From Phycisphaerae bacterium (lineage in GTDB: Bacteria; Planctomycetota; Phycisphaerae; FEN-1346; JAACEH01): 64,000 nt of DNA. The stretch lies in the NCBI GenBank assembly GCA_041690105.1, contig JAWLHX010000014.1, positions 740 through 64,739 on the forward strand, written 5' to 3'. Position 1 is the first letter of the stretch. Every line of letters starts with the position of its first letter. Position numbers and translations under genes: made by a program. A model generated the notes under the pieces. It was not told the origin of the DNA. It searched no databases and saw only the letters and a program-made list of their open reading frames with translations. This document shows, one piece after another, positions 1-64,000 of this stretch.

Positions 1-1767
1 CCCCGCCATCTCGTGAGGCAGAATGCCCTGCTCCAGGGCGACCATGAATACCTTCTCGAATTCCAGCCCCTTGGCTGCGTGCAGAGTCATCAGGTGCACG
101 CGTTCCAGATTCTCGTGAACGGCATCCTGATCGCTGGTAAGCGAGACACGTTCCAGGAACCGCATGAGCGGCGTCTGCACGAGGTCGGCATCTTCGTCCT
201 CGGGCATCTCCTCGGCCAGTTGCTTTTCGAAGTCGGCGGCCAGGGTGACAAATTCATCAACGTTTTCTTTGCGGTCCAGAGTGCCATCGCTGAGCTTCTG
301 CACGTAATCTTCAAATCGCGTAATGTCGATCAGCGTGCTCACCAGAAGTCGCAATTCGGATTGGCCGAGTTCCAGCAGATCGTCAATCATGGTGACGAAA
401 GCCGCCATGCTCTTGACGGCGCGCGAGCCGAGTTCCTTGATCTCCTCGACCCGTCGGCAGGCATCAAGCAGGCTGAGACGATTGTAGGCGGCAAACTGTC
501 GCACCCTCTTAAGCGTTGTCTCGCCAAGGCCGCGGGGCGGCGTATTGATTACCTGTTCGAGGGCCAGGTCGTCGCGCGGATTCACCAGCACCCGCAGATA
601 ACCAACCAGGGCCCGGACCTCCTGTCGCTCGTAAAAGCTCATGCCACGGACAATCTCGTAAGCAATGTTGTGGCGACGCAATTCGTCTTCCAGCACACGG
701 CTCAGGGAGTTGACGCGATAGAAGATGGCCACCGAGGACAACCCCTTGCCGTCGGGACAGGCGGATCTTATTTGCTCGGCAATAATCCGGGCCTCCTCCT
801 CGGCCGTATCAACCTCCATTACGGTAACATTTGCCCCGGCCGGGTTAGCTGTCAGCAGACTTTTCTCTTTGCGCTTGCGGTTGAAGCGTATCAGATGATC
901 GGCGGCCTGCAGAATCTGCGGAGTCGAGCGATAATTCTGCTCCAGCCTGATGACCTTGCAGCCGCGGAAGTCCTTTTCAAAGTCGAGGATATTGTTGATG
1001 TCGGCCCCGCGCCAGCCGTAAATGGCCTGGTCCGGGTCGCCGGTGGCACAGATATTCTGGTGCTGCTCGGCTATCAGGCGGGCAATCATGTACTGGGCCT
1101 GGTTGGTGTCCTGGTACTCGTCAATGAGAATGTAGCGGTAACGCTCCTGCAGCGCTTCGCGGAATTCCTGATTGTCGCGCAGTCCGACCGCCACCCGCAT
1201 CAGCAGATCGTCGAAATCCAAGGCGTTATTCTCGCGCAGCAACTCCTCGTAAATCGGGTAAATCTTGGCCACATTGCGACTTATAACGTCGAAGGCATTC
1301 TGCGGATTGGACGACGGCTTCTGCAACTTGCCCTTCAGGTCGCTGATGCGCTCGGCAACCTTGTCGGGCGTCCAGTAGGAGGGATCGAGTCCGGCCCGCT
1401 CGATGGCCTTCTTCACCGTCCGCTTGGTGTCGCTGGTGGTGTAGATGGTGAAATTCGGATCGAGCCCCAGCATCTCGGCATGCATACGCAGCACGCGGGC
1501 ACAAAAGGAATGGAATGTGCAGATTGTGGCTCCGCGGGCCGGCAACAGGGACTGGACGCGTTCGCGCATTTCGCCGGCGGCCTTGTTGGTGAAGGTGATG
1601 GCCAGAATCTGCCAGGCGGGCACGCCCTGGAGTATCAGGTAGGCAATGCGGCGGGTAATAACTCGCGTCTTGCCGCTGCCTGCGGCCGCCAGAATGAGCA
1701 GCGGGCCGTCAACATGCATGGCGGCCTCGCGCTGTGGTGGAGTAAGGTCGGAGAGTACATCTTTCAT
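1..1767 (-). CDS. UvrD/PcrA/Rep-family ATP-dependent DNA helicase (N-terminal ~589 aa; gene continues past window start)
   Basis: Minus-strand translation from the ATG at 1765-1767 reads MKDVLSDLTPPQREAAMHVDGPLLILAAAGSGKTRVITRRIAYLI..., with the Walker A / helicase motif I typical of UvrD-like helicases. The listed plus-strand ORF 13..1827 is its antisense artefact. Confidence 0.85.
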   Translation of the reverse strand, partial: MKDVLSDLTPPQREAAMHVDGPLLILAAAGSGKTRVITRRIAYLILQGVPAWQILAITFTNKAAGEMRERVQSLLPARGATICTFHSFCARVLRMHAEMLGLDPNFTIYTTSDTKRTVKKAIERAGLDPSYWTPDKVAERISDLKGKLQKPSSNPQNAFDVISRNVAKIYPIYEELLRENNALDFDDLLMRVAVGLRDNQEFREALQERYRYILIDEYQDTNQAQYMIARLIAEQHQNICATGDPDQAIYGWRGADINNILDFEKDFRGCKVIRLEQNYRSTPQILQAADHLIRFNRKRKEKSLLTANPAGANVTVMEVDTAEEEARIIAEQIRSACPDGKGLSSVAIFYRVNSLSRVLEDELRRHNIAYEIVRGMSFYERQEVRALVGYLRVLVNPRDDLALEQVINTPPRGLGETTLKRVRQFAAYNRLSLLDACRRVEEIKELGSRAVKSMAAFVTMIDDLLELGQSELRLLVSTLIDITRFEDYVQKLSDGTLDRKENVDEFVTLAADFEKQLAEEMPEDEDADLVQTPLMRFLERVSLTSDQDAVHENLERVHLMTLHAAKGLEFEKVFMVALEQGILPHEMAG

Positions 1768-1931
1768 TGTAGGGACGATTCCTTCCGTCGATTCTGTCTG
1801 GGGTTGGGATTGAGCGGCGCAGTATAACAGGCTCGGGCCGACCATCCAAGCGGCTGAGGACGAATTTCGTTGAAATGGCGTGGGCGGCAACCTATTTTCT
1901 AGTCGGAAAACTTGTCGGAGACAAACAAGCG

Positions 1932-2330
1932 ATGGCAATAGTCGGGCATGGCGTGGACATTATCGAAGTGCAGCGGATCGGCCGCATGCTGGAGGACCAT
2001 GGTCAGCATTTTCTGGCCCGCGTCTTTACGCCCGCCGAGGTGGCCTACAGCCATAAGCACAAGCGCAATGGGCGACAGATGGAGGCTTATGCCGGCCGAT
2101 TCGCCGCCAAGGAGGCGGTAATGAAGGCCCTTGGCACCGGCTGGCGCAAGGGCGTGGCCTTCAGCGAGATAGAGATTCTGCAGAAGCCGAGCGGCGAGCC
2201 CTTTGTGGTGCTGCACGGCAAGACCGCCGACATCGGCCGCGAACGTGGCATAGCCCGCATCTGGATCAGCATCAGCCATATAGAGGCCACGGCCATGGCC
2301 AGTGCCATTGCGGTTGACGAAGCCGGCTGA
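1932..2330 (+). CDS. acpS: holo-[acyl-carrier-protein] synthase (4'-phosphopantetheinyl transferase)
   Basis: MAIVGHGVDIIEVQRI... is the AcpS signature. The ~130 aa size fits if the start is the internal ATG at 1932. The ORF track starts at 1875. Confidence 0.8.
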   Translation: MAIVGHGVDIIEVQRIGRMLEDHGQHFLARVFTPAEVAYSHKHKRNGRQMEAYAGRFAAKEAVMKALGTGWRKGVAFSEIEILQKPSGEPFVVLHGKTADIGRERGIARIWISISHIEATAMASAIAVDEAG

Positions 2331-2423
2331 CCGGAGCCGCGGCAAGGCATCAGTTGCGCCCGGCATGACCAGGCCTCCGCCCCTGCCGCGGGGCATCTCC
2401 CGCAACTTGAAGCCCCCGCAGAG

Positions 2424-3659
2424 CTACAGACTAAGGGCTCGGCTGACGAATTCGCTCACGCTTGTCTGGTTCTGATCGGGCAACTTGTCCAGGAGCGGAA
2501 CAGGCTCGGAGAGCATTTGCAGGTGCTTGATTTCCTTGGCCTTCTGGTGTTTGCCCACCAGAATTCCGCCGCGTACCATCCCCTGCTCTTCCAGCAGAGC
2601 GGCATAACCACCCTCGTCGCCGTGGAACCCTACGAAGCGGGCCTTCGGGAAGGCCTGCCGGGGCGAGCCGAACAGGGTGAACTTTTTCTCGCCGACACGG
2701 GTTGTGTAGTCGCTGGGGACATCGTAAGCCTCCTGCCCGCCGGCCATATTTTTGCCGGCCGTTTTGCCGGCCGCAGTAGCGTTGCCCCAGCTTGCCTGCA
2801 TCAGTTCTTTGCCACGCACGTGGTATTCGGTGCCGCTGCCAGCCGAGTAGACGTCCGGCAGATTCGTGCGCAGCTGGCTGTCGACGACAATGCCCCTGTT
2901 GACGCGCAAACCGCTGGACTCCAGCCAACCGGCGTTCGGCATGGCTCCGATGGCGAAAAAGATCGCCTGGCACGATAGCTCCGACCCGCTGCTGAGCGTT
3001 ACTCCGGTCATCCGCCCGTTCTGCCCGACAATGATCTTCACCTCGGTCGATTTACGTATCTCGGCACCCATTCGCCGCAACTCGTCTTCAACCATGCCGC
3101 CGCTGACCGTGTCGAATTGCGGAAAGCCGACGAAATCTTCGCGCACCAGCAGGGTTACCCGACGGCCGGCGTTGCAGAGGGCTTGGGTCATGTCCTGACC
3201 CAGCAGCCCGCCACCGACTACAACCGTCAGCTCGGCCTGCTCGACGGCCGCTCGCACGCGGTCGGCCTGCTCGAGGTAATGCATATGGCAGACGCCCTTG
3301 AGGTTGGCCCCGGGAATCGGAACAGGCCGCGGCGTGATGCCCACCGACAGCAGGCAATGGTCGTAACAGATGCGCTGCCCGTTGACTAGTTTAACCTCGT
3401 GGCCCAGCGGGTCGAGCGACTTGGCAGGCGTCTCCAGCAGCAACTCGATCTGCCGCTCCCGGAACCACTCGGCGTCCTTCGTCTCAAGCTCTTCGGCAGC
3501 AATCTGACCGGAGGCATATTCAACCAGCCGCGGACGGGCCACGACGCGCAGTCGCTCGTGCGACAACATGGTGATGGTGGCCTTGGGGTCGGCCTTGCGT
3601 ATTTCTTCGGCGGCATTGGTGCCGGTCGGCCCACAGCCAATTATCAGATATCGCGACAT
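2424..3659 (-). CDS. FAD/NAD(P)-dependent pyridine nucleotide-disulfide-family oxidoreductase (class III-like, no redox-active CxxxxC)
   Basis: Two Rossmann GxGxxG motifs (IIGCGPTGTNAA and VVVGGGLLGQD). It lies 5 nt downstream of nuoN on the same strand. The ORF start is TTG at 3674, with an ATG at 3657-3659. Confidence 0.75.
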   Translation of the reverse strand: MSRYLIIGCGPTGTNAAEEIRKADPKATITMLSHERLRVVARPRLVEYASGQIAAEELETKDAEWFRERQIELLLETPAKSLDPLGHEVKLVNGQRICYDHCLLSVGITPRPVPIPGANLKGVCHMHYLEQADRVRAAVEQAELTVVVGGGLLGQDMTQALCNAGRRVTLLVREDFVGFPQFDTVSGGMVEDELRRMGAEIRKSTEVKIIVGQNGRMTGVTLSSGSELSCQAIFFAIGAMPNAGWLESSGLRVNRGIVVDSQLRTNLPDVYSAGSGTEYHVRGKELMQASWGNATAAGKTAGKNMAGGQEAYDVPSDYTTRVGEKKFTLFGSPRQAFPKARFVGFHGDEGGYAALLEEQGMVRGGILVGKHQKAKEIKHLQMLSEPVPLLDKLPDQNQTSVSEFVSRALSL

Positions 3660-3679
3660 GCTGCTACCCCCCAATATGC

Positions 3680-5152
3680 TTAAAGGCTGTCAAAAATAAG
3701 TTGAGCCAGCTTGCCTTGGTACACGTACGCTACCAGAACCGGCGCCACCACGACAATGGCCGCCAGAATCAGCCACATGGCTCCGGCAACCTTTCTGTCG
3801 GCCGGCACGTGTCGCCACGGTTTCTGCTGAGCGGCGTAAACCAGCATCATCCTGGCAGCGGCTATGGTCAGGCCGGCTGAAATCAGCCAGTACCAGATGG
3901 CCTTGCCCGCCGGCGCAGGCGCTTCGGCTACTGCGATTACTGCCCCGATGAGAAGCAGCAGGCCGATAATAAAAGCAGTGCCGCCCGCCACCATTCGGGA
4001 GACAATCGTGCTGACGGCCGGCAGGGACGAGGAGTCTTCGCTGAAACGGCCTAGCGTTCCGGCAAGAATGCCAAGAGCCAGCAGCATGCTCGTGCTGAAG
4101 GCCAGCGACATGACCAGCATCATGCTGTCATTGCGTTCGATAATCGGCTCGGTGCTGAACCATCCGACCGCCAGGAACAGGGCCGCCACGACCACGGCTG
4201 CAACGTATCCGCTGGCCCGCCTGGAAGAACTCTGGGCCCAGGACAGCAGCGCGGCCAGGACAATCGTCAGCACGGCCAGAGCCACAATCATCATCCGCAA
4301 TGCTTCGGCTCCGGGGCTGAGCGGAGCGGCCAGAAGGCGGGTCAGCACCACCAGACTGGCCAGCGGCGGCAACATGGCTATGTAGGGCGCCGTCGGAGCG
4401 GGGGCCGCCTGGTACAGGTCGGGCAGATGCATGTGCATGGGCACCAGGCCTAGCTGCCAGGCAAAGCCGGCCATAATCAGCCCGAGCCCCAGCACCATTA
4501 TCCCGAGTTGCGACTCGCCGGCGCGCTGCAGCCCGTCGGTAACCCCCTGGTATTGCGTATCGCCGCTGGCGGCATAAACAAGAGCCATGCCGAACAGCAA
4601 CAGTGCACTGGCCACCAGGCTGGTAATGAAATATTTGAGTGATACCTCGGTGCCGGGCAGATCGCGATGCTGCATGCCAAGCAAGATGAAGTTACAGGTC
4701 ACCACAAGAGCAATGCCGGTAAACAGGGTCAGAAAGTCGATACTGATGACGATTATGGCCAGGCCCGAGACGGCAAAGGCGAAGACTACCAGAAACTCGC
4801 CACTGCGCTCGCCCATCACCTTGAGCATGGGCAGGGCTATGATAAGGGCGACAAGCGCGCCGCCAAAAATTACCGCCTGGGCCAGGGCGCCCAGCGGATC
4901 GAGTTGCAGCAGGCCCATCAGCGGGTGCCAGTCGACCGGGTTGGGCGAAAGGTAATAAAGTGCTGCCGCAAATGCGCCCAGCAGGCCCAGCACAACCAGC
5001 ACCAGGGCGGGAATACCGGCCCGCTCGCGCCAGATCATTTTGGCAATGAGGCCCAGAACGCCGGCTCCGGCCAGCACGAAAACCGGGTATGCGGCCACAA
5101 GGTCAATGTCGTGACCATTCTCAGCAGCCAGTGTTATGGCAGAGGGCAACAC
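3680..5152 (-). CDS. nuoN: NADH-quinone oxidoreductase subunit N (antiporter-like subunit)
   Basis: [28 protein letters not shown] and [25 protein letters not shown] align with the NuoN [28 protein letters not shown] and [22 protein letters not shown] motifs. GTG start with a GGAAGTGAGG Shine-Dalgarno. Confidence 0.8.
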   Translation of the reverse strand: [490 protein letters not shown]

Positions 5153-5233
5153 TTTTCTTGAGACCTCACTTCCGAAAATTGCACTGTTGATGTCGTCGCA
5201 GCGATTGGCTGCGCACTAGACGCCCGTGCTACC

Positions 5234-5527
5234 TCAGTTCACGTCTGCGAAACTTATGCCGGAGGCCAGCATGCCGACAGCGATCAGCAGAACGGCTCCG
5301 GCTATCATCCATATAACATACATTCGCACATCGCCAGTGTGCATCCGCGATAACAGTCGCGAAGGGATGCCGAAAAGGCTACCGATAGTGCTCGCGGCCC
5401 GCTCTTTTTTCGTTCGGGGCGACAGTGCCCGGAGGATGGCCGGCACCAGCAGCAGCAGAAAACCGGCTGCGACAAGCGCCACGCCAAGAGGGTTGCGGCC
5501 AAGGTAATCCATTGCTTCCGATAGCAT
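5234..5527 (-). CDS. small hydrophobic membrane protein (2-3 TM), unknown function, between nuoK and nuoN
   Basis: 97-aa ORF with predicted TM helices (GVALVAAGFLLLLVPAILRAL; YVIWMIAGAVLLIAVGMLASGI). It sits where nuoL/nuoM would normally be, in frame with nuoN but separated from it by TGA and TAG stops. Confidence 0.35.
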   Translation of the reverse strand: MLSEAMDYLGRNPLGVALVAAGFLLLLVPAILRALSPRTKKERAASTIGSLFGIPSRLLSRMHTGDVRMYVIWMIAGAVLLIAVGMLASGISFADVN

Positions 5528-5530
5528 TAA

Positions 5531-5854
5531 TCAGCCCTTCAATGCCGTCCAATGAGCAGTCGAGATGCTCCGCCGATGCCGATAAAGGCTGACCACAATG
5601 GCCACGCCCACAGCCGCCTGTGCTGCGGTTATCATAATGATGAATATGGCGAAAATCTGCCCGTTGTAGGTACGCATGTGGTTGCTCAGAGCAATAAACA
5701 GAGTCACGGGAGCCTGCAGCATCAGTTCGACCGACATCAGCACAAACAGCATGTTTCGCCGACGCATCAGGCCGATAAGCCCAAGGGCCAGCAGCAGGAC
5801 CGAAAACATGGCTGCAACCTGCGGCGAAAAGTCATTCAGCGGTTCTATCGTCAT
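5531..5854 (-). CDS. nuoK: NADH-quinone oxidoreductase subunit K
   Basis: 107-aa three-TM protein MTIEPLNDFSPQVAAMFSVLLLALGLIGL...; its ATG overlaps the nuoJ stop in an ATGA arrangement. Confidence 0.85.
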   Translation of the reverse strand: MTIEPLNDFSPQVAAMFSVLLLALGLIGLMRRRNMLFVLMSVELMLQAPVTLFIALSNHMRTYNGQIFAIFIIMITAAQAAVGVAIVVSLYRHRRSISTAHWTALKG

Positions 5855-6732
5855 GGCCTGTTGTCTCCCTCTCGACCGCCGGTCCCGGTGCCCGACGCAG
5901 CCTTGGTATAGGTACCGGATTTTTTGCTTTCGCCGCTTGCCCTCTGGCGGCCAACGCACACTGCCCCGACCACGGCAACCGTCAGAATGAGCGAGGCCAC
6001 CTCGAATGGAACGGTGTAGCGCGTGTAAAGCTCCCAGCCCACGTGCTGAGTAAAACCGGTTATGGGCCGCAAGGGGTGCACGTCGCCAGCCGATATGGCC
6101 CGGGCCTCCTCCTCGCTCATCTCGCCCATACGTGTATCCATACCCTCGCCCACGCCATAGGCGTAGCGCGAGGTAATCTCGAAGTACCTCGGTGGCGGCG
6201 AGGCGGCAACCTGACCACTGGAGCCGCTTACCACAGCCAATAATCCGACGGCCAGCAGAAAGCCTGCAACAACCGCCCCCCATGTCCAGCGCGCAGCAAC
6301 CGGGCGTGGCCCTTCCATGCGGAGATCGATCAGCATCAGGATGAACAGGAAGGTAACAATGACGCCGCCAGCGTTAATTGCCAGCGTAATGACACCGAGA
6401 AACTCGGCCTGGTAGGCAACGAAGATGCCAGCCAGCGAAAGAAACACGGCCAGCAGCGACAGGGCGCATTGCACCGGGCGCTGCCCGAAGACGACGTGTA
6501 CGGCCGAAACAAGGGCCGTCACCGACAGCACGAAGCGCAGCAGATGGCTGACGCGGTCGATGCCTCGGCCAAAGTACCAGGCGCTGCCCACCACTATGAT
6601 GGCTCCGAGCAGCATCAGCACGATTTGCGCCGGCCGTTGCCTGACGGCCAGACCGCCGCGAAAGATATAGAAGCCGCCCACGATGATTATCCAGAACAGA
6701 AGCGCAGTCAAGCCCCGCGCCCTCCTCTCCAT
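5851..6732 (-). CDS. nuoJ: NADH-quinone oxidoreductase subunit J (with internal/C-terminal extension)
   Basis: Starts MERRARGLTALLFWIIIVGGFY and ends with the conserved NuoJ C-terminal helix ELYTRYTVPFEVASLILTVAVVGAV. The upstream 99 codons of the listed ORF overlap nuoI and are not coding here. Confidence 0.8.
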   Translation of the reverse strand: MERRARGLTALLFWIIIVGGFYIFRGGLAVRQRPAQIVLMLLGAIIVVGSAWYFGRGIDRVSHLLRFVLSVTALVSAVHVVFGQRPVQCALSLLAVFLSLAGIFVAYQAEFLGVITLAINAGGVIVTFLFILMLIDLRMEGPRPVAARWTWGAVVAGFLLAVGLLAVVSGSSGQVAASPPPRYFEITSRYAYGVGEGMDTRMGEMSEEEARAISAGDVHPLRPITGFTQHVGWELYTRYTVPFEVASLILTVAVVGAVCVGRQRASGESKKSGTYTKAASGTGTGGREGDNRP

Positions 6733-6737
6733 TTTTA

Positions 6738-7328
6738 TTACCAGCGCTGCGGGTGTTTCTCGTCCCGCGTCAGGTCGAAAATCTCCAGCAACTGCTCTTT
6801 GTTGTAAATCATCTCGTCGCGAGTCGTACCCACAAAACTGTAGATGCGGGTCAGTTCGATGGCATCTTCCGGGCAGGCTTCCTCGCACATGCCGCAATAG
6901 ATGCAACGCAACTCGTTCAGGTCGAACCGTACGGGGTACTTCTCCCGGTCGGGCCACGGCGCCTTGGCCCCTTCGATGCGTATGCAATTGGCCGGACACG
7001 CGGTCTGGCAGAGAAAGCAGGCCACGCACTTCGGGCGACCCTTTTCGTCCTTGTTCAACCGATGCACAAAGCGGTAATTAGGGCTGACCTCGCGCACCTC
7101 TTCCGGCCACTGAACGGTAAACTTTTTCTGCCAGATGTGCGTGATGCCGGTCCAGACGGTTTTGATCAGGCCAGGCAGCATCAGCTTTTGCCACCACTGA
7201 TCGACCCGGCCCAGTCGCACCGACTTCTGTGGCCCACGCTTGGGCGTATCGTAAGTTGGCCGCGGCAACTTGCTGCGCACGTAGTCGGGCGGCGGAACCT
7301 TGAATTGTGGTGATGGCAGATGCGACAC
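6738..7328 (-). CDS. nuoI: NADH-quinone oxidoreductase subunit I (2x[4Fe-4S] ferredoxin)
   Basis: CVACFLCQTACP and CIYCGMCEEACP ferredoxin motifs. Confidence 0.9.
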   Translation of the reverse strand: MSHLPSPQFKVPPPDYVRSKLPRPTYDTPKRGPQKSVRLGRVDQWWQKLMLPGLIKTVWTGITHIWQKKFTVQWPEEVREVSPNYRFVHRLNKDEKGRPKCVACFLCQTACPANCIRIEGAKAPWPDREKYPVRFDLNELRCIYCGMCEEACPEDAIELTRIYSFVGTTRDEMIYNKEQLLEIFDLTRDEKHPQRW

Positions 7329-7409
7329 GTTACTTCTCCCCTAATCTTTCGTCATCGGGCAACTCTCGCTGCGGCCCGGTTTGTTCAGCCCGGATGGCGT
7401 CCGCTTAAA

Positions 7410-8468
7410 TCAGCGGAACAGCGGCATCAGCGCCCCGGTCAACAGTATGTTCAGGAAGGCTATGGGCAGCATCACCTTCCAGCCCAGCCGCATGACCTGG
7501 TCGTACCTGAATCGCGACACAGTCCAGCGCACAGCAATAAATACGAAGCAGACCAGCAGCGTCTTGAACATGAAGGTAAGCGCCTGGATTATCGGCAACC
7601 AGGTCGGGCCCACAAGGTCGGATGTCAGCCCCGGCCAGCCGTATCCGCCAAGGAAAATTGTGGCGATAAGGGCGCTGAGGGTGAAGACGGCCGCATATTC
7701 GGCGATGAAGAACATGACGAACTTCATACTCGAATACTCGGTGTGATAGCCGCCAACAAGCTCCTGCTCGCTCTCGGGCAGATCGAACGGCATGCGGTTG
7801 GTTTCGGCAAAGGCGGCCACACAGAAGACCAGAAAACCGAGCGGCTGGCGAAAGATGTTCCAGGCCGGCAGGAAGCCGAAAAGCAGATGATCGTTCTGCT
7901 GCTGCACAATGTCCACCAGCCTGAGCGAGCCCGTGAGCATTATCACGCCGATGATCGAGGCCCCCAGGAAGAGCTCGTAAGAAAGCATCTGGGCGGCGCT
8001 GCGGATGCCGCCCAACAGACTGTATTTGTTGTTCGAGGCCCAGGCACCGAAAATGATGCCGTAAATCTCCAGCGAGGCCACGGCAATGAAGAACAGTATG
8101 CCCAGCTCCAGGTTCGAGTCGCCCAGACCGGCCACCTGCATCAGCACGCGACGACCGTCAATTTCTATCGGGTCGCCGAAGGGCACAATGGAAAAAGCCA
8201 GAATGGCCGGCACGAGAGTCATGGCCGGGGCAATGTAGTAGAGCAACTTGTCCACATTGCGCGGCGTGATGTCCTCTTTGAATATCAGCTTGATGGTATC
8301 GGCCAGCGGCTGCATGAGACCCATCGGACCCACCCGATTCGGGCCCCAGCGATCCTGCATCAACCCGCTTATGCGCCGCTCGCTCCACAGCAGCAGTCCG
8401 GCCATCAGGTTGATGATGCCGAAGACGATCAGCACTCTTATAACGGCGATGAGTATGTCGGTCATCAT
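7410..8468 (-). CDS. nuoH: NADH-quinone oxidoreductase subunit H
   Basis: 352-aa polytopic membrane protein with the NuoH/ND1 signature ([23 protein letters not shown]..., EYAAVF). Confidence 0.9.
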
Positions 8469-8473
8469 AACTT

Positions 8474-10063
8474 TTACTCGTTCTCGCTATTGCCGCGCGT
8501 ATATTTCCAGCGTCGCCCGGGTCGCTCAGGCGGGGCTGTGCCGGCCATGGCCGCCTGGCCACCAGCCACGTGCTGGGCCAGGTCGCGCAGAATTTCCCAA
8601 TCGCTGCGGGCCTGGCCGATGGGCTCCAGGGCCTGGTTAACTTCCTGCTCTACGCCATCCTCGTTAATCACAGTGCCGCTCTTTTCGTACGGCGAGGCAC
8701 CGGCCAGCACCACCGCGGCATGCTGGGTGAACTCGCCGCGCGGGAAGCAGTCCTGCACGATCAACTGTCGCAACCGACCGGCAGGGAAATCCTCTGGTAC
8801 AAAGCTCTGGCTGAAAGCCGCACCACCCGTGGCGTAAAACGTGGTGACGCGGCCTTCATTTATCATGCCCGCCAGCCTGCCCGGTTTGATAATGCTCAGG
8901 CCAACATCGCCGAGGGCCTTCTCGACGCCGCGGCGGTTCCATGCCTTTTCCTGGCTGATGGCAAAACCGTTGAATTGCAGCCGCTCATGCTGTGGCGCGT
9001 CCCAGATGGTGAACGTTGTGACGCCGAAGCTGGTCATCAGCTTGCCAAGCAACAGAGCCTCTTCGCAGGTCAGCCAAGGCGATGCGGCAACGGCCACGGT
9101 GGATGGCCCGTCCTGGTCCAGGGCCATTCTCAGGGCATTGCCGGCCGCCTGCAGGGACTCGTCCCAACTGGTGCCGATCAACTGGCCATCCCGCCGCACC
9201 GCCGGGCCGGCCAGGCGCTGGTCGTGCTGCCAGTCCTTAAAGGCAAATCGCCCGTAGTCGCAGATCCAAGTGCCGTTCACGGAGGCATTTTCGCGAGGCT
9301 TCAACCGCATTATCTGACCGCTGTTGGTGTCCACGCTGATACTGCAGGCCCGGGCGCAAAGGGCGCAGGTCGAAGCCGTCGACTTGAGCCACCAGACCCG
9401 ACACTTGAACAGGAAATCCCTGCTCAGCAGCGCTCCCACGGGACAGATGTCGACCACGTTGCCGGCCAGCGGATTATCAACCGGCTTGTCTGCATCGGCA
9501 TGAATTTCGTTATACACGCCGCGCTTGATAACCGACAATTCGCGTGTGCCGGTTATTTCGCGAAGAAATCGGACACAGCGCGTGCACATGATGCACCGGT
9601 CCTGGTACAGCACGATGTCCGGCCCCACCTCTTTGTATTCCTGCTTGACCTTTACATCCTCGAAACGGCTGGCGGCCGAGCCGAAGGCCCAACTGTAATT
9701 CTGCAACACACACTCGCCCGACTGATCGCACACCGGGCAGTCCAGCGGATGATTCGTCAGGTAGAACTCCATTACGCTGCGATGGCTTTCCAACACCCGC
9801 GGCGTGTTGGAGCGTACGACCATGCCGTCCTTAACCACCATCATGCAGGAGGGAACCAGCTTTGGCGCCCCCTCAACCTCAACCAGGCACATGCGACAGT
9901 TCGCCGGCCGCGACAGCAGAGGATGACTGCAGAAGTGCGGAATATAGATGCCGGCCGCAAGGGCCACGTCCAGCAGTATGGCACCCTCGGCGGCCTTCAG
10001 TTCGCGGCCATCAATGTTAATGCTGACTTCGCTCACGCCATCTGCTCCTTGGCCGGTTGCCAT
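8474..10063 (-). CDS. nuoG: NADH-quinone oxidoreductase subunit G, short form (Fe-S N-terminal domains only)
   Basis: Its [2Fe-2S] and [4Fe-4S] cysteine clusters ([19 protein letters not shown]; [10 protein letters not shown]; [10 protein letters not shown]) identify it. It is 529 aa, versus ~780-910 aa in Thermus/E. coli. Confidence 0.8.
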
Positions 10064-11340
10064 GCCTCGTACTTGCAGCGGCCCAGTCGGATATGCTCCT
10101 GGAACTCATCGCGGAACTTCTCGACAATACTGCCCAGGCCCCAGGTTACGGCCTCGCCAAAGGGGCAGATGGTCTGCCCCTCGATGGCCGCCAGTCGGTC
10201 GCTCATCAGGTCGATGTCGCCCTCCATCCCGCGGCCATTCTCGATGCGGTCCAGAATCTGCCGCATCCAGTGGCAGCCTTCCCGACACGGCGTGCACTCT
10301 CCGCAGGTTTCATGATCGAAAAAATGGGCCGTGTTCTGCGCTGCCCGCACCATGCAGACCGTCTCGTCCATTACTATGATGGCCGCCGAGCCAAGCATGC
10401 TGCCGATTTTGGCCAGCGATTCGAAGTTGGCCGGCACATCTATCTCATCCGGCCGCAGCACCGGGGCACTGGAACCGCCGGGGATTACCGCCTTCAAAAC
10501 CCGGTCGCCGCGAATGCCGCCGCCAAATCGGGGATCGTAAATCAGCTCTTTCAGCGTCACCGTCATCGGCGCCTCGTACAGTCCGGGCCGCTTGACATGA
10601 CCCGAAACACAGTAGAGCTTGGGTCCCGTGCTCTTGCCGGAGCCCATGGCCGCGAACTCATCGACCCCAGCAGCTATCACCAGCGGCACGCAAGCCAGGG
10701 TCTCAACATTATTTACCGTCGTCGGACGACCAAAGACGCCGCGCTGGGCGGGAAACGGCGGCTTCTGCCGGGGCCAGGCCCGGTTACCTTCAACCGTCTC
10801 CAGCAGGGCCATTTCTTCGCCGGATATGTATGTGCCCGCGCCCAACCGGATTACCACCTCCAGCGACCAGTCGGTACCCATCAACCCCTGCCCCAGCAGC
10901 CCTGCCTCGCGAGCTTCGTCGATGGCCTGCTGCAGAATTCGCCGACAGTTCGGATACTCGTAGCGCAGCAGGATGAAAGCACGTTCGGCCCGCATGGCCC
11001 AGGCGGCAAGGATGATGCCTTCGAGTACAAGGTGCGGCACGCGCTCCATCAGGTGACGATCTTTAAAGGTGCCGGGCTCGCTCTCGTCGGCATTGACGCA
11101 CAGGTAGCTTGGCCCGCTCGGTTCGGCCGGCATGAAGGACCACTTCATGGCCGCCGAGAAGCCCGCCCCGCCGCGCCCACTGAGACCGCTGCGTTTCACC
11201 TCATCCAGCATCCATTTCCGGTCGTTTCGCCCGAGCACCTGCTCCAGCGCACTGTAACCGCCGCGCTTGCGGTAGGCCTCGAGCATCTCGGGCGACTGCA
11301 CGGTGTACTGCGGAGGAATTAGCTGTAGCTGCATCGTCAC
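10033..11340 (-). CDS. nuoF: NADH-quinone oxidoreductase subunit F (51 kDa, FMN/NADH-binding)
   Basis: GAGTYISGEEMALLETVEG (FMN site) and the C-terminal 4Fe-4S cysteines CGECTPCREG. Confidence 0.9.
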   Translation of the reverse strand: MTMQLQLIPPQYTVQSPEMLEAYRKRGGYSALEQVLGRNDRKWMLDEVKRSGLSGRGGAGFSAAMKWSFMPAEPSGPSYLCVNADESEPGTFKDRHLMERVPHLVLEGIILAAWAMRAERAFILLRYEYPNCRRILQQAIDEAREAGLLGQGLMGTDWSLEVVIRLGAGTYISGEEMALLETVEGNRAWPRQKPPFPAQRGVFGRPTTVNNVETLACVPLVIAAGVDEFAAMGSGKSTGPKLYCVSGHVKRPGLYEAPMTVTLKELIYDPRFGGGIRGDRVLKAVIPGGSSAPVLRPDEIDVPANFESLAKIGSMLGSAAIIVMDETVCMVRAAQNTAHFFDHETCGECTPCREGCHWMRQILDRIENGRGMEGDIDLMSDRLAAIEGQTICPFGEAVTWGLGSIVEKFRDEFQEHIRLGRCKYEAWQPAKEQMA

Positions 11341-11876
11341 GAGCTGCGCCTCCTATAATCCTGCAGAATTTCGCTGACGCGCTGCAGCGTCAGTTTGCCG
11401 TATGGCTGATCGTCCACCAGCATGGCCGGCGCCTGCTCGCACAGGCCGAGACACTCGACCTGATGCAAGGTGAACAGGCCGTCGCTGGTCGTGCCGCCGG
11501 GCTCCACTCCAAGCTCGCGCGAGAGGTGCTCCACCAGCCCGTCGGAACCAGCCATGGCACAAGGTAGCGTGCCGCAAACACGTATGACATGCCTGCCGAC
11601 CGGCGCCCGATGCAGCACCGTGTAGAAGGTCAGCACGTCTTCCATATCGGCCTGAGTCATGCCGAAGCGCTCGGCCAGCGAGGCCGCCAGTTCGGGGCTG
11701 ATATAGTTGCATTCCTTCTGGGCAAGCTCCAGGGCCACCAGCAACACCTCGCGCGGCCGGACAGCCTGGGCCAGCAGTGCATCAATTCGCTGCGATGTTT
11801 GCTCCGATAACTTCACGCCGCCCCTGCTCCTCAAAAAAGCTATGGTGGATTGCCTACCGGTCCAGTTCGGCCGCAA
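11337..11876 (-). CDS. nuoE: NADH-quinone oxidoreductase subunit E (24 kDa, [2Fe-2S])
   Basis: The thioredoxin-like CGTLPCAMAGS...CLGLCEQAP motif set. ATGA overlap with nuoF. Confidence 0.85.
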   Translation of the reverse strand: MRPNWTGRQSTIAFLRSRGGVKLSEQTSQRIDALLAQAVRPREVLLVALELAQKECNYISPELAASLAERFGMTQADMEDVLTFYTVLHRAPVGRHVIRVCGTLPCAMAGSDGLVEHLSRELGVEPGGTTSDGLFTLHQVECLGLCEQAPAMLVDDQPYGKLTLQRVSEILQDYRRRSS

Positions 11877-13125
11877 TTATGTTCAAGGTGGACAGCACAC
11901 TTATGACATCCGACAGCAACCGCCCTTCGACCAGGTCGGGCAGAATCGAAAAATGGATGAACGATGGCGGCCTGACGCGAACGCGATACGGAAACTTCGT
12001 GCCATCGCTGATGATGTAAAAACCCAGTTCGCCATTGGCCGTCTCGTTGGCCGCATACACTTCGCCCACGGGCGGGGCCCCGCCGGTGTTGGGCATGATA
12101 AGCTCGAAATGGTGGATCATCTCCTCCATCTTGCTGTAAACCCGATGCTTGGGAGGCAAGGTCACCTTGTAGTCCGGATCCACGTTCATCTGCGGAGTCT
12201 TTTTGGGCAACTCCTTCAGGGCCTGCTTCAGAATGCGGGCCGATTGCCGCATCTCTTCGTAACGCAGAAAGTAACGGTCGAAAGAATCGCCCACTGTGCC
12301 GATTGGAATGTCGAAATCAAAAGCCTCGTAACCCAGGTATGGCTGGTCGCGCCGCAAATCCCGATCAATCCCGCTGGCCCGGGCAATGGGGCCCGTGAGG
12401 CCGTAATCGACAACCATCTCCTTCGAAATGATGCCGATGTCGCGCATGCGGCTGCGGAACATGGGGTTGTGCAGCACCAGGTCCTCCATGTCCTTCAGTT
12501 CCGGCGGGGTGCGGTCGGCCACGTAGCTGACCCGCTCATGGAAATCGGGCGGAATATCCCACAACAGGCCCCCGGTGCGCGTGTAGCTGGTCATGTAGCG
12601 GGAGCCGGTTACAAATTCGAACACGTCGTAGCACTCTTCGCGGCCGATGAAGCTCCACAGAAACGGCGTTACGCCGCCAAGCTCCAGCGGCGAGGTGCCG
12701 ATGAAGAAGCTATGGTCCTGCAGCCGGGCAACCTCGGCCAGAATGAGCCGCACCAGCTTTGTGTAATCGGTGCACTCGATGCCGTAAAGCTTCTCCACCG
12801 CGGTGTGCCAGGCCAGGTTGTTGGCGTACGGCGACATGTAATTCATGCGGTCGGTAACTGTTACGTACTGGTTGTAGGTATGATGCTCGCCCAGCTTCTC
12901 GAACCCGGAGTGCAGATAGCCGATGTGCGGCGTGCACTTGACCACGCGCTCGCCCTCCAGTTCCAGAATGAGGCGCAATGTGCCGTGCGTGGCCGGGTGC
13001 TGCGGGCCGAAGTTAAGAACCATCCGCTCGCCGGCCGGAGTATCGCCAGCGACGGGTTCGTCAACAGTATGGCCAGCAGCGGCTTTTGTCGGGGCGATAT
13101 CAGCCATTTGCCTTCCGCTCGTCAA
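11854..13125 (-). CDS. nuoD: NADH-quinone oxidoreductase subunit D (49 kDa)
   Basis: MVLNFGPQHPATHGTLRLILELEGE... is the canonical NuoD N-terminus. Confidence 0.9.
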   Translation of the reverse strand: MTSGRQMADIAPTKAAAGHTVDEPVAGDTPAGERMVLNFGPQHPATHGTLRLILELEGERVVKCTPHIGYLHSGFEKLGEHHTYNQYVTVTDRMNYMSPYANNLAWHTAVEKLYGIECTDYTKLVRLILAEVARLQDHSFFIGTSPLELGGVTPFLWSFIGREECYDVFEFVTGSRYMTSYTRTGGLLWDIPPDFHERVSYVADRTPPELKDMEDLVLHNPMFRSRMRDIGIISKEMVVDYGLTGPIARASGIDRDLRRDQPYLGYEAFDFDIPIGTVGDSFDRYFLRYEEMRQSARILKQALKELPKKTPQMNVDPDYKVTLPPKHRVYSKMEEMIHHFELIMPNTGGAPPVGEVYAANETANGELGFYIISDGTKFPYRVRVRPPSFIHFSILPDLVEGRLLSDVISVLSTLNIIAAELDR

Positions 13126-13750
13126 GTTTTCGACCTACGCTCTCATCAAGCTTCTGATCAACAGGAGACGTCTGCAGCCGGCGGCTCTCGGCCGCCTGTG
13201 GGAAATCATCGGCAACCCGGTCAAAGTTGGACCGCTCGCCCAGTCCCTTCAGCGGGTAGTCCTTGCGCAGCGGATGGCTCTGGAAGCCTTCCCACATCAG
13301 AATGCGCCGTAAATCCGGATGACCCTCAAAATGAATGCCGAACAGGTCGTATATCTCGCGCTCGGTCCAGTTGGCCAGGCTCCAGAGAGCAGTGACCGAG
13401 GGTACCGAGGCATCGTCCTCAGGCACCGGGGCCTGCACTCGCACGCGTTCCTCGCTCGCCCAGCTGAGCAGGTGATAGCTGATTGCAAAGCGTTCGGCAA
13501 AGGGCGGATGCGGATGTTTCAGGTAATCGACCCCGGCCACATCCACCGGAAAGTTAAAGCCCAGCCCGGCTCCGTCGCGCAAAGCCCGCAAAACCTCCAG
13601 AATCAGCCTGCGCTCGGCGACAATGGTCAACTCGCCCCGGTGCAGGCGCCAGTCGCGCACGCCGTGCGGCACCGCCTGGCGAATCCGGCCAACAATCTCT
13701 TCGGCACGATGCTCTTTCACCGGTCGACCTCCGCACGTCTCTCGGCCCAC
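13100..13750 (-). CDS. nuoC: NADH-quinone oxidoreductase subunit C (30 kDa)
   Basis: [26 protein letters not shown] is the NuoC C-terminal signature. Confidence 0.85.
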
Positions 13751-14298
13751 CGCTGCTGCAACTCGGACCGCCCGGCCCGACCGTCGCCAGGGGCTGATGC
13801 AATCGGCTCGGCTTTGTCCTTGTGATAATCCCCGAACTTCTCCTTCTCGATCTGTTCCTGGATCCGCATCACCGCTTCAAGCAGCCCCTCGGGCCGCGGC
13901 GGGCAACCCGGAATGTAGACATCGACCGGCAGAAACTGGTCGACGCCCTGGATGACCGCGTAGGTATCAAAAACGCCGCCCGAACTGGCACAGGCGCCCA
14001 TGGATATAACCCACTTCGGCTCGGGCATCTGCCGGTAAACCGTCTGCAGCACAGGCATCATCTTGGCCACTACACGGCCGCCGACAATCAACAAATCGCT
14101 TTGCCGCGGGCTGAAGCGCACCACCTCGGCCCCGAAACGGGCCAGGTCGTAGCGTGCAACCATTGTGCTCATCAGTTCGATGGCGCAGCAGGCTGTGCCG
14201 AAGGCCAGCGGCCAAAGGCTGTTTTTGCGTGCCCAGTTCAGGAAATCAGCGGCCCGGGTTGTCAGGTAACCCTCGCCCAGATGGCCCTCTAGCCCCAT
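13717..14298 (-). CDS. nuoB: NADH-quinone oxidoreductase subunit B (20 kDa, [4Fe-4S] N2)
   Basis: CCAIELM...GACASSGG...GCPPRPE cysteine motifs. Confidence 0.9.
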
Positions 14299-14684
14299 TC
14301 ATACGCCCCTTCGCGCCAACCGTAGAAGTAGCCTGCCAGCAACACCAGGAAAAAGACGAGCATCTCCAGCAGGATGAAATATCCCAGGTTCAGGCTCCAA
14401 CCGTAAATCAGCGACCACGGAAAGAGGAACAGCACCTCGACATCGAAGGCCAGAAAGATGATGGCCATCAGGTAGTACTCGATGGACAGCCTCAGGCGCC
14501 CGCCCCCAAGGGCAGGCATACCCGACTCGTAAGGCTGCTCCTTGACCAGGTCGCGCCGTCGCGGGCCCATCACGGCCGATATGGTTACCGTGCCTATGGC
14601 CATCAGCACAGCCAGAATCGTCAGCAGCAGAATCGGCAGATACGGACTCAGGTTGACCGTCAGATCGTCCTGCATTGAACTCAC
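14289..14684 (-). CDS. nuoA: NADH-quinone oxidoreductase subunit A
   Basis: 131-aa three-TM protein with the NuoA motif [39 protein letters not shown]. Confidence 0.85.
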
Positions 14685-14690
14685 CTTCTC

Positions 14691-15602
14691 CTAACGCGAC
14701 TGTAACTTCTGCAAGGCCTCGGCGATGGCCCGCTCGGCCGATTCCTGGCTCAGCCCCATCTCCACTCCGCGGCCACCAAACTTGACGCGCACGTCCTGGT
14801 AACGCTCCGACTCGGCCCCCGCACCCACAACCCGTTCGGACTCCTCGGCAAGCTCTTCCTCGGCCTCCTGGGGGACCTGGGTGCTGGTTACGCGGCCCGG
14901 CTGTTCCATCTGAGATTCGGTAGCCTCAACCGCTTCGGCAGCACCCTCATCCGGCGGCGTCTGCTCGCTCAGTTCCCGCTGAGCCTGGGCACGCCCACCA
15001 GGCTTTTCGCCCTCGGCCGGCTTCTTCTGCTCAGGCTTTTCGGCCTCGGCTGGCTTCTTCGCAGGTTTTGCCGCCGGTGGCTCGGCCTTTTCGGCCTTCT
15101 GCTCCCCCTTCGCTCGGGCAGCAGACTTTGCCTCCGCTGCAGGCGCTTTCGATTTCTCCTCCGCCTCCGGGGCTTCACCCTCTGCTGCGGGCGCTTTCTT
15201 CGGAGCTTCAGGCTCAGCAGCCTGCGGCTTTTTTGCCTCGGGCTTGGCCTGCGGTTTTTCCGGCTCGGCCTTCTTATTTGCTGCTTTGCGACCCTTGGCG
15301 GCCTCGGCGCCGCCAGCGCCCGCACCGGCTTCGGCCAGATCGTCCGAAATATCTTCGTCTTCCTCGGCAATCAAAGCAATAGGCTGACCAACCGGAACCT
15401 TCTCGCCCTCATTCACCAGAATTTTCCGCAGAGTGCCCGGGGCGTAGGCCTCGAAATCAATCGTCGCCTTGTCGCTCTCGATCTCGGCCAGCAACTCGCC
15501 GGCCTCCACGGCGTCACCCTCCTGCTTCAGCCAGCGCACAATGGTGCCTTCCTTCATCGTGTCGCTCAGTTGAGGCATAACAACCTGTGTCGCCATCGCC
15601 AA
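14691..15602 (-). CDS. lipoyl-domain protein: E2-like N-terminal lipoyl domain plus long Ala/Pro/Lys/Glu linker, no acyltransferase catalytic domain
   Basis: MPQLSDTMKEGTIVRWLKQEGDAVEAGELLAEIESDKATIDFEA is a canonical lipoyl attachment domain (lipoyl-Lys in SDKA). A ~170-aa low-complexity AEPEKPQAKP... linker follows, and the protein ends after ~80 more residues without the DHRxxDG catalytic core. Its stop is 6 nt before the nuoA start. Confidence 0.75.
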   Translation of the reverse strand: MAMATQVVMPQLSDTMKEGTIVRWLKQEGDAVEAGELLAEIESDKATIDFEAYAPGTLRKILVNEGEKVPVGQPIALIAEEDEDISDDLAEAGAGAGGAEAAKGRKAANKKAEPEKPQAKPEAKKPQAAEPEAPKKAPAAEGEAPEAEEKSKAPAAEAKSAARAKGEQKAEKAEPPAAKPAKKPAEAEKPEQKKPAEGEKPGGRAQAQRELSEQTPPDEGAAEAVEATESQMEQPGRVTSTQVPQEAEEELAEESERVVGAGAESERYQDVRVKFGGRGVEMGLSQESAERAIAEALQKLQSR

Positions 15603-15644
15603 TTCCCCTTTTTACATGCAGCTCAAAACCGCCCCTGCTGCCGG

Positions 15645-16634
15645 CTAATCAGCCGCCTTTCGTCCCAGGGTCAGATTAACCGCCTCTATGACCTGCTCGG
15701 CCGATGGTATGCAGGCCTGCTCGAGTTCCTTGTTATAGGGCATCGGAACTTCGCGCCCGCTCACCCGCCTGATGGGAGCATCGAGATAATCCATGCCGAA
15801 TTCCTGAATCTGGGCCGCCACCTCGGCCATCACCCCGCATGTTCGCCAGCACTCCTCCACACATACCAGGCGGCCGGTCTTGACCACGCTCTTCAGGACA
15901 AGCTCGGTATCCATCGGCTTCAGGCAGCGCAGGTCGATTACCTCGCAGTCGACGCCCTGCCCCTCGAGTTTCCGGGCCGCCTCCAGCGAAACGTGCAGCA
16001 TGCGCGAATAGCTGACAATCGTCACGTCGGCCCCGGGGCGTTTGATGTCGCCCACGCCAACCGGCAGCAGATACTCTTCCTCGGGCACCTCGCCCTCCAG
16101 CGAGTAAAGCCCCTCGTGCTCCAGGAAGATGACCGGATCTTCCATCCGCAGGGCCGTCTTCAGCAGACCCTTGGCATCGTACGGCGTGGAGGGCATCATG
16201 ACGAACAGGCCCGGGGCATGCACGAACCAGGTTTCCAGGCTCTGCGAGTGCTGGGCCCCGAGTTGCTGGCCTCCGCCCCCGGGAGCCCGGAAGACGGCCG
16301 GCACCGGCAGAATGTTGCCCGACATGTAACGCCATTTGGAGGCATGGTTTACCAGTTGGTCCATGGCCAGCATCATGAAATTGACCGTCATGAACTCGAT
16401 GCAGGGACGCAGTCCGGCCATGGCCGAGCCGACGCCCAGGCCGGCAATGACCTGCTCGCTGATCGGCGTGTCGAGCACCCGTTGCTGGCCGAATTCTTCC
16501 AGCAACCCCTGCGTCACCTTGAACGAGCCCTGATATTCTCCCACATCCTCGCCAGCAATAAAGATGCGCATGTCGCGCCGCATCTCCTCCCTGAGGGCCT
16601 GGTTCAGGGCTTCTCGCATGCTGATTTTCTGCAT
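15645..16634 (-). CDS. pdhB: 2-oxoacid (pyruvate-type) dehydrogenase E1 component beta subunit (transketolase-like)
   Basis: MQKISMREALNQALREEMRRDMRIFIAGEDVG... is a typical E1-beta N-terminus. Start chosen at the internal ATG 16632-16634 (ORF track 16733). The substrate (pyruvate, branched-chain or acetoin) cannot be resolved from the sequence. Confidence 0.8.
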   Translation of the reverse strand: MQKISMREALNQALREEMRRDMRIFIAGEDVGEYQGSFKVTQGLLEEFGQQRVLDTPISEQVIAGLGVGSAMAGLRPCIEFMTVNFMMLAMDQLVNHASKWRYMSGNILPVPAVFRAPGGGGQQLGAQHSQSLETWFVHAPGLFVMMPSTPYDAKGLLKTALRMEDPVIFLEHEGLYSLEGEVPEEEYLLPVGVGDIKRPGADVTIVSYSRMLHVSLEAARKLEGQGVDCEVIDLRCLKPMDTELVLKSVVKTGRLVCVEECWRTCGVMAEVAAQIQEFGMDYLDAPIRRVSGREVPMPYNKELEQACIPSAEQVIEAVNLTLGRKAAD

Positions 16635-16698
16635 TGCCAGTGGTCTCCCGCCTGGTACATGAAGCAGACCGCCCTTTGGGCAGGGCCGGTCTGCAGGA

Positions 16699-17715
16699 CT
16701 ATTGATCCGGGGCCTTGTAATCGGCAAAAGCAAATTCGGTCAAACGATCGAGCGGCGGCTTCGGGCTATCCTCGGCAAAGGCCACAATATCTTTAACCTG
16801 CTGCTCAATTTCGCTGCGAATGGCCTTGAAATCTTCCTCGGCCGCCTGTCCGGCGTCTATCATCCGCTGCTGCAGTCGTTTGATCGGGTCGCGCTCGCGC
16901 CAGGTGGCTACGTCTTCGCGGGTTCGGTAACGCTGCGGATCGCTCATCGAATGGCCGCGGAAGCGATACGTGCGGGCTTCGATGAAAGTGGGCCGCTGTT
17001 CGCTCTTGACATACCTGACGGCCCGGTCGATGACCTCGATCACGGCCAATACGTCCATGCCGTTTACTTTGTCGATACGCATGTTGTAGCCCAGGGCCCG
17101 TTTTGAAAGATCGACGAACGAACTGGCCCTGCTGACAGCCGTGCCCATGCCGAATTCGTTATTCTCGCAGATGAAGACGATCGGCAGATTCCACAGACTG
17201 GCCAGGTTCAGCCCCTCGTGAAAAGTGCCCTCATTGACGGCTCCGTCGCCGAAGGCACAAACCACGACCGCGTCTTCCTGACGATACTTGACCGCAAAGC
17301 CCAGACCGGTGGACACTGCTATCTGGCCGCCGACGATAGCGTCGCCGCCAAAGAACTTCAGTTCGCGACTGTACATGTGCATAGACCCGCCACGCCCCCT
17401 GGCCACGCCATCGGAGCGCCCGTAGAGTTCGGCCATGACCTGCTTCGGATCCATGCCACGGGCAATGGCATAGCCATGATCGCGGTAGGCATCGATGACA
17501 TAATCCTTGTTTGTCAGCACGTGCTCCAGCCCGACAGCCACGGCTTCTTCGCCGATATACAGGTGGCAGAAGCCGGCAATTCTGCCGCGCTGGTACATCT
17601 CGGCCGTCTTTTCCTCAAACCGCCTGATCAGTTGCATCTGCCGGTAAAGCGACAACAATTCCTTGCGCGTCAACCGGCTGGTTACGCTCAGATCGCGGCC
17701 GTCTTTCTCAGCCAT
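16699..17715 (-). CDS. pdhA: 2-oxoacid (pyruvate-type) dehydrogenase E1 component alpha subunit (TPP-binding)
   Basis: TPP-binding motif GDGAVNEGTFHEGLNLASLWNLPIVFICENN and the phosphorylation-loop region YRFRGHSMSDP. Confidence 0.85.
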   Translation of the reverse strand: MAEKDGRDLSVTSRLTRKELLSLYRQMQLIRRFEEKTAEMYQRGRIAGFCHLYIGEEAVAVGLEHVLTNKDYVIDAYRDHGYAIARGMDPKQVMAELYGRSDGVARGRGGSMHMYSRELKFFGGDAIVGGQIAVSTGLGFAVKYRQEDAVVVCAFGDGAVNEGTFHEGLNLASLWNLPIVFICENNEFGMGTAVSRASSFVDLSKRALGYNMRIDKVNGMDVLAVIEVIDRAVRYVKSEQRPTFIEARTYRFRGHSMSDPQRYRTREDVATWRERDPIKRLQQRMIDAGQAAEEDFKAIRSEIEQQVKDIVAFAEDSPKPPLDRLTEFAFADYKAPDQ

Positions 17716-17776
17716 AACGCTGCTCCTGTACGTTCTTTGCGGTCCGCCACCCGGGGGCAGCCCCCGCCCCGCCCCG

Positions 17777-17962
17777 TCAGTTGATGCTCACCGTCAGGCC
17801 CAGGTCGTATTGCTCCTTGCAGCCCGGGCACTGCAGCAACATCATCAGGCGGCCCCGCTCGCCACTTTTCTTGAAATATACGTGCCAGCCGCCCTTGTAA
17901 TCGCAGCTCGGGCAGTCGTGCCACTGATTATCCACCCCCAGAGAATGCCTCTGCATTGCCAT
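17777..17962 (-). CDS. small zinc-ribbon protein (CPxC...CPxC), first gene of the pdh-nuo transcription unit
   Basis: 61 aa MAMQRHSLGVDNQWHDCPSCDYKGGWHVYFKKSGERGRLMMLLQCPGCKEQYDL with two CxxC pairs. A GAAGGAG Shine-Dalgarno precedes the ATG at 17960-17962. Confidence 0.5.
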   Translation of the reverse strand: MAMQRHSLGVDNQWHDCPSCDYKGGWHVYFKKSGERGRLMMLLQCPGCKEQYDLGLTVSIN

Positions 17963-18555
17963 TGGCGGCTCCTTCACCCGACTTGCGGCGTCAAACCAAT
18001 GTCTGCTATCAACAGCCAGCCTGCAAAACCTGCCCATAGTGCAGCACAGGTTGGGTTAAATGTCAGCAAAACCACCTAGAATCAGGTTTACCCTCAATGC
18101 CGTAATAAAACAATAGCCTAATTGACGCAAATTGAGGATAAGACGGACCATTATTCTCCACTTTGTCCTCTATAGCGGCCCGGGCAACACCTGGCCGGCC
18201 CTGCGGTGCCGCCGCCTGCGTCCGACCCCATTTTTCGCTGGATTGCAGACGCCCGGGGCCAATTGAGCCCGATTGCCTCACTCTACTGCGCGCCATTGCG
18301 TTTATTATGAGGATAGACGCTGTGCTGACTGCGATTCGCTCAACTGGTGGGCCAGCCGATAAAGCACTGGAGCCGCGAAGGTTACGATGTTTGCGGCTAC
18401 TTCAATAACGATGCTGAAGGCCATGCTCCGCACAACGCCCATCAGTTGCGACAACTGCTCGGGCAGACCGACCAACCTCTACAGGAGCAGCAGCGGTCGC
18501 AGGAGCTTTGGGAACAGTAAGGCAATCAGGTTTCTTCAGGTGAGGGAAAAGTGTC
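17963..18555. promoter_or_regulatory. ~590-bp divergent intergenic region, locally AT-rich; putative promoters for the minus-strand pdh-nuo operon and the plus-strand PEBP gene
   Basis: No convincing ORF. It contains the AT-rich stretch 18060-18160 with a TTGACG -35-like hexamer. Confidence 0.35.
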
Positions 18556-19035
18556 ATGGCATCATTCAAACTTACCAGCAGCGCTTTTAACAACGGCCAG
18601 CCCATTCCGCGCAAGTACACGCAGGAGGGACAGAACGCCTCGCCCCCGCTCTCCTGGAGCAACCTGCCACAGGACACGCGGGAACTGGCCCTTATCTGCG
18701 ACGACCCCGATGCCCCCCGCCCGCAACCATGGGTGCACTGGCTGATTTACGGCATCAGTCCCGCGCTGGCCGAACTGAACGAACGGATAGAAAAGGGCGA
18801 GCACGTGGACATCGACAACGGAGGAGCCCTCCAGGGTCGCAATACATCCGACTCGGTCGGCTATGACGGACCCATGCCGCCGCCGGGGCACGGCGTGCAT
18901 CATTACCACTTCAGGCTGTACGCCCTGGACGAGGCTCTGCAACTGAGGCCCTCGCTGACAAAGGAGGAGTTGCTCGAGGAGATGGAAGATCACGTTATCG
19001 ATCAGGCCGAACTCATCGGCACCTACGAGCGCTGA
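18556..19035 (+). CDS. YbhB/YbcL-family phosphatidylethanolamine-binding protein (PEBP/RKIP-like)
   Basis: DPDAP...HHYHFRLYALD is the PEBP signature. Confidence 0.85.
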   Translation: MASFKLTSSAFNNGQPIPRKYTQEGQNASPPLSWSNLPQDTRELALICDDPDAPRPQPWVHWLIYGISPALAELNERIEKGEHVDIDNGGALQGRNTSDSVGYDGPMPPPGHGVHHYHFRLYALDEALQLRPSLTKEELLEEMEDHVIDQAELIGTYER

Positions 19036-19068
19036 TTTCCGGCCGCATCCCGTCAGCAAGGGCTGCAT

Positions 19069-20286
19069 TTGATAAAGGATGGCGAAATGTTTGGAAAGCG
19101 TATCAAACTTTTTACCCTGTTCGGCTTTACGGTTCATATGGACCTGAGCTGGCTGATAATAATGGCCCTGATTACCTGGTCGCTGGCCGAGGGCGTTTTT
19201 CGCATGGCCTTTCCGGATACCGAGGCCTGGGTCCGCTGGCTGATGGGCTTTTCCGGAGCAATCGGGCTGCTGCTGTCGATTGTGGTGCACGAGCTTATGC
19301 ACTCGCTGGTGGCCAGGCAGTACGGCCTGCCGATGAAGGGCATAACCCTTTTTGTCTTCGGCGGTGTGGCCGAGATGACCGACGAGCCGCCCAGCCCTAA
19401 AGCCGAGTTCCTGATGGCCCTGGCCGGCCCCGCAGCCAGCCTGGTGGTAGCCATTGTGCTGGGGCTGACGGCCTTGGGATTGCGGGCCTTCGATCTGTCG
19501 CCCTATGCCTTCGCGGTGGTGGCCAACCTGGCTCTTCTCAACGTGCTGCTGCTGATATTCAACCTGATTCCGGCCTTCCCGCTGGATGGCGGTCGAGCTC
19601 TCAGGGCGGCACTCTGGCACTTCAAGGGCAACATCCGCTGGGCCACGCGGGTGACCAGCAAGATCGGCGCGGGCTTCGGGATTCTGCTGGTCGTCCTTGG
19701 CGTGCTCAGCTTCTTCACCGGGAATTTCATCGGCGGACTCTGGCTCTTCCTCATCGGCCTCTTCGTCCGCAATGCCGCCCAGTCTTCGTTCCAGCAACTG
19801 CTTGTGCGCCAGGCCTTGGCCGGCGAGCATGTGAGCCGCTTCATGAGTTCCGAGGTGGTCACCGTGCCGCCCGATGCGACAGTGAAGGAACTGGTTGAGG
19901 ATTACGTTTACCGCTACCACTTCAAGCTGTATCCGGTGGCCAGCAACGGCACTTTGGAAGGCTGCATCTCGACGCGGGAACTGACCGATATTCCTCGCGA
20001 GAAATGGCCCGAGCTGCGCGTAAACGAGATAATCCGCCAGTGCTCGCGCGAAAACACCACGCAGCCCGATGCCGATGCCATGAAGGCCCTGACGCAGATG
20101 GCCCAGAACAACATCAGCCGCCTGCTGGTAGTGGAAGGCCAGCACCTGGCCGGCATCATCACCATGAAGGACATGATGCGTTTCCTCAGCATGAAGCTGG
20201 AACTTGAGGCGGACGATACCGTGCCGGCGGCCAAGATAGCGGGCAAGTACACCGCCCCCAATCAGCCGCCTGCCGACAGGCAGTAA
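19069..20286 (+). CDS. site-2 protease family (M50) zinc metalloprotease with C-terminal CBS-domain pair
   Basis: HELMHSL (HExxH) lies in a TM helix, with an LDGG motif and tandem CBS-like C-terminal domains. Alternative start MFGKRIK at 19087. Confidence 0.8.
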   Translation: MIKDGEMFGKRIKLFTLFGFTVHMDLSWLIIMALITWSLAEGVFRMAFPDTEAWVRWLMGFSGAIGLLLSIVVHELMHSLVARQYGLPMKGITLFVFGGVAEMTDEPPSPKAEFLMALAGPAASLVVAIVLGLTALGLRAFDLSPYAFAVVANLALLNVLLLIFNLIPAFPLDGGRALRAALWHFKGNIRWATRVTSKIGAGFGILLVVLGVLSFFTGNFIGGLWLFLIGLFVRNAAQSSFQQLLVRQALAGEHVSRFMSSEVVTVPPDATVKELVEDYVYRYHFKLYPVASNGTLEGCISTRELTDIPREKWPELRVNEIIRQCSRENTTQPDADAMKALTQMAQNNISRLLVVEGQHLAGIITMKDMMRFLSMKLELEADDTVPAAKIAGKYTAPNQPPADRQ

Positions 20287-20296
20287 AGGCCTGCGC

Positions 20297-20367
20297 GGTG
20301 CCACGGTCTGATCGATGCCACGGTCTGATCGGTGTTTTGGTCTGACGAAGTCAGGCCATGATAACGC
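20297..20367. repeat. palindromic REP-like element, copy 1: tandemly duplicated left arm GCCACGGTCTGATCG x2 plus hairpin GGTCTGAC-GAA-GTCAGGCC
   Basis: The same ~37-nt element, cggtgccatggtctgacgaagtcaggccatgataac, recurs at 25806-25842. Both copies lie just downstream of plus-strand genes. Confidence 0.7.
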
Positions 20368-20569
20368 CTGGAATTCACCTTGGGATGCCGCGGGCACACA
20401 GTCATGGCGCCTGCCATACGCCGCCGCTCAGGCCACTCCCGGGGCGGATCGCGAGGAGAATCGGACGAAAAGGGATTGCCTTTCCGGCGGGAGGTGTCAT
20501 ATTGGTATCTGATGAGCCCAGCAGTGTTGCCGGGCAAGGCCGCATGGAAACGCCGGCAAGGAGAGCAGG

Positions 20570-21787
20570 ATGGCGAAGATGACACCTCGTACACTGATTG
20601 TTCTGATGCTTCTGGCGGGTCTGGCCCTGGGGCCTGTAGCCGCGGAGGAGCCCGCCGCCCAGCCGACCGAAGCGCCGGCCGGCGGCGCTGTGGCCGCGGA
20701 GGAGCCGGCCGTTCAGTCGACGGAAGAGCCGGCCGGCGGCGACGCTGTGGCCGAGACAGCCGATGCCGCCGCGCCATGGTCTCCTGCACCCCAGCGGGAG
20801 CTGACGCAAGAGGAGTTTCCGTTTCCGCCCCACGACCCTCGCCCGCTGATGCAGGCCCTCATCAAGCGTAAGCAGCCCACCGACACTACGCCCTTTACCT
20901 TTGTGGCGGTCAGCGATTGGCACGGTCGCCGGGGTGTGGACCTCTTCGGCCTGCTGCAGAGGCTCAATCCGGACTTTGCCCTGACGATGGGCGACTTGGT
21001 CAACAACGGCATCGGCCCAGGAGGGCTGGCCGAATACCGAAATCTGGAGCGGGCAGCTGGCGAATTCTTTCGTAAGTACCCGACTTGGTCGGCCCCGGGC
21101 AATCACGAGGTGGGCAAAGGAGGCGCGGGAGGCAAACCGGCCGAGCAACAGGCCGAGGCCCGCCGGCGATTCTCGGCCTACTTCGGCCAGCCGCACGACG
21201 ACTTGTTCAGCTTCACCTACGCCAACGCCAAGTTCATCGGCCTGCCGTTCGAGTTCTATGAGAGCGACGATCGGCTGAAAAAGCTGGAGGCGGAACTGGC
21301 CTCAGCCGAAGGCAAGCACATCTTCGTCTTCAGCCACCATGCTTACTATACGGGGCTGTGGAGGCGGCAGAATGCGGTTCGCGAGGCCGCCGCGGAGTTG
21401 TTCAAAAAGCACAAGGTGGTTGCGGTGCTGGGCGGCGGCACCCACCTCTACTACCGGCAACGGAAGGATGGGGTCAACTACATTCTCAACGGCACCGGCG
21501 GCATGCTCGGACCGATTCAGGCCAATCGCAATCATCCCACCTTGCGCAACACCCTGCCCGGCGATGCCTGGTACGGCCGCAATCCGGACGATGGCAGCAA
21601 GAGTCATTTCGTCCGTCCGGACCTGGAGGAACCGATCCGGGTGGAGGGGCAACGAAACTTTGCCGTGCTGATCAGCGTGGAGGGGCCGCGCGTCACGCTT
21701 CGCCTGGTTGATATCGACGGCAAAGAGTGGGATCGCAGCACGCTGGCCGGCCCGGCAACCGAAGAGGCCGCCCCCGCCACCCGCTGA
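20570..21787 (+). CDS. secreted calcineurin-like metallophosphoesterase
   Basis: Signal peptide MAKMTPRTLIVLMLLAGLALGPVAA, an N-terminal EEPAxQxTExPAGG tandem repeat, and the GDLVNNG and GNHE metallophosphatase motifs. Confidence 0.75.
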   Translation: MAKMTPRTLIVLMLLAGLALGPVAAEEPAAQPTEAPAGGAVAAEEPAVQSTEEPAGGDAVAETADAAAPWSPAPQRELTQEEFPFPPHDPRPLMQALIKRKQPTDTTPFTFVAVSDWHGRRGVDLFGLLQRLNPDFALTMGDLVNNGIGPGGLAEYRNLERAAGEFFRKYPTWSAPGNHEVGKGGAGGKPAEQQAEARRRFSAYFGQPHDDLFSFTYANAKFIGLPFEFYESDDRLKKLEAELASAEGKHIFVFSHHAYYTGLWRRQNAVREAAAELFKKHKVVAVLGGGTHLYYRQRKDGVNYILNGTGGMLGPIQANRNHPTLRNTLPGDAWYGRNPDDGSKSHFVRPDLEEPIRVEGQRNFAVLISVEGPRVTLRLVDIDGKEWDRSTLAGPATEEAAPATR

Positions 21788-21858
21788 CGGGACGCAGTTG
21801 GGTGCCGGCCGTCCTTGGGCCAGTGGTTTAAAGGCATGTAATAAGGAGGCAGCAGATT

Positions 21859-22035
21859 ATGCCCAGATCACAGATCAAGGACGAACGCAAGTACCGTGCC
21901 CTGCGACGCGAGGGCCAAAGCAAGGAGAAGGCTGCCCGCATAGCCAACGCCGGCCGACCGGCCTCGCAGAAGGGCGGCAAGGGCTCAAAATACGAAGAGC
22001 GTAGCCGCCAGGAGCTTTGCGAAAAGGCCCGCTAG
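21859..22035 (+). pseudogene. small basic protein of the MPRSxIKD... family with a C-terminal Rho_N-like segment, interrupted by an in-frame TAG (would read on to 22101)
   Basis: Perfect AAGGAGG Shine-Dalgarno at 21844-21850. It reads MPRSQIKDERKYRALRREGQSKEKAARIANAGRPASQKGGKGSKYEERSRQELCEKAR, then a TAG, then in-frame VGIGGRSKMNKQELIDALRHH, which matches the Rho termination factor N-terminal-domain consensus. Confidence 0.5.
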
Positions 22036-22116
22036 GTTGGCATCGGGGGGCGCAGCAAAATGAACAAGCAGGAACTGATAGACGCCCTGCGACATCATTA
22101 GTGCCATACAGGTTTG

Positions 22117-23055
22117 TCACCTCTGCTCGCGTATTTCAGGAACCAGTGGCGGTCCGTTCCAATCATCAAACGGTCTTGCCGGAAGCATTCCCATTTGGAA
22201 ACCGCTGATGAGCCATTCTGATCGCCTGGACGATGCTCCATCACGCCAGAAGCGCCAGTCGCCTGTCGGCCGCCAGACCAGGTCTCCTACGTCGAAGCTC
22301 ATGGCCTCGTCCTGTTCCAGCAACCATTTGTGCCAAGTGTTGAATCGGCTGCCCAGTTGGTTGGCCTCGACACCTTCGAGAAGATCGGTACGATCCGTAG
22401 CACAGGCCAGGAGAGCAAAAGTCCAAGCGGAATCCCAGTAGCTGTCCTGATCTGCAGCAGCAAAACCACGAGCCGTGACCTCGGCTGTGTCCTGCAGGTG
22501 AAAGAAAATGTTTGGCCAGACAGTTACACCCCACCATAGGGCCGCACGATAGTACCTTTTCAGCAGTTCTTTATCCTCCAAGAACATAATTACCTGCTCG
22601 CGCTTCACAGCGGTTACCACACCTCTCCATTGCCTGATCGTCATGCCAGGGGCGAACTCTTCATTCTGCTTTTCAGCATTCATGCCAGGAGGGCAGAGCA
22701 TAGGAAAGGGCCCGAACAGAAGTCTCGCATCAGCTTCGGCCCCATCCTTGCCGAAACGACGGACGAGATACCTGATGCCTTCATCCGATGCGTCTGGCCT
22801 GATGTACTCGAAAAAAATGTCGGAAGACTCATTAAGCACGACTTGCCAGTGCCTGATAAGATCCTGTCGGGCATCAGCAAGATCACTGATGCTCCTGCTG
22901 GCTTTTAACTCCAGTTCGTGGGCATCACCTCTTCCAGTGTTACGCATTCGCTCCCAGCAAGCGACAGCCTTCACTGGCCGTGAAGCCTCGTTGTTGGGCG
23001 AATTGCATCCAATTAGAACCAGCGATAGAAGCATCATCACCAGCCCAATATTCAT
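22117..23055 (-). CDS. hypothetical lipoprotein
   Basis: Lipobox MNIGLVMMLLSLVLIGC at the internal ATG; no recognisable domain; locally lower GC. Confidence 0.55.
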   Translation of the reverse strand: MNIGLVMMLLSLVLIGCNSPNNEASRPVKAVACWERMRNTGRGDAHELELKASRSISDLADARQDLIRHWQVVLNESSDIFFEYIRPDASDEGIRYLVRRFGKDGAEADARLLFGPFPMLCPPGMNAEKQNEEFAPGMTIRQWRGVVTAVKREQVIMFLEDKELLKRYYRAALWWGVTVWPNIFFHLQDTAEVTARGFAAADQDSYWDSAWTFALLACATDRTDLLEGVEANQLGSRFNTWHKWLLEQDEAMSFDVGDLVWRPTGDWRFWRDGASSRRSEWLISGFQMGMLPARPFDDWNGPPLVPEIREQR

Positions 23056-23201
23056 CGTGCCCCTTACTGCTGCACTCCTCGCGCAAGCGTGTTTATAATC
23101 CGCCAGCATCTTCCCCTCCTCTGGTATCTAAATCCGCGTGAACGTCGGGCTCGTCTATGTCGAATTCGTCAAATCCACGGCAGGGCTGGAAGATCACCAC
23201 A

Positions 23202-23570
23202 TTATTGGCCACTAGTTTGCTTGGGTGTCTTCGCCCTTGTCGAAAACCATGGTTCCGATAATTGCCTTCGATTCTTAGTCGACAGTAGTGCCAACAGTGG
23301 CAGTGAAAACCAGATAACCCCAGCGTAAAGTTCCTGCATATATGCTTTTCTCTGCATCGCCAGAATTGCAACTGCAACAGCCCATGAAAAAAGGATTAAA
23401 AAAGGCAAGGAGGCACGCACCCTGCGCAGCAGAAGAATGAGAATAAAACCGTATGCGATTGCCGCGAAATACCACAGTTGTGATAACCCAGCCGGGCCAG
23501 TAACCAGCCCTAGTGATGCCGACATAACCATCGAAATTGCTGCATACAGGACCGCAACTCGCTTATTCAT
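23202..23570 (-). CDS. hypothetical small integral membrane protein (about 4 TM)
   Basis: 122-aa hydrophobic ORF that overlaps the upstream gene by 8 nt (translational coupling). Confidence 0.5.
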   Translation of the reverse strand: MNKRVAVLYAAISMVMSASLGLVTGPAGLSQLWYFAAIAYGFILILLLRRVRASLPFLILFSWAVAVAILAMQRKAYMQELYAGVIWFSLPLLALLSTKNRRQLSEPWFSTRAKTPKQTSGQ

Positions 23571-24087
23571 TCCGTGGTCCTTCTGTGCCGTGTAATTGCA
23601 GCATCCGCTCTATCAGGTGACAAAACTGCTTCGGCACCACAAACTCAGACTCGAAAATGCTGCCAGGATTTACGTTGATTCTGCCAAAGGGGCGTACGTG
23701 CAACACCGTGGAATCGCCACTGCTGTTAATGGCCGTGAGCCGATAGTACCCCATATTAGGACTATCATATGACGAGTATGGGGACAGTCCAGTCTCGACC
23801 GCAGACCTAGCTGCAGCAGCCAGTTCGGCGATTGCTTCCGCGTCGCGCAACATGGCTGTATCAGTACGAACCACATCCGCAAAATAAATCGGCCCCGCCC
23901 TCTCAGCCTTCAACGCCTTCGCCCTCAACTCCTGCAGGGAGTCGACGTCAACGAATACGGGGACAATTTGAACTTCTACGGCACTACTAATAACCTCATC
24001 TGGTGTTGCCTGGTTCCATCGGTACCAGGCAACCATGCATAACACGACCGCCGTAACAATGACCAACCCCACAAATATCTTTTTCAT
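23563..24087 (-). CDS. hypothetical N-terminally membrane-anchored protein
   Basis: MKKIFVGLVIVTAVVLCMVAWY signal-anchor. No domain recognised. Lower GC than the flanks. Confidence 0.5.
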   Translation of the reverse strand: MKKIFVGLVIVTAVVLCMVAWYRWNQATPDEVISSAVEVQIVPVFVDVDSLQELRAKALKAERAGPIYFADVVRTDTAMLRDAEAIAELAAAARSAVETGLSPYSSYDSPNMGYYRLTAINSSGDSTVLHVRPFGRINVNPGSIFESEFVVPKQFCHLIERMLQLHGTEGPRNE

Positions 24088-24480
24088 GATACTCTCCGAG
24101 GCAGTGTCGCGTGCCCTTCCGACCGCGTCAACCTACATTACTCACTCATACTCAGGATTTTATTGTTATGCAGCAAAAGGCACAACAATGAAAACCAGCT
24201 CGGGCCGGCCTGAACCCATTCAACCGCTAACTGCAACTCTTGGTGCGTATCATCCGGCCGCGTTTCGCCGCTTCTCTGCACGCGGGGGCCTCGCCCGGCG
24301 TTTTGGCCCGCTTCCGTAGAATATCACATCAATTCCCCCGCCCTTCATTCTTGCAGAGCGGGCAAAATTGTTTAGAATGCATACTTTTGCGGCAATTGGC
24401 CCGCCATCGTGCATGGCATGCAACACAGGCGGACCTTGCCCACCATCATCTACAACTTTGAGAGAAGAAGAGGAGATGTG

Positions 24481-25674
24481 ATGGCTGACAAAGTTCCTCC
24501 CAGTGTTATTGAAGAACTCGCCGCCAGCGGCCCCGGTATGGAAGTCTGGTTCGACTCCAGCCCGCTGATTTTCGCCGGCTGGGTCGATGAAGTATGCCAG
24601 CAGGCCGAGGCCGGGCATTGCGACAAGCTGCGGGCCCAGCTCAAGCGGCTGTATGTCGCCGAAGACCCCACCGAGAGCGTCTTTGTCGGCTGCACCACCA
24701 ACCCCCCGCTCTCGTGGCAGGTCATTCAGAAGGATCCCGAAACCTGGGGTCCCTGGATCCAGGCCGAATACAAGAAGCACCCGCAGATGACCCGCTCCGA
24801 GCTCTTCTGGCACACCTACCGCTCGGTGGTCAAGGCCGGTGCCCGGGCCTTCCATCCAATCTTCGAAGCCAGCAAGTACAAGCTCGGCTTCGTCAGCGGA
24901 CAGGTCGACCCGCGCGTGCTTACCGACACCGCCAAAATGGTCGAGCAGGGCGTGGCCCTCAACAAGGAATTCGATAACGTCATGATCAAGATGCCCGGCA
25001 CTGCCGAAGGCATCAAGGCCATCGAAGAAATGACCGCTCGCGGCGTGGCCACCAACGCCACCCTGACCTTCGCCCTCAGCCAGCTTCTGGCCGTGGCCGA
25101 GGCGGTCAAAAAGGGTCTGGTCCGCGCCCGGGCCAACAATGTCGACCTCTCCAAGTGGCGCAGCGTTGTCACCATGATGCTCGGCCGCCTGGAAGATCAT
25201 CCCGCATTTGCCGAGCAGGCCAAGGCCGCCGGAATCGACCTGACGCCCGAGAAGAAACGCCTGGCCGGCCTGGCCGTCTTCAAGAAGGCCTATCGGCTCT
25301 TCAAGGAGCGGGGATACGATAGCAAGATGCTGGCCGCCTCCATGCGTATCGGTCCGCAGATCGATGGCCGCAACAAGGTCTGGCACCTGGAGCATCTGGC
25401 CGGCGGCAACGTCGTCCTGACGGTCTTCCCCAACGTCTTCGAGGCCTTCATGGACGGCTACGACAATGGCGAAATCAAGTCCAACATGGACACCCCGGTC
25501 CCGCAGGAGGTCATTGACGAACTGCTCAAGACCGAGTACTTCCGCCAGGCCTACAACGAGGACGGACTGCAGCCGCACCAGTGGATCCAGTATCCTCCGG
25601 TGGTCGCCACAGGCGAAGAATTCGCCAAGGCCACGAACAACATGGAAGCCTTCGTCGGCGACAACATGAAGTAA
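24481..25674 (+). CDS. tal: transaldolase
   Basis: Transaldolase-family sequence with GCTTNPPL (TTNP motif). Start chosen at MADKVPPSVIEEL, with an AGAAGAGGAG Shine-Dalgarno. Confidence 0.8.
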   Translation: MADKVPPSVIEELAASGPGMEVWFDSSPLIFAGWVDEVCQQAEAGHCDKLRAQLKRLYVAEDPTESVFVGCTTNPPLSWQVIQKDPETWGPWIQAEYKKHPQMTRSELFWHTYRSVVKAGARAFHPIFEASKYKLGFVSGQVDPRVLTDTAKMVEQGVALNKEFDNVMIKMPGTAEGIKAIEEMTARGVATNATLTFALSQLLAVAEAVKKGLVRARANNVDLSKWRSVVTMMLGRLEDHPAFAEQAKAAGIDLTPEKKRLAGLAVFKKAYRLFKERGYDSKMLAASMRIGPQIDGRNKVWHLEHLAGGNVVLTVFPNVFEAFMDGYDNGEIKSNMDTPVPQEVIDELLKTEYFRQAYNEDGLQPHQWIQYPPVVATGEEFAKATNNMEAFVGDNMK

Positions 25675-25724
25675 GCCGTAACAATCAACAAGACGCATCG
25701 CGACAACGCAAAATGCAAATGCAC

Positions 25725-25769
25725 CGAAGGCCATGGGACTTACCATCCCATGGCCTTCGTTATTTTGTC
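25725..25769 (+). terminator. Rho-independent terminator of tal
   Basis: Perfect 12-bp stem GAAGGCCATGGG / CCCATGGCCTTC with a 9-nt loop, followed by GTTATTTTGTCG. Confidence 0.7.
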
Positions 25770-25805
25770 GATCCACCAGCTTGCGCCGGCCGGCGCCATA
25801 CTCTG

Positions 25806-25842
25806 TTCGGTGCCATGGTCTGACGAAGTCAGGCCATGATAA
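25806..25842. repeat. palindromic REP-like element, copy 2
   Basis: cggtgccatggtctgacgaagtcaggccatgataac forms a hairpin with a ~12-bp stem (CCATGGTCTGAC / GTCAGGCCATG) and a GAA loop. It is identical in core to the 20338-20367 copy. Confidence 0.7.
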
Positions 25843-25994
25843 CCTTGCGAAGCGCTTGCGGTGCCGGTGCGTCTACCGTGATAATCCGTCGCCGTTCTAA
25901 AGCCCCCGGCACTGCCGGGGGATGAAGTTTTTGGCAACCGTAACTCCGCGGGTGCCGCCCACAAACTCGTTTGTGGGTGCTGCCGTTGCCTCCC

Positions 25995-26939
25995 CTACCC
26001 CTTCAGGCAGAAGTCCACCACCGCTCCCAGAGGCATCATGGCCACGGCACAGGTTGTGTCGCTGGCGCCATAATAAATGCGCAGCGTGCCATCGTCCTCA
26101 ACCGTGTGGCCGCAGGGGAAGATGACGTTCGGGCGGTAGGTGTTTTTGTGGAAGTCCGGAGCGACCTCGTACGGGGCCTCAGGCTCCATCAGCGGGCGCA
26201 GCTGAACCTTTCGCACCTTCGTCGGATCATCCAGATCAAGCATCATGACGCCGATGCGATAAGTCTTCTTCCAGTAATGGTCACGCTCCGGGTAGACCTT
26301 CGCCCCGTGGAAGACGCACAGCCAGCCCTCATCGGTCCGTATGGGATTGCAGGCCGGGCCGATCTTATCCGTCCCCCACTCGATGTCGCGGCTGCGGACC
26401 AGCATCTTGCTGCGGCCCCAGTACACCAGGTCGGGCGAAAATGAAATCCAGGTGTCGAAACCCTCGTGCTGCGTCATGCGGAAAGGCCGGTCGAGCCGGG
26501 CGTACAGACCGCCAATCTTCTCCGGAAATAGCGCCCCATTCCTGTTATCAGGCTCGCTCAGGCCGATCCGTTCGTAATGGATGAAATCCTCCGTGCGGGC
26601 AATGCCCAGCCTGATACCCGTGCCGGTGGCATCGGCCGAGTAGGTCAGATAATACGCCCCGTCGATCTCCTGCAGACGAGAGTCCGCAACGTGCCGCCCC
26701 TCTTCCTCGTTCGGCGTGAAGACCAGCTCGGGGTGCATCTTCCATTTGAGCCCGTCATCGCTGGTGGCCAGCCCGATGGCCTGGCCGTCAGGCTCCCAGT
26801 CGATGCGCGGAGCCATGTAATACTTGCCCCGCGTCTTCAGCACCGCCGGATTGTAAATGAGCTTGCACGGGTACGGAGCATCTTCGGGCACCAGCAGCGG
26901 ATTACCTTCGTAACGGGTGACAAAATCGGCAGCTCGCAT
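25995..26939 (-). CDS. glycoside hydrolase family 130 (beta-mannoside phosphorylase-like, DUF377)
   Basis: GH130-type beta-propeller sequence (YNPAVLKTRGKYYM..., GWLCVFHG, RIYYGASDT). Start at the internal MRAADFV. Confidence 0.75.
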   Translation of the reverse strand: MRAADFVTRYEGNPLLVPEDAPYPCKLIYNPAVLKTRGKYYMAPRIDWEPDGQAIGLATSDDGLKWKMHPELVFTPNEEEGRHVADSRLQEIDGAYYLTYSADATGTGIRLGIARTEDFIHYERIGLSEPDNRNGALFPEKIGGLYARLDRPFRMTQHEGFDTWISFSPDLVYWGRSKMLVRSRDIEWGTDKIGPACNPIRTDEGWLCVFHGAKVYPERDHYWKKTYRIGVMMLDLDDPTKVRKVQLRPLMEPEAPYEVAPDFHKNTYRPNVIFPCGHTVEDDGTLRIYYGASDTTCAVAMMPLGAVVDFCLKG

Positions 26940-27051
26940 AGTTTTGTGATCCTTTTTATCCAGTTTTCGACTATTTGACCACCAGCCGCGCGCCACATTG
27001 CGGCGCCCGGCAGCATCTATAATGTGACACTAATGTGACACTGGCAAAAGC

Positions 27052-28167
27052 TTAGAATTTGCGGACGAACATGATGCCCGCCCCGCCATCGCGCGGCACG
27101 TACGGCATCATCGTGAAGCCGCCCACCTCAACCATGCGGCCCCTGGCCACGCTGTGACCAACCACCGAGCCGATGGCGAAGCCCATGATGACGTCGCTCA
27201 TCCAGTGCTCGCGGTCGTTGATGCGCGACACCCCGCCCCAGCCCGCCAGCAGGTAGGCCGGCACGCCGTACCACGGGCCGTAATATTCGTATACCACGGC
27301 GGCCACGGTCACAGCATGACTGGTATGCCCGCTCGGCCAGGCCCACATTTCGCCATTCGGGCTGCGGTCGTGGGCCACCCATTTCATGCCCTGGGTAATC
27401 ATGCCGTTCAGCATCAGAGCCTGCAGCAAGGTCTTGCTGAAGCCGTACATCTCGTCGTTTTCGGTATAGACGCCCAGACCATAGCCGGCCAGACCCATAC
27501 CGAAGTGCAGGAAAGGATTGCTTATGAAGCCGCCAAAGTCGCCGTCGTGGCTCCAGGCGGTGCGATTTGTCCGAAAGTAGTCGTCGGCATCCTCATCCCA
27601 GTTATGCCGACTGACAGCCGACAGGCCACCCGCCGCCCCCAGAATGATTACCCCCGGAACCGTGGCCGTGTCCTTGGTGCTCTTCCACAATTCGCGCGGC
27701 AACAGCTTGACGTCGTCCCAGATAACCTCCCGCATCGTCCGGCCCGCCAGCGGCCTCTGCCACCACACGTCAAGATCGGTCGCGCCGGGCCGGACGCGTT
27801 CCATCTCTCCGCCGTCAGCCGACTCGGCCGACAGAGGCTGAATCGCGGCCGGCCCCTCGTCCTCATCGGCCATGCTGAAAAGTCGCGGCCCACGGGTCAG
27901 GCTGGCCGACCATGCCAGTGCCCGCCTGCGGTCAATCTCGCTGCGCACATGTTCAGGCGCCTGGTTGTCGATGCCCGCCAGCGACTCCTCGCCCGTTTGC
28001 CACTGCATGTCCGCCTGCCTCTCGGCCGCCCGGGCCAGCACCAGCGGACGCAAGGCCTCCACCTGCCCCCCAACTTCGACCTCGGCCGACGTCCGGCACC
28101 CGGCGCTGACAATCATGATGGTAGCCACAAAAACCGTCGTCAGGATAATCGTTGCACGCTTTGCCAC
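27052..28167 (-). CDS. PAP2-superfamily (phosphatidic acid phosphatase type 2) lipoprotein
   Basis: Lipobox IVSAGC. PAP2 motifs PSGHTSHA and SRINDREHWMSDV. Confidence 0.8.
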   Translation of the reverse strand: MAKRATIILTTVFVATIMIVSAGCRTSAEVEVGGQVEALRPLVLARAAERQADMQWQTGEESLAGIDNQAPEHVRSEIDRRRALAWSASLTRGPRLFSMADEDEGPAAIQPLSAESADGGEMERVRPGATDLDVWWQRPLAGRTMREVIWDDVKLLPRELWKSTKDTATVPGVIILGAAGGLSAVSRHNWDEDADDYFRTNRTAWSHDGDFGGFISNPFLHFGMGLAGYGLGVYTENDEMYGFSKTLLQALMLNGMITQGMKWVAHDRSPNGEMWAWPSGHTSHAVTVAAVVYEYYGPWYGVPAYLLAGWGGVSRINDREHWMSDVIMGFAIGSVVGHSVARGRMVEVGGFTMMPYVPRDGGAGIMFVRKF

Positions 28168-28188
28168 GCTGATCTCCGCATGATGTTG

Positions 28189-29706
28189 TTAAGGACCAGG
28201 TAATCTCGTTCTTGAGGTGCTCGTATCGTACCACACTTTCTCGGGTGACAGGAATTCGATCGTCCGCTCGACGTCAGCAAAACGATCGACCTGCTCGCCC
28301 TGCGTCTCAACATTCAGCCGCCGCTCCTGCGTTACCCGCAGTATGCGGCGAGTATCCTCGCCAGGGGCGTAATCTACCAGATTCATCAGCACTGTAACAG
28401 TTGTAACTTTTGCATGCGGAGCGGTCTTTCGTGTCACTAAGTCCACAGAATGCAGAGCCCAGTCGTCCAGCGGAAAAGCCAGCAATCCGGCCAGGCCATA
28501 AAACCATTTTTCGAAGCGTATTGCCGCCTGCCCGCCACGCTCGCTCACGCACTGCACGTGGATCACACTCTCCTCGGCCTCGGCCTGCCCGGCCGGCTCT
28601 TCCTGCCAGAAGGTCAGTCGGAATCGGCCCTTAGCCGTCAGCACCGGAGCCAGATCGTGCAGCTCGTCAATCCGCACCTCGTAACCCGGCCGCACATCGA
28701 CCACCAGGCTGCCGACCGTCTGCCCGTCGACTTCCGCCATCTCCATCACCACCAGGTAGAACTTATCCCACTGATCAAGCAGGCGGGCCATGTTTTGCAG
28801 CATTCGCGGCATCACGTCAAGGTAGACGGTCAACTCATCGCGCCTGATGGGGCGCTCGTCTCGCTCTGCCCGCTGCCGAAGCTCCAGCATCTTCTGCTCG
28901 ATCATGCCCTGCACAATCACGGCCGACATCGGTCCCTGCTCCATGATGGCCATGACCTCTTCGACCGCTCCGTCCGGTATGCGCAAATCGGCCGCCTGAA
29001 ACACACCGGCCATGGCGAACTTTACCACCAATCGCCGGCGTTCTTCGTTATAGAGCAACCGGCCGTCCTTGAACATCCGCCCCGGGGCGGACTGCGCCGC
29101 GACGTATTCCATTACGCTCCGGGCCAGCGGCGCCCCCTGCGACAGGTGCTGCTGAGTAGCGCGGGCATAGGGCCGCGGATCGGCCGCCTCAACTCCATGA
29201 TCGACCCGATAGATGATCGCGAACACTTTGGATGCATCTTCAGCCCACTTCTTCCGGCCCGACGGCTGCACGTATGTTTCCACCTGGGTCGACCAGCGGC
29301 CAATGGCCTCCGCCAACTGGCGCATATCGTCGGCCGCATCAGCCGCCATCTCCGGAGTAATCAGCAGACGCAATCCATCCGCCGGCCGCTCGGCAATCTG
29401 CTCGCGAGCGCTGGTCAGGTTGCTGATACTGGCCCACGTGCTCTCCTCGCGGATGATAATAACCCGTTGCGGCATCTCGGCACCCTCGCCTCGAGTGGCC
29501 AGATTCACCTGCCGCCACTTATCGGGCCGCACGTGAAAGGCTGCGTCAAACTCCCCCGGCCGCGTTGCACGGCTATCCATACAGCCAGTGGCAGCCGTCA
29601 AAATTATCAGCGCCGGCAGCAGCAGCGTCAGCGCCACCCGCGTCTCCGGGGCAGCCCCTGAGGCCCGCGGCACACTTCCGTCGGATTTCTCCCAGCCAGT
29701 GGTCAT
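28189..29706 (-). CDS. hypothetical large lipoprotein
   Basis: Lipobox ...LTAATGC after the internal start MTTGWEK (ATG 29704-29706). No recognisable domain. It is separated from the HAD-like gene stop by 1 nt. Confidence 0.55.
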   Translation of the reverse strand: MTTGWEKSDGSVPRASGAAPETRVALTLLLPALIILTAATGCMDSRATRPGEFDAAFHVRPDKWRQVNLATRGEGAEMPQRVIIIREESTWASISNLTSAREQIAERPADGLRLLITPEMAADAADDMRQLAEAIGRWSTQVETYVQPSGRKKWAEDASKVFAIIYRVDHGVEAADPRPYARATQQHLSQGAPLARSVMEYVAAQSAPGRMFKDGRLLYNEERRRLVVKFAMAGVFQAADLRIPDGAVEEVMAIMEQGPMSAVIVQGMIEQKMLELRQRAERDERPIRRDELTVYLDVMPRMLQNMARLLDQWDKFYLVVMEMAEVDGQTVGSLVVDVRPGYEVRIDELHDLAPVLTAKGRFRLTFWQEEPAGQAEAEESVIHVQCVSERGGQAAIRFEKWFYGLAGLLAFPLDDWALHSVDLVTRKTAPHAKVTTVTVLMNLVDYAPGEDTRRILRVTQERRLNVETQGEQVDRFADVERTIEFLSPEKVWYDTSTSRTRLPGP

Positions 29707-29707
29707 G

Positions 29708-30784
29708 TCAGCGGCCCTCCGTCGGACTACCGGGCAACTGCGGGTCCTGGCGGCGCAGACGCTCAACCTCTTGCGGGGCCGGAGGCTCTTCGCCCTGCTC
29801 CGGCTCTTGCTCTAGAATTTCGTCCATTCGCTGCCGCGCCAGCTTCTCCAGTTCGGAGGCCGCCTGAGAGGCCGGAAACTTGGCCTGCTCGTATATCACC
29901 TGCTCAACCTGTCGCCAATTTTCGACCACCGACACGTCATCGCCCAGACTGCGCACATCGCGCAGCCAGCGCAGCACATCGCCGGGCTCGGTCATGCTGT
30001 CCGGATGCAGAATCAGAATGGCATGCATGCCGCCGGCCTGGTACGCACGAATGTCTGTCATCAAATCGCCGACGCCATAGCGAAGGTTCGGGAAGTCGCG
30101 CTTGATGGCCTTGATCTGGGAGGTCTTGTATTGCTGCACACCAAGCCCAAGGGTCGAATCGCTGTTGGCAATCACCGGGCCCAGAGGGTAGTTGTTCTTG
30201 CGAAGCCAATGCTTGCTGAGTTGAGAAAACGAGGTGGGCCGGCCCGTCAGATAAACAACTACACAATCTTGCACCAGACGCTCGGTTACCTTCAAGCTGT
30301 AAGGTATGGGCTCGGCCTGGCCGCCCAGAACGCCCTCAAAGCCCCCGCTCACCAGAGTCCAGTCCAGGTCGAGCACCACCAACTCTACATCCGGCGGCTG
30401 AACCTCGACCAGTATCTCCGTCGCCTCCACGGCAAACTTGCGCACGTCGGGGTCTTCGAGCCGGGCCGTCAGCACCTGCTGGCCGGGCCGGAATGGGGTA
30501 ATCTCCACCCAGGCCCGCCCGTCTTCATCGGTGCGCATCTCGCCGATTTTATGATCAAGATCATAGAAGCCGACCAAGTAGCCCTCCATGCCCGACAGGT
30601 AATTGCCGCCGCGAAGTTCGGCCGTTACGCGCACCGGCCGCCCAGGGTGGGCCAGCGTGTCGAAGCCTTGGAACAGCAGACCACCACGCGTGCCGAGAAG
30701 CTGATCCTGCACCCCGCAACCTGTGGCTCCTAAGACTGCACAAAGCAGCACCAGAGTGAATAAGGCAACAGTTGACCGTGGCAT
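29708..30784 (-). CDS. HAD-superfamily (App1/LNS2-like phosphatase fold) lipoprotein
   Basis: Lipobox LGATGC. DxDxT motif VVLDLDWTLV and HAD motif IV GDLMTDIRAY. Acidic C-terminal tail. Confidence 0.6.
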   Translation of the reverse strand: MPRSTVALFTLVLLCAVLGATGCGVQDQLLGTRGGLLFQGFDTLAHPGRPVRVTAELRGGNYLSGMEGYLVGFYDLDHKIGEMRTDEDGRAWVEITPFRPGQQVLTARLEDPDVRKFAVEATEILVEVQPPDVELVVLDLDWTLVSGGFEGVLGGQAEPIPYSLKVTERLVQDCVVVYLTGRPTSFSQLSKHWLRKNNYPLGPVIANSDSTLGLGVQQYKTSQIKAIKRDFPNLRYGVGDLMTDIRAYQAGGMHAILILHPDSMTEPGDVLRWLRDVRSLGDDVSVVENWRQVEQVIYEQAKFPASQAASELEKLARQRMDEILEQEPEQGEEPPAPQEVERLRRQDPQLPGSPTEGR

Positions 30785-30832
30785 TGAAGAAAACCCTCCC
30801 GATGTATTGGCACCGCTGCATTCAAGGTTCGT

Positions 30833-31714
30833 TTAATTGCTCCCGTACTGCGACACCATGTTCTGCCGATTCAGCACCTGCTGCTGATAGCGCTCCCGGC
30901 CTACAGTCAGATTCGGATTGTTGACCGCCTGCGGGTATTCCCGGCGAATGGTCTCCTGCAGGTATTCAAGCCGGTTATCCGGATTTGGGTGCGTGCGCAG
31001 GAACTCCGGGCCACCACCCTCCCCCTCCATCCGCTGGAAGAGCCGCATTACGTCAACCAGTCCTTCGGGCTGATACCCAGCGTTCACCAGGAATTGCAGG
31101 CCGTACATGTCGGCTTCGCGTTCATGATCTCGACTGTAGCTGAGCTGCCGGAAATTATTGGCGATGGTGGCCACCTGACCTGCCCGGGTGGCAGTGGTTT
31201 CACCACGGGTACGGGCCAGTGCGGCGACCGCGGCCTCGATGAGAACCGCCGCGCCCACCTGGTTGGACATCTGCGTGGCGCTGTGCTGACCGATAACGTG
31301 GGCTGCTTCATGAGCCAGCACGCCGGCCAATTGAGACTCGTTCTGCAGATTGAAGAGAAGGCCCCGGGTCACGTAAATCGGTCCGCCGGGCAGCGCAAAG
31401 GCGTTGATGGCCTCGTTGTCGACAACGCCAAACTTGTATTCGTAAGGCAGGCTGGGATCCAGGGCCCGGGCCTGATCGGCCACACGATTGCCGACCTGGC
31501 TGACGTAGGCCTGGATGACCGGATCGTTGTATAAGCCGCCAAGCTCCTCTACTACCTGCGGTTCGGCTTCCAGCCCCAGGGCCACCTCCTGCTCGGGCGG
31601 CAGAATGTTGAACTGTCGTTCACCGGTCAGCGGACTTGTACTGCATCCGGCAGCAAAAGGCAGGGCCATCAGCATGCAAAGGCCGGCCAGCAACAGCTTT
31701 CTCTTGGGCATCAT
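30833..31714 (-). CDS. M48-family zinc metallopeptidase lipoprotein (BepA/YfgC-like)
   Basis: Lipobox PFAAGC. HExxH LAHEAAHVIGQH and a downstream glutamate (EREADMYG). Confidence 0.8.
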   Translation of the reverse strand: MMPKRKLLLAGLCMLMALPFAAGCSTSPLTGERQFNILPPEQEVALGLEAEPQVVEELGGLYNDPVIQAYVSQVGNRVADQARALDPSLPYEYKFGVVDNEAINAFALPGGPIYVTRGLLFNLQNESQLAGVLAHEAAHVIGQHSATQMSNQVGAAVLIEAAVAALARTRGETTATRAGQVATIANNFRQLSYSRDHEREADMYGLQFLVNAGYQPEGLVDVMRLFQRMEGEGGGPEFLRTHPNPDNRLEYLQETIRREYPQAVNNPNLTVGRERYQQQVLNRQNMVSQYGSN

Positions 31715-31736
31715 GATATACTCCCCCTGAAGGATA

Positions 31737-32186
31737 TTAGGAACTCATTTGATTGGAAACCTGAACATACGCCATGCGCAACTGGTAGAGCACGGTGTCA
31801 ATGTAGCGTTTCTCTTCAGCAGCCAGATTGCCGCGCGTCTTTTCTTCCAGCACGCTCAACAGATCGACAGTGTGTTTGGCCAGGTCGAGATTCTGCATCG
31901 ATTCGCCGGTCTGGGGGTCGCGCTGCGGGCTGAGGAACATCATGGCCTGCGTGGCCAGGCTCTGAATCAGGACCTCGATGGTCGCCGGGGGCAACTCGTG
32001 CATGCCGCGGCCTGCAGTTTGGTCGGTCGCAGCGGCACCCTCCCCGAGGCCTTCACCGGCGCCGCCGGCCGGAGCAGTTCGCTTGGCCTCGCTCTCGCGG
32101 GCCAGACGCTCTTTTTCGGCCCGCATCTGCTCCTTCCAGTCGGTATCAATGTGCAGCTTCTTATCGCCTTCACCCTCTGCGGCCAT
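31737..32186 (-). CDS. DUF1844-domain protein
   Basis: The C-terminal half PPATIEVLIQSLATQAMMFL...DLAKHTVDLLSVLEEKTRGNLAAEEKRYIDTVLYQLRMAYV matches DUF1844. Confidence 0.6.
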   Translation of the reverse strand: MAAEGEGDKKLHIDTDWKEQMRAEKERLARESEAKRTAPAGGAGEGLGEGAAATDQTAGRGMHELPPATIEVLIQSLATQAMMFLSPQRDPQTGESMQNLDLAKHTVDLLSVLEEKTRGNLAAEEKRYIDTVLYQLRMAYVQVSNQMSS

Positions 32187-32505
32187 TGGTCTTCCTTTCC
32201 TCGTGCTGGTTGCGGTAAGTCAATGATGTATAGGATCAGCCTTATCTCTGAACCTGCCAATGCTGATTTTAACTCATCGGCAGCAGCAAGCCAATAGGCA
32301 GAGTGGCAATAGAAATGGGGAAAAGGAGGAAACGCCCACCCGCCTCCGGGGGTGGAGACACTGTGGCGGAACGGGCGAATCGGCAGCAACCCGGCCCGAT
32401 CAAGTCCGGCAAGGCTTTCATCCTGGACGTTAATGGCCACCTGACGGACGGACGGCCCTGACGGTCACGGTAGCACGATAAGAGGTCGCCCTGGGCGGCC
32501 CGGCA

Positions 32506-34014
32506 TCAGCCGCGATAGCGCGTCGGCCTGGCTCTCAGGGTGGCTTGCAGCTCAACAACCTCTTCGCCGCGACGAACCTTCACTGTGATACTGTCGCCGA
32601 CACTGCGCGAGCCTATCTCGTGCAGCAACTGGTAGCTGCTCTCGACCGGCTTGCCTTCGAGCTCAATGATAATGTCGCCGCTCTTCATTCCCGCGGCCGC
32701 GGCCGCAGTGTTCCGGATTACTTCCTGAACCTGCGCTCCGCTCTGCAGGCGGGTCATGTTGAACTGTACGCCGAGAAATGGCGGCTCGATCGTCTTGCCG
32801 TCCTTCAGCGTGGCGAAATGGGCCATAATGTCTTCCAGCGGAACCGCGAAACCGATGCCGCTGTCGCTGTAACGGCTTGCACTGGCTGTACTTCCGGCAA
32901 CGTCAACGGAGGCTATCATGGCTACACCCCGACCGCGGATATCGGCCAGCAAACCGCCGAAGTTGACCGGCGAAATGTTGGCGTCGGTCTGCAGAGTGAG
33001 GCCGGCGTGCCGCCGCAACGAACTGATAATGCCCTTGGTGACAGTCGTGCCACCAATGGGCAGAGCCCGTCCAAGAGCCAGCACCCACTGACCAAGCTGA
33101 AGATCGTCGCGAGGCACAACCACCACCGCCGGCAGGCCCTCGGCCTCAACCTTCAGCAGCAGAACGTCGCGTCGCACATCCTCGCCAAGAGCCTTGGCGT
33201 CGAGAATGCGCCCGTCAGCAAGCTCGACCTGAAGCCCGTCGCGTTGCCGCCCGCAGCCGGCCAGGCTGGTAATAATGTAACCGTCGCTGGCCACCACTAC
33301 CCCCGAGCGCGGGTGCTGCTTGATGGGCACAATTGGCTGACCATCGTCATCCTCCGCCAGTTCCTCCGCCTGCTCCTCCGCCTTGGGGGTGTCGGCCGCA
33401 GGTGCATCGGCGGGGTTGTCAGCATTATCTTCGGCGGGCGGAGCAGCCTTGTCCTCTGCGGCATCGTCGCCATCTGCCTCGTCGGCACTGTCATCCTTGG
33501 CAGCCGGATCGGCCGGCGAGGGGGCATCATCCTGCGGCTTGGCCGCCTCAATTTCCCTTAGCAACTGCTGAAGCGCCTGCAACTGGCGGGCAAACTCATC
33601 GCCCTCAAGTTCGGTCAGCTTCTCGCTCATCTCCTGCAGCCGCTTCTGCAGAGCCTGAAGCCGTGGGTTGTCGCGGGCAGCATCCTGCAACTGCCGCTCG
33701 GCGTCATCGCGCAGGGCCTCGGCCTGCATCTGGTCCACTCTCTGCCGGCGGTTACGCTGGGCAATCAGCTTCTGCTGCTCCTTGCTGTATTCCGGAACAA
33801 GCACGCGCACCACCGAGGGCGAGACCGTTTCCACGCTCAGACTCATAACCCGGTCCAGGTCCGAAAACTCCGAGCTGTGCACGGGCATCGGGTCCTGCGC
33901 CAAGGCATGGCCCGAGCCGCTGGCGAAAACCGCCACGGCAGCCGTCACCAGGCTCAGAACCAGCACCATCATGGGCATCAGGCGACGTTTATCAGTCTGT
34001 TCTTGCAGTTGCAT
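32506..34014 (-). CDS. HtrA/DegP-family paralogue with PDZ domain and long N-terminal coiled-coil/acidic extension; catalytic His and Ser replaced (predicted pseudoprotease)
   Basis: The protease-domain alignment is retained, but TNNHV is TSLAGC and GNSGGPL is VNFGGLL. The Asp motif DVLLLKV is kept. A C-terminal PDZ is present (GVQFNM..., GDIIIELEGKPV). Confidence 0.7.
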   Translation of the reverse strand: MQLQEQTDKRRLMPMMVLVLSLVTAAVAVFASGSGHALAQDPMPVHSSEFSDLDRVMSLSVETVSPSVVRVLVPEYSKEQQKLIAQRNRRQRVDQMQAEALRDDAERQLQDAARDNPRLQALQKRLQEMSEKLTELEGDEFARQLQALQQLLREIEAAKPQDDAPSPADPAAKDDSADEADGDDAAEDKAAPPAEDNADNPADAPAADTPKAEEQAEELAEDDDGQPIVPIKQHPRSGVVVASDGYIITSLAGCGRQRDGLQVELADGRILDAKALGEDVRRDVLLLKVEAEGLPAVVVVPRDDLQLGQWVLALGRALPIGGTTVTKGIISSLRRHAGLTLQTDANISPVNFGGLLADIRGRGVAMIASVDVAGSTASASRYSDSGIGFAVPLEDIMAHFATLKDGKTIEPPFLGVQFNMTRLQSGAQVQEVIRNTAAAAAGMKSGDIIIELEGKPVESSYQLLHEIGSRSVGDSITVKVRRGEEVVELQATLRARPTRYRG

Positions 34015-34019
34015 GGATA

Positions 34020-35348
34020 CTACTCCCTCGCGCCCAGAGTTACCTTCAGCTTCAACTCTACTGGTTCATTCTCGCCCGCAGCCCCCCGGCCCGGGCGCAA
34101 CACGGTCAACGTGACTTCGTCGCCAGGCTTGTGCTGGCCAAGGGCAGCGGCCAACTCCGCAAAAGTGGCCACCGCTTTACCGTCGACCGCCTTAATCAGG
34201 TCGCCAGCGGCGATGCCGCCATCTGCGGCCGGACCGCCGGGCACGGTTGCAGCTACGCGACAGTCTTTGCTGTCCGGAGCCGCAATAACGCCCAGATAAG
34301 CCGCCTGCTTCTCCTCATCCTCCGCCTCCTTGGCCATCGGTGGATCGGGTGATTCCACCGCCCGCTTAAGCAGCGGCTCGATGACCTCCACCGGAAGAGC
34401 CACGTTCAGGGCGCTGTTGGTCGGGCGGTAGTAGATCGGCAGCATCAATATACCCACCAGCCGCCCCTGGGCGTCGAGCATGGCCCCGCCCTGGCTGCCG
34501 GTATTGGCCGTGGCGTCGGTCAGCAGCAGGTCGCCATCGTACTTCAGGCCACTCTTCATTTTGCCGCGGCCGGCGAGCAATCCGGCGCTGAAGGCCGGCT
34601 GGGTGAATTTCTTCATGTCGGACCCAACCGGATAGGCGACTGTGGCCACCCACGAACCGATGGCCGCAGGTTCGTTGCCACCAGCGGCAATAAATGGCCA
34701 GACAATGTCGGCCGGCGGTGTGGCCGACTCCTCGGTGCCCTCAGAAGCCTGGGACGGATCGTCGTCAGGCAGGGCGAATTCCTGCTCCATGGCTTCTTCC
34801 GAGATGGCACTAAGTTCGTCAGCAACTGGTTTTTCCGGCTCGCCCGCCTTGTCTTCAGGCTCTTTGGCCTCCTGAGCCGGACGCTCGCCTTCGTCCTTCT
34901 TGTCTGGAGCGGTCGCGGCTTCAGGAGCCAGAAGCCTGAGCACGGCCAGTTGCGTCGGAGCATCGCGCAGCAACACCTTGGCCTTTAATATCCGCCCGTC
35001 GCTGGTCAGCACGTTGAGCTTGTCGCGCTTGGCAATGTCGATGTGCGTGATAAGCAGGCCATCGGCGGTAACAACTGTGCCGCTGGAATAAGACCGATTG
35101 TTGTAGTAGACCCTGACAACAGCCGGGCTGACTCGTTCATAAATGCCGGTAAGAGCGCTGGTTCGGTCTGCGTTGCGGTCGGATTCATCGACCCGGATTG
35201 CTGCGGTCGAACCGGCCCGAGCCTCAACCGCTGCAGGTGCGGCCTGCCCCAGGGTGCCGAACGAGCCGAAAACAATGACTGCGGCAACCAGAAGCACAAA
35301 CCATCGACCGCAGCGGTCAACACGCTCTTTATCAAGCATCGGCTTCAC
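34020..35348 (-). CDS. HtrA/DegP-family paralogue, divergent (catalytic Ser replaced by Gln; ~80-aa acidic insertion)
   Basis: TDATANTGSQGGAMLD versus the TDAAINPGNSGGPL consensus. The Asp position reads QLAVLRL. The His region LITHIDIA is shifted. C-terminal PDZ present (GDLIKAVDGKAV). Confidence 0.65.
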   Translation of the reverse strand: MKPMLDKERVDRCGRWFVLLVAAVIVFGSFGTLGQAAPAAVEARAGSTAAIRVDESDRNADRTSALTGIYERVSPAVVRVYYNNRSYSSGTVVTADGLLITHIDIAKRDKLNVLTSDGRILKAKVLLRDAPTQLAVLRLLAPEAATAPDKKDEGERPAQEAKEPEDKAGEPEKPVADELSAISEEAMEQEFALPDDDPSQASEGTEESATPPADIVWPFIAAGGNEPAAIGSWVATVAYPVGSDMKKFTQPAFSAGLLAGRGKMKSGLKYDGDLLLTDATANTGSQGGAMLDAQGRLVGILMLPIYYRPTNSALNVALPVEVIEPLLKRAVESPDPPMAKEAEDEEKQAAYLGVIAAPDSKDCRVAATVPGGPAADGGIAAGDLIKAVDGKAVATFAELAAALGQHKPGDEVTLTVLRPGRGAAGENEPVELKLKVTLGARE

Positions 35349-35496
35349 CTCGTCTCGTGCGGCTCAGGGGCCGCCTGCTGTATTCTCGGCAACACAATTC
35401 ATCACCATAATGCGGCCATTCATCGCCGCTGCAACAATAATAATGATCACACAACGTTGCTGCGATAATCATTACAACTGTCAGGCTGCAACCGGT

Positions 35497-36834
35497 TCAG
35501 TCCTCGGTCCCATTCTCTGAACCATTCGGGGCAGCTTCCGGCGACTCGGGGCCATTTTCACCCTCGCCATTATCGTCGCCGTCGCCGTTTTCGGGCCCGC
35601 CGTCTTTATTCTCGCCATCGTCTTCGTTTTTTTCCTGATCTTCGCCGCCTTGGCCTTCATCCTCGCCGTCCTCGTCACCTTCGCCTTCGTCCTCTTCTTC
35701 GGGACCGGGCACCGGTGGGGCCAGGCGGGTGCCACGGGCGCGGGCAAGTTCGGCCATCTTCAGCAGTGCCACCGCCTGCACGCCACCAAGTTGCACCTGT
35801 CGCTGCTGCTGCGTACCGTCGCGCAGGGTTGTCACCTGCACGCGCATGCCTGCCGGTCGCGTCTGGACGAAGTTGTTGACGTCGCCAATATCCCTGAAGG
35901 CCTGCCCGTCGATGCTGACCAGAATGTCGCCCTTGCGAATACCGAAGACATCGGCCGGCGATTCCGCAACCAGCGATTCGATCTTCAGCCCGGCCGCATC
36001 TTCGCTCACTTGCTGCACGCCGAGAAAGCCGCGATCGACCTCGTGGCCTGCCTTGAGGTCTTCCAGAAAGCGCTTGATGGCGTCAATCGGAATGGCGAAA
36101 CCTATGCCCGCGTTCAGTTTCTGGACACGCATGCCCTCCAGCCGTCGCGGCGCTATGCGGCCATTTATGCCAATCAATTCGCCTTGCATGTTAAACAGCG
36201 GACCACCGGAGTTGCCGGGATTGAGGGCGGCATCAATCTGGATAGCATCAGCATAGATAAGGTCTTTCCGCAAGGCACCGCCACCCGGCAGATAGCGGTG
36301 CAGACCGCTTACAACGCCCATGCTGACCGTGGGACTGAAGTCGGTGGCCAGCAGAAACGGATTGCCCATGGCGATAACCCACTGACCAACCTCAAGCTCG
36401 TCGCTCGACCCCAGGGGCACGTAGGGCAACTCTTCGTCGGTCTCGATCTTCAGCAAAGCTATGTCGCCCGTGCGATCCAGACCCAGCAGCTTTGCGGCGT
36501 ATGTCTTGCCACCAACACGACCTATGCGCAAGTTGCGGGTGGTTTCGGTAACGTGGAAATTGCTCAAAGCATAGCCGTCAGGAGAAATAATCACCCCGCT
36601 GCCGGAGCCGGGAGCCAAGTTGTCCAGATCGCTGTCAACTCGGAATACGCTGATTACCGTCGGCACAAGGCGCTGTATAAGCTCAACCCGGGCCTGCTCG
36701 CGGGCGGCAACGCGCTGCAGCAGATCGGCATCCGAAGCCGTCGCCACTGCAGATGCTGCCGAGAGGAGCGCCCCGGCCATAATCAGCATAAAAGCTGATC
36801 TGCCACCTTTTTTCCATCTGCCAGATAATGCCAT
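35497..36834 (-). CDS. htrA: HtrA/DegP serine endoprotease with PDZ domain and poly-acidic C-terminal tail (catalytic triad intact)
   Basis: GSGVIISPDGYALSNFHV (His), DIALLKI (Asp), GNSGGPLFN (Ser), and PDZ GDILVSIDGQAF. The last ~70 aa are E/D/G/N-rich. Confidence 0.85.
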   Translation of the reverse strand: MALSGRWKKGGRSAFMLIMAGALLSAASAVATASDADLLQRVAAREQARVELIQRLVPTVISVFRVDSDLDNLAPGSGSGVIISPDGYALSNFHVTETTRNLRIGRVGGKTYAAKLLGLDRTGDIALLKIETDEELPYVPLGSSDELEVGQWVIAMGNPFLLATDFSPTVSMGVVSGLHRYLPGGGALRKDLIYADAIQIDAALNPGNSGGPLFNMQGELIGINGRIAPRRLEGMRVQKLNAGIGFAIPIDAIKRFLEDLKAGHEVDRGFLGVQQVSEDAAGLKIESLVAESPADVFGIRKGDILVSIDGQAFRDIGDVNNFVQTRPAGMRVQVTTLRDGTQQQRQVQLGGVQAVALLKMAELARARGTRLAPPVPGPEEEDEGEGDEDGEDEGQGGEDQEKNEDDGENKDGGPENGDGDDNGEGENGPESPEAAPNGSENGTED

Positions 36835-37284
36835 AGCCGTGGTTCCTTGTTTCAGAAAGAGACTGCTGTATGAACAACTCAGCTGCAGGCGCAGTCCTGC
36901 AAAAAATCATCAAAGCACCATTGCGATTGTAGCAAAAGTCAGCACGAAGGCCAGCAATGCCGGCAGCCCATCAGCGACAATCCGAAGGCAGCTGCGGTCA
37001 GCCTCGGAAATCTGGTCAAGCAATTGCTCGATGCCTGCAGGATTCGGACCCTTCGGCATCTGCGTTCCAAACCACCTGCAGAAAGTGGCAGCATTCCTGC
37101 CTGACGCGCCTGAAACGCCGTCGCGGGCCACCTTCCATAACATTACTACGTTTTTGACCCTGTCTGACGCAACAAAGTTTCGCTAAAATATCTCTGGACC
37201 GCCTGCGTTTGTTATAATAGGGTGGTATGGCAGCAGAGGAACCGATGCTGCGCAAATGACTATTTTTTAACTGGAGGCACGTTC

Positions 37285-38202
37285 ATGAGAAAACTGACTA
37301 TAACGGTCATCGTGCTCTTAGCCGCAGTTGGCCTGACCGCCGGCCAGTCATGGGCTATTGATTGGGACCAGCAGCCGGCCGCACGCGAGGGCGACCGACC
37401 CGCCGCCGAGAGCGCCCCCGGACAGCAGCAGAACCAGAATGGTGATCAGGCCGGGGAGTCGCAAGAGGCGAGACAGCCCGCCGAGCAGAGCGAAGAAGAT
37501 CAGCGCATAAATCGCTCGATTGGCCTGGACTGGGGCGACAAAGATAAGAGCGACAAACCGGAAGACCCGAACATGCGTCAGCCGGGCCAGAAGGTGGACC
37601 TGTCCACCGCCCTGGACGAAAGGCAGCAGAAACTGCTTGAGAATATCCAGAAAATAGCGGCCGATGGCGATGAGCTTGCCGCCCTGGCCGCAAAGACCAA
37701 AGCCGGCGAGAACGAGCGTATACCCAAGGAACGCAGCCTGCAGCAGTTCAATGCCGCCAGCGTAAAGTACCTGAAAGCGCATGGCGATCTGGAACGGCGT
37801 CTCGGAAGGGCTATTCAGGATGACGATACGCGGCTGACGCTTTACCGCGAATATGGCGACACCTATCGCCGCAAAGCGGCGCAGATGCTGCTCAATGCCG
37901 GGCACGCCGCCATGGAGTTTCAGAACAACCCCAATGGCATAAAGACGGCAGTCACCTACTTCAAGCGGGCTCGGGCAATTGACGAAAGTCACACTGGCTG
38001 GCGCGACGGCTACCTGGCTGCCCAGTCGGCCATGCGCGACCTGGTGCAGACTGCCCAGCAGACAGCTGCGGCCCGTAATGCAACAACTGGTGGCGGCGGT
38101 GCCACTGACACCGAAGATGATGAGACGATTTACGGAGATAACGACTACCAGCGACAGAGGCGGGAGGCATCGCCGGGCTTTGACAGACCGAACCGGCCCT
38201 GA
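37285..38202 (+). CDS. secreted hypothetical protein (Gln/Glu-rich N-terminal region)
   Basis: GGAGG Shine-Dalgarno at 37273-37277 and signal peptide MRKLTITVIVLLAAVGLTAGQSWA. No recognisable domain. Confidence 0.55.
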   Translation: MRKLTITVIVLLAAVGLTAGQSWAIDWDQQPAAREGDRPAAESAPGQQQNQNGDQAGESQEARQPAEQSEEDQRINRSIGLDWGDKDKSDKPEDPNMRQPGQKVDLSTALDERQQKLLENIQKIAADGDELAALAAKTKAGENERIPKERSLQQFNAASVKYLKAHGDLERRLGRAIQDDDTRLTLYREYGDTYRRKAAQMLLNAGHAAMEFQNNPNGIKTAVTYFKRARAIDESHTGWRDGYLAAQSAMRDLVQTAQQTAAARNATTGGGGATDTEDDETIYGDNDYQRQRREASPGFDRPNRP

Positions 38203-38285
38203 AAGTGTGGGCTGCTAGCGGCGGGCATTGCGGCGGCGGGTTAGCGCAGGCTGCGAGTGTTTCAGCTGATTGAAACGGTCCGCAC

Positions 38286-38338
38286 AAAAAAAATAATCGG
38301 GCGATCCGGAAAATCTTCCAGATCGCCCGTTTTTTTTC
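38286..38338. terminator. bidirectional Rho-independent terminator (A-tract, hairpin, T-tract) between the convergent secreted-protein gene and tatA
   Basis: AAAAAAAAA then cgggcgatccggaaaatcttccagatcgcccg (a 13-bp stem with one mismatch) then TTTTTTTT. Confidence 0.75.
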
Positions 38339-38467
38339 AGTCATCACACCAAGTGTCACTTTACTGGATGGGACGGTGACTACTTCTGCAGCGTCCCGCT
38401 CAGGGCAACCTGGCCGGAGTTGCAGCAGGATGAGGCACAAGCCACAACCAGCCGCGGAAACAAAGGG

Positions 38468-38695
38468 CTATGGTTTTTTCGTCTCCGCCTTATCATCGCT
38501 GATATCGGTGGAGACATCGTCCTGAACGTCTTTCAGGCCCTTTTTGAACTCGATGATACCTCGGCCAAGGCTGCGGCCAACCTCCGGCAATCGCCGCCCG
38601 AACAGCAGCAGGGCGACAATGGCGATTACGATAATTTCGAGCGGTCCCGGCGTCCACATGGCAAGCATGGCATGAGGCATGCGAATTTCCTCCAA
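38468..38695 (-). CDS. tatA: twin-arginine translocase subunit TatA/E
   Basis: A single TM helix followed by an amphipathic helix (LEIIVIAIVALLLFGRRLPEVGRSLGRGIIEFKKGL). The true start is probably the internal M (MLAMW...). Confidence 0.75.
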   Translation of the reverse strand: MEEIRMPHAMLAMWTPGPLEIIVIAIVALLLFGRRLPEVGRSLGRGIIEFKKGLKDVQDDVSTDISDDKAETKKP

Positions 38696-38792
38696 AATTG
38701 TTACCCTGATTATAGGACTCGCACAGCCGAATTACAACCGGCCTGCCCTCGCCATCAGTCCACTTACCAAGCCAACCGGAGCCAGAATAGTC

Positions 38793-40151
38793 TTATTGGC
38801 ACACCTTGGGCAACGAATCCATCGACTGCTTTATTGCAGCTTCCGGATAATCATAATCTGTCAGCGTGCCGCTCAGGTAGGCATCGTAAGCGGTCATATC
38901 CAGATGGCCGTGGCCGGAGAGCACGAAGGTGATGTCCCGCGCCTGGCCATCCTTCTTGGCCGCCAGGGCTTCGTCGATGGCCATGCGGATGGCGTGGCTG
39001 GACTCCGGAGCCGGGATAATGCCTTCGAGCTGGGCAAACAGCAGGGCCGCCTCGAAGCAACCGGTCTGCCCGCGACTCTCGGCTTCAATCATTCCGGCAT
39101 TCAGCAGAGCACTTACCAGCGGCGACATGCCATGGTAGCGCAGGCCGCCGGCGTGGATGCCCGGCGGCACAAAATCGTGGCCGAGGGTGTACATCTTCAT
39201 CAGAGGGGTGAGCTTTTCGGTATCGCCGAAGTCGTAGGCGTAAACGCCCTTGGTCATGGTCGGGCAGGCGGTAGGTTCGACGCCGATCATGCGAATACTC
39301 TGCCCGTCGAGCTTTTCGGGAATGAAGGGGAATACCAGACCCGAGAAGTTCGACCCTCCGCCGGCGCAGCCAATCAGCACATCGGGCTTGATGCCGGCCT
39401 TGGCCATCTGAGCCTTGGCCTCCAGGCCGATAATCGACTGGTGCAGGCAGACATGGTTGAGGACCGAACCCAGGGCATAGCACGTATCGTCGCGCTGAAT
39501 GGCCTCTTCCACGGCTTCGCTGATGGCAATGCCCAGCGATCCTGGCGTATCAGGAAACTGCTCCAGAATATGCCGCCCGCTCTTGGTCTCGTTTGACGGG
39601 CTGGGCAGCACGCTGGCCCCGTACATATTCATCATCGACTTGCGGAAGGGCTTCTGCTCGAACGAGCGGCGCACCATGAACACGCGGCACTCGAGCCCGA
39701 AATGATGCGTGGCGAAAGCCAGGGCCGAGCCCCACTGGCCGGCACCGGTCTCGGTGGTCAGCTTCTTGATTCCCGAGATCTTGTTGTAATAGGTCTGCGG
39801 AATGGCCGTGTTTGGCTTGTGCGAGCCGACGGGCGAGACGCTTTCGTTCTTGAAGAAGATGCGTGCCGGCGTGTCCAGATATTTTTCGAGCCGACGGGCA
39901 CGGATGAGCGGGCTGGGCCGGTATAGCAGCAGAGCGTCGATCACTTCCTCGGGTATGTCGATCCAGCGTTCGGTGCTGGCTTCCTGCTCAATGAGGGGCA
40001 TGGGGAAGATGGCCTGCATCTTCTCCAGACTGATAGGCTGACAGTTTTCCGGATCGAGCGGCGGAGTAAGCAGATGCTTGATGTCGGCGGCAACGTTGTA
40101 CCAGCGGCGCGGCATCTCGTTTTCGCTGAGATAGATCTTATGCTGTTCCAC
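38793..40151 (-). CDS. trpB: TrpB-like PLP-dependent enzyme (tryptophan synthase beta chain, TrpB2 type)
   Basis: ~450 aa. PLP-lysine motif SVSPVGSHKPNTA. The GGGSN glycine loop is present (CAGGGSNFSGL). Confidence 0.8.
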   Translation of the reverse strand: MEQHKIYLSENEMPRRWYNVAADIKHLLTPPLDPENCQPISLEKMQAIFPMPLIEQEASTERWIDIPEEVIDALLLYRPSPLIRARRLEKYLDTPARIFFKNESVSPVGSHKPNTAIPQTYYNKISGIKKLTTETGAGQWGSALAFATHHFGLECRVFMVRRSFEQKPFRKSMMNMYGASVLPSPSNETKSGRHILEQFPDTPGSLGIAISEAVEEAIQRDDTCYALGSVLNHVCLHQSIIGLEAKAQMAKAGIKPDVLIGCAGGGSNFSGLVFPFIPEKLDGQSIRMIGVEPTACPTMTKGVYAYDFGDTEKLTPLMKMYTLGHDFVPPGIHAGGLRYHGMSPLVSALLNAGMIEAESRGQTGCFEAALLFAQLEGIIPAPESSHAIRMAIDEALAAKKDGQARDITFVLSGHGHLDMTAYDAYLSGTLTDYDYPEAAIKQSMDSLPKVCQ

Positions 40152-40378
40152 GATACTCCTCCTGTGACATTGACTGGCGACGGCTGGCCCTTGAGCCGAG
40201 ATATGCCCGCGTCGCGACCGATGACGGCAAACGCACTTGCGGCGACCTGTAAAAGATCAAGATTAATTCGCCAATGCAGCATACTAATGTCGGCAGGGCT
40301 ACTTTTCAAGCCATAATAGCTCCACAAGAGTCACTATCTGGCGTGCCGGGTTGTGCCGCGAGGCCGGAAGAGCATCAG

Positions 40379-42376
40379 CTATTTGTCCGACTCGTATTCG
40401 TAAGCGCCCATTGAGGGCGGGTTGGACCAGGGCTTTCCGTCGGCGTCCCTGGTGAAGTCGAAATCGGGAAAGGCATCGATTACGCCCTTCTCCCGCAGCA
40501 GTTGCTGAACGTTACACCCGGCGCCGATGGCAGGATTGGAATCCGGCGTACCGGTCAGCCGGTAATCAACCTCGGCGGGATCGCGGGTGTCGACCTTGCG
40601 GAAAACGGTTGCCAGTTGCGCGGCAGTCGGACTTTCGGCCGCAGGACCATCGGGAATCTGCCACGAGCCTTCGCCAGGTTTCCAGCCTTTGGAGGCAACC
40701 TGATTGCCGAAGCGGCCAAGCCACCCATTGTGCGAGCGCTGGTTGACTGCTCCAACGCTGGCACTGCCGCCTATGAGGTTATTGTGCAGGTAGATTGTGT
40801 TGAATCGGAAGATAGCGGTAATGTTGCGCGATGAGCGGATGACGGTGTTGTTGATAAAAAGCATGTCGCCTTCGGTTGGCACCTTGGAATTTCGGCTGTC
40901 GGGCCAGATGGAGAGCACCGTTCCGCCGCCATGGCCGTCGAAGACATTGGCGAAGACAGTGAAGTTGACGATGTTCTGGAATGTCGCGTTGGCACCGTTG
41001 TAGTAAATGTTACGGGCAATGAGCAGATCGCGGCAGCCCAGATAGCACGACGATCCGTTTGAATGCACGCCTACGGCGCCGTAGATGCGATTGTCGATCA
41101 TCTGCCCTTTGCTCACACCATAGAACGAAATGCAGGTGCTTGAGGAATCGCCGACTGTATTTGCGACCACCTTGGGCCGGGCGCTGCCGATGACATGAAT
41201 GCCTCTGCTGCCCGCCCGCCAGACGCGGCAGTTCTGCACCAGCGAATCATCGGCCGATTGAATGTAAATGCCTGTGCCGCCGGTATCCTCAACGGTACAG
41301 TTGATGATGCGAACGCCGTCGTTGCGGCCATTGGTGCCAACGACATGCCTGAAGAAGATGCCTTCGCCCGCAAAGAAGCGGATGTGCAACCCCTCCACAA
41401 TGATGTGCTGCCTGTGAATGGCCATGATTCCGACGCTGCGAGCAGCCACGCTGATCTCTTCGACCAGCGACTTCTCATCATTCGGCCAATAGTAGACGAC
41501 GACGCTGCCATCGGCTTGGGCGGTGCGGCTGACGTAGAACTGGCCCGGCCCGCTCAGGACGTGCGGGTGATCGATAATGGAATAACGATCACCGGCCGCC
41601 AGCTCTCGCCTCAAATCTGAATCCAGCAGCAGCGAATTCCGCTCGTAGCCGACGATCTTTTTGGTCTGCATGTAGTTGCCGTCCTTGCGCATCCAGACAT
41701 GGACCGCCGCCCCCTTCCAGTACTCGGCAAGCTGCTTCTCGGACAGGCCTGCGTTCAGTTGGTGCCATGGGCTATTGGCATTGGCAGGGTCGAGATTGAC
41801 ATTGTCAGTGATCCGGTCCTTGCTGCCGTGAGATTCAGCGGGAACTTCGGCCAGCAGAGCAGTGTCCAGCCCCTCGGCTCTCTTCTGCACGGGCCATCGC
41901 GCCGGGCGGCTGCGCACAGCGGCTTCAAAAAAATGTTTGCGCAGCTTATCTGCGAGATCGGCCGGCACGGTGGCCTTGAATATCTGGCGGGCATTTGGAT
42001 GAGACACGCCGGCGACGGTGAGGCCGGATTCACCAGCCGCACAAGGCTGCCAGCCGGTGATGAGCTGGGAACCGTCCACAATGACCTTTTCGCCATCTCG
42101 GCCGCGAATAGTGATTGGCAACTCGCGTTCGCCGGATTGCGGCAGAGTAATGCCTTCACGATAAACTCCGGCGGCAATAAGCACAGTGTCGCCCGGATTG
42201 GCCTTGTTGACAGCCTGCTGGATGGTTGCCAGAGGCTTCTCCTGCGAGCCATCGCCCGCCTCATCGTCGCCACCTGGTGAGACGTGGATTGTTGCGGCAA
42301 CTGCCGGCGATGCCAGGATGATTAAAGTGGTGACGATTGCCGCCAGAGTCGACATAATGCGAAGCCGATTGAACAT
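40379..42376 (-). CDS. secreted right-handed parallel beta-helix repeat protein (pectate-lyase-fold, possible polysaccharide lyase/hydrolase)
   Basis: Start MFNRLRIMSTLAAIVTTLIILASPAVAA (signal peptide) with an AGGAGA Shine-Dalgarno. Repeated NxxGxxG / IxN beta-helix coil signatures. C-terminal DUF-like tail. Confidence 0.65.
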   Translation of the reverse strand: MFNRLRIMSTLAAIVTTLIILASPAVAATIHVSPGGDDEAGDGSQEKPLATIQQAVNKANPGDTVLIAAGVYREGITLPQSGERELPITIRGRDGEKVIVDGSQLITGWQPCAAGESGLTVAGVSHPNARQIFKATVPADLADKLRKHFFEAAVRSRPARWPVQKRAEGLDTALLAEVPAESHGSKDRITDNVNLDPANANSPWHQLNAGLSEKQLAEYWKGAAVHVWMRKDGNYMQTKKIVGYERNSLLLDSDLRRELAAGDRYSIIDHPHVLSGPGQFYVSRTAQADGSVVVYYWPNDEKSLVEEISVAARSVGIMAIHRQHIIVEGLHIRFFAGEGIFFRHVVGTNGRNDGVRIINCTVEDTGGTGIYIQSADDSLVQNCRVWRAGSRGIHVIGSARPKVVANTVGDSSSTCISFYGVSKGQMIDNRIYGAVGVHSNGSSCYLGCRDLLIARNIYYNGANATFQNIVNFTVFANVFDGHGGGTVLSIWPDSRNSKVPTEGDMLFINNTVIRSSRNITAIFRFNTIYLHNNLIGGSASVGAVNQRSHNGWLGRFGNQVASKGWKPGEGSWQIPDGPAAESPTAAQLATVFRKVDTRDPAEVDYRLTGTPDSNPAIGAGCNVQQLLREKGVIDAFPDFDFTRDADGKPWSNPPSMGAYEYESDK

Positions 42377-42497
42377 AATTCTCTCCTGAAGTTGTGCAAC
42401 ATCATACCGCAACAGTTGGAGTTGATCAATGCGAGTTACCACCCGCCTCCGCTTAAACCCTCGCCAAGCCATTCGGTAATGCATAGAATATCGGGCC

Positions 42498-43475
42498 ATG
42501 GTACCAGCGGAGAAGACCAATTCAGTAAGCGCCGTCGGAGTGCTCATCACCTACTGGTGTAACGCCCGGTGCGCCCATTGCTATTTGCGGTGCGGGCCGC
42601 TTCGCCGTCTGGAGATGACCGCCGAGGACGCCCACGGCCATTTTGCGGCCATCGGTCGGCTGGGCATCGACGCGGCCGACATCCACATTGGCGGAGGGGA
42701 GCCGTTCGGCAATTTCGCTCACCTGCTCGATGTGCTGCGGGCGGCCCGGGAGGCGGGGCTGGCCGGCATCGGCTATGTGGAAACCAATGGCTTCTGGGCC
42801 ACCGATGACAAACTCGTGATCGACCGCCTGCAGACTCTGGCAGCTTATGGCGTACAGCGCATCAGCCTGTCGGTCGACGTGTATCATCAGGCGTTTGTCG
42901 ATCCGCTGGCCGTGGCCCGACTGGCCCGCCTGACACCACAGGTGCTGGGCGAAAGGTCTCTGCGTGTGCGCCGCTGGCGCAGCCTGAAGGCGCCGGTTGA
43001 TTTGCGCGGACTGGGTAGCGATGAGTTGCGTGCGGCATATCAGTCGGCCTTGGCCGATTTTCCGGAGCGGATGACCGGCCGGGCGGCAGACGAACTGGCC
43101 CCTCTGCTGCCGGGGCGTCCGCCGGATGATTTCCGCTCCATGAATTGCAGCCGGGCCCTGCTGGAGAGCGGCCATGTGCACGTCGATCCACAGGGCATCG
43201 TCTCGCCCGGAACCTGCGCCGGCATCATAATTGGCAGGGCCACGGAGGACCAACCGCTGGACCTGCTGCTGAGCAGGCCTCGCGGGCAAATCTGCAACAG
43301 GCTGATTGACGGTGGACCATTGGCCCTGGCCGCCATGGCTGCAGAGAGCGGCTATCGGCCTAGGCCGCAGGGTTATGCCGACAAGTGCCATCTTTGTACC
43401 GACGTGCGGCACTGGCTGGTTGGGCGTGGAATGGCTGCTGACGAGATTGGCCCGGCATCGTTATATTGCGAATAA
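42498..43475 (+). CDS. radical SAM protein with Cys-rich C-terminal extension
   Basis: CNARCAHC (Cx3Cx2C) 20 aa from the N-terminus and the GGGEP glycine-rich SAM motif. Additional C-terminal cysteines (CSRAL..., TCAGII, CNRL, CHLC). Confidence 0.7.
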   Translation: MVPAEKTNSVSAVGVLITYWCNARCAHCYLRCGPLRRLEMTAEDAHGHFAAIGRLGIDAADIHIGGGEPFGNFAHLLDVLRAAREAGLAGIGYVETNGFWATDDKLVIDRLQTLAAYGVQRISLSVDVYHQAFVDPLAVARLARLTPQVLGERSLRVRRWRSLKAPVDLRGLGSDELRAAYQSALADFPERMTGRAADELAPLLPGRPPDDFRSMNCSRALLESGHVHVDPQGIVSPGTCAGIIIGRATEDQPLDLLLSRPRGQICNRLIDGGPLALAAMAAESGYRPRPQGYADKCHLCTDVRHWLVGRGMAADEIGPASLYCE

Positions 43476-43540
43476 CAATTTGCCCGGCAACCGGGCAGGT
43501 GGACGGGTAATTTGCGGGCGGCAGGATGTACAGCAACAGT

Positions 43541-43918
43541 TTAATCGGCGGCGCGGGCCTTTTCAACTGAATCGAATACCCCGAAGATGCGATCGAGATG
43601 GGTCGTCTCCAGTACTTCGGCCACTCGCCGCTGCGGTCGCACAAATCGCACGTAGCCGTCCATGGCAATTGCCGTCACTCGGGCGCAGATGAAGACGCTG
43701 AGGGCGTCGCTGCAGACAAAATCGACTTTGCTGAGGTCGCAGATGACGCGGCCGCCGGTTGCCTCGATGGCCGCCTCGAAGGCCTTGCGCAGTTCGGCAG
43801 TGGCCTGATAGTCGGCCGAGCCGCAAAGCTCCAGCACATCGCCCTGCTCTGTTCTGCTGACCGTTGCGTTCACAGGTTTCTCCGGCGCACCTGCCGCCTG
43901 ATCATATGTTTCCGACAT
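43541..43918 (-). CDS. STAS-domain anti-sigma-factor antagonist (RsbV/SpoIIAA-like)
   Basis: STAS fold with the conserved phospho-Ser region (VDFVCSDALSVF). Start chosen at MSETYDQ; the ORF track extends to 43981 and would then overlap the upstream kinase gene. Confidence 0.65.
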   Translation of the reverse strand: MSETYDQAAGAPEKPVNATVSRTEQGDVLELCGSADYQATAELRKAFEAAIEATGGRVICDLSKVDFVCSDALSVFICARVTAIAMDGYVRFVRPQRRVAEVLETTHLDRIFGVFDSVEKARAAD

Positions 43919-43925
43919 TCTACGG

Positions 43926-44333
43926 CTAGCGGCGATGCTTGACCATGGTGATTTCGTTGCCCTTGACGCTGTAGACCACATCGTCCATGTAAGCCCTCAT
44001 CAGCATGATGCCACGACCGCAGGGGCGTGTCAAATTTTCGGCAGAGGTCGGATCGGGTACACATACCGGATCGAAGCCGCGGCCCTCGTCGCGAATCGTT
44101 ATGGCGACCTTCTCGTCGTCAATCTTGTATTGCACGTGAACCATGCGACAGGGGTCGAACTGGTTGCCATGCTTAACGGCGTTCACCAGCGACTCTTCCA
44201 GAGCCAGCTTGACGGCAAAGCAGACATCATCATCGTACTGATATTTTTTCATATCGCGTCGAATGACATCCTGCACGTGGCGGATCTCATCAACCGAACT
44301 CGGCATGTCGAACGAGCGGGTGGTCTGTTTCAT
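43926..44333 (-). CDS. anti-sigma regulatory factor, GHKL-type serine protein kinase (RsbW/SpoIIAB-like)
   Basis: N-box ESLVNAVKHGN and G-box IRDEGRGFDP...GRGIMLM. Confidence 0.75.
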   Translation of the reverse strand: MKQTTRSFDMPSSVDEIRHVQDVIRRDMKKYQYDDDVCFAVKLALEESLVNAVKHGNQFDPCRMVHVQYKIDDEKVAITIRDEGRGFDPVCVPDPTSAENLTRPCGRGIMLMRAYMDDVVYSVKGNEITMVKHRR

Positions 44334-44529
44334 GGTCTAAGGACTGCCAACAGAATGCCTCTTCGGCCATAATAATGCTCGGACTGACCTGCGGCCCCAA
44401 CCAGGGCACACGCCGCGGGCACCAGATGTTAGAGCCGCACCAACAGCAAGTCAAGGATTCAATCAGCTCTGGACAAGAGTGCGGCTGATTCCAAAGCGGC
44501 AAGGCATTATCAGCCGCTGCCGTTGCAAC

Positions 44530-44551
44530 CCCTCCCCCTTGACGGGGGAGG
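44530..44551. promoter_or_regulatory. perfect 8-bp stem hairpin CCTCCCCC-TTGAC-GGGGGAGG in the partner-switching operon upstream region
   Basis: Seen directly in the sequence; it lies ~200 nt upstream of the kinase gene start. Confidence 0.4.
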
Positions 44552-44626
44552 ATGTCTTCGCCCAGCGGAGACAGGTGGGGGTGTCGCTGCGCGGAAAACT
44601 CCTCGCCCTATCTGCGCGGGCAAAAC

Positions 44627-44717
44627 CCACCCTCATCCGGCCCTTCGGGCCACCTTATCCCGTCAAGGGAGAAGGGTAACAGCTCACCCTCATCCGGCTC
44701 TGCGGGCGACCTTATCC
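44627..44717. repeat. two imperfect ~34-nt direct repeats (caccctcatccggCCCTTCGGGCcaccttatcc / caccctcatccggctctgcgggcgaccttatcc), 58 nt apart
   Basis: Seen directly. The first copy contains the perfect hairpin GGCCC-TTC-GGGCC. Confidence 0.6.
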
Positions 44718-44781
44718 TGCCAAGCCCTTCGACGAGTTCAGGGCAAGGACGAAGGGCAAAGAACAGACAAGGTGCGGCGGG

Positions 44782-46089
44782 TCAATCCAGCGGGTTCATC
44801 ACCAGGCCGCTCAACAGCTTCGGGTAGAAGTAAGTTGATTTTTGCGGCATGACCTCGCCGCCGGCGGCAATCGCCCGTACCTGTTCCATGGTCGGTGCCT
44901 TGACCAGAATGGCCATGCTCGCCCCCTGCTCATGGACGGCGTCGAAAGCCTCACCATCATCGTGCAGATAGCGGATCGTCACGTTCTCCAAGCCGCCAAA
45001 AGCGTCGCTCAGCAGACGATCGAAAACCAGTCGGTGCAGGACGGCCACATCCAGCTCGCGCCAATGGTCGCTCTGCTCCGGGGCCAGCTTGTTCATGATG
45101 CCCTCGGTCTTGAGGGTGGCCAGGTAGGCGTCCTGATCGTCGCGCAGATAGAAACCGAAGTCCGTCTGCGGCGTCTCGACCAGGTGGGCATGCATTCGGC
45201 CGCTGGTGGCCTCGGCTCCGGTGAAGCGCTCCCAGGTAAAGTATGGTTCCAGAATCTTCTGCAATTGCTCGGCATTGACCGGCGGCAAATCGACCAGCAC
45301 GCGATGAGTCGGCAGAATCTCAAGGCCCGAGTCGCTCATGCTGATGCACATCATCGACGTATAGTTGGCCGGATGATGACCTGTCACCTGCTGGCCCTGC
45401 TCTATCAGCCAACGCCTGTAAGCCAGAGCCGTGGTGTACCGATGATGCCCGTCGGCGATGAACAGCGGGCGGCGCTGCATCAGGGCAGTCACCTCGGCGG
45501 CGGCGGCTTCGTTGGTCACCACCCACATGCGATTGACGACGCCGTTGGGGTCGACCACGTGCAGGTCCGGCCGGGCCAGGGGCAAGCGGTCGAGCACGGC
45601 AATTACCTCGTTCCGCTCGTCCGGATAAAGTGCGCACACCTGGCTCATGTTGACGCTGGTGGCTTTCAGCAACTCCAACCGATCTTCGACATGCTTGGGG
45701 AAGGTCTTCTCGTGAGGAAAAATGCTGCCGGAGCCAAACTCCTCGAGTGCCACGCGACACACGAATCCACGCCGCACGCGGGTGCGACCGGCCACGGTAA
45801 ATTCCTGCTCGTAGAGGTACAGGGCGGAGTGCTTCTCGCGGGCCAGAACATTCTGATCCTGCCATTTCTTGACAAGTTCGGCGGCGCGGGTGTAACGGTT
45901 GTTTTGCGGTGTGTCGTCGGGCGAGGTCTGGCCAAAAATCAGACGCACGATATTGTGCGGATGAGCATCGTACAGGTTTCCCTGCATCTCATCGTCGATG
46001 CAATCGTATGGCGGGGCGGTAATCAGCGACAGGTCCAGAGGATTGCTGGTGGAATAACGCAGCCCGCGGAACGGCAGAACAGTAGCCAT
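44782..46089 (-). CDS. DUF1015-family protein
   Basis: Conserved DUF1015 motifs PHEKTFPK and ADGHHRYTTAL. Start at MATVLPFRGLRY. Confidence 0.7.
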   Translation of the reverse strand: MATVLPFRGLRYSTSNPLDLSLITAPPYDCIDDEMQGNLYDAHPHNIVRLIFGQTSPDDTPQNNRYTRAAELVKKWQDQNVLAREKHSALYLYEQEFTVAGRTRVRRGFVCRVALEEFGSGSIFPHEKTFPKHVEDRLELLKATSVNMSQVCALYPDERNEVIAVLDRLPLARPDLHVVDPNGVVNRMWVVTNEAAAAEVTALMQRRPLFIADGHHRYTTALAYRRWLIEQGQQVTGHHPANYTSMMCISMSDSGLEILPTHRVLVDLPPVNAEQLQKILEPYFTWERFTGAEATSGRMHAHLVETPQTDFGFYLRDDQDAYLATLKTEGIMNKLAPEQSDHWRELDVAVLHRLVFDRLLSDAFGGLENVTIRYLHDDGEAFDAVHEQGASMAILVKAPTMEQVRAIAAGGEVMPQKSTYFYPKLLSGLVMNPLD

Positions 46090-46192
46090 GGATGAAGCCC
46101 CTCGCGATTTTCCGACTCTTGCAATTCTGGCGGCACGGGCAAGCCGATTTTGATCGGCCTGCCCCCTTGCCGCAATCATATCAGCGAAGCTA

Positions 46193-47461
<1,269 letters not shown>

Positions 47462-48130
47462 CTACAGTGTTTTGATGCGCTTTCTCGAAGCTGCGTCAAT
47501 AAAAGCCCGTACGGCTTGATGATCTTTGCGACCGGGCTCGCTTTCCACGCCGCTGGATGCCTCGACACCATAAGGCTGCACGGTATCGATAGCTGCGGCA
47601 ACATTATCAGGTGTCAGGCCGCCGCCGAGAATCAGCGGCCAGAATTCTTCTCGCGCCTCCGCCACCAACTGCCAGGGCGCCCGATGACCGGTTCCGCCAT
47701 AGGCCCCGCTTACTTTGGCATCGATCAGGCAGGCAGCGGGGCGGCATTGCCGCAAATACTCGCGTCCTTCGTCCAGATCGGCCGGGCCGGCAATGCGAAA
47801 GGCCCGTATCAGTTTGTATCTCGCGGCAATGGCATTCGCCACTGCGGCAGGCTCGTCGCCATGCAACTGCACCGCGTCAAGCCGGACGTCCGCAGCAACC
47901 TGCAGCACTTCATCTGCGGGCGAATTCACAAAGACGCCAACCGCGCTGACCCAGGCCGGCAAGCCAGCCACAATTTCCCGAGCCCGAGCGACAGTTACCT
48001 GCCTGGGGCTCTTGGCGAAGATAAGACCAATCGCATCGGCGCCGGCATCGACCGCGGTCAGGGCGTCGGTGGCATTGGTGATGCCGCAGATTTTAACGCG
48101 AACACGTCCCATGATCACCGGCACTCCCAT
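47462..48130 (-). CDS. trpF: phosphoribosylanthranilate isomerase
   Basis: RVKICGITNATDALTAVDAGADAIGLIF is the PRAI N-terminal signature. Confidence 0.8.
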   Translation of the reverse strand: MGVPVIMGRVRVKICGITNATDALTAVDAGADAIGLIFAKSPRQVTVARAREIVAGLPAWVSAVGVFVNSPADEVLQVAADVRLDAVQLHGDEPAAVANAIAARYKLIRAFRIAGPADLDEGREYLRQCRPAACLIDAKVSGAYGGTGHRAPWQLVAEAREEFWPLILGGGLTPDNVAAAIDTVQPYGVEASSGVESEPGRKDHQAVRAFIDAASRKRIKTL

Positions 48131-48334
48131 CGCCCGAAAAAGCTACATTAGCAGAAATGGCAGGCAAGTCAAGCGCGGAGCCAAGCCGGAGGCAAGCCGG
48201 ATGGGGAGACAAAAAAAACTCCGCCTGTCCGCCGGTCGCCATGGGGCGGCTCCGCTTCGGCTCGCTGGTGCTCGCCTCCGCTACGCCGCCCCAGGACGAC
48301 CAATTTACAGAAAGGATGTTACACTCCCGAGCAT

Positions 48335-48455
48335 ACGTGCGCTGATTTCTAAGCGAATACGAAGTGACGGTAACTTCAAGCGGCCCGCAGTCGCGTGGTC
48401 AAAACAACAGTCCCGAAAGGCGGAGCCAGGCTGCCGGTGGTACTGGAATAGCAGT
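48335..48455. repeat. ~120-bp degenerate copy of the 3' end of the GH10 gene (50275-50396), located upstream of that gene
   Basis: gaatacgaagtgacggtaacttcaagcggcccgcagtcgcgtggtcaaaacaacagtcccgaaaggcggagccaggctgccggtggtactggaatag versus gaatacgaagtgacggcaacttccggcggccgcagtcgcgtggtcacaacaacattaccgaaaggcggagccagactgacggtggtgctggaatag. Confidence 0.75.
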
Positions 48456-48597
48456 CGCGCGGGCTAGCAAGGCGAGCGGCTTTTTGCTTGTTTCCAGCAA
48501 GCCGGCGGCGGTACCATTGCCGTGGCCAGGTTCGAATTTCGGGCGTTTCAGGCTGCTCGCACATGTTTTACACAGCGTTTCGGGGCAAGGAAAGAGC

Positions 48598-50394
48598 ATG
48601 AATGTAATCAGATGGTTGGCGTCGGTAATGGTGGTTTTGATGATGGCTGCGGGAGTGGCGGCCGATTCGGCTCTTTTGCCGGCAGGGACGGCTATGGTCG
48701 CAGAAGATACGGAGGCGGCCTTCCGCCTGGCGGGGGATAGCGCGACCGGACAATGCGAGGGCGTGGACGTTGAGGGGCAGGACTTTGACCGGGCCTTGCG
48801 CGTGACCACACTGAAGCAGCCCGCTCAGCCGTGGCTGCTCCAATTGCACGCCGCCACGGTGGCCCCTGTTGCCAAGGGCGACGTGCTGCTGGCGACCTTC
48901 CAGGCACGCTGCGCCTCGCCCGATGGCGGCGAAGCCCATGCCGACTTCGTGTTCGAACAGGGCGTTGAACCATATGCCAAGTCGGTCGAGTTCCCCATCA
49001 GCGTGGGCCGGCGGTGGCAGAAGTTCCAGGTGCCCTTCGTAAGCAGTGGCACGTATCCGGCCGGCCAGGCGAGCATCAATCTTCGCCTCGGCTATTTGCC
49101 GCAGAAGATTGACATCGCAAACCTCACGGTGGTAAATTTTGGCCGCGCAGTTAAGCTGGCGGACTTGCCGCGTACGGCGGGCGATTACGAGGGTCGGTCG
49201 CCCGACGCGGCGTGGCGCAAGGCCGCTCTGGAGCGAATCGAGGAGTTGCGCAAGGGCGATCTGGCGATAACGGTGACCGACCAGGCAGGTCGGCCGGTGG
49301 TCGGGGCCGAGGTGGCGGTGCGACTGACTCGCCACGGGTTTGCGTTCGGCTCGTGCGTCGATGCCAAGTGGATAATGGACGGCAGCCCCGAGGGCCAGCG
49401 TTACCAGCAATTCGTGGAGCAGAACTTTAACCGGGTGGTTTTCGGCAACGACCTGAAGTGGCCGCCCTGGGAGGGACTGAGACCCAAAGTGTGGTCCCGC
49501 ACCCAGACGCTGGCGGCCTCCGACTGGCTGCGGGCGCGGAACATCGAGATTCGCGGCCATTGCCTGGTGTGGCCGAGTTGGCAGCACCTGCCAGCCGATG
49601 TGGCCGCTCTGCGCGGCGACAAGGAGTCCCTGGCCAAGCGGGTGGCCGATCATGTGACGGAGGTAGCCAGTGCCATGAAGGGTCGGCTGGTCGAGTGGGA
49701 CGTGATCAACGAGCCCTACAGCGAACACGACCTGATGGATGTGCTGGGCCGCGAGGCGATGGTTGAATGGTTCAAGCTGGCCCGGGCCGCCGATCCGCAG
49801 GCTCGGCTGTACATCAACGATTACGACATTCTCGGCAACGGCGGCCTGGCGACGGTCCACCAGGACGAATACGAGAAGACGATCCGCTTTCTGCTGGCCC
49901 AGGGGGCGCCCGTCCAGGGCATAGGCCTTCAGGGGCATTTCGGCGGGCGGCTCACCAGCCCGGAGCGGATGCTGACCATCCTCGACCGCTTCGCCACGCT
50001 GGGGTTGACGCTCCAGGTGACGGAGTTCGATGTCAACATCACCGACGAACAGCTTCAGGCCGACTTCACGCGTGACTTTTACATTGCCCTGTTCAGCCAC
50101 CCGGCCGTCGAGGGCATTATGACCTGGGGCTTCTGGGAGCGCACCCACTGGCTGCCGGATGCCGCCATGGTCCGCAAGGACTGGACGCTCAAGCCTAACG
50201 GCCGCGTGTGGATGGACCTGGTGCACAAGCAGTGGAGCACCGATGCCCAAGGCAAGACGGACGAAGTGGGCAAGTGCGAGCTGCGCGGATTTCTGGGTGA
50301 ATACGAAGTGACGGCAACTTCCGGCGGCCGCAGTCGCGTGGTCACAACAACATTACCGAAAGGCGGAGCCAGACTGACGGTGGTGCTGGAATAG
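48598..50394 (+). CDS. secreted glycoside hydrolase family 10 endo-beta-1,4-xylanase with N-terminal carbohydrate-binding (CBM4/9/22-like) domain
   Basis: Signal peptide MNVIRWLASVMVVLMMAAGVAA. The GH10 acid/base region WDVINEP and nucleophile region QVTEFDV. AAGGAAAGAG Shine-Dalgarno. Confidence 0.8.
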   Translation: MNVIRWLASVMVVLMMAAGVAADSALLPAGTAMVAEDTEAAFRLAGDSATGQCEGVDVEGQDFDRALRVTTLKQPAQPWLLQLHAATVAPVAKGDVLLATFQARCASPDGGEAHADFVFEQGVEPYAKSVEFPISVGRRWQKFQVPFVSSGTYPAGQASINLRLGYLPQKIDIANLTVVNFGRAVKLADLPRTAGDYEGRSPDAAWRKAALERIEELRKGDLAITVTDQAGRPVVGAEVAVRLTRHGFAFGSCVDAKWIMDGSPEGQRYQQFVEQNFNRVVFGNDLKWPPWEGLRPKVWSRTQTLAASDWLRARNIEIRGHCLVWPSWQHLPADVAALRGDKESLAKRVADHVTEVASAMKGRLVEWDVINEPYSEHDLMDVLGREAMVEWFKLARAADPQARLYINDYDILGNGGLATVHQDEYEKTIRFLLAQGAPVQGIGLQGHFGGRLTSPERMLTILDRFATLGLTLQVTEFDVNITDEQLQADFTRDFYIALFSHPAVEGIMTWGFWERTHWLPDAAMVRKDWTLKPNGRVWMDLVHKQWSTDAQGKTDEVGKCELRGFLGEYEVTATSGGRSRVVTTTLPKGGARLTVVLE

Positions 50395-50712
50395 CCGAGA
50401 GCCAGCCAGAATGCCGGCTTTTTTATTATGGTATAACTGGCTGGCAGAAGAAAGTGGAGAGTAGAAACAGCAAAGGCTTAACGATATGATGGTTTCATAG
50501 TCAGAAGGCATGTCCGCTCTCCGGCGGCTTGTGATGAGCCTGTCGAACCGCCTGCTGCTCACCCTTTACCGTTTGGCGGAGTCGTTGCCACCCTCGGCAG
50601 CCTTGGACACTTTCGTCCAAGCTGCCATAGCACGTGCCTGGCATGCACGTGGGCACCAAACTATGCGACAGTCCTCACTACATCAAATGACATTGTTACA
50701 AGGAGTAGGCTG

Positions 50713-52026
50713 ATGGGTCTGGGATTTATCGTAAAGGCGGATGTGCCGAGACATGGGCCTTTGCGGCGAAAGCCAAGCCGCAATGCCTTGTTCTCCGATA
50801 TCTGTGCCGCAATCCAAAATGCCACCACGGACCCGCTAATGGCACGAATGATCGCCAGTTCCGTGGATCAGCACACACTGTCGGTCGTGCTGCATCCTTG
50901 TGAAGAGCCGGTTGAGTTCGTCTGGCAGCCTGATCAAACGATACTGGCTTCGGCCAAAACATCCACGGTCGGCCCTGGGTATCATGCCCACGCAGTTGGT
51001 TTGCTGAATAAGATTGGCTCGGAACTGAACCTGCACTGGGATTGGTCGGAAGAAGGGGCTGACGAAACTGGCTTTGCCCTCAGCGGCGACTTCGATGATC
51101 TTCAGTGCGAGATGGCGGCGATGTTGAAGGGTATCGGAAGCATCCCGCTGGAACAGAGCCGCGAGGGCTGTAGTGGACTGATGCTGAATATGCCAATAGG
51201 ATATCCGCTGCCAGAGATGGAGCGTTTTGTCTTGTCGCCGCTAGGGCCACTTTCCGAAAATTGGTGCCGCAAACTGACAGAGGCAGAGGAAGAGGCGCTT
51301 CAGGATATCTGCCGGAACTACTACTCTTGGTGGCAGCGCGCACCTGACGCGAGCTTCTGGCGGAGTACCGGGCTTTATCTGATGTGGTGCGAAGTTCGCT
51401 GGCATGTGCCTTTCAAGGAGTGGGAACGCTCGATATGTCAGCTGGCGCTGGATTGCATGGAGCGGGCAGCCTCGTTGGATGCGGACATACAACTGCCGGC
51501 ACCTGAAGTCCAGGAACTGACTCGCCTGCTGAACTGGCCCGAAGACGTGCCGCCCCAACCGCCACAACCGCAGGGCATCGGCTATCGTCGTCGCAATATG
51601 GTTCATAGTCTTACCGGAGGCTGGTCAATCAGATTGCCCGGCCACTATTACGAGACATGGGAGGACGATGGCGCGGAGCCTGTCTTCTGGTTTGACGGAC
51701 GGACTGTTCGCTTTACGTCCTTCACGTCAAGTGGCGAAGATGAAACCCCGGCAATTCCGGCAGACATGCTCAGCAGAAAAACGCCTGAGAAGTTGCAAGG
51801 CGCCGAGGTTGTTGATCTCGATAACCAGGACGTCCAGGGCTGGGCCACAATACGGCAGGCTGAAGAGGACGGCCAGTCATACTGGCAGCTTCAAGGCGAG
51901 GCGGCCTGCGGCAACACACTCGGCGTTGTCACAATATGTTTCGAAGATTCTGCCGACAGAGATTGGGCAGTGCAGACGTACAATAGCCTTTCCCATGCCA
52001 AGACCGACGGCGCGGAAGATGAATGA
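50713..52026 (+). CDS. hypothetical protein (437 aa, no recognisable domain, Trp-rich)
   Basis: The long ORF follows a T-rich putative terminator of the xylanase gene. Coding is inferred from ORF length and codon bias only. Confidence 0.45.
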   Translation: MGLGFIVKADVPRHGPLRRKPSRNALFSDICAAIQNATTDPLMARMIASSVDQHTLSVVLHPCEEPVEFVWQPDQTILASAKTSTVGPGYHAHAVGLLNKIGSELNLHWDWSEEGADETGFALSGDFDDLQCEMAAMLKGIGSIPLEQSREGCSGLMLNMPIGYPLPEMERFVLSPLGPLSENWCRKLTEAEEEALQDICRNYYSWWQRAPDASFWRSTGLYLMWCEVRWHVPFKEWERSICQLALDCMERAASLDADIQLPAPEVQELTRLLNWPEDVPPQPPQPQGIGYRRRNMVHSLTGGWSIRLPGHYYETWEDDGAEPVFWFDGRTVRFTSFTSSGEDETPAIPADMLSRKTPEKLQGAEVVDLDNQDVQGWATIRQAEEDGQSYWQLQGEAACGNTLGVVTICFEDSADRDWAVQTYNSLSHAKTDGAEDE

Positions 52027-52039
52027 GTGGGAGGGAGCC

Positions 52040-52708
52040 TCAGGCCCGATCAACGAAGAATCGCTCCTGCGGCTGAAGCCAGTCGTCGGTGCTCAAGAAG
52101 AAGGGCTGCGTCTGTCCGCGGGCAACTATTTTGAGGTGACTATTGAACTGGCTGACGGCTTGGCGTTTAAGCTCCAGCTGGGCCGAGATGTCCAACGCCA
52201 GAGATGGTTGGTCGATGGTCGAAAGCGACAGGCCGTGCCGCAATTCGATGGTATACCGGTAAAGCGCCGCCCTGCTCTGGGTCTTCTGCATGGCAGCCCG
52301 CACGACGGCGCAGGCGGCAACGTGGTCGGGGTGACGCTCGTGTTCGCTGGTCACGTAGATTTCCTGCGGCGTAAGCTCATCAATGAGATGGGCAATTGTC
52401 TCGATTGCGGGTTGCAGGTGGTCTTCAAGCGTGCCATCCTCCACGTCCAGAAAACGCACTGCTTCTGGACGAGATCCGAGAATTGTGACCGCCCGCAGCG
52501 TTTCGTCCTTGCGCATCAGCGAAGCTTCCGCCGGCGTGGGGTCGGACTCGATCTTCCATTGGCTTAGCCGGAAAAGATGGCGGCCGTCGGTGACGACAAC
52601 AATGGCCACGCTGCATCCTTGCTGAATCCGCTGGGCCAGCGTTCCGCCGCAACCAAGGGTTTCGTCATCGGGGTGAGGCGCAATAATGAGAACCGAGCCT
52701 GGTGCCAT
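52040..52708 (-). CDS. PIG-L/LmbE-family N-acetylglucosaminyl deacetylase
   Basis: IIAPHPDDETLGCGGTLA motif and the downstream HPDH zinc-ligand motif. Confidence 0.8.
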   Translation of the reverse strand: MAPGSVLIIAPHPDDETLGCGGTLAQRIQQGCSVAIVVVTDGRHLFRLSQWKIESDPTPAEASLMRKDETLRAVTILGSRPEAVRFLDVEDGTLEDHLQPAIETIAHLIDELTPQEIYVTSEHERHPDHVAACAVVRAAMQKTQSRAALYRYTIELRHGLSLSTIDQPSLALDISAQLELKRQAVSQFNSHLKIVARGQTQPFFLSTDDWLQPQERFFVDRA

Positions 52709-52908
52709 TTTATTCCTCGTCGGGGTGCCAGTATCTGATTAAAATGCACTCGCCGGCGAAAGTTACGCCCATTCTTCATCGTACAGCCGTTACGAAATAA
52801 CCCTTATAATGACGTTCGCGAGGGAGAGGATACTAAAGCAGTTGCCTGGGAGGGCTGGTTATCAGCACACGGCCGGCTTGCCCCAGCGATGTGGGGAGGA
52901 TAATCGCG

Positions 52909-53511
52909 ATGAAGATCTACCTTCGGTTCGGTGCTATGGTGGCAACTTCTACGGTCTGCATGTTTGGGCTGATGTACCTGAACAGTTACGAGCTCGACCA
53001 TGTTTCCTTCAGCGAGACGCGGGCCTACATGGCCCTCGTGATGGGCGCGACAATGGCTGTGATCATGCTGGCCTTCATGACGCACATGCTGAGCAACTGG
53101 CGCGTCAACATCGGCATCATCATCGGCAGCGTGGTTGTCTTTGCCCTGGCACTGTGGCTGGTGCGGAGCCAGGCGACGGTGGGGGACGTTTCGTACATGA
53201 AGGCTATGATCCCGCACCATTCCATTGCCATCCTGACCAGTGAGCGGGCCCGGATCAGCGATCCGCGAGTGCGGGAACTGGCCGACGAGATTATTGCGGC
53301 TCAGCGGCGGGAAATCGCTGAGATGAAGGCGCTGATCGATGATATAGAGGCGCGCGGCAAACAGTCATCTAAAGTTACTGCCACGCAGAATGTCGAAACC
53401 TTCTTCAGCAAGAAGCACGGGCATGACGGTGGCGGCCATGAGGAAGGTCAGGGCGAAGGTGGAGATACCCGAAACGGGAGTCATCTGGCGTGTTGTGCCG
53501 GAAGGTATTGA
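52909..53511 (+). CDS. DUF305-domain membrane protein (copper-resistance-associated family)
   Basis: An N-terminal TM segment and the DUF305 motif YMKAMIPHHSIAI...ELADEIIAAQRREIAEMKALI. A His/Gly-rich C-terminal tail (KKHGHDGGGHEEGQGEGGD). Confidence 0.65.
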   Translation: MKIYLRFGAMVATSTVCMFGLMYLNSYELDHVSFSETRAYMALVMGATMAVIMLAFMTHMLSNWRVNIGIIIGSVVVFALALWLVRSQATVGDVSYMKAMIPHHSIAILTSERARISDPRVRELADEIIAAQRREIAEMKALIDDIEARGKQSSKVTATQNVETFFSKKHGHDGGGHEEGQGEGGDTRNGSHLACCAGRY

Positions 53512-53571
53512 AGCATCGGGGCCGCCGGCCGGAATTACGGCACCATAACAACAAGACACTGAAGCATCAAA

Positions 53572-54945
53572 TTGAGGAGGTGCATTATGAATCATCGTCT
53601 GGTAACCCTGTTGACTGCTGCCATTATGCTGATGTCACACACGATTCTGGGGCCGGTGGCGGCGCGGGCCGAAGACAAACCGGCCGCCAACAGGGCAACG
53701 GAGACGGGGGCAAAGGTTTGGACCTGCTCGATGCATCCGCAGGTCCGCCAGTCGGCCCCCGGCAAATGTTCGCTCTGCAATATGGATCTGGTTGTCCTGG
53801 CCGATCCAGCGGAGATAGAATCCGAAGGGGGCTTCGAACCCATCAGGCGGGTTGAGATCAGCGATTCGGGCAGTCTTCGGATAAACGGGGAAAAGCCACT
53901 GCTTCCGCTGATGGGTTTTTATCAGTCAATCGCCAGCTTCAAGAATGCCCAGGCCATGGGGCTCAACGGCTACTTCATGCCGGGCGCGAAGCCCACGCCG
54001 AATGAATACCTGGACGCGCTGCAGGCTGCCGGCCTGTATGGCGTTGTGCCCTTCGACGAAGCGGTGGTAAATCATCCGGCGCTGCTGGCCTTCGTCCTGC
54101 CGCACGAACCGGACAAGGCGTTTCTGGGTGGCAAGGAAGAGATGAGTCCGCAAGCCATGGCCGAGGCTTACCAGTCAATACGCAAAGCCGAGCCAAACCG
54201 ACCAGTGATTATGGACTGGTCGCCGCGATTCATCAGCGATGACGGTCTGAATGAGGGCCTGGCAGAAGAGAAGCGTAAGGAGATTTACCCGCAGTACGCC
54301 CGGGCAGCCGACATCCTGACCTATAACGTCTACCCGATCTGGGGCCACAATCGCCCTGAGAAGATTGACTGGGTGGCCCAGGCGGCGACCGATTTGCAGG
54401 CCTTGGCCGGCAAAGACAAACCCTTTTTCGCCATGATCGAGACGGGCAAGGGGGCGCGCGGCATTGCTGTGGAGGAGCAGAAGGAGGTCTCGGTCGCAGA
54501 ACTGCGGGCCGAGGTCTGGATGGCCTTGATCGGCGGAGCGAAGGGCATCATCTATTTTACGCACCGCTTTACGCCCAGCTTCAGCGAGTTTGCCCCCGAC
54601 GCCGAGAAGCAGGCGGCTATCAAGAAGATTAATGAACAACTGACTCGCCTGGCACCGGCCATTCTTGCTCCGCAAAGCGAGGCCCTCGCTCTGAAAATGA
54701 CCTTGGGCAACGACTTCGCATGCCAAACGCGGGTGACTCGCACAGCAACAGGCTTCTACATTTTCGCCCAGAACCTGGATATGCAGCGACGGGCGGGCAA
54801 GGCGACCTTTAAGACTAACGCAAAACCGGGCACCGTTGTCGAAGTGGTGGACGAAACGCGCAAGCTGGCGGTGGGCGATGACGGAACATTCACCGACACG
54901 TTTGAGCCGCTGGCCGTGCATATATACTTGATCGCGACGGAATAG
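53572..54945 (+). CDS. secreted fusion protein: CusB-type heavy-metal-binding domain (CxMHP...GxCxxCxM) followed by a TIM-barrel glycoside-hydrolase-like domain of uncertain family
   Basis: A signal peptide, then WTCSMHPQVRQSAPGKCSLCNMDLV, which matches the HMBD consensus YTCPMHPE....PGKCPICGMDL. The C-terminal ~380 aa resemble GH42/GH5-like barrels, a weak assignment made by eye. Confidence 0.55.
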   Translation: MRRCIMNHRLVTLLTAAIMLMSHTILGPVAARAEDKPAANRATETGAKVWTCSMHPQVRQSAPGKCSLCNMDLVVLADPAEIESEGGFEPIRRVEISDSGSLRINGEKPLLPLMGFYQSIASFKNAQAMGLNGYFMPGAKPTPNEYLDALQAAGLYGVVPFDEAVVNHPALLAFVLPHEPDKAFLGGKEEMSPQAMAEAYQSIRKAEPNRPVIMDWSPRFISDDGLNEGLAEEKRKEIYPQYARAADILTYNVYPIWGHNRPEKIDWVAQAATDLQALAGKDKPFFAMIETGKGARGIAVEEQKEVSVAELRAEVWMALIGGAKGIIYFTHRFTPSFSEFAPDAEKQAAIKKINEQLTRLAPAILAPQSEALALKMTLGNDFACQTRVTRTATGFYIFAQNLDMQRRAGKATFKTNAKPGTVVEVVDETRKLAVGDDGTFTDTFEPLAVHIYLIATE

Positions 54946-54986
54946 GCTTGTTTGTGGCTGCCACTTAAGCGATAGAGCCTGATCAG

Positions 54987-55982
54987 TTACTTCGGCAGGG
55001 TGACGGTTCTGGTCTCTCTGGCTGAGGTGGCAATTGCTTCGGCAATCTGAACATCCGCCAGCGTGTCGCCGGGGGAGTTTCGGCAGGTGGCAGCACCGTC
55101 GATGGCCCCGAGGAAGGTTGTGGCCTGAACCTGGAAGGGGTCCGGGGCCGAGTTATAATCGACCTCTGTCTTCTCGGGACCATAGAAGAGCATGGTGCCG
55201 ATGCCATTTTCGGCAGGATGCAGATCGATAGCCGCCTCCGTACCAACGATTGTCACCGACCATGCAGGCAATGAAGCTGGCTTGACGAACCCGGCTGTGA
55301 GGCTGTAGAGCACCTGGTCCTGGAAAAGGATGTTAGCCACGCAGGTCTCTTCAGCAATCATCGCTGGCGAGGTCTGGCTCACCCGATTGGCAAAAGCCGA
55401 AACAGCCAAGGCCCGGCCCAGCAGCCAGCGTACCGGATTGATGAAGCAGTAAGTCATGTGCGTAAGTGGCATGCCGCCACTGGCCTGCTGATTATAGTAC
55501 CAGCTGGCCGGGTCGCCAGCCCACAAGGCAATGCTTCGGACGGCGACGGGCTGGCCCAGGCGGCCGCTGGTGACGGCATCCCGCGCTGCTTCCCACAGAG
55601 CGCTGTAGCGGGCTTCGTATCCGGCTTCGACAATCAGTCCTTTCTGGTGGGCCAGGCGCTGGATGTCCGCGACTTCGTCTGCTGTAGCGGCAAGCGCTCC
55701 GCCCACCAGCACATGAAACCCGGATTGCAGAGCCCAGACGACAATCTCGTGCTGAGCTACGTGCGGCACTTCAACCAGCACTGCATCGGGCTGGAGTTGC
55801 CCGAGTTGCCTGAAATCGTCGAACGAGGCACAATCAGTAAGGTTCAGGTCGGCGACCAAGCTGGCCGCTCGTTCACGATGCTTTGCCGCAACGCCACAGA
55901 TAGTCGCCTGGCCGGTTGCCAGCAGGGCCTGCGTACGCACCCGAGCCATCATTCCGGCTCCCACCACTGCTATTCGCTTCAT
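54987..55982 (-). CDS. Gfo/Idh/MocA-family NAD(P)-dependent oxidoreductase
   Basis: MKRIAVVGAGMMARV Rossmann N-terminus and a typical size. Confidence 0.75.
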   Translation of the reverse strand: MKRIAVVGAGMMARVRTQALLATGQATICGVAAKHRERAASLVADLNLTDCASFDDFRQLGQLQPDAVLVEVPHVAQHEIVVWALQSGFHVLVGGALAATADEVADIQRLAHQKGLIVEAGYEARYSALWEAARDAVTSGRLGQPVAVRSIALWAGDPASWYYNQQASGGMPLTHMTYCFINPVRWLLGRALAVSAFANRVSQTSPAMIAEETCVANILFQDQVLYSLTAGFVKPASLPAWSVTIVGTEAAIDLHPAENGIGTMLFYGPEKTEVDYNSAPDPFQVQATTFLGAIDGAATCRNSPGDTLADVQIAEAIATSARETRTVTLPK

Positions 55983-56205
55983 TATTTCGACCTCCAAGGC
56001 TTGAGTTGGCAACTGCCGCCGCCCGGCATTATATCGTCCGTGTTTACAGTTGCTATTCCGGAAAAGAATTCACCGGCATAGAAGATGCTTTACGGGGCCA
56101 TTCGTCGTTCCATTCCCCGCTGCAGTGGCGACGGCTGTTGCCAGAAATCCCATTGAGCGTCCTCGGCAGACTGCTATACTTAGGTTTTAGATACTGCAGG
56201 AGGCG

Positions 56206-59088
56206 GTGATTACCATGCTGAACGGTGTACGGCGTGTGCACGTGATTGCGTGCGGGGTGCTGGGACTTGATTTGCGGGCTGTGGCCGACTCGCTTGACCT
56301 GGACCTGTCGATGGAGTTTCTGCCTGGCGGGCTGCACCGCGAGCCACTGGAATTGCGGCGCAGGTTGCAGGAGGCCATTGACCGGGCTGCCGATGATCGT
56401 CGGGCGGACCTTATTGCCATCGGCTATGGCGTTTGCGGGCTGGGTGCGGTTGACATCAAGGCACGCGCCATTCCGCTGGCTATTCCGCGGGTGAATGACT
56501 GTATCGCCCTTTTTCTCGGGTCCGACAAGGCCTACCGCGATCAATTCGCCCGCGAGCCCGGCACCTACTATATTGCCGACGGCTGGGTGGCCGAGAATTC
56601 CGCGCCGCCAAGCCAAAGCAGTACTACCACCGGCACACCCGAGCAGGCAAGCGCCAAGGACGAGTTCCAGCGACTGGTGGAGGCCCATGGCGAGGAGAAC
56701 GCCGAGGCCATCCGCTATTTTCTCAGCAGTTGGCAGCGTAATTACCGCCGCGCAGCTTACATTGACACGGGGCTGTCCATCAAGCGCCGCCATGCCGATA
56801 TGGCTCGCGATATGGCCGAGCGGTTCGGCTGGAAGTACGAGGAGCTGCGGGGCACGCCTCACCTGCTCGAGTCGTTGCTGACCACCCGGGAGACTTCGGA
56901 TGAAATTCTCATAGTGCCGCCGCACTACGTAACTGCCTACGATGCCAGCAGGCGAACTCTTGCGGCCCGCCCTGCCTGGCAGAGCGGACCAGCAGGCGAG
57001 AACCGCAAGCTTGTGCTCGATAGTGGCCCCACCGCCCATGATGCTGACCTCCAACCGACGCGGGTAGGCCTCGGCATCGACGCCGGCGGCACCTTTACCG
57101 ATGTGGTCATATACGATTTTGCCAGCGAGCAGGTCCTGCAGAAGGCGAAGGCTCCGACTACGCCCTGGGATTACACCATCGGCATCAACCAGGCGCTGGA
57201 TCAGCTCGACCCCCTGCGTCTGGCCCAGGTTGACCTGGTATCGGTTTCCACTACGCTGGCCACCAATGCCATTGTCGAGGGCCGCGGACAGAAGGTTGGC
57301 CTGCTCATCTGGCCGCCCTACGGGCAATACTATCCGCAGGACTTTTCCTATCAGCCGTTGGCCACCTTGCGCGGTCAGCTGGAGATTAACGGGGCGGAGA
57401 TCGAAGCAATTGATGCGGGCCAGATTGCCGCCGTAGCCCGGCAGATGGTGGAGCGTCACCAGGTGAAGGCGTTCGCCGTCACGGGTTTCGCCAGCCACGC
57501 CAACCCTTCGCACGAACTGGCCGCCAAGAAGATCATCCGGGAACTGACGCACATGCCCGTCACCTGCGGCCACGAGGTCTCCGAGGGCCTCAGCTACATC
57601 ATCCGGGCCGAGACGGCCATGCTCAATTCGCGAATCATACCGTACCTGCAGGAATTGCTGGAACAGTTCCGCTCGTCGCTCCAGCAGCGGCAGATCGATG
57701 CCCCGATCATGGTGGTGCGGAGCGACGGTTCGCTGATGAGCGTGCAGACGGCTCTTGAAAAGCCGATCGAAACTATTCTCTCGGGGCCTGCGGCCAGCGT
57801 TGCCGGCGGGCGTCACCTGGCCGGTGTCAGCGACGCCATAGTGGTTGACATTGGCGGCACGACTACCGATACGGCAATCATTGCCGACGATCACGTCCGC
57901 ACCTGTCCGGAAGGCGCCCGCGTCGGAAAATGGCGGACGCACGTCAAGGCACTCGACATGCGCACCATGGGCCTCGGAGGAGACAGTCTGCTGGCCTGGC
58001 GGCAGGGCGAATTGCAGGTCGGGCCGCGGCGGGTGGTACCGATAGGTTCGCTAGCCGGCATTGCCGACCCACATCCGGCGCTGGACTGGGTGGAGCGTCA
58101 CCTCGATCATTTCAGCGAGTCGACCGAGGGCATGTGCCTGCTGCGAGCCACGGGCCGAGCCGCTGAGGGCAAACTGGATGTCCGGCAGCAGGCCGTTCTG
58201 GATGCCCTGGCCCGCGGTCCTCGATGCCTGCACGAGCTTTCCGAGCAGATGGGCTGCGGCGGCTGGCAGTTCCTGCCCATCGGCCCGCTGGAAGACGCCC
58301 ATATGGTTCAGCGCTGCGGGTTGACACCGACCGACCTGTTGCACGTCGGCGGTTTGTTGTCGCTGTGGCCCGATCTGCAGGTCTCGACGAGGCTGGCCGA
58401 CCTGCTGGGGCGGGTGGCCGGAATTGATCGTCAGGAGTTGGCTCGGCGCGGCTTGGCGCTGGTGGTCAAACGGCTGACTCTGGAACTCATCCGTACGCAA
58501 CTGGCCGCATCGACCGACCAGCAGTCGGCTGATGCGGGCAGAGACGATGAAGACCGCCTGCTGCAGGATAGCCCCTGGCTTGCTCTTATTGAGAACCTGC
58601 TGGCCGGCGGTAGCGACGACTACCATGTTCGGCTGCGGATCAAGCGTCCCCTGGTTGGCATTGGCGCCCCCGTGGGCCACTTTTTGCCTCAGGCAGCCGA
58701 GCGGCTGGAGACCGAGGCCATTGTTCCGCCCCATGCTGAAGTGGCCAACGCCGTTGGCGCCATCACCAGCCTGATTGTGCTGCGGCGACAAGTACAGATT
58801 GTGCCTGATGATCAGGGCCGATACCGCGTGGAGGGGTTGCCCGGGGCCAGGGCGTTCCGCGAACTTGAACCGGCCACTGAATTTGCCACCAGCCAATTGC
58901 AGGCCCTGCTGCTCGCTGCGGCCCGAGCCAACGGCACAAGCCAGCATCGCGTTGAGGTGACCATGCGCGATCGGGTAAGCCGCACGAATTATGGCGGAGA
59001 CATTTTCATCTGCCGGCTGATTTCAGCCAGTTTGAGCGGGCGTCCCGACCTGTCTCGCCTGACCGGTGCAGCAATGGCTGAATCATGA
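56206..59088 (+). CDS. fusion protein: N-terminal DUF1638-like domain plus hydantoinase/oxoprolinase-family (ASKHA ATPase) domains
   Basis: Residues ~290-960 carry GIDAGGTFTDVVIYD and DIGGTTTD (the Hydant_A_N / Hydantoinase_A phosphate loops). The N-terminal ~280 aa resemble DUF1638. The listed minus ORF 56053..57942 is its antisense artefact. Confidence 0.65.
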   Translation: MITMLNGVRRVHVIACGVLGLDLRAVADSLDLDLSMEFLPGGLHREPLELRRRLQEAIDRAADDRRADLIAIGYGVCGLGAVDIKARAIPLAIPRVNDCIALFLGSDKAYRDQFAREPGTYYIADGWVAENSAPPSQSSTTTGTPEQASAKDEFQRLVEAHGEENAEAIRYFLSSWQRNYRRAAYIDTGLSIKRRHADMARDMAERFGWKYEELRGTPHLLESLLTTRETSDEILIVPPHYVTAYDASRRTLAARPAWQSGPAGENRKLVLDSGPTAHDADLQPTRVGLGIDAGGTFTDVVIYDFASEQVLQKAKAPTTPWDYTIGINQALDQLDPLRLAQVDLVSVSTTLATNAIVEGRGQKVGLLIWPPYGQYYPQDFSYQPLATLRGQLEINGAEIEAIDAGQIAAVARQMVERHQVKAFAVTGFASHANPSHELAAKKIIRELTHMPVTCGHEVSEGLSYIIRAETAMLNSRIIPYLQELLEQFRSSLQQRQIDAPIMVVRSDGSLMSVQTALEKPIETILSGPAASVAGGRHLAGVSDAIVVDIGGTTTDTAIIADDHVRTCPEGARVGKWRTHVKALDMRTMGLGGDSLLAWRQGELQVGPRRVVPIGSLAGIADPHPALDWVERHLDHFSESTEGMCLLRATGRAAEGKLDVRQQAVLDALARGPRCLHELSEQMGCGGWQFLPIGPLEDAHMVQRCGLTPTDLLHVGGLLSLWPDLQVSTRLADLLGRVAGIDRQELARRGLALVVKRLTLELIRTQLAASTDQQSADAGRDDEDRLLQDSPWLALIENLLAGGSDDYHVRLRIKRPLVGIGAPVGHFLPQAAERLETEAIVPPHAEVANAVGAITSLIVLRRQVQIVPDDQGRYRVEGLPGARAFRELEPATEFATSQLQALLLAAARANGTSQHRVEVTMRDRVSRTNYGGDIFICRLISASLSGRPDLSRLTGAAMAES

Positions 59089-59132
59089 TGATTCTGCTTT
59101 GAATCGGCGGAGGGCACGCTTTTTGCCGGGCC
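59086..59132. repeat. ~45-nt conserved motif, copy 1 (gatgattctgctttgaatcggcggagggcacgctttttgccgg)
   Basis: A near-identical copy lies at 60641-60688 (gatgattttacttttaatcggcgcagggcacgctttgtgccgg). Confidence 0.65.
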
Positions 59133-59536
59133 TTGCGAACGCCAAGGCCGCGATCATTGTCAAAAAAGATTCATACTCTTATTTGACAAAACGGAAACTT
59201 GATTCATAATTCTGGCGGAGGAGCAGAACCTTTAAGGGTGCTGCTTGTTGTTCAACGCGGGGTCGAAGCCTTTTAATGAGGCTGTACAGGCACTTCTTTA
59301 CGAGCGTTTGCAATGGTTTTGCGCTCCAGAGGAAGTCCTTGTTCGCGTCATGGAAGGTTCGGCCTTTTTTTTATTGTAAGGATTGTGCAGGAGAAGGTCT
59401 TTTTTCTGCACGTTCGGTTTCGTCAACTTGATTTGCCTGTCAGTGGCGCTAGAATGCGAATGGATGAATGCCTCGTATGAGATACTGCTTATTTGCAGCT
59501 TTTCGCGCGCCGCCCAATTCAGAAGGAGTATCAGCC

Positions 59537-60460
59537 ATGCGTAAGATTATTACCAGTCTCGTCTGCCTGGCGGCCATTGCGGTCTCAGCGGTTGCTGCAC
59601 CTGTCTTGAGCTATGAGACCTCGGGCGACAATCTGGTCGTCACCGCCGCAGATGGCGGAAATCAGTACTGGAGCATGACAGTAGACGTAGGCAGCACTAA
59701 GCCTGGCCGAATAATGGGTTTTTATGATCTCTCTGGCAGCAGTTCCTCGACGTATAATTACGGCCACGATTACAGTTTCGGTTCGGGCATGCTTGACCCG
59801 GTGGACAATGGCGACATGCGCAGTGGCGGCAAGTGGGCTATCTCGGGAGTTAACCAGGGCAGTTCATCCCTGACCTTCACGCTCAGTCGCGACGCGGTAA
59901 AGGATACAGGCACAGCCACCTATAGCATGCAGTGGACGATTTCGGCTCCGACGGTTACGGCCGGGGGCTACGCCACAAATATTCACGTTGACAACTTCTG
60001 GCAGTTTGACGCCAACTGGGTTGGAGCCAACGGTGAAGTCCGCGCCCGCTCGCTGATGCGACTGAATGCAGCCAACGGAGATGAATTTACCTATACGACT
60101 CACAATGGCGTAGCCGCCGGTGACCCGGCCGAATTGCATGTCATAGCAACTGTCAGCGGCACCAACAGCGATATGGCCGCCGGCTCGACCTTCGCCCAGA
60201 AACTGACTTATGGCCTGCACGACAGTGCTTATGACGCCGCCACAGGAAAATTCACTACTTTCAGCACTCCTGTTTTTCAGGGATTTGTTGACCTTGGGGC
60301 AAGTGGCAACTGGGCCGGCAATCCGGGTGGTGCGGGTTCGGAGCGGCTGTTCAGCAACGCCATCGACCTGGACATCAGCGTCATTCCCGAACCAGCCACA
60401 ATGTCGCTGCTTGGCATGGGCCTGGTCGGCCTGATCATTCGCCGTCGCCGGGCGAGGTAA
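59537..60460 (+). CDS. PEP-CTERM sorting-domain surface protein (exosortase substrate)
   Basis: Signal peptide MRKIITSLVCLAAIAVSAVAA. The C-terminal VIPEPATMSLLGMGLVGLIIRRRRAR is PEP, then a TM helix, then an Arg cluster. GAAGGAG Shine-Dalgarno. Confidence 0.85.
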   Translation: MRKIITSLVCLAAIAVSAVAAPVLSYETSGDNLVVTAADGGNQYWSMTVDVGSTKPGRIMGFYDLSGSSSSTYNYGHDYSFGSGMLDPVDNGDMRSGGKWAISGVNQGSSSLTFTLSRDAVKDTGTATYSMQWTISAPTVTAGGYATNIHVDNFWQFDANWVGANGEVRARSLMRLNAANGDEFTYTTHNGVAAGDPAELHVIATVSGTNSDMAAGSTFAQKLTYGLHDSAYDAATGKFTTFSTPVFQGFVDLGASGNWAGNPGGAGSERLFSNAIDLDISVIPEPATMSLLGMGLVGLIIRRRRAR

Positions 60461-60640
60461 GGTCTCGAGCCACGCAATAGCTTCAAGATGCATTCAGGGC
60501 CGGTTCCCAGCAGCGGGGACCGGCCTTTTCACTTGTTACTGCAGGCTATCGATGACACCGCCCTGCTCCCGCACACCATGTACGCCCTCTCGCCGCAAGA
60601 TTACAGCGTCTGACCTCCAGCCAGCCGGTACAGCAATGCC

Positions 60641-60688
60641 TGCATCAAGATGATTTTACTTTTAATCGGCGCAGGGCACGCTTTGTGC
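60641..60688. repeat. ~45-nt conserved motif, copy 2, containing the perfect hairpin GGCAC-GCTTT-GTGCC
   Basis: See copy 1. It lies ~150 nt upstream of the secreted-protein gene at 60841. Confidence 0.65.
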
Positions 60689-60840
60689 CGGCGGTTGTTC
60701 GTTTCGTGGACAACAGAGTGTACATTGCTATTGCTGCGGCCGATCGAACGCTGTACGATATTTTCATCATCCGTAAAAGTTTCCGGACATTACGCGGTTC
60801 ATGGCCTCCTGATCCCTGGCAATGCTTTAGAGGAAGAACA

Positions 60841-62322
60841 ATGATCCGTTTCATGGCTTGCTTAGTTCTGGCTTTTGCTGCACTTGCAGTTGATGCGTTG
60901 GCTGAAGCTACAGAAACCAGCTCCCGACCCAACGACTTGATTCTTTTGGAGAAAGTCACCCAGGGACACATTACTTGGCATTTTGACAAAGCCGCTCCAG
61001 TCGGTCAATTTGTCAACGGCGACTACTATGTCGTCGGCCCAGTCACCATAACCAGGATTGAGCCACCGCCGGCCGATGGCAGAAACGGTTCTGTACTGAA
61101 TCTGAAAGCGCCGAGCGACAAGGACCGGGACCGCTCCGCCAGCAGTTTTGACAATCGGATTCGAAATTACGACGCCAGTCGCACATCAACGACACCTTTT
61201 GAGATGAAAGCCGGAGACATGCTGGTCTCGAGCGTCAGCACGGAAAAAGGCAAGCACATGTGCCTGTTCAACCGGGAGAAGAATTTAAGTCCTGTCCTGA
61301 GCTATTCGATCCTTACCTGCCTTGAAGCCTCGGTGCCACCTGATACCTTTCGTCCTGGATACTGCGACCGCGGCATGAAGTTGTACCGCGCGCGTGACAT
61401 TCAGTGGTGGCAGCTGCATAGTCTGGAGCATGTGGAAGAGGTGCCCGACATTGATCGTTGGGCCGGGCTCTTCCGCCAGCCGTGGATCGACCTTGTCGGG
61501 TTCTGTTTTGCTGGAGCGGCCGAGTACCAGCCACAGTATGCCCGCGAAACCGTTCGAGCTGAGTCCTTCGCCACTTTGCTATTGAACCTGGACTTTCCGC
61601 ATGAAAAGAAACGACCGTTGCTGATCAATTTTGTGCAGTACGGGATCGATCTATGGTCGATTGTGAAATCCGAGCCGGAGTTCCGGGGTTGGAAGGCCAA
61701 CGGCGGCCATGGTAATGGGCGCAAATGGGCAATATGCTTTGCCGGCATGATGCTCGGCGACAAAGAGATGGCGTCACCGTCAGTAAGCCAGCCTGACTTC
61801 CGCTTCGGGATGGATATGCAGACGGCATATGGCAAATCATGGACAGGAGCTAAGGTAGTCTATGCTGGCCACTGGGGTCTCTACAAGGGGGAGCCGGCTG
61901 GCAAGCAGCCTCAACATAAGCCATACGAGCACTTAGAACCCAAAGACTGGCCAATCGGAGAGTATAAGTACCCGTGGATGAAGGAGGCAAGGAAGCAGTA
62001 TGCTGGTGAGGCATACAGACGGAGCATCAACAGTCCAGTTTGGGTCGGCACTGCCCTGGCCGCCCGCATAATGCACGCCGAACCATTCTACGCCCATAAC
62101 GCATTCTTTGATTATGTTGACCGCTGGATGACCGAGGATGATGCCCCATTGCGCGCGAAGATCATGGAGCAGACTAATCCGGCCGCTCGTCACGACTTCC
62201 GTGAAGATAAATTCCACGCTGGGAGGATCAGTGACCCATTTGTCGAGCTTATGTGGAAAAAGTATCGCAATGCAATTCCACCGAAACGCGAGCCGCCAGC
62301 CAAGGTAGATGCAGTTCCTTAG
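60841..62322 (+). CDS. secreted hypothetical protein (lower-GC gene)
   Basis: Signal peptide MIRFMACLVLAFAALAVDALA after an AGAGGAAG Shine-Dalgarno. No domain recognised. Confidence 0.55.
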   Translation: MIRFMACLVLAFAALAVDALAEATETSSRPNDLILLEKVTQGHITWHFDKAAPVGQFVNGDYYVVGPVTITRIEPPPADGRNGSVLNLKAPSDKDRDRSASSFDNRIRNYDASRTSTTPFEMKAGDMLVSSVSTEKGKHMCLFNREKNLSPVLSYSILTCLEASVPPDTFRPGYCDRGMKLYRARDIQWWQLHSLEHVEEVPDIDRWAGLFRQPWIDLVGFCFAGAAEYQPQYARETVRAESFATLLLNLDFPHEKKRPLLINFVQYGIDLWSIVKSEPEFRGWKANGGHGNGRKWAICFAGMMLGDKEMASPSVSQPDFRFGMDMQTAYGKSWTGAKVVYAGHWGLYKGEPAGKQPQHKPYEHLEPKDWPIGEYKYPWMKEARKQYAGEAYRRSINSPVWVGTALAARIMHAEPFYAHNAFFDYVDRWMTEDDAPLRAKIMEQTNPAARHDFREDKFHAGRISDPFVELMWKKYRNAIPPKREPPAKVDAVP

Positions 62323-62390
62323 AAGTTGAGCAAGCATCCATCTTTTTCGGCAACGGCGGCGGAATGTTGCCCGGCCGGCTTTCTCTGCTA

Positions 62391-64000
62391 TTAATCGCCC
62401 TCTTCAACAAGCCAGAGGCAATCGACGTCGACTTGCTTGAGGGCATCGCGATGCTTCCAGAGGCGGTTGATTTTGATGGGTGTGCCCATGCCTTCAGGCA
62501 CAAACGTCCCGATCTCGAAGGTTTGCCAGTTGCCGGGGCGGAATTGGTTGGCGTTAAGGGCCAGTTTGGCTTTGCCGACCTCGCACGACCATAGCTCGCC
62601 GTCTGCTGCATCATCGGCCAACCCCTCCGCCCGCAGACGAATGAAAGCGCGATATTTTTTGCCGACGGTGAAGTCGTTTGTGTCGCTTAGGTAATGCAGA
62701 ACGTGCCGGCCGTTGGGTGGACGGACAGCCCAGCCGTCGCTGGCACCCTCGGAACGGACATACCAGGCGGCGCCGCGGTCCATCTGGCAGCCCTGCAAGA
62801 GTCGCGTGCGTGTCCAGTCGGCCTCGGCCAGTTCGGCAGGGGCAGGAAGGCGGCCATCGGCGATAAGTTTACCGTAGTCGGCAGCCCACTCGAAAAACTG
62901 TTTGCCGGGGCCGCCTTCGCCGATCATGTTGACCTGGTAGTCGGCGACAGGGCGCAAAAAGCCTTCGGCCAGTTCCGGGCCATCCACTTTACCGCAACGT
63001 TTTTCCACGGCCCGCCACATTGGCGAGCGCGGCCCCATCTTAAGCATGACGTATCTGAGCGGCATGTGGGCATGTGCGACGCGCTTAATGATGGTCTCGT
63101 CACCACTTTCGCGGGCTGCCGCCTGGGCCTTTTGCATGGCGGCTTCGGCCTCGGCAATAATATCCGGGGCGATGTGCCGCGAATTTGTGTGGCGGTAGAT
63201 TCCCTGGACCCATTCGGGGTTTTCACGGACAAAGCGGTGCGTGGCGTCGATGTAATCGGCAATGCCGCCGGCCGCCGGACCGTAGTAGCCCTTGACGAAA
63301 TCGTCGATCAGTGCCGCCCCGTCTGATTCCGGATTCCACATGGCTCGGGCTATGACCCAGCCGCGCAGAGGAGCCATCTCGGCGTACCAGCAGTCCCAGG
63401 CTCCCTGGCTCATGATGCCGGCAACGCCATGAGCGGCGTAGTAGCGGATGTTTGGCACCAGAACGTCCAGATTCGGCTGAGGCATGAGGTAGTGCAGGAA
63501 GTTGACCATGTAATCCCACATGTAAATCCGGGTGGTGATGGCGTTCCACTGCTCCAGGTCCTGCTTAAACTGCAAGTTGGGCTGGTGCCGGCTATCGGCC
63601 AGCGGCGTGCCGAAGTCGACCTCGTAGGAAGCCAGCACGACATAGACATTCGGACGGGGCCGCAGATGCCGGGGCGGCAGCCGCGACCAGACATAAGCAT
63701 TGACTGCCACTGCGGCGCCGGGCACGGTCTCTTCCGCCTTGGCGGCTACGGCATTTGCAAAATGGATGACCGGACCAGACTGCGACCCCTCGCGCTCGGC
63801 AACCTTCTGGCAGCCCGGGCAGTGGCAATACTTATTACCGTCCTCCTGGCCGAGCATGACGAAATGAAGTGTCGGGTCGGCCTGGTATTCGGCAACAACA
63901 ACTGAGGCCATGGCCTCAATGACCGCCGGGTTGGTGAAGCAAAGCTGATCGCCACGGCTGCCGGGTTTTGCCCGCTCGCCCTTCTCGTCCATGGACATCA
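62391..64000 (-). CDS. DUF4838-domain (glycoside-hydrolase-like) protein, partial (N-terminus beyond window end)
   Basis: The long minus-strand ORF runs to the window edge. Its sequence resembles DUF4838 proteins. Confidence 0.55.
   Translation of the reverse strand, partial: MSMDEKGERAKPGSRGDQLCFTNPAVIEAMASVVVAEYQADPTLHFVMLGQEDGNKYCHCPGCQKVAEREGSQSGPVIHFANAVAAKAEETVPGAAVAVNAYVWSRLPPRHLRPRPNVYVVLASYEVDFGTPLADSRHQPNLQFKQDLEQWNAITTRIYMWDYMVNFLHYLMPQPNLDVLVPNIRYYAAHGVAGIMSQGAWDCWYAEMAPLRGWVIARAMWNPESDGAALIDDFVKGYYGPAAGGIADYIDATHRFVRENPEWVQGIYRHTNSRHIAPDIIAEAEAAMQKAQAAARESGDETIIKRVAHAHMPLRYVMLKMGPRSPMWRAVEKRCGKVDGPELAEGFLRPVADYQVNMIGEGGPGKQFFEWAADYGKLIADGRLPAPAELAEADWTRTRLLQGCQMDRGAAWYVRSEGASDGWAVRPPNGRHVLHYLSDTNDFTVGKKYRAFIRLRAEGLADDAADGELWSCEVGKAKLALNANQFRPGNWQTFEIGTFVPEGMGTPIKINRLWKHRDALKQVDVDCLWLVEEGD

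Follow-up and report, generated by a model that had tools for sequence, protein, structure and literature searches.

A gene of the window, by which we mean the whole 64-kb stretch of DNA analysed here, appears from its sequence to encode an E2-derived lipoyl carrier that lacks the catalytic core, ends in a novel conserved tail, and lies in the exact genomic slot of an E2, behind the genes for the two subunits of a pyruvate dehydrogenase E1. In the textbook 2-oxoacid dehydrogenase complex the E2 catalytic core carries the lipoyl arms, and no description of a core-less E2, or of a stand-alone E2-type lipoyl protein, was found in the literature. The gene, which we call lip, is real and selectively maintained, and is confined to a small uncultured bacterial lineage. 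We lean towards a reading in which its product works in trans, docking through its C-terminal motif, with the acetyltransferase and E3 encoded elsewhere. The gene and its parts are as follows.

14691..15596, minus strand: lip, a putative E2-derived lipoyl carrier of 301 aa (from the open reading frame, Pfam, family alignments and dN/dS)
15369..15587, minus strand: lipoyl attachment domain, aa 4-76 (the Pfam PF00364 match is given as aa 6-78)
15009..15344, minus strand: flexible linker, aa 85-196, 112 residues, recognized by composition
14802..15008, minus strand: acidic region, aa 197-265, net charge -12 (alignments A2 and A5)
14712..14801, minus strand: C-terminal motif, a putative docking peptide, aa 266-295, VRVKFGGRGVEMGLSQESAERAIAEA

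The open reading frame spans 14691..15602 on the minus strand and encodes 303 aa when counted from its TTG codon; the ATG at 15596, giving 301 aa, is the likely start because an aaGGGGa ribosome-binding site lies 8 nt upstream of it and the homologues open with MSTQLVMPQ. The product matches Biotin_lipoyl (PF00364) at 72.6 bits against a gathering score of 22.1 (E=2.3e-20), with a predicted lipoyl lysine, K43, in the motif ESDKAT (codon 15468-15470), and this is the sole Pfam domain detected in the protein. The linker that follows is 82% alanine, glutamate, proline and lysine, and the lipoyl domain and long AEPK-rich linker reported by the first-pass annotation are therefore both as it described them. 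Neither an E3_binding nor a 2-oxoacid_dh domain matches lip in Pfam even at E<=0.1; the PSBD (PF02817) gives no Pfam match at E<=0.1 with the whole protein or at E<=10 with the tail, and the catalytic domain PF00198 with its DHRxxDG motif is not detected by Pfam, tblastn, a custom HMM or hhalign, in agreement with the same annotation. The NCBIfam E2 models (TIGR01349) align over their N-terminal ~190 positions only, at 98.3 bits against a cut-off of 445.

A GTG lies 6 nt and the probable ATG of nuoA 15 nt beyond the TAG stop codon of lip, with the ribosome-binding site of nuoA overlapping that stop; a frameshifted domain downstream of lip thus has no room. The annotation had placed nuoA 6 nt later, which is true of the GTG, but the likely start is the ATG at 15 nt; its proposed frameshift check with 2-oxoacid_dh and E3_binding profiles in all frames returned no match. 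Searches of the 64 kb by tblastn with eight full-length E2 proteins, an E3 and the catalytic domain of an E2 on its own recovered only the lipoyl domain, and custom HMMs for the lipoyl, PSBD and catalytic domains run against all six-frame open reading frames of the window found nothing beyond it. There is thus no E2 core or E3 in any frame of the window, which bears out the earlier statement that none is nearby. Likewise, the related loci L001, L083 and L087, ~43 kb in all, contain no catalytic-domain or E3 gene, and no stand-alone catalytic-domain gene adjoins lip in the window or in these three loci.

A search of 5.8 billion proteins yielded three that share the lip architecture (P0001-P0003, 297-316 aa). 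The remaining near-full-length matches listed are ordinary E2 proteins or lipoyl-E1 beta fusions, and the shorter ones listed are few, being partial or frameshifted records (P0084/L002). The best E2 matches, P0004 and P0007, were considered as members of the lip lineage and rejected, both falling in unrelated canonical clusters. No close relative is found among the GTDB representatives, and the E1 beta of the window is 100% identical to P0121. Further forms of lip were reached through the closest relatives of the neighboring E1 beta and through a metagenome scan; a search of the 5.8-billion-protein index with the terminal motif alone returned zero matches, missing even the known members, and is therefore uninformative.

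L083/L084: lip form of 288 aa, beside an E1 beta 93% identical to that of the window
L089 and L169: lip form of 192 aa, beside an E1 beta 78% identical to that of the window, from two independent samples
L087/L088: lip form of 208 aa, beside an E1 beta 74% identical to that of the window
JGI contig 3300042731: lip form of 181 aa

Together with the window and P0001-3/L001, these are the forms counted as the family, so that assemblies made independently have at least five diverged versions of 181-316 aa at the same position behind pdhA-pdhB. In every form a lipoyl domain is followed by a linker whose length varies greatly and, at the end, by an invariant motif (alignment A5), which reads RVKFGGRG[VF][EQ][MT]GLSxxSAxxxIxxA in all five family types. 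The linker ranges from ~60 to ~190 aa and is only 37% identical between close relatives, so that neither its length nor its sequence is conserved, and the acidic stretch of ~70 residues before the motif is present only in the subgroup formed by the window, P0001-3 and L083. Nei-Gojobori estimates of dN/dS, obtained at saturated dS, put the terminal motif at 0.05-0.11, the lipoyl domain at 0.06-0.15 and the acidic region at 0.13-0.16; the terminal motif is as constrained as the lipoyl domain. Because these two segments are under purifying selection and the linker evolves freely, the pattern is best read as two functional ends joined by a free tether, and not as a decaying gene. The annotation had called the dehydrogenase encoded here split, truncated or non-canonical, and the description stands in the form of an architecture conserved across the lineage and maintained by purifying selection.

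The same annotation had the protein stopping after ~80 further residues beyond the linker. The stop is where it was said to be, but the segment, of ~100 residues, is not featureless: it is made up of the conserved acidic region and the invariant C-terminal motif, in which an amphipathic helix comes after a stretch rich in glycine and arginine. When the last 105 residues of lip were searched as a profile against 1.84 billion representative proteins, only their own cluster was retrieved, and the tail has no match in PDB or Pfam. Two candidate identities for the tail are not supported. As a diverged PSBD it scores <=8.4 bits by hmmsearch, on a low-complexity stretch of one member, with an hhalign probability of <1%; a few short resemblances to the PSBD can be picked out (PGGRA.AQKEI, QPGRV..TQV and ARRV...VKFGGRG). 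As a leftover of the catalytic DHRxxDG strand and helix, hhalign sets MGLSQESAERAIAEA against M.LSLS.DHRV.DG with P=0.45.

AlphaFold2 models were built from a shallow alignment of four sequences and both are too poor for a fold search: the full-length model has a pLDDT of 43, with the lipoyl domain itself poorly predicted, and the tail-only model has a pLDDT of 56. In these low-confidence models the tail shows no globular fold; its helices are a short one at GRAQAQREL and one at the terminus with pLDDT ~70-80, and the acidic region is mostly predicted to have no structure. A terminal helix with no globular fold around it fits a docking peptide, and the tail may therefore be a short docking motif that folds on binding.

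The lip gene is part of a longer string of genes on the same strand.

17777..17962, minus strand: Zn-ribbon ORF, 61 aa with four cysteines, first gene of the string and conserved before pdhA
16699..17715, minus strand: pdhA, E1 alpha, 338 aa (TIGR03182, 461 bits against a cut-off of 394)
15645..16634, minus strand: pdhB, E1 beta, 329 aa (NF006667, 443 bits against a cut-off of 321)
5531..14675, minus strand: nuoA-B-C-D-E-F-G-H-I-J-K (Pfam and NCBIfam), with nuoA 15 nt after the lip stop
5234-5527, minus strand: conserved membrane ORF, 97 aa, within the string segment 3680..5527
3680-5152, minus strand: NuoN-like subunit, the only antiporter-like one in the string
2424..3659, minus strand: FAD/NAD(H) flavoprotein, 411 aa, last gene of the string (Pfam, NCBIfam and PDB neighbors)

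The first-pass annotation correctly placed the E1 alpha and beta genes upstream of lip but missed the conserved string of Zn-ribbon ORF, pdhA, pdhB, lip and nuo, as well as the flavoprotein. The E1 looks functional, because both subunits score above curated PDH cut-offs; the ThDP motif GDG...NN is intact in the pdhA product. E1 beta was compared, in its C-terminal tail and its clade-specific positions, for signs of an altered PSBD-binding site; the clade-specific substitutions number 17, seven of them in the C-terminal domain. The Zn-ribbon ORF precedes pdhA in three family types and on the JGI contig, these being all that have upstream sequence (L083 and L087 are among them), and is absent before pdhA in the outgroups L170 and L172; it is specific to the lip lineage. 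Rfam and tRNA scans of the window were empty.

The gene nuoA directly follows lip in the window, L001, L083/84, L089/L169 and the JGI contig, and a terminator scan found no terminator-like site between lip and nuoA on the minus strand. The exception is L087/88, where lip is followed by a convergent gene coding for an unknown protein and then by an orthologue of the flavoprotein, 49% identical along its whole length, which in L087 lies 1.4 kb downstream of lip; nuo is absent in L087. We note that an adjacent gene in L087 has a very weak thioredoxin match (E=0.05). The flavoprotein itself is of the ferredoxin-reductase, rubredoxin-reductase or NADH-oxidase type: it matches Pyr_redox_2 without Pyr_redox_dim in Pfam, and its NCBIfam matches (PadH, NirB and NorW-like) each fall below cut-off. 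It was considered as the missing E3 and rejected, having no dimerization domain and no conserved cysteine pair; on the E3 model TIGR01350 it reaches 55.6 bits against a cut-off of 408.8, and comparison with the L087 orthologue reveals no conserved pair that could form a CxxxxC redox disulfide.

The relationship of lip to E2 is illustrated by the outgroups, whose E1 beta is <=62% identical and in which pdhB is followed by a canonical E2 that has the lipoyl domain, the PSBD and the catalytic domain. These include the Armatimonadota locus L170, the loci L172 and L078, and dozens from GTDB, mainly Bathyarchaeia, and from JGI metagenomes; the nearest named E1 beta, at 62% identity, is from Armatimonadota, and an E3 gene sometimes comes after the outgroup E2, as in L172. 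As the outgroups carry a canonical E2 at the same position, lip occupies the E2 slot. Its lipoyl domain is up to 70% identical to those of E2p proteins (the canonical E2 P0007), and 46-49% identical to those fused to E1 beta. The simplest history suggested by these comparisons is that the PSBD and catalytic domain were lost in situ from an E2. With canonical PDH E2 (TIGR01349; PF00364, PF02817 and PF00198) lip shares an E2p-type lipoyl domain with its DKA lysine, an Ala/Pro/Glu/Lys-rich linker, and the slot directly after pdhA-pdhB; it differs in having neither the PSBD nor the core-forming catalytic domain, and in ending in a motif for which no match was found elsewhere.

A carrier acting in trans would work as follows. 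The lip protein would be lipoylated on K43, and the adjacent E1 alpha/beta would decarboxylate pyruvate and reductively acetylate its lipoyl group. The C-terminal motif would dock the carrier non-covalently onto a partner, most simply E1, or alternatively an acyltransferase core or an E3 encoded elsewhere, and the docked tether would swing the lipoyl group between active sites. E1 is the most likely partner, because lip is always encoded beside pdhA-pdhB. Acetyl transfer to CoA, and re-oxidation giving NADH, would fall to a catalytic domain and a dihydrolipoyl dehydrogenase whose genes lie outside the window, and co-transcription with nuo would couple NADH production to NADH oxidation. We favor this trans-acting carrier because an acetylated dihydrolipoyl arm needs both an acyltransferase and an oxidant; with no catalytic-domain or E3 gene in the window or the ~43 kb of related loci, the trans partners are hypothetical.

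Among other readings, a possible though doubtful one is that a complete E2p is present elsewhere and that lip is an extra or regulatory lipoyl arm on E1, dispensable for core catalysis, and working like the lipoyl domain fused to alphaproteobacterial E1 beta, or like E3BP. Lip (model positions 1-153) and E1 beta (model positions 138-459) jointly cover the whole PRK11892 model, lipoyl-E1 beta fusions are among the matches (P0069, P0079, P0099, P0165 and P0199), and it is common for the E2 gene to lie apart from pdhAB, as it does in Chitinophagales loci; the annotation's label of orphan for lip, like its suggestion that the carrier feeds another partner, is tentative. However, lip sits exactly where the outgroups have their only local E2, no second E2 was seen at the loci examined (the 64-kb window and the related loci), and the order of pdhB followed by lip is the opposite of that expected from a split fusion. 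The alphaproteobacterial proteins (NF008854 / PRK11892) resemble lip in that a lipoyl domain and linker go with E1 and not with an E2 core; in contrast, theirs is a covalent N-terminal fusion to E1 beta beside a full E2, whereas lip is a separate protein downstream of pdhB with a motif of its own. A gap of 48 nt separates the pdhB stop (15645) from the lip ATG (15596), and E1 beta starts with MQKISM and has no lipoyl domain. Eukaryotic PDH has something comparable to lip in E3BP, or protein X, an E2 paralogue that bears a lipoyl group, has no catalytic activity and acts as an adaptor; E3BP keeps a domain for binding E3 and an inner domain that integrates into the core, and neither is detected in lip.

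It is unlikely that lip works outside 2-oxoacid oxidation, either as a donor in lipoyl relay, as GcvH is in Firmicutes, or in a dithiol relay for redox or antioxidant purposes, the part played by DlaT with AhpD in mycobacteria. Such a role would suit a stand-alone lipoyl protein without catalytic domains, and could be linked to the very weak thioredoxin match adjoining lip in L087, but the strict position after pdhA-pdhB and the E2p-type lipoyl domain point to E1, and the glycine-cleavage model GCV_H (PF01597) scores 14.9 bits on lip (E=0.025), below its threshold of 22.2.

The conserved linkage to nuo and to a flavoprotein that is not an E3 could indicate a different electron route, and counts against the trans-acting carrier. 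E1 and the tethered lipoyl group might pass reducing equivalents straight to the respiratory machinery of the same string without an E2 core or E3, the candidate acceptors being the NuoEFG module of complex I, the ferredoxin-reductase-like flavoprotein, and the 61-aa four-cysteine protein; we regard this as a long shot. Consistent with it are the position of nuoA directly after lip in the window and four further family types, the lack of a terminator-like site between the two genes, the retention of the flavoprotein near pdhAB-lip even in L087 where nuo is absent, the lineage-specific Zn-ribbon ORF before pdhA, and the lack of an E2 core or E3 in the window and related loci examined. Nonetheless, a flavoprotein with neither a conserved redox cysteine pair nor an E3 dimerization domain offers no obvious dithiol oxidation, an acceptor would still be required for the acetyl group that the lipoyl arm carries, and the Zn-ribbon ORF has no match in PDB or to any family, rubredoxin included; shared regulation is moreover a trivial explanation for transcribing the producer of NADH together with its oxidizer. 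A fuller version, equally improbable in our judgment, is a core-less pyruvate oxidation in which E1 would load the docked carrier, and electrons, possibly with the acetyl group, would exit through lineage-specific partners of the same string (the 61-aa protein, the flavoprotein, or an unusual complex I with a single antiporter-like subunit, by way of its NADH module) and not through an E2 core and E3.

That lip is a pseudogene, a sequencing frameshift or an assembly truncation of an ordinary E2 is effectively refuted, although frameshifted E2 genes do exist (L002 has its lipoyl, PSBD and catalytic parts in three different frames). Assemblies made independently (NCBI, ENA, Logan and JGI) share the stop position and the tail, the parts of lip other than the linker have a dN/dS of 0.05-0.16, only 6-15 nt separate the stop from the start of nuoA, and no frame contains a PSBD or catalytic remnant.

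As precedents for the trans-acting carrier, lipoyl arms that serve the active sites of another enzyme are reported for the PDH-ODH hybrid complex of Corynebacterium (PMC7568260), and in eukaryotic OGDH a small, largely unstructured adaptor, MRPS36, functionally replaces the PSBD (PMC9974300). These are other proteins from other lineages without sequence similarity to lip, and unlike lip they operate with an E2 catalytic core present. If the acetyltransferase that serves lip is a separate polypeptide, then the system would be a naturally modular split PDH in which the role of covalent tethering in substrate channeling could be tested, and those engineering such complexes would gain a new short motif for docking; if the genomes were to have no core or E3, the link between pyruvate oxidation and respiration would be of a kind not described before.

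An uncharacterized split E2 of another kind is seen in Anaerolineae and Ardenticatenia MAGs (L004-L007), in which an 85-aa lipoyl ORF is followed by a 247-aa catalytic ORF with DHRIADG intact. These loci resemble that of lip in that a separate polypeptide encoded after pdhB carries the lipoyl domain and the PSBD is missing; in contrast, the lipoyl ORF of ~85 aa has neither tether nor tail and is adjoined by the catalytic ORF, whereas lip has a long tether and a docking-like tail with no catalytic ORF nearby. Placement of a lipoyl domain on a polypeptide separate from the catalytic domain does therefore occur naturally, which speaks for the trans-acting carrier.

In the lineage that carries lip, the core-less E2-type lipoyl carrier gene (14691-15602, minus strand), directly after pdhA and pdhB, pdhA is always preceded at a spacing of 30-60 nt by a small open reading frame that is missing upstream of pdhA in the outgroups, where a canonical E2 gene follows pdhB. 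Its product is a zinc-ribbon protein of 61-64 residues with two CPxC knuckles (W-H-x-CPxC ... LQCPGCK), and Pfam and PDB searches gave no match, rubredoxin included. This protein may be an additional subunit or redox partner.

Features of the window, with counterparts in the related lip loci L083 and L087
17777-17962, minus: zinc-ribbon reading frame (L083 5042-5227; L087 8732-8926)
3680-14675, minus: nuo string, being nuoA-K, a 97-residue membrane reading frame and a NuoN-like subunit
5234-5527, minus: the conserved 97-residue, two-helix membrane reading frame
3680-5152, minus: NuoN-like subunit, the sole antiporter-like subunit in the string
2424-3659, minus: ferredoxin/rubredoxin-reductase-like FAD/NAD flavoprotein (L087 13062-14300)
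24409-25674, plus: transaldolase-family gene (L083 3539-4732; L087 7273-8469)
32506-36834, minus: tandem array of three HtrA-like genes (trypsin-like protease with PDZ domain)
56206-59088, plus: 960-residue fusion of DUF1638 and hydantoinase/oxoprolinase domains
59468-60460, plus: FxDxF-type PEP-CTERM protein

The nuo string has the same gene order in L001, another related locus; NuoG of the window is short (529 residues), and the 64 kb contain neither nuoL nor nuoM. The flavoprotein gene is the last of the pdh-lip-nuo string, and its orthologue in L087 (49% identity) adjoins pdhAB-lip at a locus that has no nuo genes. As a candidate E3 the flavoprotein was ruled out, for it has neither a dimerisation domain nor any conserved cysteine pair. 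The transaldolase-family gene lies directly upstream of the zinc-ribbon-pdhAB-lip string in the relatives; that of the window is separated from the string by 6.5 kb and is encoded on the opposite strand, which indicates a local rearrangement.

A collection of 15 billion proteins includes the neighbouring E1alpha, E1beta and AdoHcy hydrolase of the same NCBI contig but not the exact lip protein, with either start; lip was probably called with a different start, or left uncalled.

At other loci, a naturally split E2 follows pdhB in four independent Anaerolineae and Ardenticatenia MAGs (L004-L007, about 11050-12120 in each), with a lipoyl-only reading frame of ~85 residues, a catalytic one of ~247 residues with DHRIADG intact, and no PSBD. 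At another E2 locus, L002 (9998-11550), the lipoyl, PSBD and catalytic parts occupy three different reading frames, breaks that are probably frameshift errors of that assembly; the first piece stands in the database as a 226-residue 'lipoyl-only' protein (P0084).

Follow-up and report, generated by a model that had tools for sequence, protein, structure and literature searches.

The 64,000-nucleotide stretch of DNA from a Phycisphaerae bacterium analysed here, which we call the window, carries three consecutive genes on the minus strand that encode trypsin-fold/PDZ proteins, arranged as originally predicted (Table 1). Gene A specifies an apparently intact protease, whilst B and C are predicted pseudoproteases, and this division is upheld by alignments of the catalytic triad and by triad counts across the clade. 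The same three-gene set is found across the phylum Planctomycetota, of which it looks like a signature, and suggests a mixed protease complex. We lean, with some reserve, towards A, B and C forming a single HtrA machine in the periplasm, with A as the cutting subunit and B and C as non-catalytic partners.

Table 1. Features of the triplet locus, in window coordinates.
Feature	Coordinates	Strand	Length	Remarks
Spacer after gene C	32187..32505	(-)	319 nt	Terminator-like hairpin 32347-32328; promoter-like site 32294-32266
Gene C, predicted HtrA-fold pseudoprotease	32506..34014	(-)	502 aa	Trypsin_2, PDZ_2, triad lost
Gene B, predicted HtrA-fold pseudoprotease	34020..35339	(-)	439 aa	Trypsin_2, PDZ_2, triad lost
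Gene A, predicted active HtrA/Do-type serine protease	35497..36834	(-)	445 aa	Trypsin_2, PDZ_2, intact triad
Gene U, secreted protein	37285..38202	(+)	305 aa from ATG 37285	Divergent from triplet

Each of the three products has a signal peptide, a trypsin-fold domain and a single PDZ domain. HMMER searches with Pfam place Trypsin_2 and PDZ above the gathering scores in all of them. The Trypsin_2 E-values are 2.6e-31, 2.9e-13 and 6.7e-17 for A, B and C respectively, PDZ_2 is matched in A, in B (8.6e-13) and in C (1.4e-15), and PDZ_2, PDZ_6 and PDZ all exceed the cut-off in each protein. All three match the NCBIfam model degP_htrA_DO (TIGR02037) at 250.9 (A), 98.7 (B) and 162.4 bits (C), under its cut-off of 416.2, and their scores against the DegS, DegQ and DegP equivalog models are far under the cut-offs. 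The open reading frame of B begins at GTG 35348, previously taken as its start. The true start is most likely ATG 35339, which has GAGG about 10 nt upstream and gives the same 439-residue protein as the public annotation.

The residues in the triad columns were taken from HMMER alignments with the solved chains of DegP, DegQ and MucD and then verified codon by codon. In A they hold His94, Asp124 and Ser209, the last in GNSGG, confirming the textbook triad attributed to this protein; TNNHV, the aspartate and GNSGG are matched in the DegP-like chain 22kg and in MucD (8k2y). Among the matches listed all 54 complete A-type orthologues (54/54) keep the three residues. The columns of B, aligned to DegP and numbered on the 442-residue form, hold Asp104, Gln133 and Gln286, with GSQGG at the serine position. 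The replacement of serine and aspartate by glutamine had been recognized beforehand, the loss of histidine from its canonical position overlooked. There B reads LITHIDIA against TNNHV, with Asp104 in the column and His102 two residues before it, a placement judged by alignment and secondary structure only. In C the same alignment gives Ala252, Asp283 and Phe352 (ITSLAGC, a retained aspartate and VNFGG), in agreement with the predicted absence of histidine and serine.

These substitutions recur in relatives. At the serine column every one of the B orthologues P0122-P0128 has Gln or Glu. The orthologues of C have Tyr or Phe there and no histidine in 15 of 15 cases, and N[YF]GG occurs in every one of the best 120 database matches to C, GNSGG in none. 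A B-type profile search for the taxonomic range of B, which passed through a word prefilter, matched mostly ordinary HtrA proteases and only about ten B-type proteins, and so added little.

How much of an HtrA protein remains in B and C? Both retain the glycine framework of the active-site L1 loop and the xLGV motif with which the PDZ domain binds carboxylates; the GIGF-type L2 segment is strict in C and diverged in B. With regard to the HtrA/Do family (MEROPS S1C), the fold and the PDZ domain are present in all three proteins and the triad in A only; on this account B and C are best described as HtrA-fold homologues, and would not be members of the family as enzymes. A alone is predicted to hydrolyse peptide bonds, the nucleophile and general base being absent from B and C. 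AlphaFold2 models of B and C have pLDDT values of 79 and 85.5, and for both the best Foldseek matches are DegP, DegQ and DegS (E 1e-21 and 1e-24, respectively).

The proteins also carry distinctive additions. A ends in an acidic, low-complexity tail of about 93 residues (nt 35500-35778), and B contains a disordered acidic insertion of about 74 residues (nt 34710-34931). C had been thought to possess an N-terminal extension of some 200 residues. This is actually an insertion of about 155 residues at the position of the DegP LA loop (nt 33322-33789), since it is preceded by the conserved N-terminal helix and first β strand (residues 47-75), the second strand following at residue 232. It comprises three confidently predicted helices (residues 78-158) and then a disordered acidic stretch.

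A genome scan, using search patterns that were partly generic, gave at least 80 loci, a sample rather than a census. The last dozen or so, ordinary single HtrA genes from Bacteroidota, Ignavibacteriae and Kryptonium, were used solely as an outgroup. Loci of species-representative planctomycetes with enough upstream sequence were considered evaluable (n = 52 among the matches listed). A triplet was defined as three adjacent, co-oriented genes, the first with an intact triad, the second with serine replaced and a product of about 340-440 residues, the third with N[YF]GG in place of GNSGG; the window genes fit this definition. Among the matches listed, all three genes are present at 49 of the 52 evaluable loci, bearing out the conservation that had been proposed as a check. 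The clean A-B-C order is seen at 44 of the 52, and five further listed loci have all three genes with artefacts of ORF calling, a fragment or a fusion. The triplet loci span Gemmataceae, Pirellulales, Planctomycetaceae, Thermoguttaceae and the Phycisphaerae-like lineage of the window. Across those listed the triad is always intact at position 1, at position 2 the serine is almost always and the histidine always absent, and at position 3 Tyr or Phe always replaces serine. The dead sites of B and C are thus to be read, from these comparisons, as family traits and not as lesions.

In a neighbour-joining tree of the listed loci all A proteins (55/55) fall together in a clade of their own, and the B clade is nearly pure (54 B and one C). 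B sits inside the common-ancestor clade of C, and a separate C clade is not cleanly resolved. The window copy groups with copies from Planctomycetia in each of A, B and C, so that these classes appear to have split after the duplications. Members of the same group are on average 58% (A), 45% (B) and 47% (C) identical. The nearest orthologues are 48-60% identical at the protein level, a distance at which synonymous sites would be saturated for dN/dS.

The triplet genes are predicted to be translationally coupled. In relatives they are joined by 4-nt stop/start overlaps; in the window B and C are separated by 5 nt, with the ribosome-binding site for C inside the end of B, whereas the gap of 157 nt between A and B is looser than in relatives. 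A search of positions 31500-38500, this gap included, gave no Rfam match. At one locus, L034, A and B occupy one ORF of 973 aa, and in no frame does a signal peptide precede the B part. The arrangement appears to be an in-frame fusion, and may be a hint, of the Rosetta-stone type, that A and B associate; it is a single case in a metagenome-assembled genome.

The spacer after C is probably the 3′ boundary of the triplet transcription unit, in agreement with the loss of downstream synteny in relatives; its terminator- and promoter-like sites are only suggestive, as a consensus scan for such elements gave counts no higher than in shuffled sequence. The triplet had been placed in one large envelope-homeostasis operon with the genes that follow, encoding a DUF1844 protein, an M48 peptidase and three phosphatase-type lipoproteins. 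Pfam matches DUF1844, M48 and PAP2, which supports the annotations of these neighbours, and four of the downstream proteins have lipoboxes. A phosphatase-like match was obtained for two of the three phosphatase-type lipoproteins and none for the third. The operon itself does not stand: 319 nt with terminator- and promoter-like sites follow C, the DUF1844 protein has no signal peptide, and no such genes follow the triplet in relatives. An S24 LexA-like gene and restriction-modification genes are found there instead in L001, L003 and a 43.5-kb contig of a relative. On the other side of the triplet, the product of gene U matches no Pfam family. BLASTP finds counterparts at the same position in L001 (38% identity, 6e-40) and L003 (31%, 2e-35), and phmmer a match in L005. 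The gene was not detected beside the triplets of Planctomycetia; it is kept in the closest relatives only and its membership of the system is uncertain.

Loop L3 of a protomer in known HtrA trimers acts on the LD, L1 and L2 loops of the adjacent one. As we infer the association, stoichiometry and allosteric role of the triplet proteins, three anciently diverged paralogues would be exported to the periplasm and act jointly in protein quality control or processing. B and C may use their PDZ domains and clefts to bind peptides, from substrates or activators, and relay allosteric activation to A. The simplest stoichiometry would be a mixed A/B/C assembly, possibly a 1:1:1 trimer; alternatively, homotrimers might be stacked as in Deg5/Deg8. 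A hetero-oligomer is a plausible fit to the conserved gene order, the tight coupling, the retained PDZ and loop motifs and the apparent A-B fusion, and the case for a mixed machine draws further on the dead sites, the separate lineages, the confident HtrA-like models and the precedent of MamO and MamE (PMC4794232). Against it count the 157-nt gap in the window and the restriction of the fusion to one metagenome-assembled genome, and conserved gene order can come from co-regulation alone. The characterised HtrA proteins known to us are homo-oligomers. The only documented Deg hetero-oligomer, which also counts against a mixed complex, consists of homotrimers of two active enzymes (PMC4877387). 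A more radical form of the proposal is that the usual symmetric HtrA homotrimer has given way in Planctomycetota to an asymmetric heterotrimer, A·B·C, which would be obligate, or to cages assembled from it, with one active site per trimer; two differently specialised dead subunits would gate that site by substrate capture and allosteric control. We regard this as rather unlikely. If true, it would be the first heterotrimeric HtrA protease and a parallel to the mixed rings of active and inactive subunits in ClpP/ClpR.

Different explanations of B and C deserve consideration. They might be independent periplasmic chaperones or holdases, each forming its own homo-oligomer and placed in the operon of A only for co-regulation under envelope stress. 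Like protease-dead DegP S210A, they would bind unfolded proteins of the envelope but leave them uncleaved. Homo-oligomers are the norm among HtrA proteins, and DegP can act as a chaperone independently of its protease activity. The trypsin fold, the framework of the cleft and the PDZ domains, all kept in B and C, are compatible with such a function, stand-alone C-type paralogues lacking A or B upstream occur in L009, L021 and L067, and a division of chaperone and protease duties between HhoB and HtrA has been discussed (PMC4877387). However, this explanation does not account for the maintenance throughout the phylum of exactly one copy per lineage, in a constant order and with stop and start codons that overlap, nor for the apparent A-B fusion, and the cleft would be partly filled by the large side chain of Tyr or Phe in place of the nucleophile, with no obvious gain for a holdase. 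We judge it possible but improbable.

Less credible still is that B, C or both are divergent enzymes using non-canonical residues. For B of the window lineage the candidates would be the histidine two residues before the canonical position and the Glu or Gln that replaces serine, and indeed among the B-type proteins of this lineage the TH motif is present in seven of eight and Gln or Glu occupies the serine column in all eight (8/8). Yet the histidine is Tyr in the L003/L004 orthologue and absent from the B-type proteins of Planctomycetia (LTVWSYV), where the serine column mostly holds Ala, Gly or Pro. Across the B clade no residue that might serve in catalysis is conserved, and C has Tyr or Phe with no histidine anywhere in the family. 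Non-canonical catalysis was accordingly rejected as very unlikely. The notion that B and C are recent pseudogenes, functionless duplicates of A in decay, could appeal to the lost triad residues and to the low-complexity acidic insertions that occur in this genome, but is refuted by the comparative data and merits almost no credence. The reading frames are intact and have signal peptides, the structure models are confident and HtrA-like, and orthologues from dozens of species carry the same substitutions, share 37-60% identity and have many positions invariant. Intact B- and C-type frames at the same operon position throughout the phylum indicate pseudoproteases, as had been foreseen, and with only 25-27% identity to A neither B nor C is a recent copy of it.

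The arrangement of an active with an inactive HtrA protein had been supposed to be undescribed. It has a precedent in the magnetosome proteins, where dead MamO is required for MamE-dependent proteolysis and promotes the activity of MamE (PMC4794232). There too an active HtrA and a dead HtrA-fold paralogue are encoded in one gene cluster, and dead copies, the products of duplication, have been retained by selection. In contrast to the triplet proteins, which have no TauE or other additional Pfam domain, MamO carries a fused TauE transporter domain, has a metal-binding di-histidine site and acts in magnetosome biomineralisation (PMC4794232). The NCBIfam MamO model scores 65.5 bits for A and 19.6 for B against a cut-off of 800, with no match listed for C. 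The triplet moreover has two distinct dead lineages, not one, both with a PDZ domain, and extends phylum-wide through non-magnetotactic Planctomycetota; we found no description of it in the literature searched.

Degenerate Deg domains and Deg5/Deg8 hetero-oligomers are likewise known already (PMC3194040, PMC3473262, PMC4877387). Deg5-Deg8 of the Arabidopsis thylakoid lumen, the sole Deg proteases for which hetero-oligomers were known at the time (PMC4877387), unite two HtrA paralogues in one extracytoplasmic complex, as the triplet proteins may do. Deg5 and Deg8 both keep the triad, form homotrimers combined 1:1, and Deg5 has no PDZ domain (PMC4877387), whereas the triplet has a PDZ domain in every partner and a dead site in two of the three. 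Plant DEG7, in which a degenerated HtrA domain beside an active one serves oligomerisation and not catalysis, resembles the A-B fusion of L034. This eukaryotic protein is one chain bearing four PDZ domains (PMC3194040, PMC3473262), unlike the triplet, which except in L034 consists of separate bacterial operon genes and includes a third paralogue. E. coli DegP, DegQ and DegS, the best structural matches, share the fold, the order of protease then PDZ, periplasmic targeting and the L1/L2 motifs, but form homo-oligomers in which every trimer has three active sites, and are not encoded in sets of active and dead copies.

HtrA proteases are a textbook case of allosteric proteolysis controlled by oligomerisation, and almost all that is known of them comes from homo-oligomers. 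A live subunit with two different dead ones would offer a natural system in which to ask what number of active sites an HtrA trimer requires and how one protomer passes activation to another. Such a set would also provide a clear case in bacteria, outside magnetosomes, of pseudoenzymes kept as partners of an active paralogue, in a phylum with an enlarged periplasm and an unusual, poorly understood envelope. Experiments appear feasible in Planctopirus limnophila, a genetically tractable species with a probable copy of the triplet, Plim_1809-1811. These candidate orthologues scored as non-essential in rich medium, so the system would not be indispensable, a point that counts against the mixed machine.

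Proteins of the B and C types are at present annotated as 'serine protease Do' or 'PDZ domain-containing protein'. The first of these labels is wrong as to activity.

HMMER alignment against the solved chains of DegP, DegQ and MucD located the triad columns of the three HtrA-fold proteins, and these were verified codon by codon. Gene A encodes an intact His/Asp/Ser protease, as originally predicted, with H94, D124 and S209 (in GNSGG) at the catalytic positions. In B the serine and aspartate columns hold Q286 (GSQGG) and Q133, the two losses already proposed, and the canonical histidine is missing as well, D104 taking its column with H102 two residues earlier. C keeps D283, with A252 and F352 (VNFGG) at the histidine and serine columns, again as proposed. 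Alignment with these chains restores no triad in either protein and the assignment of B and C as pseudoproteases is solid. The fold persists in both, as do the glycine framework of the L1 loop and the xLGV motif of the PDZ domain; the GIGF-type L2 segment is kept in C and diverged in B.

All three proteins match the Pfam Trypsin_2 and PDZ families above gathering scores. They also match the NCBIfam Do-family subfamily model, each below its curated cut-off, and none reaches the NCBIfam equivalog cut-offs for DegP, DegQ, DegS, MamE or MamO. Foldseek searches with the models of B and C found structures of DegP, DegQ and DegS at E-values between 1e-21 and 1e-24. The most likely start of B is ATG 35339, which has GAGG about 10 nt upstream and yields the 439-aa product of the public database. 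Export of A, B and C is predicted since each N-terminus shows positive charges, then a hydrophobic helix and then a cleavage motif of small residues; the N-terminal helices are present in the predicted models of B and C.

The AlphaFold model of C (pLDDT 85.5) revises one aspect of the original prediction. An extra segment does occur, though it is not an N-terminal extension: it comes after a conserved N-terminal helix and the first strand (residues 47-75), and is an insertion of three long helices (78-158) and then a disordered, acidic run ahead of the second strand at 232. The insertion site corresponds to the LA-loop position of DegP. The helical insertion is common only to C and the database proteins P0002 and P0003. 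Acidic low-complexity tracts with 26-34% Asp+Glu occur in all three proteins, as a tail of about 93 residues in A, a disordered insertion of about 74 residues (140-213) in B and the insertion in C; they are missing or much shorter in most orthologues.

Coordinates of the triplet, its neighbours and comparison loci (prefix L, loci in other genomes)
Feature	Position	Strand	Remarks
Gene A, HtrA-fold	35497-36834	-	ORF call; 445 aa
Gene B, HtrA-fold	ORF 34020-35348	-	ORF call; likely start ATG 35339 (439 aa)
Gene C, HtrA-fold	32506-34014	-	ORF call; 502 aa
A acidic tail	35500-35778	-	low complexity, Asp+Glu rich
B acidic insertion	34710-34931	-	low complexity, Asp+Glu rich
C insertion	33322-33789	-	low complexity, Asp+Glu rich
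Divergent gene, secreted protein, probably helical	37285-38202	+	no Pfam family
DUF1844, M48 peptidase, HAD/LNS2-like, unknown 525-aa protein, PAP2 phosphatase	27052-32186	-	gaps 22, 48, -59, 21 nt
S24 LexA-like gene	L001:5541-6548; L003:9187-10197		third case on a relative's 43.5-kb contig
Single ORF, 973 aa	L034:2750-5671		A-type unit, linker, B-type unit
C-type protein with hydrolase-like domain (example)	L014:6858-8819		

Gene calls around orthologues gave three genes in constant order, an active-type gene, which in relatives also matches Pfam Trypsin (PF00089), then a B-type and a C-type gene. A scan of species-representative genomes yielded at least 80 loci, in which ORFs were called, classified by phmmer against A, B and C, and their triad columns extracted. 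Gene order was assessed where at least 3.3 kb lay upstream of the C-type gene, which left 52 loci. The order is cleanly A-B-C in 44 of these; another five have all three genes, obscured by artefacts of ORF calling, a fragmented A or a fusion, and the last three are stand-alone C-type paralogues. The triplet loci span Gemmataceae, Pirellulales, Planctomycetaceae, Thermoguttaceae, Lacipirellulaceae and others, together with the lineage of the window. Position 1 is H-D-S in 54/54 complete sequences. Of the 57 sequences at position 2, 52 hold Ala, Gly, Pro, Glu, Gln or Tyr in the Ser column and the other five keep Ser; a canonical-position His was found in none of the 57. At position 3 the Ser column is Tyr or Phe throughout the scanned loci.

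A crude neighbour-joining tree built on the protease-PDZ cores gathers the A proteins into a pure clade (55/55). The clade of B proteins is nearly pure (54 B and one C) and is nested in the clade of the common ancestor of C, so that C does not resolve cleanly as a clade of its own. Mean identities are 58% (A), 45% (B) and 47% (C) within groups and about 26% between them. Each group joins the copy in the window with copies from the class Planctomycetia, which indicates that the duplications are probably older than the divergence of the two classes. One full cluster of divergent gene plus A-B-C (L005, CAZCOA010000003.1) is labelled 'uncultured Anaerolineaceae bacterium'; its C-type protein is 50% identical to that of the window, and the contig probably belongs to a planctomycete and was mis-binned or mislabelled.

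In relatives the stop and start codons at the A/B and B/C junctions either overlap by 4 nt or leave a gap of 3-7 nt. In the window B and C are 5 nt apart, with GGGAG within the end of B, and A and B are separated by 157 nt. The 3' side of C is a spacer of 319 nt whose terminator-like and promoter-like sites are not enriched over shuffles. Beyond it lies a tightly spaced series encoding DUF1844, M48, HAD/LNS2-like, unknown and PAP2 proteins and GH130, with lipoboxes on the M48 (AAGC), HAD/LNS2-like (ATGC), 525-aa (ATGC) and PAP2 (SAGC) proteins. The proposal that these genes and the triplet make one large envelope operon is not supported, given the spacer, the absence of the DUF1844/M48/lipoprotein genes 3' of the triplet in every relative examined and the lack of a signal peptide in the DUF1844 protein; the series looks like a lipoprotein-rich operon of its own. 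Three relatives have an S24 (LexA-like) peptidase gene of about 330 codons shortly 3' of the triplet, sometimes alongside restriction-modification genes, with no equivalent 3' of the triplet in the window. The divergent gene, upstream of the triplet, is kept at 31-38% identity in the matching position by the triplet in the closest relatives (L001, L003 and L005); no homologue was found beside Planctomycetia triplets.

Are B and C simply pseudogenes? A database search with C gave 15 orthologues at 37-60% identity from Phycisphaerae/Planctomycetes metagenome bins, all 15 lacking the His and carrying Tyr or Phe in the Ser column; in all seven orthologues of B this column is Gln or Glu. After the C orthologues come several hundred planctomycete matches to C, about 650 aa long and named 'PDZ domain-containing protein' or 'serine protease Do'; N[YF]GG occurs in 120/120 of the best matches and GNSGG in none. 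These substitutions, shared by the orthologues, speak against decay, a reading to which we attach next to no probability, and functional retention of both genes is solid. Catalysis by B and/or C through non-canonical residues is poorly supported and we regard it as very improbable.

One live and two dead HtrA-fold proteins, predicted to be exported, have stayed together through a long stretch of evolution, their genes tightly coupled and their order unchanged. On balance we lean towards one machine with non-catalytic partners, and a mixed A/B/C complex (hetero-oligomer) is reasonable to infer. A would be the sole cutter, regulated by B and C, which would serve as non-catalytic subunits binding clients or activating peptides. 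In HtrA trimers, as established for DegS and DegP, loop L3 of a protomer influences loops LD, L1 and L2 of the adjacent one, so a live protomer could still be activated by a dead one. A 1:1:1 trimer is attractive because HtrA assemblies are built from trimers and the conserved lineages number exactly three; we nevertheless hold that specific heterotrimer to be rather unlikely, and stacked homotrimers are equally compatible with the data. In the main alternative, which we also think unlikely, B and C form homo-oligomeric holdases of their own and are simply co-regulated with A. At one locus, L034, a single ORF carries, in this order, an A-type protease-PDZ unit with intact triad, a linker of about 300 aa and a dead protease-PDZ unit of B type. 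The B part has no signal peptide ahead of it in any frame, and the C gene comes next, overlapping by 4 nt. The ORF, from one metagenome-assembled genome, may be a natural A-B fusion or may have arisen by an assembly error. If real, it would be a Rosetta-stone hint that A and B share one complex.

C-type proteins of Planctomycetia, about 650-700 aa long, have two PDZ domains besides the dead protease domain and, at the C-terminus, an alpha/beta-hydrolase-like domain (P0017, P0027, P0028, P0033, P0083, P0024 and P0035), named 'predicted esterase' by some sources and absent from C of the window. Just one of the seven sequences inspected has an intact GxSxG nucleophile motif, so the hydrolase-like domain, too, may be without catalytic activity.

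The closest precedent is the pair MamE/MamO, in which MamO, dead and HtrA-derived, is required for MamE-dependent proteolysis; dead HtrA copies arose three times in magnetotactic lineages (PMC4794232). The pairing of active and dead HtrA proteins, which had been supposed to be undescribed, is therefore not new. No description of the planctomycete triplet was found in the literature searched for HtrA or DegP with Planctomycetes. MamO differs in having a TauE fusion and a metal-binding role, and B and C are unrelated to it. The Deg5-Deg8 complex comprises homotrimers of two active enzymes (PMC4877387), the degenerated second protease domain of DEG7 serves oligomerisation (PMC3194040) and inactive Deg proteins are listed, scattered, in plants and cyanobacteria (PMC3473262; PMC4877387). 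A survey of microbial PDZ proteins notes planctomycetes only as having many (PMC6411480). A phylum-wide, fixed-order HtrA operon of three lineages with two distinct dead members appears to be new. In a Tn-seq table for Planctopirus limnophila the consecutive genes Plim_1809-1811 are all non-essential, the first annotated 'peptidase S1 and S6' and the other two 'PDZ/DHR/GLGF domain protein' (PMC10632474); from this annotation they look like a candidate triplet in a cultured, genetically tractable species.
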